DNA of 32,000 nucleotides from an uncultured Lentisphaeria bacterium (GTDB lineage Bacteria; Verrucomicrobiota; Lentisphaeria; JABSQK01; JAJFLO01). A program made the position numbers and the translations under genes. This document shows positions 1 to 32,000 of the stretch, one piece after another; within the stretch, counting starts at the first letter, position 1; every line of letters starts with the position of its first letter. Location: the NCBI GenBank assembly GCA_951812855.1, contig OX638337.1, forward strand, positions 240,001-272,000, read 5' to 3'. Under the pieces are notes generated by a model that worked only from the letters and a program-made list of their open reading frames with translations, had not been told where the DNA came from and made no database searches.

Positions 1-253
1 ACCGATAGACACTTCTGAGCTGAATATTTCCTATTCCTTCACCGCTGAAACGGGTAATCAGAAAACGCGGGCGGACTCCTTTATGACGATATTCTGCCTT
101 GATAATCAAACGTCGTTTCCAACTTCCGGCACCATAGATGGTATCTCTAAAACCGGTTTGGTTTTGACCTGTGTGGCGATACGCTGCACATTCAGGATAA
201 GAGTAATCATAATGTTTACCACAGAGAATTCCCTTCCTGTTTCCTGAAAAAGT
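1..253 (-). pseudogene. Start-less fragment of a DDE transposase (IS1380/IS4-like), running off the left edge
   Basis: The minus-strand frame reads ...CGKHYDYSYPECAAYRHTGQNQTGFRDTIYGAGSWKRRLIIKAEYRHKGVRPRFLITRFSGEGIGNIQLRSVYR. The core F-x-x-x-Y-x-A-x-SW-x-RR-[LV]-I-x-K-x-E...RF-[LIV]-[IV]-T matches the conserved mid-region I recall from IS1380/IS4 DDE transposases. An in-frame TAA sits at 254-256 and no ATG follows it, so the N-terminal part that precedes this motif in full-length transposases is missing. Confidence 0.35.
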
Positions 254-303
254 TTAGTTGTTGCAATGCCTGTTTAGCACATTATATCATTTCAGAAATC
301 TTC

Positions 304-1206
304 TTATTTTTTATTTTGGGAACAGGATAAAATAAAACTCTCTATTTTCTGATAGGATTCCGATCCCTTAAAAACAATAAGATCATTGTGGGCAGCATGT
401 TCAACCTCGACAAATTCTTTTGGCTCTTCAGCTGATTCATACAATAAACGACCCTGTTCGAATGGTACTGTTTCGTCCGCAGTTCCGTGAATAAATAATT
501 TTGGGCATTTTATGCGTGGAATTTTACTTAGTGAATCCATTTGGGTACGAATTAAAAAATGTGGAATAAACGGCATTTGCAGAGATGCCATATCTCTGAT
601 CGATGTAAAACTTGATTGAATGATCAAGCCTGCTGAATTTTGTGTTGCTGCCAGATCAACAGCACCAACACCGCCCAATGAAACGCCGTAAATTATAATT
701 GAGTCGGGTTTATAATGATATCGGTCTTGAAGTAAATTCCATGCTGCTGACACATCCATATACATGCCATTTTCATCTGGTCGTCCCTCACTCATTCCGT
801 ACCCGCGATAGTCAAAAATAAAAATATTAACTGACATCTCCATCATCGATATCAACTGTTCGTAACGGTCCGTTATATTACCTGCATTACCGTGACACCA
901 CAAAACAATCATATTTGATAAATCGTAATTCGATGCATTTTCTCCTGGAGGAGATACCGATCCATACCAGCCATGCAATTTTACACCGTCTGAGGCAGTA
1001 AACCATTCCTCTGAAATTGAATATTTCAGCCCTGAATTTCCCGAAACCGGCTGGTCGAGTAAATGCCAACGGCCATTGGGCCATTTTGCGGGAAAGAAAA
1101 TTAGTTTTTCCTCAAATATCATAATAATGACTATAAGTCCTACATAAGACAATAAAATGATTCGCAGTATTCTCCAGACATACGTTATGGAGACAGGTGA
1201 TTTCAT
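304..1206 (-). CDS. Membrane-anchored alpha/beta-fold serine hydrolase (BEM46/ABHD13-like)
   Basis: 300-aa ORF with an N-terminal TM helix (ILRIILLSYVGLIVIIMIF). It has the HGNAGN oxyanion motif, the GVSLGG nucleophile elbow (GxSxG), then HGTADETVP (Asp) and AAHND (His), which fit a Ser-Asp-His triad. Confidence 0.85.
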   Translation of the reverse strand: MKSPVSITYVWRILRIILLSYVGLIVIIMIFEEKLIFFPAKWPNGRWHLLDQPVSGNSGLKYSISEEWFTASDGVKLHGWYGSVSPPGENASNYDLSNMIVLWCHGNAGNITDRYEQLISMMEMSVNIFIFDYRGYGMSEGRPDENGMYMDVSAAWNLLQDRYHYKPDSIIIYGVSLGGVGAVDLAATQNSAGLIIQSSFTSIRDMASLQMPFIPHFLIRTQMDSLSKIPRIKCPKLFIHGTADETVPFEQGRLLYESAEEPKEFVEVEHAAHNDLIVFKGSESYQKIESFILSCSQNKK

Positions 1207-1450
1207 ATCGAGCTTTCAACGGATCAAAACCAACTCTAATTCAGTCAGAAACAGTCATTTGGACAATCGTTACTGCTGGAGGCTTCAGAAAAACTCAAGA
1301 GTATTTTGGCTGTGAAATTATAATCTGTTCAGTCCCTGCCCTTCGATACGTGCTAATCATTGCAACACTATGTCAATCTAAAAGTTGAAGCCAATACTAT
1401 AGAATGATTACCTATTCTATTCAACAGGGAGGTGTTATCAAGAGATTGAT

Positions 1451-1472
1451 TTGATTTTTAAAGTTCATTTTT
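1451..1472. repeat. Copy 1 of a 22/23-bp direct repeat upstream of the yceD-fab operon (ttgatttttaaagttcattttt)
   Basis: Near-identical to 1578-1600 (ttgatttttaaaaattcattttt), with one substitution and one single-base indel. Both copies lie in the 408-bp divergent intergenic region. Confidence 0.7.
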
Positions 1473-1577
1473 ACCAAATCTAAATACCAGAGTCTATCCG
1501 GTTAAATCTGACAACACTCTGTGGAAATTTTTAATTATTATTGCTTTTAATGGCAGGGGCGAGAACTATTTTTAATT

Positions 1578-1600
1578 TTGATTTTTAAAAATTCATTTTT
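1578..1600. repeat. Copy 2 of the direct repeat, ending 14 bp before the yceD GTG start
   Basis: See copy 1. The two copies start 127 bp apart. Confidence 0.7.
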
Positions 1601-1614
1601 GTAATTGTGTAATC

Positions 1615-2094
1615 GTGAAAAAAAATAAGCGTCTCTCAATCAATCTCAGTACCATCGGCGAAAACGGCCGATCGATCCAGGGCAGGCTGCCTTCTTCTAT
1701 CTTTGAGATAAAAAGTCTTAACTATCTGGAATGTTCAAGACCCATTGATTATAATTTGGATATAAGTATAGTGACACATTCTGTTTTAATTAAAGGACGG
1801 GTAAAGACATTGATCAAACGACAATGTGACCGTTGTTTAACCATGTGTGACTGTACAATTGAAAATATTAGAGTGTGTCATTACATACCCGTTACAGATG
1901 AAAAAATAATTGATTTTACCGATCAACTTCGTGAAGATATTTTAATAACGTTTCCTCAACGGTTCATTTGTGCCGAATCATGCCTTGGTTTGTGCGAATA
2001 TTGTGGTGAAGACTTAAATTCGGATGTCTGTAAATGTACCAGGAAAAATGAATCCGATAATATCTGGGATAAACTTAACGAGCTCAAATTATGA
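1615..2094 (+). CDS. yceD: YceD/DUF177 family protein (23S rRNA accumulation protein)
   Basis: 159 aa with a GTG start. Cys-rich motifs CDRCLTMCDC and CAESCLGLCEYCGEDLNSDVCKC match the YceD pattern C-x2-C ... C-x-G-L-C-x2-CG-x-[ND]-L-N. It sits directly upstream of plsX, its usual position. Confidence 0.8.
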   Translation: MKKNKRLSINLSTIGENGRSIQGRLPSSIFEIKSLNYLECSRPIDYNLDISIVTHSVLIKGRVKTLIKRQCDRCLTMCDCTIENIRVCHYIPVTDEKIIDFTDQLREDILITFPQRFICAESCLGLCEYCGEDLNSDVCKCTRKNESDNIWDKLNELKL

Positions 2095-3116
2095 AAATAG
2101 CCATTGATGCTATGGGCGGCGATTTCGCTCCGGAACAGAATATCGTTGGCGTAAAATTAGCTTTAGATGAATTTCCCGATGTTTCCAGTTTTCAATTAGT
2201 AGGCGATCAGAAAATTATTGAAGAAGAGTTAAAAAAGCATGCATTGTCAACGAACAATTCACGCATTGAAATTATCCATGCATCTCAAACTATTACCATG
2301 GAGGATTCCGCATCTGCTGCGATAAGAAAGAAAAAAGATTCATCTATGTCAGTTGCTGCTAAACTGATCAGCGATAAGAAAGCTAATGCCGTTGTAAGTG
2401 CAGGTCATACCGGTGCAGCAGTATCAGCCACAGTTGTCTTTAACAGAATGTTGCCGGGAATCGATCGACCAGGTATAGCAAGTGTCTTCCCGGCACCAAA
2501 AGGACCGTTTATAATGCTTGACATCGGAGCAAATGTGGACTGTAAGCCACTGCATTTGGCACAATATGCAATTCTTGGCGAGGCCTATTCTCGGATTATG
2601 TTAAATATTAAGAATCCCAGAGTCGGAATCTTAAGCAATGGCTCTGAAGCTGGAAAAGGAAATGAATTAACTCGAGAAAGTTCCAGAATACTGCAATCGC
2701 TTCCAATTCGTTTTCTGGGAAATGTCGAAGGTGCGGATTTATTCGGGAATAAGGTTGATGTTGTATTATGTGATGGTTTTCTAGGAAATGTAGTTTTAAA
2801 ATGTTGTGAGAGTTTAGCAAAAGCAATCTCAGGAATCCTCAAAGAAAATTTAAAAAAATCACCCGTCAGAATGGCTGGTGCACTATTATCTAAGAATGCA
2901 TTTCTCGAACTAAAAGAATTGACAGATCACCAGGAGTATGGTGGTGCCCCACTTTTGGGAATTGATGGAATTTGCATTATCGCTCACGGATCCTCATCAG
3001 CAAAAGCAATAAAAAATGCAATTCGGGTTGCAACTGAAATGATAAAAAATAAATATAACGAAACTGTGATCGATAAAATAAGTAAAATAGATTGGAAGAA
3101 AGGGCTTGAATGTTAA
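2091..3116 (+). CDS. plsX: Phosphate acyltransferase PlsX
   Basis: 341 aa. The N-terminus MKIAIDAMGGDFAP is the PlsX signature. Further matches are SAGHTGA and the fab-cluster context. The ATGA overlap with the yceD stop indicates translational coupling. Confidence 0.95.
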   Translation: MKIAIDAMGGDFAPEQNIVGVKLALDEFPDVSSFQLVGDQKIIEEELKKHALSTNNSRIEIIHASQTITMEDSASAAIRKKKDSSMSVAAKLISDKKANAVVSAGHTGAAVSATVVFNRMLPGIDRPGIASVFPAPKGPFIMLDIGANVDCKPLHLAQYAILGEAYSRIMLNIKNPRVGILSNGSEAGKGNELTRESSRILQSLPIRFLGNVEGADLFGNKVDVVLCDGFLGNVVLKCCESLAKAISGILKENLKKSPVRMAGALLSKNAFLELKELTDHQEYGGAPLLGIDGICIIAHGSSSAKAIKNAIRVATEMIKNKYNETVIDKISKIDWKKGLEC

Positions 3117-4114
3117 ATAATAATAAAAACACAGGCATAAAAATCACAGGTACAGGTCGATATTTACCGGATAAAATTTTAAGTAATCTGGACTTAGAAG
3201 CTATGGTCGATACCACTGACGAATGGATTCGGACCCGCACCGGAATTGAACAGAGACATATTGCCACTGACGATCAGCCAACGTCATTTTTAGGTGCCGG
3301 AGCTGCAATGCAGGCACTGGAGGCTGCAAAATTAAATCCGGCAGAGATTGAACTCATTATTGTTGCAACTATCAGCCCCGATAAAATATTCCCCAATACA
3401 GCATGCTTTGTCCAAAAAAAAATCGGGGCCAAAAATGCAGTTTGCTTTTCTGTAGAAGCAGCGTGTTCAGGGTTTGTATATATAATGGCAATAGGTTCGG
3501 CAATGATAGAATCTGGATTATTTAAAAATGCAATATTAATCGGTGCAGAAAAACTATCCTCAATAATCAACTGGAACGATCGCAGTACCTGCGTATTATT
3601 TGGAGACGGTGCCGGTGCCGTCGTTTTGGAAAGAACACTTTCGACTGAAGAAAACATGCATATTTATTCAAAATTGGGATCCGATGGAAATCACAGTGAT
3701 ATCCTTCACGTACCGGGAGGCGGGTCCTGCCAACCATTCTCGCAAACCGTATTAGATAAAAAGTTGCATTTTCTGGCAATGTCCGGCCAGGAGGTTTTTA
3801 AGCTGGCAGTAACGACTATGGCAGCGGCAGCAAAAGAAACCCTTGAAAAAAGCGGTATTTCAATCGATGATATTAAATGGCTGATCCCTCACCAGGCGAA
3901 TACCCGTATTATTACTGCAGTGGCGAAACGATTAAATATTGATGAGAAAAAAGTATATGTCAATTTAGCCAACTATGGAAATACATCAGGTGCAACCATT
4001 CCAATTGCTCTGGATGAACTTGTCAGAGGCGGATTAATCAATAAAGGAGATTATTTATTATTTGTTGCATTTGGTGGCGGCTTAACCTGGGGTGCGAATT
4101 TAATTCGGTGGTAA
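3110..4114 (+). CDS. fabH: 3-oxoacyl-ACP synthase III (FabH)
   Basis: 334 aa with the catalytic triad motifs EAACSGF (Cys), IPHQANTRI (His) and YGNTSGATIP (Asn). Confidence 0.95.
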   Translation: MLNNNKNTGIKITGTGRYLPDKILSNLDLEAMVDTTDEWIRTRTGIEQRHIATDDQPTSFLGAGAAMQALEAAKLNPAEIELIIVATISPDKIFPNTACFVQKKIGAKNAVCFSVEAACSGFVYIMAIGSAMIESGLFKNAILIGAEKLSSIINWNDRSTCVLFGDGAGAVVLERTLSTEENMHIYSKLGSDGNHSDILHVPGGGSCQPFSQTVLDKKLHFLAMSGQEVFKLAVTTMAAAAKETLEKSGISIDDIKWLIPHQANTRIITAVAKRLNIDEKKVYVNLANYGNTSGATIPIALDELVRGGLINKGDYLLFVAFGGGLTWGANLIRW

Positions 4115-4155
4115 CGAATTTAAAAGAAACCATAACGGCGAAAGACAGTTAAATA

Positions 4156-4896
4156 ATGAAGTTAAACGATAAAATAGCGGTTGTAACAGGAGGGAACCGG
4201 GGTATTGGAAAAGCAATTAGCACTAAGTTAAGCAAAGAAGGTGCAGCGGTCATCATAATCAATACCAATCCTGAAAGTGCAAAATCTGTGTTGAATGAAT
4301 TTAAGGAGAATGGTTTAACCATTTATAGCAAAACAGCTAACGTTGACAATGAAATTGAAATTAACACAGTTTTCGGTGATATCTTATCAGAATATGGTAA
4401 AATTGATATTCTTGTGAATAATGCCGGAATAACACGGGACAATCTATTAATTCGAATGAAATCTGATGAATGGAATTCTGTTATCGACATCAATCTCAAG
4501 GGAACCTATAATTGTATCAAAGCCGTTTGTAAAACGATGATGAAAAAACGATATGGTAAAATCATAAATGTATCATCTGTCGTTGGATTGACAGGTAATG
4601 CAGGTCAGTCCAATTATTCCGCTTCAAAAGCAGGTATAATTGGCCTTTCTAAATCTGTTGCCAGAGAACTTGCATCCCGCAATATTAATGTTAATGTCGT
4701 TGCACCCGGCTATATTCAGACCGAAATGACCGATGGTTTAAATGATAAAGAAAAGGACAGATTCCTGGCAAATATCCCGTTGAACAAACCCGGAACACCT
4801 GATGATGTTGCTGACTTAGTCTGTTTCTTAGCTTCAGATGATGCAAATTATATTACCGGACAAACATTTAATGTTGATGGGGGAATGGTAATGTAA
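4156..4896 (+). CDS. fabG: 3-oxoacyl-ACP reductase (FabG), SDR family
   Basis: 246 aa with TGGNRGIGKAI (NAD(P)-binding), NNAGIT, the catalytic YSASK motif, and the C-terminal GQTFNVDGGMVM. Confidence 0.95.
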   Translation: MKLNDKIAVVTGGNRGIGKAISTKLSKEGAAVIIINTNPESAKSVLNEFKENGLTIYSKTANVDNEIEINTVFGDILSEYGKIDILVNNAGITRDNLLIRMKSDEWNSVIDINLKGTYNCIKAVCKTMMKKRYGKIINVSSVVGLTGNAGQSNYSASKAGIIGLSKSVARELASRNINVNVVAPGYIQTEMTDGLNDKEKDRFLANIPLNKPGTPDDVADLVCFLASDDANYITGQTFNVDGGMVM

Positions 4897-5088
4897 CGAT
4901 TGTTATTTTAAGGCAGTTACAGTTATGAAATTTTTTTAAGTATATCGCGAACAGTTTAGGACGTATTATGATGCTGGACAGGACCGTTAATACTTTTGAT
5001 TTTCGCTTATTTGACTTTAAGAAATCACAAATCATATTATTTTGATAATTTTATTTTTAACCGTGTAATCAATTTAAGGAGACTTTTA

Positions 5089-5325
5089 ATGGCTACGACA
5101 GCTGATCGCGTAAAAGACATTGTTGTTGAACAACTTGGAGTAAATCCAGATCAGGTATCCCCAGATGCGAAGTTTGTTGATGATTTAGGTGCTGATTCCC
5201 TGGATACCGTTGAATTAATCATGGCACTTGAGGAAGCATTTGGCACTGAAATTGACGATGAAGATGCAGAAAAATTGCAAACCGTAGACGATGTCATTAA
5301 ATACATTGAAAGCAACAAAGAGTAA
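5089..5325 (+). CDS. acpP: Acyl carrier protein
   Basis: The 78-aa product starts [18 protein letters not shown] and carries the phosphopantetheine site [16 protein letters not shown]. An AAGGAG Shine-Dalgarno lies at 5076-5081, 7 nt before the ATG. The 4996 start in the ORF track would add a non-conserved 31-aa extension. Confidence 0.95.
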
Positions 5326-5418
5326 ATAACCGAATCATTTTCTTATTGCACACGTAGTGATTCCATATCTTTTACTTAGAACAATCATTGTGTTTGCTTT
5401 TAAAAGGCAGTCCCCTTC

Positions 5419-6663
5419 TTGAACAAAAATCGTATAGTCATAACGGGTATCGGCTCTGTCACCAGCGTCGGTAATACTGTTCCCGAAACTTGGGCTGGTT
5501 TACTATCCGGGAAGAGTGGAATTGATTTAATCTCACGATTTGATACATCCGGCTTTTCCGTTAAAATCGCAGCCGAGGTCAAAAATTTTGACCCGACCCA
5601 GATCATTTCTTCAAAAGAAGCAAGACGGCTGGATCCGTTTTGCCACTATGCTCTTGCAGCATCTCATGAAGCAATTGTTCACTCCGGCCTTGAAATTGAT
5701 AAACTGGATTTAACCCGAGTCGGAACCCTTATCGGAAGCGGAATAGGTGGTATTGCTACTTTAGAAAACCAGGTTTTGAAGTTATCTGCAGAGGGGCCAT
5801 CAAGAGTATCTCCATTTTTAGTCCCGATGATGATAGGAGATATGGCGTCAGGTGCAGTTTCAATAAAATATGGTTTCAAAGGTCCTAATTTTGGAGTTGT
5901 CTCTGCATGTGCTACTGGAACTCACACAATTGGGGAAGCATTTCATATTTTAAAAAGAGGTCATGCAGATGTCGTTGTCACAGGTGGATCCGAAGCCTGC
6001 GTAACACCAATAAGCCTGGCGGGTTTTTCTGCCATGAAAGCATTGTCGGTACAAAATCAAAACCCGGCACAAGCCAGTCGACCGTTTGATGCCCAAAGAA
6101 GTGGATTCGTGCTCGGAGAGGGTGCCGGAGTAATAGTTTTAGAAACGTTAGACCACGCCACTCGGCGAAATGCTGACATTCTTGCAGAAATTATAGGATA
6201 TGCGGCATCTGCTGACGCCTATCATATTACATCACCTGATCCTGAGAATAGAGGTGCGATTCAAGCATTGAAAATTGTTATGGAAGAATCTAATTTAAAC
6301 CCGAATAATATTGACTATATCAATGCACATGGAACTGGAACGTTATTAAACGACAGAAATGAGACAAATGCAATAAAAAAGGTTTTAGGGGATACCGCAT
6401 ACTCGATTCCAGTAACGAGTACAAAATCATTAACCGGCCACGCATTAGGGGCTGCAGGTGCAATTGAGTCGATAATTTGTATAAAATCAATTTGCGATAA
6501 CATTATACCCGGCACCTATAATTATGAAAACAAGGATCCCGAGTGCGATCTTGATTATGTACCGAATAAATCATTAAATAAAGACGTAAACATTGCACTT
6601 AATTTAAATTTTGGATTTGGTGGTCATAATGCAGTGATTGCATTGAAACACTATGAAAATTAA
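5419..6663 (+). CDS. fabF: 3-oxoacyl-ACP synthase II (FabF)
   Basis: 414 aa with a TTG start. Motifs are VSACATG (active-site Cys), NAHGTGT and TGHALGAAG (two His), and NLNFGFGGHNA. Confidence 0.95.
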   Translation: MNKNRIVITGIGSVTSVGNTVPETWAGLLSGKSGIDLISRFDTSGFSVKIAAEVKNFDPTQIISSKEARRLDPFCHYALAASHEAIVHSGLEIDKLDLTRVGTLIGSGIGGIATLENQVLKLSAEGPSRVSPFLVPMMIGDMASGAVSIKYGFKGPNFGVVSACATGTHTIGEAFHILKRGHADVVVTGGSEACVTPISLAGFSAMKALSVQNQNPAQASRPFDAQRSGFVLGEGAGVIVLETLDHATRRNADILAEIIGYAASADAYHITSPDPENRGAIQALKIVMEESNLNPNNIDYINAHGTGTLLNDRNETNAIKKVLGDTAYSIPVTSTKSLTGHALGAAGAIESIICIKSICDNIIPGTYNYENKDPECDLDYVPNKSLNKDVNIALNLNFGFGGHNAVIALKHYEN

Positions 6664-7336
6664 ACAAAAAATTTCAAATGATGCATTTTTTTGTTTATTA
6701 TTTACGGTCATAATTGTTACGTCAGTAACAGGTTGCTATTCTCTTATAAAAATCAAACCGCTGCCGGAGTTATCCCGTGATCCTTTAATGAGTCAGGAGA
6801 AATTATGGGGCAGCATTATTCGTGAGAGTTATCCAAAATGGAAAAGGCCTGTGATTACCCGACACCAATTTCCAGGTAATCAGAATAGTTCAGTTTCAAA
6901 AAAATCAGAGGCTGCACCCAAAACACAGAAATTTTCTGATCACCAGAGCAACCTCCAACCACAAGAAATTTATTCTAATGATATTATTCCAGAGGTCAAC
7001 GATGAATCTCAACCAGTCATCGGACGTAAAATCAGGAGTAAACGATCGACAATTCAATCACGTCTGCCTGATGCCATTATGGATATAAATCCTAAAAAAG
7101 AATTCCCAACATCACCTTCGACAACTGAGGGATACCGAATTGTATCCGATGACAATTCATCTGGTAATCACCAAAATTATACTACCTACAGAGTAAAAAA
7201 AGGTGAAACCCTATATAAAATTGCCCGAAAAATCTATGGCGACGAATCTGCCTGGAAACATATTTTCAATGCAAATAAAGCGATCATGAAAAATCCAAAT
7301 GACCTGAAACCGGGGATTTATATCAAAATTCCCTAA
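6653..7336 (+). CDS. LysM-domain lipoprotein
   Basis: 227 aa. It has a signal peptide with the lipobox VTG|C, a low-complexity linker, and a C-terminal LysM domain (YRVKKGETLYKIARKIYGDESAWKHIFNANKAIMKNPNDLKPGIYIKIP). It overlaps the fabF stop by 11 nt. Confidence 0.85.
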   Translation: MKIKQKISNDAFFCLLFTVIIVTSVTGCYSLIKIKPLPELSRDPLMSQEKLWGSIIRESYPKWKRPVITRHQFPGNQNSSVSKKSEAAPKTQKFSDHQSNLQPQEIYSNDIIPEVNDESQPVIGRKIRSKRSTIQSRLPDAIMDINPKKEFPTSPSTTEGYRIVSDDNSSGNHQNYTTYRVKKGETLYKIARKIYGDESAWKHIFNANKAIMKNPNDLKPGIYIKIP

Positions 7337-7373
7337 AGCTGGCTTTTATATTGGCTTACAGAGACTTGTTATC

Positions 7374-9794
7374 ATGGGCAAACTAGAAAATTTATTTATA
7401 TCTTTCAAAGGAATGTGGAGCAAAAAACCGCCACTGAGTGCTCGCAAGACGCATCCGCAAAAACCGCCTTCAGATGTCAACCCGACAAGCCGCTTCACAA
7501 TAGTCCTGGCATCTATCACATCAATCCTGATCATCTGGGGAGCGTATGCGATCAATATCTTGTATCAAACTCCTACGACAGCAACTGAAACTGATGATTT
7601 TATTGTTGGGCAAAAGGTCCCTGCGGATATTTATGCACAGGTAACGTTTGACTACAATGATTCTGCTCAAACAGACATTAAACGGCAGCAGGAAGCAAGT
7701 AAAATATTAGATATTTATAGATTTGATGATGCCGTAAATGATATTGTTCACCAAAATTTTATAGAACTGTTCAGAATCGTTAATGCACAATTGAGCAACG
7801 ATAAAGGGAAAATTGGAACAGATGAAATAATTTCATCTGTATATATAAGAACATTATATGAATCATTGGGGAAAAATCAAAAAGACAGTTTGATTGCAAT
7901 GTTTGGCAGTGCTGACAAACAAAAGTTTTTCCTCCAGAACCTGGACAAATTATCATTAGACGGAATCATTAGTAAAAAAGATAACAGCCAACAATTCAGT
8001 CAACAGCGAATTTGTATCTTAGACTCCTTTTCCCGCAAGACCAAAACCAGATTTTCTTCTCTTAATACTCCAAAAACCTTAGCGGATGAAGTACTGACTT
8101 TATTTGTTGATCGGTTTAGCCTTACAAACCGGAATACGGTTGAAGACATTTCACAGAACGTCATTTCCAAATTAATTCGGCCTAATCTTAACTATGAAGA
8201 ATTATTAACGAATAATGCAAGAGAAAAAGCCCGTAATGCAGTTCAACCTGAAAAGCAATGGGTATCTAAAGGGACTGTATTTCTTCAAAAAGGAAGTGTT
8301 GTAACTGAAAAAGATATTTCAAAACTCTCAGCTCACAACACTGCAATAAAGGCAAGCATTGACAGTACGCAGTACCTGCTTAAAGTTATATCATCACTTG
8401 CACTTGGCCTCATTTGCATACTGGCAATTGCAATGTATATCTATATCATTAATCCTGCCTTTTGCATATCACGGTCAAAAATCATCCTGGTATCAATCAT
8501 CATTGCATTAAATATTGTGCTTATTCGACTTGTAGAGGAACTGATTCCAATGCTGATGAGCGGTTCAAGAGTACTCATTAATCCAGCACTGCCAATCGCA
8601 TTTTCTGCACTGTTTGCAGGTATATTATTTGGTAAACGACTTGGTATGACAATCGGCGTGTTCATGTCGCTTATTACAAGTTTGACTGTTGCAGATTCAA
8701 TTCATATTTTTATTTTAGGAATCATCACTTCATTTTGCGGGACACTTGCAATTTATTCAGCTCGTACTCGTACCCAAACCTTCCGGGCTTCAATCGTAAT
8801 GGCAATATCAATATTTTTAATAGAAAGTATTTATTTAACACTGAAATCAACCCCGTGGCCAAATTTCTTAATTATGCTTGGAATTGCGATTATCAGCGGA
8901 TTCCTGATTGTTTTAATAATCAATTTATTACTTCCTCTGACCGAATATGTTATGGGTTTAACAACCAATATAAATTTGTTGGAACTAAGTGATTTAAATC
9001 ACCCGATTCTTAAGCGGTTACAAATGGAAGCACCGGGGACTTATCATCATACCCTTATGGTTGCTACATTATCAGAGACTGCAGCAGAAGCGATCGGAGC
9101 CAATACGCTGCTGACTCGAGTTGCAACTTATTTTCATGATATCGGTAAACTGTCAAATCCATCCTATTTTACAGAAAACAGTTTCGGGGTGGATAGACAC
9201 GAAGATTTGAGCCCGAGAATGAGTACAATGATCATTTTGAATCATGTTAAAGAGGGTTTGGCATTAGCAGCAAAATATCGATTAAAAAAACCAATACGAG
9301 ATGTAATTGCATCGCATCATGGAACAAGTCTGGTTTATTATTTTTATCACCGTGCAGTTACAGGAAGCAAAAAAATAGAAGAAGGAACGACACCAGAGGG
9401 AGATTTTCGCTATGCCGGCCCGTTACCCAAGAGTAAGGAAGCCTCAATTATTAGCTTAGCTGATTCCTGTGAAGCTGCATCACGTACATTGAAAAAACAG
9501 ACACCTCAGAAAATTACGTCTCTGATTAAAGAAATATTTCGCAACAAAATTGTAGATGGACAGCTCGATGAAAGTGAACTTACAGTTGCGGAAATTAAGA
9601 TCGTAGAATCGTCAATTATCAAGTCTCTTAACACCATGCTTCACAGCAGAATCAGTTATCCGAAAGTCGCCGAAAATGAAGGTAATAGTGAACAATTGTC
9701 AAAAGACTTATTCTCTGAAAAAAAGAAAAAAATTAAAGGAGATAATACAAAGGACAGCCAATCTAAGCAATCTAAGCCGGTTGTTGCTTCCTGA
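7374..9794 (+). CDS. pgpH: 7TM-receptor/HD-domain phosphohydrolase, PgpH/YqfF family (putative c-di-AMP phosphodiesterase)
   Basis: 806 aa with an extracytoplasmic N-domain and a polytopic block at roughly aa 335-545. The C-terminal HD domain has HHTLMVATL...YFHDIGKL...ASHHGTS. It lies directly upstream of ybeY, as in yqfF-yqfG operons. Confidence 0.85.
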   Translation: MGKLENLFISFKGMWSKKPPLSARKTHPQKPPSDVNPTSRFTIVLASITSILIIWGAYAINILYQTPTTATETDDFIVGQKVPADIYAQVTFDYNDSAQTDIKRQQEASKILDIYRFDDAVNDIVHQNFIELFRIVNAQLSNDKGKIGTDEIISSVYIRTLYESLGKNQKDSLIAMFGSADKQKFFLQNLDKLSLDGIISKKDNSQQFSQQRICILDSFSRKTKTRFSSLNTPKTLADEVLTLFVDRFSLTNRNTVEDISQNVISKLIRPNLNYEELLTNNAREKARNAVQPEKQWVSKGTVFLQKGSVVTEKDISKLSAHNTAIKASIDSTQYLLKVISSLALGLICILAIAMYIYIINPAFCISRSKIILVSIIIALNIVLIRLVEELIPMLMSGSRVLINPALPIAFSALFAGILFGKRLGMTIGVFMSLITSLTVADSIHIFILGIITSFCGTLAIYSARTRTQTFRASIVMAISIFLIESIYLTLKSTPWPNFLIMLGIAIISGFLIVLIINLLLPLTEYVMGLTTNINLLELSDLNHPILKRLQMEAPGTYHHTLMVATLSETAAEAIGANTLLTRVATYFHDIGKLSNPSYFTENSFGVDRHEDLSPRMSTMIILNHVKEGLALAAKYRLKKPIRDVIASHHGTSLVYYFYHRAVTGSKKIEEGTTPEGDFRYAGPLPKSKEASIISLADSCEAASRTLKKQTPQKITSLIKEIFRNKIVDGQLDESELTVAEIKIVESSIIKSLNTMLHSRISYPKVAENEGNSEQLSKDLFSEKKKKIKGDNTKDSQSKQSKPVVAS

Positions 9795-10182
9795 TGATGG
9801 ATTATCCATAATTTTTGTAGACGAGATTACCATCGCCAAACTTAATGCGGACTATTTGAATCACAACGGTCCTACAGACGTTATAACCTTTGATTATTTA
9901 AGTGAAAAGGTTTTTCCAGACACAGGTAATGATGATAGAACCATTGGAGAGATATACATTTGTTGTGATATGGCTGAAAATGTTGCAAAACAGCATAATC
10001 ATGGAATTTCAACTGAAATCGTGCTTTATATCGTTCATGGCATGTTACATCTATGTGGATATGACGATGTAAAAGAAACAGATATAAATAAGATGCGTTC
10101 AAAAGAAAAGGAAATTTTATCAATCTTAAATGATAATTTTGAGTTAAATGATCTTTTTGATTTAAACGCAACCGGCGTGTAA
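9676..10182 (+). CDS. ybeY: Endoribonuclease YbeY (rRNA maturation factor)
   Basis: 168 aa with the zinc motif HGMLHLCGYDD (H-x3-H-x5-[HD]), PTDVITFDY and LSIIFVDE. The 9676 ATG keeps the conserved N-terminal strand/helix (KVIVNN...) and overlaps pgpH by 119 nt. The only later in-frame candidates I saw are TTG codons at 9781/9784. Confidence 0.85.
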   Translation: MKVIVNNCQKTYSLKKRKKLKEIIQRTANLSNLSRLLLPDDGLSIIFVDEITIAKLNADYLNHNGPTDVITFDYLSEKVFPDTGNDDRTIGEIYICCDMAENVAKQHNHGISTEIVLYIVHGMLHLCGYDDVKETDINKMRSKEKEILSILNDNFELNDLFDLNATGV

Positions 10183-10477
10183 GGTGAAATCCAAGGATCA
10201 ATGTATACTGGAATTACCCCGGCATTTTTGCATGATCAGGCTGGGAGACAGGCCAATTGGCAAAAAGCAGGGTTGCTTTCACAACGTATTATCAGTGACG
10301 TATGTTGAAATAGTTGTTTTCGTGCTGAAATGACTAAATTGAAGTAAAGTCAGGATAAGCAAGATACACTTTCATCTCTTTTATACACTGACTTATATCT
10401 GAATTTTAATAATGTTCCAGAATTTGTTCAGGAATATAGAAACCGCAATTTAATATGGAGGGAAAAGACATTTTTAT

Positions 10478-11803
10478 ATGGAGATTGACTATTTACTCTA
10501 CTTTTTTTTGATTTTTATAAATTTATTTATTGCCACCTGGTTAACCGGATTAATGACTGCATTATTTGAACTTAGCTGGGCAAAAATTAAAAAATTAGAT
10601 CCAATTAAACGCCAAAAATTAATTGACCGCTTTACCCACGTACTTGAAAATCGGAATAATTATCGAATTTTAATCCGATCGCTTGCCCTGATAAATCTCG
10701 CAGTCTTATCTATTGTCGTATATCGATTAAGTAACGTATTGTTCTTTCAATACACAAACCTGTATACCGAGATATTCAGTGGCGTACTTGCTGTAATAAT
10801 TTTTATTTTAATTACTGAAATTTTAGGGAATGGATGGCTATGTTCTTTTGAATGGTCATTGCTGTCAATATCAACACCAGTTCTAAGAATAATGACCCTG
10901 GTATTTAAACCCGTCATTTGTTTGATCGTAAATTTTCAGAACCGAATAAACAAATATAGTAAAAATGACGGTTATGACGAAAAAGCAACAACCGCAGACG
11001 AGATAATTTCTCTGGTAGAAAACGATGCACATCAAAAACCTGAACTCAGTACCCTTGAAGACAGCGAAAGACAAATGATACGCGGCATATTTGATCTGGA
11101 GGAGACTCTCGTCAAGGAAATTATGACACCCAGGGTAGATATTGATGCCTTAAAAATTGATTCGGCCATTAACACTGTTAAATCAAAAATTATTAAAACA
11201 GGTCATAGTAGAATCCCCATATATCGAGACCGTATCGATGAAATTATTGGATTCATTTATGCCAAAGATCTTCTCGATGAAAAACGAGTGAAAGGCACTC
11301 ATAATTTAGAAGAGCTGTTACATCCACCTGTATTTGTTCCGGAGACAAAAAATGTCAGTGATTTATTAGAAGAATTTAAAGAAACCAAAAATCACATTGC
11401 TGTTATTATAGATGAATACGGGGGAACCGCAGGAATCGTCACATTTGAAGATATTTTAGAGGAAATTGTTGGAGAAATTCAAGATGAATATGATTTTGAG
11501 GACAGTCATTCTAACTATACAATGAAAGATAATGGCAGTTTAGTAGCTGATGCACGCATGCCGATTGATGAAATTAATGAGTTACTCAATATTAGAATTT
11601 CAGAAGAAAGAGATTTTGATACAATTGGTGGATATGTTATAAGTGAACTTGGACGAATCCCGCGTATTGGTGAAGAAGTAACTCTACATGATCTAACGGC
11701 AAATATTATCTCTGCTGACGCAAGAAAAATCAGTACGTTGATGTTAAAAAAATTAGATAATCAAATTGAAGAAAAATTAGACGTTCATCAAAGCGATTTT
11801 TAG
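10478..11803 (+). CDS. CNNM/CorC-HlyC family transporter (DUF21 - CBS pair - CorC_HlyC)
   Basis: 441 aa with an N-terminal 4-TM DUF21-like region, CBS-pair motifs (IMTPRVDI, GHSRIPIY, IAVIIDEYGGTAGIVTFEDILEEIVGEIQDEYD) and a C-terminal transporter-associated domain. The ybeY-corC synteny is conserved. Confidence 0.9.
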   Translation: MEIDYLLYFFLIFINLFIATWLTGLMTALFELSWAKIKKLDPIKRQKLIDRFTHVLENRNNYRILIRSLALINLAVLSIVVYRLSNVLFFQYTNLYTEIFSGVLAVIIFILITEILGNGWLCSFEWSLLSISTPVLRIMTLVFKPVICLIVNFQNRINKYSKNDGYDEKATTADEIISLVENDAHQKPELSTLEDSERQMIRGIFDLEETLVKEIMTPRVDIDALKIDSAINTVKSKIIKTGHSRIPIYRDRIDEIIGFIYAKDLLDEKRVKGTHNLEELLHPPVFVPETKNVSDLLEEFKETKNHIAVIIDEYGGTAGIVTFEDILEEIVGEIQDEYDFEDSHSNYTMKDNGSLVADARMPIDEINELLNIRISEERDFDTIGGYVISELGRIPRIGEEVTLHDLTANIISADARKISTLMLKKLDNQIEEKLDVHQSDF

Positions 11804-11909
11804 ATAGTATTTGCATAACCTCATCGAAATCCGTATCAATTCCAGCAGTTTAACATAGTATTATAATGTCGAACGAATTGATATTACATATTAGCGAACA
11901 TGATAAAAA

Positions 11910-13325
11910 ATGACCGGCGATTCCGAACTTTTAAATAAATTATTTTCGTTGATTCATGATTATATTAAGACAATTCGAGATGACAAGTCATTAATTACTC
12001 ATTATAAGACTCCGGAAGCACTCCCGTCCATGTTCGACCCAAGTGTCGATGGGCAAGGTATAACATCAGATAAATTCTTATCCCTGCTCGAAGTATATCT
12101 TTCAAACAGTGTAAAAACTGGTCACAAATACTTTTGCAATCAACTCTTCGGCGGATTTAATATTGTCCCGTTTGTTGCTGAAATAATCACATCTCTAACC
12201 AGTACATCGATGTATACCTATGAGGTCGCCCCTATTGCAACACTGATGGAAATGGAATTGATCAAAAAAATGAATCAAATTATTGGTTTTAGAACGGGAA
12301 ACGGTCAATTTGTCTCCGGAGGCAGCAGTGCCAATTTAGTCGCTGCTCTATGTGCTCGCAATAAAAAATTCCCTGATCTTAAATACAAGGGAATCCACGG
12401 TAAATCAGCACTGACCATGTTTGTTTCAGATCAAGCACATTACTCTCTGAATAAGGTGGCAAACCTGATCGGCATCGGTTCAAATAATTTGATTAAGATT
12501 CCATCGGATCATAATGGATGCATGATTGTGGATGAATTAGAAGCCGCATTGATTGCGTCTGAAAAAAAAGGGGATTCCCCATTCTTAGTTGTCGCAACAG
12601 CGGGAACAACAGTTCTCGGTGCATTTGACCCCATTGAACCCATTTCTGTAATTGCAAGAAACCATAATAATGTGTGGCTCCATGTTGACGGAGCATTTGG
12701 CGGATCGGTGGCATTAAGCAAATTACATTCTCACCTGCTTGCGGGAATTCATTTAGCTGATTCATTAACCTGGGATCCCCATAAAATGATGAGCATTCCG
12801 CTTATCTGTTCGGTTTTACTGGTAAAAGATAATAATATTTTAAATAATGCATGTGCATGTGATAACGATGAATATCTATTTCATGATCATGAATTCAAAG
12901 ATTATGATCTCGGTAAATCGTCAATCCAATGCGGGCGTCGAGCTGATGTGTTAAAATTATGGTTTTCATGGAAATTTTTCGGAGATTCCGGATACGAAGA
13001 TCGAATCAATAAACTTTTCAAACTTACTGAATATGCACAAGCTGTTGTTAAAAAATCTGCCCGATTAGAATTAGTTGCAACTCCACAGTCAGTGACTATT
13101 TGTTTCCGATATATTCCAGACAGAGACACGAACATAGATCAATTGAATCTAATGCTGCGTGATCAGTTGATGAAAACAGGTAAGATAATGATAAATTATT
13201 CCTATTACAAAGATCAGGTTACCATTCGATTAGTTGTAATTAATCCTGATTTAGAAACGGAAGATATCGATTATATTTTTGATGAAATAATCAGTGCAGG
13301 TAAGCGAGCTGAAATTAAGTTATGA
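11910..13325 (+). CDS. Group II PLP-dependent decarboxylase, GAD/CSAD-like
   Basis: 471 aa, colinear with the animal GAD/CSAD family as I recall it. Shared motifs are MYTYEVAP, SGGSSANL, VSDQAHYSLNK, ATAGTTVLGAFDP, WLHVDGAFGG, TWDPHKMM (PLP lysine) and IQCGRRADVLKLWFSW. Confidence 0.85.
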   Translation: MTGDSELLNKLFSLIHDYIKTIRDDKSLITHYKTPEALPSMFDPSVDGQGITSDKFLSLLEVYLSNSVKTGHKYFCNQLFGGFNIVPFVAEIITSLTSTSMYTYEVAPIATLMEMELIKKMNQIIGFRTGNGQFVSGGSSANLVAALCARNKKFPDLKYKGIHGKSALTMFVSDQAHYSLNKVANLIGIGSNNLIKIPSDHNGCMIVDELEAALIASEKKGDSPFLVVATAGTTVLGAFDPIEPISVIARNHNNVWLHVDGAFGGSVALSKLHSHLLAGIHLADSLTWDPHKMMSIPLICSVLLVKDNNILNNACACDNDEYLFHDHEFKDYDLGKSSIQCGRRADVLKLWFSWKFFGDSGYEDRINKLFKLTEYAQAVVKKSARLELVATPQSVTICFRYIPDRDTNIDQLNLMLRDQLMKTGKIMINYSYYKDQVTIRLVVINPDLETEDIDYIFDEIISAGKRAEIKL

Positions 13326-14135
13326 AATCTATGGGATTTGGATATCAATATTCGGACACATCTTTCTGATATCTGATTTCGAGCTGTTGTCTGGCTAAAT
13401 CAAAATTCCCTGTAGAACTGTATAGACAGGCAATTCCGGTATTGGCTTCAATTGATTCAGGATCAACAGCAGGCGATTTGCTTCTTTTGGCAGGTCAAAC
13501 ATTTCTTTTGAAACAAACTCCAAAAGCCAATAGAAGGTCAGTCATAATAAATCATAGGGAATTAAAAATATATTAAAAAAAGATATCAATTTATAGCAAA
13601 TGATTTACCTGAGGATCAAGAATAGAAACTGTAATTGAAAAACAGGTTTTCAATGTTGCAATAAAATGTTAGGTTTATTAAATAATTTGGTTTAGCGTTT
13701 TATCTCAAGCTTTGACAAGAACTCATTAATTAGCTATTTTATAGATATTAACATAAAGAAATGCTGTATTAGAATAATTATAGAAAAGATTGAATATAAT
13801 TTTTAACCGGTAACATATCTAAAATGACTAAAGAATTTATATCATTAGTCAAATTAATTCATATCGCTTCAGCTTCATAATAATAATGCTCGGCATGATT
13901 TCGATTGTCTTCATTATCTAAGCTCTGAATTTGAAAAATTCTTCAAGGTTTCAGACCGTATTCAGTTCGCTTAGTAAAAGTATATAATTACAATAAGAGC
14001 CGGATAAAACACCTTTTTGATTCATATAACTGATTATTAACAATACTGTTTCCTCTGCCTTATAACCAATGCAGTTATTTCTCCAATTAAACACGTCACT
14101 CAAGACTCACACGACTAACAAAAGGTGTTGCCGGT

Positions 14136-15338
14136 ATGATTAGAACACGAGGAAATATTAGAGATTTCCCTATTGCAATATTAACCACTCCGGGCGGCCG
14201 AAATCTCGCAGATGATGTTAACGAAAAACTCGTGGAGATTTCAGCTGAATTTGGCGAACCACACCCCCCAACCTTTTTACGAATTTCTGAAAATTACCGG
14301 TTTCAGAATGGAGAAGGGAAAGCAGTAATTATCGACTCCATACGGGGAACCGATCTTTTCATTATTGTTGATGTTGGAAATTATGGCGTTAAATACAAAC
14401 GTTACGGGAAAAATATTCCGATAAGCCCAGATGAACATTTTCAAGATCTTAAACGGATTTTGGGAGCAGCTAAAAACATGGCCCAGCGAACCACTGTCAT
14501 TATGCCTCTTTTATATGAAAGCCGGCAACACAAAATGAGCGGACGGGAATCGTTAGACTGTGCGTTGGCATTACAGGAACTGGTAAATTTTAATGTTGAT
14601 ACAATCGTTACCGTTGACGCACATAATTCCCATGTTATGAACGCAATTCCAATGCATGGCCTGGAAAATCTACATGCATCTTATCAACTCATCGAAGCAT
14701 TTATATTGGAAACAGAAACTAAAGTTAACATTAACCCCGATGAACTTGTAGTCTGCAGCCCGGACCTGGGGGGGTTGGAACGAGCCCGGTATTTTGCAGA
14801 ACATTTTGGAGTTCACCTGACGGGCTTCTATAAATTTCGAGACCTTGCACAAGTCGTTAATGGTCAAAATCCAATTATAGAACACAAATTTTTAGGTGCA
14901 GATATAAAAGGAAAGAATGTCCTGGTCGTAGATGATTTACTGGCCTCGGGAAACAGTCTGCTTGAATCCGCACAGGAATTAAAGAAACTGGGTGCTGCAA
15001 GAGTTTATTTTGCCGTTACTTATGCCCTTTTCTCCAATGGTTTCAAAGCATTCAACAAGGCTTCGGAGGCTGGTTTATTTGAAAAAGTATTTGCCTCAAA
15101 TGCGACATATCTACCTCCTGATCTTATTAGTAAAGAATGGTTTATTGAAGCCGATATTACAAGGTTCCTGGCAAAGTTTATTCATTCGTTCAACAGAGAT
15201 GCTTCAATAACGAAATTACTCAACAGCACAAGTAAAATCAATAAATTGTTGGGCCGAAAATTACCGTCACGTGATAAAGTTAATCAAAAAGGGAATAGCA
15301 GCAGTGAAACTCGTAATCAGCTTTCATTGAATTATTAA
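14136..15338 (+). CDS. prs: Ribose-phosphate pyrophosphokinase (PRPP synthetase), long divergent form
   Basis: 400 aa. Motifs are FQNGEGKAVIIDSIRGTDLFII, ESRQHK, VTVDAHNSHV, the PRPP-binding loop VLVVDDLLASGNS, and CSPDLGGLERAR. It is longer than the roughly 315-aa length I recall for canonical Prs. Confidence 0.85.
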   Translation: MIRTRGNIRDFPIAILTTPGGRNLADDVNEKLVEISAEFGEPHPPTFLRISENYRFQNGEGKAVIIDSIRGTDLFIIVDVGNYGVKYKRYGKNIPISPDEHFQDLKRILGAAKNMAQRTTVIMPLLYESRQHKMSGRESLDCALALQELVNFNVDTIVTVDAHNSHVMNAIPMHGLENLHASYQLIEAFILETETKVNINPDELVVCSPDLGGLERARYFAEHFGVHLTGFYKFRDLAQVVNGQNPIIEHKFLGADIKGKNVLVVDDLLASGNSLLESAQELKKLGAARVYFAVTYALFSNGFKAFNKASEAGLFEKVFASNATYLPPDLISKEWFIEADITRFLAKFIHSFNRDASITKLLNSTSKINKLLGRKLPSRDKVNQKGNSSSETRNQLSLNY

Positions 15339-15560
15339 GATAGATATTTTCTTATACATTTCAGGATAGCATTAAATCGTATTTTACATACTAATCCTTT
15401 TAATCTTTATTATGTTTGGCTAAAAATCATCCTCCCAAAGCAGGTGCACGGACTAAAAATCCTCCGGGGAAAAACGGGCTTCAACATAAGCATCGGTCAA
15501 TGAATCCCACGAAAACGATTAAAATAAACATCTAAAAAAATCTATTTTTAATTTAAAATT

Positions 15561-17216
15561 ATGAAATTAATATCACCACTACAAGCAGAACGACTCAAAT
15601 TTTCACCCTCTTTACCGGCACTGTTTCAAGAATGTGGTTCAAACGTTACAATTTCTCAACAAGAACCTTTACTTCCGGCCGGGGATAAAGATTCTATACA
15701 CCGAAAATTTCCGGAAACATATGGGAAACCGATTATAACGTTTAAGCAAGGCGGAAAATCCGAGTCTCAACCATACAATGTCGGTGTTATATTTTCCGGA
15801 GGGCAGGCTTCGGGAGGGCACAATGTCATTTCCGGACTTTTCGATGGTTTAAAATATTTGAATCGAAACTCAAAACTATACGGATTTCTCAATGGACCCT
15901 GCGGATTACTTTCAGATAATTATGTCGAGCTTACCTCTGAATTTATTAAGCCGTTTAGAAATACCGGCGGATTTGATATGATCGGTTCCGGCCGAACCAA
16001 ACTGAACAATAAGGACCAGTTCGATGCAGTCAAAGAAAATTGTTTAAATCTGAATATCAGTGCACTCGTAATAATAGGTGGTGATGACTCGAACACAACA
16101 GCGGGTATTCTTGCAGAATATTTTCTTGCCAATAACATATCAATTCAGGTTGTTGGATGCCCAAAAACCATTGATGGCGATTTACGTAACGAATGGATTG
16201 AAACGTCTTTTGGATTTGATACAGCATGCAAGGTATATAGCGAATTAATCGGCAGCATATGCCGTGATGCTGTTTCTGCAAAAAAGTATTGGCATATCAT
16301 TAAACTAATGGGACGTTCAGCATCTCATATTGCCTTGGAATGTGCATTACAAACCCATGCAAACATTACAATTATATCAGAAGAAGTCGAAAATAAGAAA
16401 TTGAGATTACAAACTATAATTGAATCAATTTGTTCCGTAATCGTGAACCGATCCAGGCAGGGAAAAAATTATGGAATATTACTTGTCCCTGAAGGACTCG
16501 TTGAGTTTATTCCTGAAATTAAAGTATTAATCTCTGAGTTGAACGACCTACTTGCTGAAAATAGTGCCAACCAGGAAGATATTGCAAATGCAGGTGATAC
16601 AAAAGAACTTCAAAAACATGGACTTTCACAGAATTCTGCGGAGGTCTATCTTACCCTGCCTGACGATATTCGATTACAGTTAGTTATGGACAGAGATTCT
16701 CATGGTAATGTTCAGGTATCAAAAATCGATACTGAAAAACTGCTTATTCAAAAAATTTCGGATCATCTTAGCAACTTAAAAATAGAAGGGAAATATCACG
16801 ATAGTTTTTCTTCCCAGGGTCATTTCTTTGGGTATGAGGGCCGATGTGTTGCACCATCCAATTTCGATGCAAATTATACCTACAATCTCGGATATACCGC
16901 CGCTGCAATGATTCGAGCAGGTGAAACAGGATATTTGTCAGCAATTAAAAATCTGAATTTACCTGTTTCAGACTGGCAGCCGCATGGCATTCCGATAAGC
17001 GGTATGATGAATATGGAACGACGCCATGGAAGTGAAAAACCGGTTATCCAAAAGTATCTGGTCGATTTAAATGGTAAACCATTTAATAAATTTGCTGAAA
17101 ACCGAGATAATTGGGCTCAGGACGATGACTATATCTTTCCCGGCCCCATTCAGTATTTTGGTCCGGAATCAATCGCTGATTCCTGCACAATCACACTTAG
17201 TTTGGAAAAGGAATAG
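15561..17216 (+). CDS. pfp: Pyrophosphate-dependent 6-phosphofructokinase (PPi-PFK)
   Basis: 551 aa. IIGGDDSNT has Asp where ATP-PFKs have GGDGS, and PKTIDGDL has Lys where ATP-PFKs have Gly. These are the established PPi-specificity residues. MGRSASH is also present. Confidence 0.9.
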   Translation: MKLISPLQAERLKFSPSLPALFQECGSNVTISQQEPLLPAGDKDSIHRKFPETYGKPIITFKQGGKSESQPYNVGVIFSGGQASGGHNVISGLFDGLKYLNRNSKLYGFLNGPCGLLSDNYVELTSEFIKPFRNTGGFDMIGSGRTKLNNKDQFDAVKENCLNLNISALVIIGGDDSNTTAGILAEYFLANNISIQVVGCPKTIDGDLRNEWIETSFGFDTACKVYSELIGSICRDAVSAKKYWHIIKLMGRSASHIALECALQTHANITIISEEVENKKLRLQTIIESICSVIVNRSRQGKNYGILLVPEGLVEFIPEIKVLISELNDLLAENSANQEDIANAGDTKELQKHGLSQNSAEVYLTLPDDIRLQLVMDRDSHGNVQVSKIDTEKLLIQKISDHLSNLKIEGKYHDSFSSQGHFFGYEGRCVAPSNFDANYTYNLGYTAAAMIRAGETGYLSAIKNLNLPVSDWQPHGIPISGMMNMERRHGSEKPVIQKYLVDLNGKPFNKFAENRDNWAQDDDYIFPGPIQYFGPESIADSCTITLSLEKE

Positions 17217-17305
17217 TTGAAACGTCCCAATAAGTATATTGAAATTATAATATTCACTATAAAGAACACGAAAAAACTGGAGGAAAAATCTTTCACAGCA
17301 TGAAA

Positions 17306-20300
17306 TTAATTCAATTTCAAATCAACCTGACCCGGTCCGGAATTTACATAAACCCAATATCCTCTCCCTGCTTCCAGCTTATCTGCTGTTACAAATATCT
17401 GGTTCGCCGCATCCCAGTACCAGATCGACCGACTCACTCCATCAGACACTCCGGGCAGTGAAGCAACCGCACCATCTCCAGAGGGTCCAATAAGATTCCA
17501 GCCATTCTCAACACTCACACGTGAGTTCGTCACTGAATTACCCGGAATATTTTGCAGCGTAATGTCTCGATCAGCATAAATCCAATATCCGGTTTTAGAA
17601 GAAACAACTGATTCATCTCTAATAAATTTTGTCATTCCCGGTTTAGCATCCCAGCGCCAGGGAAACCCCTTAATACAACGGGTGCCATCTGGACATTTAA
17701 ACAAATCCAGCGGAGACTGATCTAACGGTCCAGTTTTAATTGAAATCAAATTCCATCCGCGGAACAATTGCATCTTCTGAGTAACAATAGCAATAAAAAT
17801 ATTCATTTGAACCGGGTCAGACAGTAGACCCAAAGCATCGTTTTTATCTCTAACTCTAAAGACAATTGAATCAGAATTCGGTGCACTATCATCAATACCG
17901 GTATTCAGTGTATACGTTATCGATAAACCTTTCAACTGTACCAGAGAAGCATCACCACCGCTATTAAAAGACAGTGTCCCTTTTCCTGGGAATTGTTCGA
18001 TTGATAAAGAAAAATCATCCAGTTGAATTCCAGCAGTATAATCACGGTCACTTATATCAAATAAATCTCTGGAAATTACCGCAGATTTCGTTTCCTTAAT
18101 TACTAAGAGTCGGTGGATCGATAACGTTGGTTTATAGCGAATATTCAGAACATTGCTCTTAACCCAGGCTGATGGTAATGTTGAGGTAAAAACACGAACT
18201 TCAACAAACCACTGATCGCCTTCGACAAGATTTGCGTTCCCAATTCGTGCTGAAGTGAATGTCGCCTGAATTACATTATTCTTAGACCATCGATACTGGG
18301 TACTTATGATGGTATCACCATCCGGATCTGATTTTGATACCGATACAGTCAGATCATCACCGACTCTTCCATTTTCCAGGCCCAAAACGGCCTCGGTTAC
18401 ACGGGGTGGACGATCTACGTTTTGAACAGTAACCTTAAATGTCATGGAATCAATACTATTCGCCTTATCCCGACCATCATCAACCTGGACAGTTACATCT
18501 GATTCTATACTCGGATTACCAGTGGACGCCACAGTAAATTCAGGCTTATAGCTATAGGTATTACCATTTGTAATTTGTCCGGGTCCACTTGTTATAGAAT
18601 AGGTCAGTGTATCCTTCGGTACTGTCAGATTGTCTGTATCCGGGTCAATTGCAATTAATTGAAATAACAGCGTCTGGTTTTCATTAACAGTCTGCGGTGT
18701 TATTTGAGTCATTACCGGTGGATCATTGACCTCGGTAACTGCAATTGTTACTCTTGCAATAGTCGAATAACCTTCTGCATCTCTAACCTTAAAGGTAAAT
18801 GAATCCTCTCCGAATACATTATCATTTGGATTATACATGACTTTGGGACTCCGCTCCCCCAACTCCGGCATATCAATACTGCTCAGCATACCGTTTTTAG
18901 GTGAAACAACGATCTCGTATCTAAGATCATTTCCTTCAGTATCTGCGGCCGTCAAATCTATCGTATGATTTGTATCTTCCAACGTGGATTCACCGGGTAA
19001 ATTAATTGCGGTCGGTAAACTATTTGATACAGCACCGAGATCCATACGGAATACATTGTCAGTACTAATATTTTCACCTAATAAATCTATTGAGTCATTG
19101 GCAAATACAGCAAACCTGCCATCTTCAGAAAGCTGACCATAATATGAATCACCACTACCATATAAATTTAATCCATCAACCGATAATGGTGCGACTCTAT
19201 TCTCTGTATCAGGAATAACTGAACTTAAATCAAGTCGATAAGCATGATCCTGAGAATTAGATGGCGACCTGAAGGAACTGTTCTCAAAAGTAAAACCCGT
19301 TGCAGGACTGACAAAATATAGATATCTCCCATCCGCGGACAGTCTGGGAAATTTTGCATTTGCAATCGTCTTGATGATTCGGTTCGATGATAACTGTGTA
19401 AGGTCAGCAACCTCGATACTCGATTCAATACCATAAGAAACAAAACGCCCCGTCCAGGATAAGGTCGGAAAAGACATATCTCCGCCCGTGTTCAAATGGC
19501 GAACAATATTACCGGAATCAAGATATTTTATCCACACCGCATTCGTTGTCGATTCATTACCGGGGGTATTAGAAAACTCCCCTTTTGTAATGAATGCGAC
19601 CCGATTACCATCCGGGCTTATCGAAGGTAGAATACATGATTTTTCTGTTTGTTCCTTATTTTTCCCTTGACTTACAAGCTCTAATTTTCCGTTTAGCGGT
19701 CTCCAAATATAAACATCCCTATACAAATCACGATCGGTGGCAAGAGACGGTTCATTATCGTCAGAAACCAGTGCATCAAACGTATTAAACACCAATGCCT
19801 TGCCGTCCGCAGAAATGGATAGATTTGTCGGTGCAGAAACTGACATTGTGATCGGTGCAGAAATATTTCCGTTTTTATCAATTAATGACCAATATAACTG
19901 TTGCGGATTCGCTGAAAGATCCACATATGCAATGGCATTGCCATTTAAAGAAATTACGGGTAAATGTGGCAAATTTGTAAATGTATTGTTAGTTGAAAAA
20001 TTATTTACTAATTTCGTTTTCCCTGACACACTGTCTCGAAGAAAAATACCACCAACACCCTGTACAGTTAGATTTGTAGAATCACTGCTAAATAAAACCC
20101 AACGTCCGTTACCGGAAAAACCAATACTGTCTCTGTCTTTAAACACCGGAGACGATGCGTTGCCAAATACTGAGTTTGGGCCTGCAGTTCCGTCAACCGT
20201 ACTTTCTACGGATAAATAGCCAATTGAAAAATCAGCAAGGGTAATAAATACACTCGCCGGTATGGACCATACCTGACCATCAGACACCTGGTAACTGAAC

Positions 20301-21838
20301 GAAATATAATGATTGGTTGTTTTATCACTTAATTGAAATTTTAAGGGAAGTTTCGCTGGAGTAAATGGTTGGTTAATTAAAATTGGATTGTTATCTTTGT
20401 CAGAAACAACGCCGATACCGCTTTCAGGCAATTCACTTAGTCTATACATCAAACTGCTTTCGGAAGTTTCAGCATCCTCTCCCTTTACCTGTATGTTGCA
20501 GGGACTCGCTGTCGTATCTTTATTACAATCTAATTTTACATCTGTAACAACAGGTCGATTGTTTCCGTCGCGGTCATATCGATATACCTGATGATAATTA
20601 CTGTTCATTAGATTCGACAGATTTGATGCTGATGAGGAAAACGTGATATATCGTCCATTCGGTGATATTGCAGGGCTGGAACAACTGCTGTCTGCACCCA
20701 TACCATCTATACCTAATGAAACACATTCCATTTTTTTTGTTTGAACATCAACGACATAAATTTGAAACACACTGTCTACTGCTCCCGGAAAATTAGATGA
20801 TTTCGACCGAAATACCAGGTACCGACCCGTATCATCTATATCGGGTTCATCACTATCATCGTCACCCTGAAAAAGACCATCAATCAAGTTGACCGGCTCA
20901 ACAGTGCCCGAACCTGTCTCATACAAAAAAATGTCTTTCTTTGCATTCGTATCATTTTGAACAATATCACTGTCCCGACTTACAAAAACAATCTTAGTCC
21001 CATCTCCTGAAATTGCAGGCTGATGACTCGCCTCTGTGGTTTCTGAATCACTTAATTTTTTGTTAATTCGTTGAATATTTCCGTCATTCCACAAAAAGAT
21101 ATCGGAAACATTGTTTCTGTCATTCATATCAAATCCGCCGTCAGAGGATTCAAATACAACCTGCTGACCACTATTACTGACATCAGGCCAAAAACTGCCG
21201 GCTGACGGTGTTTTACTTTTTATACTTATCCGAATCGGTTGCCTACTAACTCCCAATTCCCTCATATAAATATCGGATTGAGTATCTAAGACAGTGTCGA
21301 CTTCAAGATTATCATCAGCTTCATAAACCAGAAAGCTGCCATTATCTGATAACTTAAGATGATTGAAAAATTTACTCCCGCCTGCAATAGCTGAGAGATG
21401 ACTAACCGGGCTGTCTATTTTTCTCCATAGGAGAATCTGATTCTGATCATTTGCATCTGTATTCTGTCTCAACTCTGCGTAGTTGTCTCCACCAAATGCA
21501 ACACTAAGGGCAAGAGGGAAATTACGATTAATCAAGGTTGCTAAACTAAGAGTTTTAATACCTGAAGCTGAAGAATAATTATATACATCTGCACCTCCGC
21601 CAACATCCCGGGTATCAAAATTTGATGCCTTAGACAAAAAAACGATAGTTCCGGCATTGTCGACTGGAGAAATAACCCATGATGATTCCGACAAAAAACC
21701 GCTATCACTGTTTCCTGCTTTCATCTCGCCATTTTCTTCAAACGTTGAAATAATCTGTAGGGAACCTGCAAAGGCATATTGTGAATGGTAAGTTGCTAAC
21801 CAAATTACAAAAAGGACTATTATATAACATCTATTCAT
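17306..21838 (-). CDS. Giant secreted protein: two PD40/TolB-like propeller blocks, cadherin/Ig-like repeats and a C-terminal twin 'GWNLI...GYW' domain
   Basis: 1510 aa with signal peptide MNRCYIIVLFVIWLATYHSQYAFA|G. At least 12 blade motifs of the type S-x-[DN]-G-x-x-[VIL]-x-[FY]...D[IV][FY] occur (e.g. ISGDGTKIVFVS, ISPNGRYITFSS, FSGNGRWVLFSS, ISPDGNRVAFIT, LSADGRYLYFVS, LSEDGRFAVFAN). Cadherin-like repeat boundaries are VNDPP (aa 1037) and VDRPP (aa 1141). Confidence 0.9.
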   Translation of the reverse strand: MNRCYIIVLFVIWLATYHSQYAFAGSLQIISTFEENGEMKAGNSDSGFLSESSWVISPVDNAGTIVFLSKASNFDTRDVGGGADVYNYSSASGIKTLSLATLINRNFPLALSVAFGGDNYAELRQNTDANDQNQILLWRKIDSPVSHLSAIAGGSKFFNHLKLSDNGSFLVYEADDNLEVDTVLDTQSDIYMRELGVSRQPIRISIKSKTPSAGSFWPDVSNSGQQVVFESSDGGFDMNDRNNVSDIFLWNDGNIQRINKKLSDSETTEASHQPAISGDGTKIVFVSRDSDIVQNDTNAKKDIFLYETGSGTVEPVNLIDGLFQGDDDSDEPDIDDTGRYLVFRSKSSNFPGAVDSVFQIYVVDVQTKKMECVSLGIDGMGADSSCSSPAISPNGRYITFSSSASNLSNLMNSNYHQVYRYDRDGNNRPVVTDVKLDCNKDTTASPCNIQVKGEDAETSESSLMYRLSELPESGIGVVSDKDNNPILINQPFTPAKLPLKFQLSDKTTNHYISFSYQVSDGQVWSIPASVFITLADFSIGYLSVESTVDGTAGPNSVFGNASSPVFKDRDSIGFSGNGRWVLFSSDSTNLTVQGVGGIFLRDSVSGKTKLVNNFSTNNTFTNLPHLPVISLNGNAIAYVDLSANPQQLYWSLIDKNGNISAPITMSVSAPTNLSISADGKALVFNTFDALVSDDNEPSLATDRDLYRDVYIWRPLNGKLELVSQGKNKEQTEKSCILPSISPDGNRVAFITKGEFSNTPGNESTTNAVWIKYLDSGNIVRHLNTGGDMSFPTLSWTGRFVSYGIESSIEVADLTQLSSNRIIKTIANAKFPRLSADGRYLYFVSPATGFTFENSSFRSPSNSQDHAYRLDLSSVIPDTENRVAPLSVDGLNLYGSGDSYYGQLSEDGRFAVFANDSIDLLGENISTDNVFRMDLGAVSNSLPTAINLPGESTLEDTNHTIDLTAADTEGNDLRYEIVVSPKNGMLSSIDMPELGERSPKVMYNPNDNVFGEDSFTFKVRDAEGYSTIARVTIAVTEVNDPPVMTQITPQTVNENQTLLFQLIAIDPDTDNLTVPKDTLTYSITSGPGQITNGNTYSYKPEFTVASTGNPSIESDVTVQVDDGRDKANSIDSMTFKVTVQNVDRPPRVTEAVLGLENGRVGDDLTVSVSKSDPDGDTIISTQYRWSKNNVIQATFTSARIGNANLVEGDQWFVEVRVFTSTLPSAWVKSNVLNIRYKPTLSIHRLLVIKETKSAVISRDLFDISDRDYTAGIQLDDFSLSIEQFPGKGTLSFNSGGDASLVQLKGLSITYTLNTGIDDSAPNSDSIVFRVRDKNDALGLLSDPVQMNIFIAIVTQKMQLFRGWNLISIKTGPLDQSPLDLFKCPDGTRCIKGFPWRWDAKPGMTKFIRDESVVSSKTGYWIYADRDITLQNIPGNSVTNSRVSVENGWNLIGPSGDGAVASLPGVSDGVSRSIWYWDAANQIFVTADKLEAGRGYWVYVNSGPGQVDLKLN

Positions 21839-22130
21839 TCTAAAATTCTCAAAAACAGGATTTCTGCACTATACAGAGATATAAACGGTTTAACTCATTG
21901 TTACACTTAGCCGGACATATACGATAAAATAAATTTATCAACAGCATGAAAAAAACATTAAATTAACTGTGTCAAACATCGGTGGATATGTTCTAATCAT
22001 ATTCATTGGAGTTCATAACCCAAATGATACATATCTCTGTACTATCAAAAAACGGCGTATTTAGTCGTTGCGTGATTTCAAACAGCATACTGATACCCCG
22101 GGTTTTTCCTAATAAAACCAAATCAATTAT

Positions 22131-22165
22131 AAACAAAAAAGTCCCGCCTGGTCAAAAAGCGGGAC
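22131..22165 (-). terminator. Rho-independent terminator downstream of the beta-barrel gene
   Basis: On the minus strand, GTCCCGC (22165-22159) pairs with GCGGGAC (22147-22141) across an 11-nt loop, followed by TTTTTTGTTT (22140-22131). The hairpin starts 31 nt after the stop at 22196. Confidence 0.75.
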
Positions 22166-22195
22166 TCTTGAAAATGGTTTGCAAAATTATATCTT

Positions 22196-23197
22196 TTAGA
22201 AACCAAATATTAATTTTGCCTGTGTACTTGATCCACTAAGATCGACATCCGCCAGGTTCGTAGAGACATCATCAAAGACATAATCAAATCGATATTCGAG
22301 ACCAACTGCAACTGATTCATTAAGATTATAATTCAGTCCAGCATTTACATAAACTCCAAACAATAGATCGGTGGCATCATCTTTCAACTTTTTTGTGAAA
22401 TTCGCTCGCTGTACAGCATCAACATCAAGATCTGCAATTGTTAACGTTGGACCGGCCCCAATAATAAATCCAAAGTTACCTGCCTTAAAATTTCCGCTGA
22501 CACCTGCTCCAAACGTGTAAGCAGCCAAGTCAAGATCATACTCAACTCTACCCGTTACATTCGCTGCAGCACCAAGACTTATCGGAGCAGGAAAATTTCC
22601 TGCTGTTACCTCTCCGTCTCCGTCTTCATTGACATTTCGTAAGAAAACTGTTCCCGTCACATTTGTAGATAACGTTGTTGTTTCTGGATTAAAGTCTTCA
22701 TCTGTATCTGAAAGAGCGGTTGCAAACGAGAGATCAAGCTCCCAGGAGTAACCAGATTTTTCTTTCAAAACTCTTCTTGCACCAAAGACAACTCCACTGC
22801 CCTCATCAAATTCCTTGTCAGCACCCATAAACGTAATACTGTCATAGGTAACTCGAATCGGAATATCCGCAGCAGATACTTCAGCCGGAATATCAACCAA
22901 ACCATTTAACGGACTAAAATCAATAAATACCTTTGGAACATTTGTCTGATCAGCTTGAAATAAACCCGGAGCTTGAACAGCCCCGTCTTCTACAACTAAC
23001 GTATCCGCAGCATATGTACCGTTGACAAATTGTGATGCTGGATATTTGGGATTAATAAACCTGAGTTGTTCAAAATCAATATCGTCAAATGTTCGATAAT
23101 TTGCACCAATTGAAAAACGCCAGTCACTCTCGGCTGCTATTACATTACCAATCATCAGGCAAAAGGCGAAAATCGCTAATAACTTTCTATATATCAT
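22196..23197 (-). CDS. Outer-membrane beta-barrel protein, family not recognised
   Basis: 333 aa with signal peptide MIYRKLLAIFAFCLMIGNVIA|AE. Amphipathic strands alternate throughout (WRFSIGANYR, WELDLSFATAL, YTFGAGVSGNF, FGFIIGAGPTLTIA, LLFGVYVNAGLNYNL, VAVGLEYRFDYVF). The C-terminus ...AKLIFGF ends in an aromatic residue, as in OMP/BAM substrates. An AGGAG SD lies 9 nt upstream. Confidence 0.85.
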   Translation of the reverse strand: MIYRKLLAIFAFCLMIGNVIAAESDWRFSIGANYRTFDDIDFEQLRFINPKYPASQFVNGTYAADTLVVEDGAVQAPGLFQADQTNVPKVFIDFSPLNGLVDIPAEVSAADIPIRVTYDSITFMGADKEFDEGSGVVFGARRVLKEKSGYSWELDLSFATALSDTDEDFNPETTTLSTNVTGTVFLRNVNEDGDGEVTAGNFPAPISLGAAANVTGRVEYDLDLAAYTFGAGVSGNFKAGNFGFIIGAGPTLTIADLDVDAVQRANFTKKLKDDATDLLFGVYVNAGLNYNLNESVAVGLEYRFDYVFDDVSTNLADVDLSGSSTQAKLIFGF

Positions 23198-23243
23198 AAT
23201 AGTTTGCTCCTCTTTTCAAATTTAGAATTGATTACTTACAACT

Positions 23244-26200
23244 TTATTTTACAACAAAGAAAAACTGTCGACTCCAGGGGCCGTTTACTGTCGCGGTTGT
23301 TCCACGAACTCTTATTTTTACAATTGTAATCGTCTTGTTTGCTAATAACGGCTGCTGGAAAATATCAGTTAACTCCAATCTAAGGGTGTCAGCATTAACA
23401 ACACCGATATTTTTTGGTACAACAGCTAAAGGCGAATTTAATGTCTGAGTTACAAAACCATCGGTTTTGGTATCACCAAACCGCCTAATTGATGCTTCAA
23501 ATACCAAATTTGTCGGAATTAACGAATTCGTTCCAAACCCTGATACATCAATTGAATCAAAAGACTGACCATCAGTTGTATCAACATCAACAGGAGCAAT
23601 TGACAGTTCATTAAGTTCATGACCCGTTTGATCAGGCTTTGGTTTTGGAATATAACTCTTAATCCTTGCATCAGCATCCAGTTTTTCTTCTCCGGTAATG
23701 CTATTACCTGCATCTCGTTTAACATGAATTGGCGTAACTTTTACCAGATAAGTAACATCCTTTTCCGCAATATTAAACCCGGCAAGAGTACTTGTTATCG
23801 TGATCTCATTACTTTGATTGTCAGCGAACTCAGCCGTATAACTCTTTTCTGTTGTCGAATTTATAAGACTCACCAAAACTTTTTCTGCTTCGACAACAAT
23901 CCATTCAGTTTTGATTATAATCTGAGTGTCACCAACTTCAGGTTTTGTTTTTAATGATATATCTGCTAAGATTGGAACTGCAGTCGCGAGCTCAGGTTCA
24001 ATCTGGAAATATCGAGGGGGACTCCAGATATCATTAAATCCGATACTATTTTTCGTAATGACATGCCATCTGTACTGCCCGGGTTTTAAGGATACATTAA
24101 AAAACCTGTTTCCATTTGTGGCACCATTATTTGTCAAATTAATTGCCATTCCTCCGGCGGTTGCAACAAAGACAGAATAATCAGCAGCCTTGTCGACCTT
24201 ATCCCATTCAAGCCTGACGACAGCTTCATTGTTTGCACTCGCGGTTCCCACAAGGAATCCAGGATTAGTGGTATCAGGTTGGGCGATACCGGGTTTCATG
24301 GAGTTTTCATCCACACCAGATGGAGCTGCCGTAACCGTTACTGCAGTTGCTATATTAAATTTTCCTGTAACTGCGGTTCCATCACCTTTCGGATTACGAG
24401 GGGTAATACTCCACTCAAAATCTCCGCCACCTTCAACAAAAACATCCAGTTCTGTAAATTCACCGTCTATGGCAATCACTCCTTCAGCGTCTGGCTGTAA
24501 TATCTGGTCATACTGCAATATATTATTTGTAGCGAGTGATTTCACAGCGATTGTATACCCGGAAGAGTTACCCAGATTAAATATAAAATTTTGATTATCA
24601 TTCGCACCGAATGGATTGTCTGACCCTATGGGAATATCCGGCGTTGTAACCGCAGTAGTAAATGTCGCCGGGATTGTCGCAGACGCATCGGCATAACTGT
24701 CAACGTCAAGTTCTTTTCTCTGTTTTCCAACAGCTTCAAACATCATACTCTCACCATTAAACTTCGAGACTGAAACCACGTATTTACTGCCGAATGCAAT
24801 ACTTTTAGGATCATCGCAGGCACCATCAGCCGGAGTAGCATCGACACATGATGGTTTCAACCCATTCACATTGGCCTGTAAATAATCAATCGGGCTAACA
24901 GATTTTTTGGCAGCACTCGTCTTTATCGTTGTATTCAGTACTGTTTGAAAATTTTCGTCTTCTGATTCAAGTTCAATAAGAACTTTATAAACTTTCCCGG
25001 CAAAATATGTATTTTCGTCTATACTCTCCGGCACAGAATCAAAATCTTTAATATCGATAAATGGGAACCAGGGCGGTGTTCCGACTGCGATTCTGGCAGT
25101 TCCATCATTGGATTTTGCAGCTTTCACCGCTGCACCGTTATCCATGCCGTTATCAGTTGCAAAAAATGTAAACTCAGCTCTCCCGTTTGGAGGTGGATCT
25201 GACAGGGTTGGGAAAAACCAAACCTCTGCCTCGTTATCAACTGCAGTTATTGTGCTGTTTGTTCCAATTACAATATCAGCACCACCCGTCGCAGCCGTTT
25301 TTAATACACCCAGGTTTGCAGCCGGCAGCTCTTTAATTTCAAAACTGGCTATCGCACCACCGATATCATCCGGATCAGTTCCTTTTAATTTGACAGGGAT
25401 AGATAATGTATTGGCTTCATTTTGTCTACCAACACTACCCGAAACGTCACTAACGCTCGGTTTATCATTGACGGGATCGACATCTATTGTAACCGTTTGT
25501 TTTGTTGTAGAAATCCCTCCGCTTCCATCTCGTACCCAAAAATCAAAACTGTCTGCATTTTCACCGGTACCATTAAAGTTTTTAACAGGTTTATATTTCA
25601 AATCCGTACGCTCTAACGTTATAGTTAACGTTATAGTCCCCCCTTTTGCTGTTGTTATAGGAAATGGATCACCTGTTGCAGAAGAAACAATACTTAAAGC
25701 AGTTAACAGATTATCAGTCGGATCATCATCGTTAACAAATATATCAGTTGAAGATGGAGTTTTCGTGTCTCCAAGAGTTACTGATATTTTCTTTTCTGTA
25801 TCCTCTTCTGCCGTAACAGCAGAGCTCGGCTTAGACGCTGTAGGCAGCGTATTTGAGATAGTGATTGATTTAGTGAGATCCTGACTTGCAATACTTTCAG
25901 CATTTTCTCCATCTTTTGCTCTCACACGAACCTTGACGACGTCGCCCTTTTCAAACTGACCGTCGAATTCTGTATCATCTGCATCACCGTCTGATGTTTC
26001 TACATCATTTACAAACCAGACAATAGCCAAATCCCCAGCGGTATTCGGCTGCAAATCATCCTCAGAATCTGCATCTGCCGGTATTGCCTGCGTCAAATCA
26101 ACATTTATTTTACTTGCCCTAAATGCCGGATCAGGAGTTAAAGATACAGAACCGCTGATGGTCGGGACGCTGTTCAGTACAGTTTTTTGTCCTGACCTCG

Positions 26201-28706
26201 GTTCCGAGTCTGCAATTCCATCGAATGCAGTCACTTCACATGTCCATACACCTTTTTTGACATCGGCACTGTTAATACCTGCCTCAGTGGTTGTGCTGCT
26301 TAGAACTGTATGTTCTTTTATAACCACATTTCCTTCGGTTGTTGTATCTGTCTTTCCACCAAAATTCAGCGTTCGTTTCCAGGTAAACTTGTACTGCTTT
26401 TTACCCCCTATTGCGTCTTTATCAAAATCAGCTGTTCCATCCGGCGATCCAACAGGCAGAATATCTGTATCATCAGGTGTAACGGTCGCAGTCAATACTG
26501 CACCGGCAAAAGCCGGGTCAGGGTTAGAGGAAACAACGACCGCTTTGGGTCGATGCGGTGCCTGATTTTCCAGGTAACGGACACTTATATTTTGTGAATC
26601 TCCTTCTCCGTCAACCTCATCGATGGCTGAATACGTAAAAACTTCTTTCGCCGTTATTTCGCTGGCAACAGTTGCAACTTTGAAATAAATCACAGCAGTG
26701 TCTGATGAAGCGGTAATTGTTGTATCCACTGAATCAATTGCCGTCGTTGTCGCAGCTGAATCTTCCCATAATGTCCCGACAGTGTCTGTTGGCAGAGTCT
26801 TAATTTTGTACTCTTTAATCGAATCATTATCATCATCTTTAGCTGACAGAGTGATTTCAAAAATCTGCGGATCGGGTACCTCCGGCGGCGTCTGTGGTTT
26901 TGTAAAAACGACATCTATTTCGTTCGCGACAGGTGCTGTGTTGGCAATCTCAACCGGTGCGGACGTTACCGGTGCACTTGTATCTGTATCATCTTTTGCA
27001 GTGACAACAACCTGAAACTGATCTCCGCGATCAAATTTTGTCTTGCTTCCAGCTAATTCCGAGAAAGTCAATGTTTTATTGGTCGCACCTGCAATAGGAC
27101 CGAACGCTCCAGTACCAATTTTCTGATGCCATTGATATTGAAATACAGGTGCTTTTGCACCAACATCGATTCCCTCATCAAAATCCTGATCGACAATTGT
27201 TAAACCAGTCGCTGTCAATGTACTGTTAAATTTAGGTGACGCAGGGGCAATTGTAAGCGGAGTTGTCTGATCCAGCGTTGGTGCAATATTTCCAATTTTA
27301 TTTGAGAGCACTGCCTCGACAAAATCACTTTCCCCGCTTGCATTCGTTGCCCTTACCAGAAGTTTTATCGTCTCGCCTTTTTTAAACTTTGAACTGGCAA
27401 GGTCTGCTATAGTACTGATTGTATAAACCCTATCGCTGCCGGTACCATCTGCTGTTCCCGCAACATCTGTTCCTGCTGCTCTGGGAATATCTCCGAAGGC
27501 ATTTGCCCATTTCCAGTCAAAGGTTATCGCTTCCTGACGGTCATCCGGATCGAATGCAGTAACCAAAGCTGGAGCGATAACATTATCGTTTGTATTACTG
27601 CCTCCCGATATCGTAAAGGCTTCTATCTGAGGCGGCTTATTCGGAAGGACATTAAACGCCCATTGTGCTGCTTGTTGTAATCCGGCAGTACCTGAATCAT
27701 TCCCGAAAATCTGCAACAGATAGACGTTTCCCTGAGGTTGATCCGCCGGTATAAAATCAGCAGGGATTTTCCAATTAAACTCGATCGTAACCTTATTCGT
27801 TACCGAAGTATTGATATTAACGTTGAATGTGTGTTCAAATTTACCTTGAGTCAGAGTCTTGTCATAAGAAGTAACTTTCAGATTAATCGGAACGATACCA
27901 TTTGTACCCCCTCGAAAAGATGGTGTTAAATCTTCCGTAATCGTTTCAGGCGTGTAAGCAGTTCCAGTTCCATCGCCCTGAGCTTTAACAACTCGAAATG
28001 ATACATCGTTTACATCAGCTTTAACTGGAACACCTAAACCAGTAAATGTTGTAATAAACTGTGAAGTGGCAGCACCATTGCTAAACTGATTTGCCAAGGC
28101 AGCTTTTGCAATATTTAGCTGTGATGCAGCAGGACTGTCTAAACTGACTGCAATAGAAGGAGATGCTGTTAATTTTACAGTAATCTGCTTAGGTTTTTGA
28201 TTTCTTGCAAATCCACCATAAGTAGGTTTTGCAACTAGCGTTATCAATGCATCACCATTAAAACCTGAAGGGACATCCACCGTAAATAGAAATATTTTTG
28301 TATTTCCATCGTCAGGATTGAAATTCTTTATGTAAGCTCCACCAGCTCTACGGGACGTATCATTATGAGGAAATTTCTCAAAAGTTTCAGGTTCAAGATG
28401 AAACTCTTTTCTTTTTGGCACCCATGAAAATGTATCTTTCCCCCATTCTTTTGGAAAAAAGAGATCAAAAGCAAAATTTTCGGGTTTATCAGTCGAATTA
28501 TAATCTATGGTAAACGCTATATTAATATCTGAACCTGCAGAGTAGGTAAATGGTTCTTCAGGTAATGTATTTGAAACTGCCCCAGTATAGGCTGACAATT
28601 TTGATGTAAACGTTGATTGAGAATATCCATTTTGAACAATGCCAAATGAACAGGTCATTGTTAACATAAAAATGAAGATGTTATTTTTTCTTATATTCAT
28701 AGCCAA
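23244..28706 (-). CDS. Giant secreted repeat protein (Ig/cadherin-like, FN3-like and four 'W-module' repeats)
   Basis: 1820 aa in the ORF track, from a TTG at 28706. An ATG at 28700 sits 11 nt after AAGGAG, the same spacing as the upstream gene, and is the likelier start. The signal peptide is ...IFIFMLTMTCSFGIVQNGYS|QS. Three cadherin-like repeats occur (e.g. ...FDFWVRDGSGGISTTKQTVTIDVDPVNDKP). An FN3-like unit reads VVRLEWDKVDKAADYSVFV...GQYRWHV. Confidence 0.9.
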   Translation of the reverse strand: MAMNIRKNNIFIFMLTMTCSFGIVQNGYSQSTFTSKLSAYTGAVSNTLPEEPFTYSAGSDINIAFTIDYNSTDKPENFAFDLFFPKEWGKDTFSWVPKRKEFHLEPETFEKFPHNDTSRRAGGAYIKNFNPDDGNTKIFLFTVDVPSGFNGDALITLVAKPTYGGFARNQKPKQITVKLTASPSIAVSLDSPAASQLNIAKAALANQFSNGAATSQFITTFTGLGVPVKADVNDVSFRVVKAQGDGTGTAYTPETITEDLTPSFRGGTNGIVPINLKVTSYDKTLTQGKFEHTFNVNINTSVTNKVTIEFNWKIPADFIPADQPQGNVYLLQIFGNDSGTAGLQQAAQWAFNVLPNKPPQIEAFTISGGSNTNDNVIAPALVTAFDPDDRQEAITFDWKWANAFGDIPRAAGTDVAGTADGTGSDRVYTISTIADLASSKFKKGETIKLLVRATNASGESDFVEAVLSNKIGNIAPTLDQTTPLTIAPASPKFNSTLTATGLTIVDQDFDEGIDVGAKAPVFQYQWHQKIGTGAFGPIAGATNKTLTFSELAGSKTKFDRGDQFQVVVTAKDDTDTSAPVTSAPVEIANTAPVANEIDVVFTKPQTPPEVPDPQIFEITLSAKDDDNDSIKEYKIKTLPTDTVGTLWEDSAATTTAIDSVDTTITASSDTAVIYFKVATVASEITAKEVFTYSAIDEVDGEGDSQNISVRYLENQAPHRPKAVVVSSNPDPAFAGAVLTATVTPDDTDILPVGSPDGTADFDKDAIGGKKQYKFTWKRTLNFGGKTDTTTEGNVVIKEHTVLSSTTTEAGINSADVKKGVWTCEVTAFDGIADSEPRSGQKTVLNSVPTISGSVSLTPDPAFRASKINVDLTQAIPADADSEDDLQPNTAGDLAIVWFVNDVETSDGDADDTEFDGQFEKGDVVKVRVRAKDGENAESIASQDLTKSITISNTLPTASKPSSAVTAEEDTEKKISVTLGDTKTPSSTDIFVNDDDPTDNLLTALSIVSSATGDPFPITTAKGGTITLTITLERTDLKYKPVKNFNGTGENADSFDFWVRDGSGGISTTKQTVTIDVDPVNDKPSVSDVSGSVGRQNEANTLSIPVKLKGTDPDDIGGAIASFEIKELPAANLGVLKTAATGGADIVIGTNSTITAVDNEAEVWFFPTLSDPPPNGRAEFTFFATDNGMDNGAAVKAAKSNDGTARIAVGTPPWFPFIDIKDFDSVPESIDENTYFAGKVYKVLIELESEDENFQTVLNTTIKTSAAKKSVSPIDYLQANVNGLKPSCVDATPADGACDDPKSIAFGSKYVVSVSKFNGESMMFEAVGKQRKELDVDSYADASATIPATFTTAVTTPDIPIGSDNPFGANDNQNFIFNLGNSSGYTIAVKSLATNNILQYDQILQPDAEGVIAIDGEFTELDVFVEGGGDFEWSITPRNPKGDGTAVTGKFNIATAVTVTAAPSGVDENSMKPGIAQPDTTNPGFLVGTASANNEAVVRLEWDKVDKAADYSVFVATAGGMAINLTNNGATNGNRFFNVSLKPGQYRWHVITKNSIGFNDIWSPPRYFQIEPELATAVPILADISLKTKPEVGDTQIIIKTEWIVVEAEKVLVSLINSTTEKSYTAEFADNQSNEITITSTLAGFNIAEKDVTYLVKVTPIHVKRDAGNSITGEEKLDADARIKSYIPKPKPDQTGHELNELSIAPVDVDTTDGQSFDSIDVSGFGTNSLIPTNLVFEASIRRFGDTKTDGFVTQTLNSPLAVVPKNIGVVNADTLRLELTDIFQQPLLANKTITIVKIRVRGTTATVNGPWSRQFFFVVK

Positions 28707-28764
28707 GTGTACTCCTTTATTTTTTTAATATTCTACAGATTTTATTTGAATAATAGCCGTTATG

Positions 28765-31002
28765 TTATTTTAATTTAAAACCATCACTATTTGGAGGGGG
28801 ATTTAAGTCAAGTTCAAAGCCATTAGCTGACTTAAATAAAGCGATTATCCTGGCCAATTCACTCGTACCTATTTTCCAATCTTGCCCTGCTTCCTCCGAA
28901 AAGTCAGTTGTATCAGGCTTTAGAAAGTCTCCACTATGGAATCTCTCAGCCGGTCTCTTTTGGGTTCCTGCCCGAAATCCATCACTCTCTGCCGGGGGGT
29001 TTGGGTCAACTTCAAATCCATTTTGCATTTTGAATAATGCAATTATTCTTGCTAACTCCGAAGTCCCAATCTTAGAATCTTTGCCTGGTTCTTCAGAAAA
29101 CTCAGTTACATCGGGTTTTAAAAAGTCAGCACTATGAGCACTATGAGCACTATGCCCTAATGTTTTAACGGATTGAAATCCGGTATTTGGGATTAATGCG
29201 ATTATTTCGTCGTCAGTAACTGAATCATCAGGATCGAATTCCGCCCTGGAATTTACAAAACCCGTTGCTTCTTTAGGTCCGGTCATTTCAGTTGTTTTTA
29301 ATAGCAGATCATCCTCGGGACCAACGATACGATAGGTTACAGAAAATTTATTTTTCAGGTCAGCAGGATTGGTTTTCCATGATAATTTAATTTTTCGATT
29401 CACTCCATTTCCTTTTATCTCAGGAAGATAAGAAGCATCTGGTAAAGCACTGATACTCAATATTTCACTCTCTGCAGCTGAATCGTATCCTGTAACAGGA
29501 ATATACCAAAAACCTTTGAAATCTGAGGGCAGCGTCTCTTCAAGAACAAATTTGGTCAAGTCCGTAACAACTGAGGTGTCGATCGTGAAATTTAAGGTAA
29601 CGGTCAAGCCTAAACCGGTTGTTTCATCATGTGTATATGACCCGCTTCCATCAGCGTCATGATAAAGCAGTCCGGAAACTCCGGTTACACTTCCATTATC
29701 TGCAGTATCCCAGCCGTCGCCGCCATCATAGATTTGAATATCGCCGGTGTCATATTTACCGTCGGCGTTTACGTCCTGCCAAATATCTTCACCCGGAGAA
29801 TAACCAGAAGGACTTATGTCGTTATACAAAATACCTGTCGTAATTCCCGGCACTGAGTCCGTTTGAAACCCATTTGAAAAATCAGTATCATCCGGCGATC
29901 CATCAAACACTTTAGTATCAACGCCATCGTCGTACTGATTCGCTGTGCCAGTATTTACATCAACCCAGATATCCTCACCTTCTCCGGCTTTTGCAATCGT
30001 TTTATCCAATGTTCTTTCGACCTTCAAACCTGATTTAAATACGGTAACGGTAACTGTACCGGGATCACTTGTTAATGGGGCTTTCGGATGATTATCTTTG
30101 ATTCTATATTGAAATGTCCCCTCAAATTTATCTTTAGAATTATCAGTAAACGTTTTATTTGTCAGCTCAGGTGCAGGCGTAAACTCGAGGGTTTCGCTCC
30201 CGAAAGATTTTGATAATGATCCCAGGGTAACAGACGTTTCCAAACTATCGTCGACAACCGTAGCCGGGAAACTGTCATCAACAATTGAAATCGTTTGACC
30301 AGTATCTGTTTCAATATCATTCTCAGTTACACTGATTGTAAATGGTGACGTTGTTGATTGTAAATACAGGTGGTTTTCGGGATCATCAACGGCAATAGGC
30401 TTTGCGTTATCGACGGCCATAATGATTTGAACTGTTTTGAACCCGGATGAATCGGCAGCAAATTTGTATTGTGCTTTAGTCTTACTGGTAATTGTAACGT
30501 TACCGCCTGCAACGGGATTTTGTAAATTGACTAAAACAGTCCCATTTATATCACGCACCTCAAATTTACTAAAACCATCTGTGTTTGATCCTCCAATAAT
30601 GCTATTGGTTTTGCTTGCTTCGAACACCGCCCCTCCAGCCTGCAGCAGTTCCGGATTCCATTCCAAAACAATACCGGCGGTTGTATCACGAAATACCAGA
30701 TCGAGTAAATATGAGGCACTTGACGATATCGGTCTAAAATCTCTGGCAGATGCAACAGTTCCAATCCTGAATGAAGCAGCGTTTTTACTAATGGGTCCCA
30801 GGGGAGGTTGAATTTCTTTGCTGTCAATTGCATCAAGACCAGGCTCAGCAGTTGAGTCCATACCGATAGCATAAGAAGCTTCAGCAAAAGCGGTTTGAGT
30901 CAGTTTAAATGGAAAAATTATTTCGGGATCCTGTGCCTGAAGGGATGGCATGGCTGCTAAAATAAATATTAACACAAAAGAATGAAGGATTTTTCGGCTC
31001 AT
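28765..31002 (-). CDS. Secreted protein with a cadherin-like repeat, Asp-rich Ca-binding-like loops and a C-terminal twin EF-hand/dockerin-like repeat
   Basis: 745 aa with signal peptide MSRKILHSFVLIFILAAMPSLQA|QD and AAGGAG 11 nt before the ATG. KPIAVDDPE...TFQYRIKDN...GTVTVTV forms a cadherin-like unit. GEDIW[VQ]DVN... loops are duplicated. Two 55-aa C-terminal repeats are present. Confidence 0.9.
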   Translation of the reverse strand: MSRKILHSFVLIFILAAMPSLQAQDPEIIFPFKLTQTAFAEASYAIGMDSTAEPGLDAIDSKEIQPPLGPISKNAASFRIGTVASARDFRPISSSASYLLDLVFRDTTAGIVLEWNPELLQAGGAVFEASKTNSIIGGSNTDGFSKFEVRDINGTVLVNLQNPVAGGNVTITSKTKAQYKFAADSSGFKTVQIIMAVDNAKPIAVDDPENHLYLQSTTSPFTISVTENDIETDTGQTISIVDDSFPATVVDDSLETSVTLGSLSKSFGSETLEFTPAPELTNKTFTDNSKDKFEGTFQYRIKDNHPKAPLTSDPGTVTVTVFKSGLKVERTLDKTIAKAGEGEDIWVDVNTGTANQYDDGVDTKVFDGSPDDTDFSNGFQTDSVPGITTGILYNDISPSGYSPGEDIWQDVNADGKYDTGDIQIYDGGDGWDTADNGSVTGVSGLLYHDADGSGSYTHDETTGLGLTVTLNFTIDTSVVTDLTKFVLEETLPSDFKGFWYIPVTGYDSAAESEILSISALPDASYLPEIKGNGVNRKIKLSWKTNPADLKNKFSVTYRIVGPEDDLLLKTTEMTGPKEATGFVNSRAEFDPDDSVTDDEIIALIPNTGFQSVKTLGHSAHSAHSADFLKPDVTEFSEEPGKDSKIGTSELARIIALFKMQNGFEVDPNPPAESDGFRAGTQKRPAERFHSGDFLKPDTTDFSEEAGQDWKIGTSELARIIALFKSANGFELDLNPPPNSDGFKLK
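28768..29130 (-). repeat. Two 55-aa protein-level tandem repeats (28966-29130 and 28768-28932) separated by an 11-aa linker
   Basis: R1 is ADFLKPDVTEFSEEPGKDSKIGTSELARIIALFKMQNGFEVDPNPPAESDGFRAG. R2 is GDFLKPDTTDFSEEAGQDWKIGTSELARIIALFKSANGFELDLNPPPNSDGFKLK. The DNA copies are strongly diverged. Confidence 0.9.
29131..29157 (-). repeat. 9-bp in-frame tandem repeat (CATAGTGCT x2 plus a partial copy CATAGT) encoding HSAHSAHS
   Basis: The plus strand reads actatgagc actatgagc actatgccc, which on the minus strand gives GGG CAT AGT GCT CAT AGT GCT CAT AGT. It lies immediately 5' of repeat R1. Confidence 0.85.
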
Positions 31003-31440
31003 TTTAAGTTTAACTCCTTAGGAAATTTTGGATACAGCGAATTCTGAATTGTAGGAATTAGATTAATATTTGAGTTTGAGAATAAAACACAAGTACTGTT
31101 TTATAAGAAATAGAAACAAAAAAATATTCAATCCAGAAGGCAACAACTTAAAGCAATGCTTTGTTCATTTTAAAGGCTCTTGCAAATATATTCAGAAATT
31201 CATCCCTGAAAACTGAATTTAAAAGATCAAACATCCAGTATGCATTGAGTGAAATCTGATCAGTTTTAAAACATAGCCTGAAATACGAACTCGTCAATCA
31301 GTGAATTACATTTCCATCTTAAATTCCGGTAAATAGTCATATTCGCACCAAAATACTGATTCTACTTTAACGATCGCCGGAAGACTGTCTGATCAAAAAG
31401 ACTTAGAATTTTCATTTCCATCTTGACCAGAACGCCAAGA

Positions 31441-31640
31441 AAGCTGATAGTGGAGCAGTAGTATTAATAATTGAATAAGAGGAGAATCCGGTGAAATTCC
31501 GGAACGGTCGCGCCGCTGTAATCAGGAATGACTGCTGCAATATACCACTGTTCTTAGACATAAAGGATGGGAAGGTGCAGCAGTATGATACCTGAAAGTC
31601 AGAATAACCTCATATATACGAGTGTGTTCCGCGTAAGAGA
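31441..31640 (+). promoter_or_regulatory. Cobalamin (B12) riboswitch aptamer
   Basis: Conserved blocks appear in the right order: AAGAGGAGAATCCGGTGAAATTCCGG, CGCCGCTGTAA, the B12 box ACCACTG, GGGAAGG, and AGTCAGAATAACCT. It lies upstream of a TonB-dependent receptor, a classic context. Confidence 0.85.
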
Positions 31641-31720
31641 TACTTGGCTGAATCATTTTGATTTAAAAAATTGGAAACTATAGCTGAATATTTTTATCAG
31701 CTTTTGATTAAGATTATCAG

Positions 31721-31757
31721 CCGGTATTTCTTGTACATTGAAATACCGGTTTTTTTT
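31721..31757 (+). terminator. Intrinsic terminator, likely the riboswitch expression platform
   Basis: A perfect 10-bp stem, CCGGTATTTC (31721-31730) with GAAATACCGG (31740-31749), has a 9-nt loop and is followed by T8 (31750-31757). It lies between the aptamer and the downstream start codon. Confidence 0.8.
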
Positions 31758-31860
31758 ATTTTTGTCGCGTCAACAAGAATAAAACCCCGGACGTGGACCT
31801 TTTGTATATGATACTCATATCACATGAACATTAATCATAAAACAGAAGGATTCGGTCACG

Positions 31861-32000
31861 ATGAGATATACTGAATTTTTAGGATATTCTCTTGCATTGC
31901 TCGTAATAGTATCTCAAATAAACCAAACAATGGGCGATGACGACATTTTCCAACTTGAGGACGTTGTTGTCAGTGCAAATCGAAATCCTGTATCCGTTCG
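31861..32000 (+). CDS. TonB-dependent receptor, BtuB-like (5' part only, runs off the right edge)
   Basis: The sequence is MRYTEFLGYSLALLVIVSQINQTMGDDDIFQLEDVVVSANRNPVSV. It has a signal peptide followed by a TonB-box/plug start (L-E-D-V-V-V-S-A-N-R) typical of TBDTs. AAGGA lies 9 nt upstream, and the gene is riboswitch-controlled. Confidence 0.7.
   Translation, partial: MRYTEFLGYSLALLVIVSQINQTMGDDDIFQLEDVVVSANRNPVSV

Follow-up and report, generated by a model that had tools for sequence, protein, structure and literature searches.

A small outer-membrane barrel as candidate surface anchor of two giant exported proteins in a recurrent Verrucomicrobia/Lentisphaerae cassette

The locus encodes a small outer-membrane β-barrel, g3, between two giant proteins predicted to be exported, g2 and g4, and the same two types of giant recur on either side of barrels of this family. 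By gene order, the core unit is the three genes g2–g3–g4. Conservation indicates that the giants are tied to the barrel by their C-terminal modules (the end of g2 and the twin domain of g4) and not by the 'W-modules' noted in an earlier sequence-only reading. Both end modules are previously undescribed. We propose, at roughly even chances, that the barrel is the cognate surface anchor of both giants, akin to SprB–SprF in arrangement and unrelated to it. The cassette would then most likely be a new means of tethering long adhesive fibres to the cell surface.

The window is the whole stretch analysed, 32,000 nucleotides at positions 240,001–272,000 of contig OX638337.1 (GCA_951812855.1) from an uncultured, marine-type Lentisphaeria bacterium, and the locus lies at 17306–31002 within it. 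The four consecutive minus-strand ORFs (Table 1) match the claimed arrangement and sizes exactly. Spacers of 58 nt (g1–g2) and 46 nt (g2–g3), each with an SD site (AAGGAG and GAGGAG), were confirmed in the sequence as described, and the g3–g4 gap is 357 nt. The N termini of all four proteins are Sec-signal-like by inspection, with a K/R n-region, a hydrophobic core and an A-x-A-like site, supporting the signal peptides assigned to them. All four proteins have a pI of 4.1–4.6.

Table 1. Features of the locus, in window coordinates.
Feature	Position	Strand	Details
g1	28765..31002	-	ORF, 745 aa
g1 C-terminal twin repeats	28768..29136	-	residues 623-688 and 689-745
g2	23244..28706	-	ORF, 1820 aa, TTG start
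g2 variable head and shaft	25593..28619	-	residues ~30-1038
g2 conserved C-terminal module	23247..25592	-	residues 1039-1820; ~650-780 aa across cassettes
g3 barrel	22196..23197	-	ORF, 333 aa
g3 structured insertion	22859-23092	-	residues 36-113
Intrinsic terminator after g3	22137..22169	-	13-bp stem, 6 GC pairs, T-run; directly 3' of barrel stop
Promoter-like site	22155..22126	-	11/12 consensus matches; overlaps terminator
g4	17306..21838	-	ORF, 1510 aa
g4 twin 'GWNLI..W.W..GYW' domain	17309..17785	-	residues 1352-1510; two all-beta units

In all 11 contexts with enough upstream DNA, the barrel is preceded by a giant whose head varies and whose C-terminal module is conserved. An HMM detects the g2 C-terminal module ahead of the barrel in W, L2, L10, L9, L13, L14, L18, L20, L21, L33 and L67. 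A PD40/cadherin/twin-domain protein is encoded downstream of the barrel in eight lineages, sometimes at 12–70 nt. The strong terminator reported before g4 is present by consensus scan, but it does not set g4 functionally apart, since these lineages have a g4-type gene after the barrel; a promoter-like site from the same scan could drive g4. The L002 lineage and two short contigs have no g4-type gene after the barrel, so g4 is not obligatory beside it. In a few family members the barrel is joined to an unrelated N-terminal extension and no giant gene lies beside it; linkage to giants is thus not universal in the family.

Giant neighbours recur across barrel homologues down to about 25–35% identity, and the same two types are kept across barrel identities of 25–64% and locus GC of 38–67%. 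A second, paralogous cassette (L013), whose upstream giant contains Beta_helix/NosD domains, lies in the same ~1.95-Mb genome. Relative to the window, the barrels of L2, L13, L9 and L14 are 64, 35, 36 and 31% identical, and the corresponding g2 C-terminal modules 49, 31, 27 and 27%; g4 is 45, 38 and 34% identical in L13, L9 and L14. The parts diverge in step, and each cassette therefore evolves as a unit. Both giants are conserved towards the C terminus, while their heads at the N terminus differ (cadherin arrays, CHRD, beta-helix). The gene neighbourhoods of barrel homologues thus bear out the suggestion of a dedicated outer-membrane partner as opposed to a generic porin. That g3 is a generic OmpA/OmpX-like porin lying by coincidence among large adhesin genes is scarcely credible: its sole curated family match is indeed the generic OMP_b-brl (32.5 bits, residues 212–315 only), but the barrel family is rare (250 of 1.84 billion cluster representatives) and its two kinds of neighbour stay the same, with one genome even holding a paralogue of the entire cassette. 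Synteny effectively refutes a chance neighbourhood. The carriers are Verrucomicrobia/Lentisphaerae-labelled MAGs. One carrier lineage comes from a sponge metagenome.

An AF2 model of g3 built from 60 sequences (pLDDT 90.2, pTM 0.82) has about 10 strands, as read from its DSSP string, of which strands 4–8 are long (20–27 residues). A conserved, structured 78-residue insertion follows strand 1. R35, G281, R303 and D305 are invariant, and an E-Y-R-F-D motif lies at 301. The DSSP string and conservation together place R35, R303 and D305 at putative alternating, lumen-facing positions, including the E-Y-R-F-D strand. A lumen so lined by conserved charged residues suggests a plugged barrel, not a pore. 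The C-terminal residue is Phe, typical of the outer-membrane protein β-signal.

The best Foldseek matches for g3 are OmpT/Pla, OpcA, Ail and OmpA, with TM-scores of only 0.3–0.5, and EspP/NalP appear low in the list. Among 60 family members, none matches the PorP_SprF model and one weakly matches the Pfam Autotransporter beta-domain; a few members weakly match FadL/Toluene_X or TonB-receptor barrel models. No omptin Pfam match was found in the family, nor a conserved His completing the omptin catalytic set. Assignment of g3 to PorP/SprF, autotransporters or TpsB was rejected; the ~10-stranded fold is nearest OmpT, OpcA and Ail, and the family is an unclassified small outer-membrane barrel. Like g3, OmpT/Pla, OpcA and OmpX/Ail have 8–10 strands, several protruding well past the membrane, and OpcA, Ail and OmpX bind external ligands through the protruding part. 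The structured insertion and the strict linkage to giants are unique to the g3 family in this comparison.

The head and shaft of g2 holds four weakly similar modules of ~110–130 residues (358–956; z 3.4–4.6) along with Big_9/Cadherin_4 units, for which Pfam matches fall only around residues 950–1200. In the g2 of L002 the N terminus is 35% identical and the middle is replaced, and other cassettes have CHRD, beta-helix/NosD or long cadherin arrays in this position. The C-terminal module is 24–52% identical in every cassette and contains a GTPPWFPFIDI signature (1209–1219), an FN3-like unit (1497–1571) and a terminal '...IRVRG...GPWSRQFFFVVK' strand. Apart from Big_9/cadherin where it begins and a single fn3 match, it matches no PDB or Pfam family. 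The W-modules, which had been taken to link the two giants evolutionarily, are barely alike (z<=4.6 within g2; best g2–g4 z=3.2; phmmer E=0.013); with likeness this marginal, they do not establish such a link. The Big_9/cadherin region does relate g2 to g4 (blastp E=7e-7), and a g2–g4 link through it appears better supported.

In g4, Pfam detects PD40, Big_9 and Cadherin_3/4/5. A PD40 region at ~45–935, comprising two propeller regions and conserved Cys pairs, is followed by Big_9/cadherin units (939–1333) and the twin domain. The mosaic composition ascribed to the three large proteins thus holds in part: Big_9/cadherin units are present in g2 and g4, but PD40 is confined to g4 and g1 has no Pfam match. 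Orthologues of g4 are 34–59% identical across nearly the full length, and all downstream partners of barrels share its architecture. The twin repeats, which begin at 1361 and 1446, are genuine (z=9), and all orthologues retain them. Every protein whose gene follows a barrel gene has the twin domain at its extreme C terminus, and the domain occurs only where a barrel is present (4/5 loci vs 0/42, p=2.8e-5). Its AF2 model from five sequences has a pLDDT of 79 and a pTM of 0.74, and no relatives were found in Foldseek, PDB or Pfam searches.

The PD40-type blades over the N-terminal 900 residues of g4 resemble those of TolB/PD40 proteins, which raises a periplasmic alternative: g2 and g4 would stay on the inner face of the barrel, TolB-like, and stabilise the envelope. 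The lack of a detected outer-membrane translocation signal fits such a location, as does the periplasmic N terminus of the barrel, extended in some relatives by a segment that is hence periplasmic too. We consider it very unlikely, however. The TolB equivalog model reaches 35 bits on g4 against a 343-bit cut-off, and, unlike TolB, g4 has cadherin units, a novel C-terminal domain and no tol-pal context. Relatives of its PD40 region occur in monoderm phyla (Actinomycetota, Saccharibacteria), and these must therefore be extracellular. Hypervariable heads on cadherin/Big_9/CHRD/beta-helix arrays of 1800–3000 residues are a typical mark of extracellular proteins. In addition, the conserved, elaborated first loop and the long strands of g3 would face outward by the usual OMP topology.

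We infer a surface location, an adhesive role and physical contact among the locus proteins. The barrel would keep the two large acidic, Sec-exported proteins at the outer membrane, with strands 4–8, an acidic rim and the 78-residue first loop forming a predicted outward docking platform (DSSP string and conservation). Both g2 and g4 may bind this platform non-covalently through their conserved C-terminal modules. The g2 protein would be a fibre whose distal head and shaft evolve rapidly and whose proximal stalk of ~780 residues is conserved, and g4 a double-propeller/cadherin protein ending in the twin β-domain. The variable N-terminal parts would meet the surface of a host or particle in the environment, and Ca2+ probably stiffens the cadherin-like units.

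Nutrient capture offers a different role for the giants, which might bind or degrade polymers while the barrel serves as a small product-uptake channel, loosely like surface glycan-binding proteins with an outer-membrane transporter. The Beta_helix/NosD domains (a pectate-lyase-like fold) of the paralogous giant, faint Tricorn/PD40 signals in g4 and the FadL/Toluene_X or TonB-receptor matches would suit it. This role is distinctly unlikely: no catalytic domain was recognised in the window proteins, the barrel is small with a charged lumen and extracellular elements as its conserved features, not a channel, and the strict conservation of the C-terminal modules suggests docking rather than catalysis.

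Regex and NCBIfam/Pfam searches of the locus proteins found no LPXTG, PEP-CTERM, RTX, CxxCH, lipobox, T9SS CTD, POTRA or dockerin, upholding the reported lack of sorting and secretion motifs. No ABC/MFP signature was found near the locus, and the giants showed no recognised sorting domain. The giants would possibly cross the outer membrane by a T2SS. Alternatively, the barrel might itself be a translocator or BAM-assisted export partner of g2 and perhaps g4, 'split autotransporter-like', with the conserved C-terminal module as recognition and threading element. The absence of other secretion signatures is compatible with this, and the order of signal peptide, variable passenger, conserved C-terminal region and barrel gene 46 nt downstream is type Va-like; the fused family members with a C-terminal barrel, the single Autotransporter match and EspP/NalP point the same way. 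Dedicated secretion is nevertheless unlikely, since barrel and cargo are separate polypeptides with their own signal peptides in every lineage, the fused extensions are unrelated to g1, g2 and g4 and their genes lack giant neighbours, and the best Foldseek matches are non-translocating barrels. Type V systems (classical autotransporters Va, two-partner secretion Vb, intimin/invasin Ve) likewise combine a β-barrel with a large β-rich passenger, and the Ig-/cadherin-like arrays of type Ve resemble those here. The two parts in the cassette are separate proteins with a signal peptide each, and g3 has ~10 strands, not 12 or 16, a conserved charged lumen, and no POTRA, TPS domain or linker helix.

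The anchor proposal draws its analogy from T9SS. There, an adjacent PorP-like barrel binds type-B cargo (SprB, PG1035) and serves as its non-covalent surface anchor (PMC9143113), and g3 may play the same role. As here, SprB–SprF of Flavobacterium johnsoniae and PG1035–PorP of Porphyromonas gingivalis have a giant Sec-exported adhesin gene directly upstream of an outer-membrane barrel of ~330 residues, and the conserved cargo element is C-terminal; sprC and sprD lie upstream in the operon, comparable to the accessory gene here. Several features differ. The family lacks PorP_SprF matches (0/60), type A/B CTD models have no match here, and the modules at the C termini are either far bigger (780 aa) or have another, unclassified fold. 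In addition, a second giant follows g3. Verrucomicrobia/Lentisphaerae (PVC group), the label of the carriers, are not known to have T9SS. The giant RTX adhesins of T1SS (LapA, SiiE, MpIBP) are similarly very long, acidic fibres of Ca2+-type Ig/cadherin-like repeats whose distal, ligand-binding region varies (for example PMC5550230). They differ in having no Sec signal peptides and in having RTX nonapeptides, a C-terminal T1SS signal and adjoining ABC/MFP/TolC genes, none of which occurs here.

The dedicated four-gene locus originally envisaged thus stands for g2–g3–g4, which are recurrently linked, and not for g1. The g1 protein is acidic (pI 4.4), contains no Cys and has no match in Pfam, NCBIfam or PDB searches. 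The only orthologue found, from the L002 lineage, shares 45% identity, and the paralogous cassette of the window genome lacks it; on this distribution, g1 is a lineage-specific accessory confined to the window lineage and its closest relative. The claimed twin repeats of g1 (consensus 'HS.DF...DWKI.TSEL.RII.LF...GFE.D...DGF') are genuine, with z=37 against shuffles. Their 'dockerin-like' label reflects visual likeness only; no Dockerin or EF-hand Pfam model matches at E<=5. The g1 of L002 has the same pair of repeats, as does a 365-aa cadherin-like protein, not related to g1, from L017, a close relative. By these occurrences the pair is a portable module, through which g1 may attach as an accessory subunit.

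The locus comprises four consecutive minus-strand genes, g1–g4, whose positions match exactly those given by the sequence-only reading (see the table). The compact arrangement described for the first three was recovered, with 58 nt between g1 and g2, 46 nt between g2 and g3, and AAGGAG and GAGGAG Shine-Dalgarno sites. The gap between g3 and g4 measures 357 nt and contains the strong terminator proposed to precede g4, a 13-bp stem with a T-tail directly after the barrel gene. A sigma-70-like site (TTGACC-18-TATAAT), which is a consensus match only and the best in the region (11/12), lies within the terminator hairpin, so termination of the g1–g3 transcript and initiation of g4 may be coupled. 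To the left, the flank is indeed of housekeeping character and includes plsX, fabH, fabG, fabF and the genes for PRPP synthetase and PPi-PFK, as well as those for a LysM protein, a 7TM-HD protein, CorC and a PLP decarboxylase. An 810-nt AT-rich gap (~30% GC) between the PLP-decarboxylase and PRPP-synthetase genes contains no ORF of 100 aa or longer and no Rfam or tRNA match. On the right side, a cobalamin riboswitch is divergent from g1, and no clear ORF follows 3' of it in the last 370 nt of the window.

Coordinates of the locus features and of homologous loci (L numbers) discussed in the text
Feature	Coordinates	Strand	Description
g1	28765..31002	-	745 aa, AAGGAG Shine-Dalgarno
g2	23244..28706	-	1820 aa, TTG start
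g3	22196..23197	-	333-aa barrel, C-terminal Phe
g4	17306..21838	-	1510 aa
Terminator	22169..22137	-	Between g3 and g4
Sigma-70-like site	22155-22126	-	Between g3 and g4
Tripeptide-repeat linker	29137-29163	-	g1 residues ~614-622
Cobalamin riboswitch	31448-31631	+	Rfam RF00174, 72 bits
AT-rich gap	13326-14135
L002-L006			Upstream of barrel: 740-aa g1 orthologue, then 2597-aa CHRD/cadherin giant
L007/L009			Upstream giant, cut off
L010			Upstream giant, at least 1594 aa
L013	4624-15636		1762-aa upstream giant (beta-helix/NosD head, cadherin), 358-aa barrel, 1346-aa PD40/cadherin/twin-domain protein; no g1-like gene
L014-L016			Upstream of barrel: 871-aa gene, then 3069-aa cadherin giant
L018, L020, L067			Upstream giant (L018, Victivallales MAG; L020, Lentisphaerales MAG)
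L021, L033			Upstream giant (L021, Verrucomicrobia MAG OFTM300; L033, MAG labelled Parabacteroides)
L017, upstream of g4	1-1488		Non-coding-looking DNA with repeated short elements, contig end
L017, 365-aa protein	5785-6882	-	Between g4 and PFK gene
L066, fused barrel P0072	10001-12139

Each of the four proteins begins with a putative Sec-type signal peptide, judged by inspection, in which a hydrophobic core follows a basic n-region and leads to an A-x-A-like site, and all four are acidic, with a pI of 4.1–4.6. The reported lack of a recognised anchoring or secretion motif holds for LPXTG, PEP-CTERM, RTX and lipobox motifs, none of which occurs in the four proteins; CxxCH is likewise absent, and no sorting-signal model was found for the locus proteins in NCBIfam. 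Pfam identifies PD40, Big_9 and Cadherin_3/4/5 in g4, Big_9/Cadherin_4 only around residues 950–1200 of g2, and nothing in g1. Pfam-dark sequence makes up g1 entirely, roughly 70% of g2 and the tail of g4. PDB sequence and profile searches with g1, g2, g4 and the conserved C-terminal modules of g2 and g4 gave no useful match. The sources contain no informative name for these proteins; the only record is a 40-aa fragment called 'hypothetical protein'. An identity of g4 as TolB was rejected: it scores 35.1 bits against TIGR02800, where at least 343 are needed, and the window contains no tol or pal genes.

The barrel g3 had been regarded as a dedicated partner, and it proves not to be a generic porin: it belongs to a rare family with recurrent giant neighbours. 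Among 5.8 billion proteins searched by word index, only two relatives came up, of 64% and 36% identity. A HMMER profile run exhaustively against 1.84 billion cluster representatives recovered 250 at E≤1e-3, 47 of them at E≤1e-30, and most are 290–350 aa long; on this count the family is rare but real. Residues R35, G281, R303 and D305 are invariant in 60 aligned members, and the family consensus ends in Phe, as expected of a C-terminal aromatic beta-signal. The generic OMP clan gives the only recurring Pfam signal: OMP_b-brl (PF13505 clan) is matched by 36 of the 60 members, and by g3 with 32.5 bits (cut-off 28.7) over residues 212–315 only. A scan of genomes with a pattern derived from the first barrel alignment returned no match. 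In a distant branch (P0072, P0101, P0127, P0131, P0134, P0143 and P0150), the barrel is fused to N-terminal extensions of 200–520 aa that match nothing in Pfam and do not resemble g1, g2 or g4. P0072 is the one fused form whose context was examined; no giant genes adjoin it, and genes for cobalt transport (CbiM/Q/O-type) and BNR/Laminin_G proteins lie nearby.

The expected linkage of the barrel to giant genes is conserved. Wherever usable DNA is available upstream of a barrel, a giant gene ends 12–100 nt before it. These giants resemble one another only in their C-terminal ~650–780 residues, which are 24–52% identical to residues 1039–1820 of g2 (BLAST, local HMM), while their N-terminal parts vary from lineage to lineage. 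This g2 module is marked by a GTPPWFPFIDI motif and an FN3-like unit, and it closes with a 'GPWS...F' strand. A g4 orthologue lies 3' of the barrel in eight lineages (the window, L009, L013, L014, L018, L020, L021 and L033), with 34–59% identity where alignable, and all orthologues contain PD40, Big_9/cadherin and a C-terminal twin domain of GWNLI..GYW repeats. The same eight possess the full cassette of giant, barrel and g4-type protein, in this order and on one strand. Two-component cassettes, or cassettes cut by a contig end, are found in L002, L010 and L067, and the downstream g4-type gene is absent in L002, L011 and L012.

Co-occurrence of twin domain and barrel was counted over 47 genome loci retrieved via the g4 profile. 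Five contain the twin domain: in four it is accompanied by the barrel and a giant of the g2 type, and in the remaining one, L017, the sequence breaks off 1.4 kb upstream. Of the 42 loci lacking the twin domain, none contains a barrel (Fisher p=2.8e-5, indicative only since the loci are phylogenetically related). Chance juxtaposition of barrel and giants is effectively refuted. The assembly break at L017 may be due to the repeat-like DNA there. The 1.94-Mb contig ptg000035c (ERZ18545485) includes L013 and carries the proteins of the window, and a further contig, of 1.947 Mb, carries both as well; hence two paralogous cassettes reside in one genome. The L013 cassette suggests duplication of a whole cassette, followed by diversification of the head. 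The identities of the three components co-vary between cassettes, indicating that the cassette evolves as a unit.

The carriers are mostly labelled as members of the PVC group. L017 belongs to a close relative, 'Verrucomicrobia bacterium OFTM167', and keeps the gene order of the window, with identities of 90% for PRPP synthetase, 80% for PPi-PFK and 59% for g4. The other MAGs with a full cassette bear the labels Victivallales, Lentisphaerales and Verrucomicrobia, and in one case Parabacteroides. The last, L033 (JBAYBT010000053.1), contains a complete divergent cassette (barrel E=1e-34) on a 16-kb contig of 38.5% GC binned as Bacteroidota; either the contig is mis-binned or the cassette occurs outside the PVC group. 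The 64%-identical barrel is carried by the L002-L006 lineage. The L002 lineage (WLWD01002269.1, SRR10090331, SAMN12718690) comes from a metagenome of the marine sponge Mycale hentscheli, in which the contigs of the pateamine producer were placed in the PVC superphylum (PMC7157528). Beyond the sponge origin of this one sample, the literature on the MAG and assembly identifiers and on comparable Lentisphaerae systems offered nothing specific.

AlphaFold2 predicts g3 confidently as a barrel (60-sequence alignment; pLDDT 90.2, pTM 0.82). The model comprises about ten strands (DSSP: 26-35, 114-129, 133-147, 150-169, 172-198, 217-239, 242-264, 268-291, 296-307(-318) and 322-332) and no helix besides the signal peptide. 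Strands 1, 2, 9 and 10 are of membrane-spanning length and strands 4–8 span 20–27 residues. A conserved, partly well-ordered insertion of 78 residues follows strand 1. By the usual topology of outer-membrane proteins, the insertion and the long strands would face outward, and the conserved D-x-D motifs (221/223, 256/258/260 and 317/319) cluster at this putative outer end. In the E-Y-R-F-D strand, E301, R303 and D305 are predicted to lie on the lumen side. The best Foldseek matches in the PDB are OmpT/Pla, OpcA, Ail/OmpA and Legionella Dot/Icm-associated porins, with TM-scores of 0.3–0.5 and 8–12% identity; autotransporter barrels come low in the list, and no barrel from a secretion system is prominent. 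An omptin protease was considered and rejected. OmpT/Pla is the best match but reaches only a TM-score of 0.34–0.41 at 8–10% identity. Catalysis in omptins depends on Asp-Asp and Asp-His pairs at the extracellular rim; the family alignment contains no His that is invariant or nearly so, and the Omptin Pfam model matches 0 of 60 members. The twin domain, modelled from five recorded orthologues, is all-beta (pLDDT 79, pTM 0.74) and has no significant match in the PDB by fold (best E=0.24) or profile.

A cognate anchoring model fits the cassette best. The two partner proteins, whose N-terminal parts are variable or ligand-facing, would attach through their conserved C-terminal modules to the rare small barrel encoded between them, whose conserved and elaborated features are predicted to be extracellular and whose lumen appears plugged. 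We tentatively propose that the cassette could be a hitherto undescribed PVC-lineage system that displays giant proteins at the outer membrane, in which the ~10-stranded barrel acts as cognate receptor, and possibly export partner, for two new C-terminal targeting modules. Candidates for these modules, on a reading that we consider possible rather than probable, are the C-terminal stalk of g2 (~780 aa, 'GTPPWFPFIDI...GPWS') and, in g4, the twin 'GWNLI..GYW' domain. With similar reserve, such a system might represent an independent counterpart of T9SS type-B-CTD/PorP or a split autotransporter. As alternatives, nutrient capture and a scaffold in the periplasm are weaker.

The barrel is possibly a dedicated export partner in a split autotransporter-like system: the order passenger, conserved C-terminus, barrel points that way, and no alternative path through the outer membrane is apparent. 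Against this speak the few strands, the charge of the lumen, the signal peptides borne separately by each protein, and the lack of a POTRA domain and a linker helix. Type Va autotransporters unite the passenger and a 12-stranded barrel with a lumen-spanning helix in one polypeptide, whereas g2 and g3 are separate ORFs with their own signal peptides and the barrel has ~10 strands. Autotransporter (PF03797) matches one of 60 family members, weakly (E=1.3e-4), and not the window barrel. In type Vb systems, TpsB combines POTRA domains with a 16-stranded barrel and TpsA has an N-terminal TPS domain. By contrast, g3 has 333 aa and ~10 strands, the conserved region of g2 is C-terminal, and no POTRA/ShlB or TPS/haemagglutination-activity match was found in Pfam. 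RTX adhesins of T1SS have no Sec signal and possess GGxGxD repeats, a C-terminal signal and adjacent ABC/MFP/OMF genes, whereas the proteins here have signal-peptide-like N-termini, no RTX motifs and housekeeping flanking genes.

Membership in PorP/SprF or T9SS was rejected, given the lack of any family or CTD match and the PVC-group labels of the hosts. Neither a type A (TIGR04183/PF18962) nor a type B (TIGR04131) T9SS CTD was detected in g1, g2 or g4 (NCBIfam and Pfam, E≤0.1; segments, E≤5), or in the partner proteins of L033, L021 and L020. PorP_SprF (PF11751) matches 0 of 60 barrel members at E≤0.05 and is absent from the Foldseek top 50. To our knowledge, Verrucomicrobia/Lentisphaerae lineages are without T9SS. 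The T9SS type-B cargo proteins SprB and PG1035 bind adjacent PorP-like barrels and are thereby anchored at the surface (PMC9143113), an arrangement that the cognate anchoring model mirrors. The resemblance is a functional analogy and not homology, as every testable mark of membership is lacking.

Systems that pair a giant adhesin with an outer-membrane partner of its own are already known as a kind. The barrel family, both C-terminal modules, the architecture of three genes and the range of PVC-group hosts have no precedent in Pfam, NCBIfam, the PDB and the searched literature. We know of essentially no mode by which Verrucomicrobia, Lentisphaerae and their relatives fix very large proteins to the outer membrane, and the cassette offers a concrete, testable candidate consisting of one small barrel family and two conserved C-terminal modules. 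In uncultured marine and host-associated bacteria, including the sponge-metagenome lineage, these modules could be used as 'address tags' that predict surface proteins. If the barrel is a cognate anchor or exporter, it would constitute an independent solution to giant-adhesin display beside T1SS retention, type V and T9SS/PorP, and provide a functional context for the Pfam-dark regions of g1, g2 and g4. If it merely anchors ordinary adhesins, the result would still be a useful new domain and family definition, with no conceptual advance.

The repeats named in the sequence-only reading differ in standing. The twin GWNLI..GYW repeats of g4 (z=9) and the twin repeats of g1 (z=37) are genuine. The 'W-module', a repeat read as tying the two giants g2 and g4 together, shows only marginal similarity, with z≤4.6 among its g2 copies and z=3.2 (phmmer E=0.013) between these and the one in g4, so an evolutionary link through it is not established. 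A profile of the four copies in g2, weakened by a poor MAFFT alignment, does not match g4. The two proteins are instead linked by a Big_9/cadherin stretch (blastp E=7e-7). Cysteines 372, 386, 438, 447 and 735 of g4 are invariant in four orthologues at 34–44% identity, a pattern that would be consistent with disulfides of an exported protein; g2 contains four cysteines and g1 none.

The description of the g1 repeats as dockerin-like was not borne out: residues 600–745 have no Pfam match at E≤5 and no DxDxDG motif. Dockerin_1 (PF00404) consists of a duplicated F-hand with a D-x-[DN]-x-D-G Ca2+ loop and pairs with cohesin. A cohesin-dockerin system was rejected, with no Dockerin_1 match in g1 and no cohesin in any locus protein. 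An orthologue of g1 (45% identity) is found in the L002 lineage only, and its twin repeat recurs in an unrelated L017 protein, which suggests that g1 is accessory and its repeat a portable module. The L017 protein is cadherin-like, with a signal peptide, and bears the g1-type twin repeats at its C terminus. In g1, the twin repeats are preceded by an 'HSAHSAHSA' linker, and in a closely related strain the protein is 744 aa long, one residue shorter than in the window.
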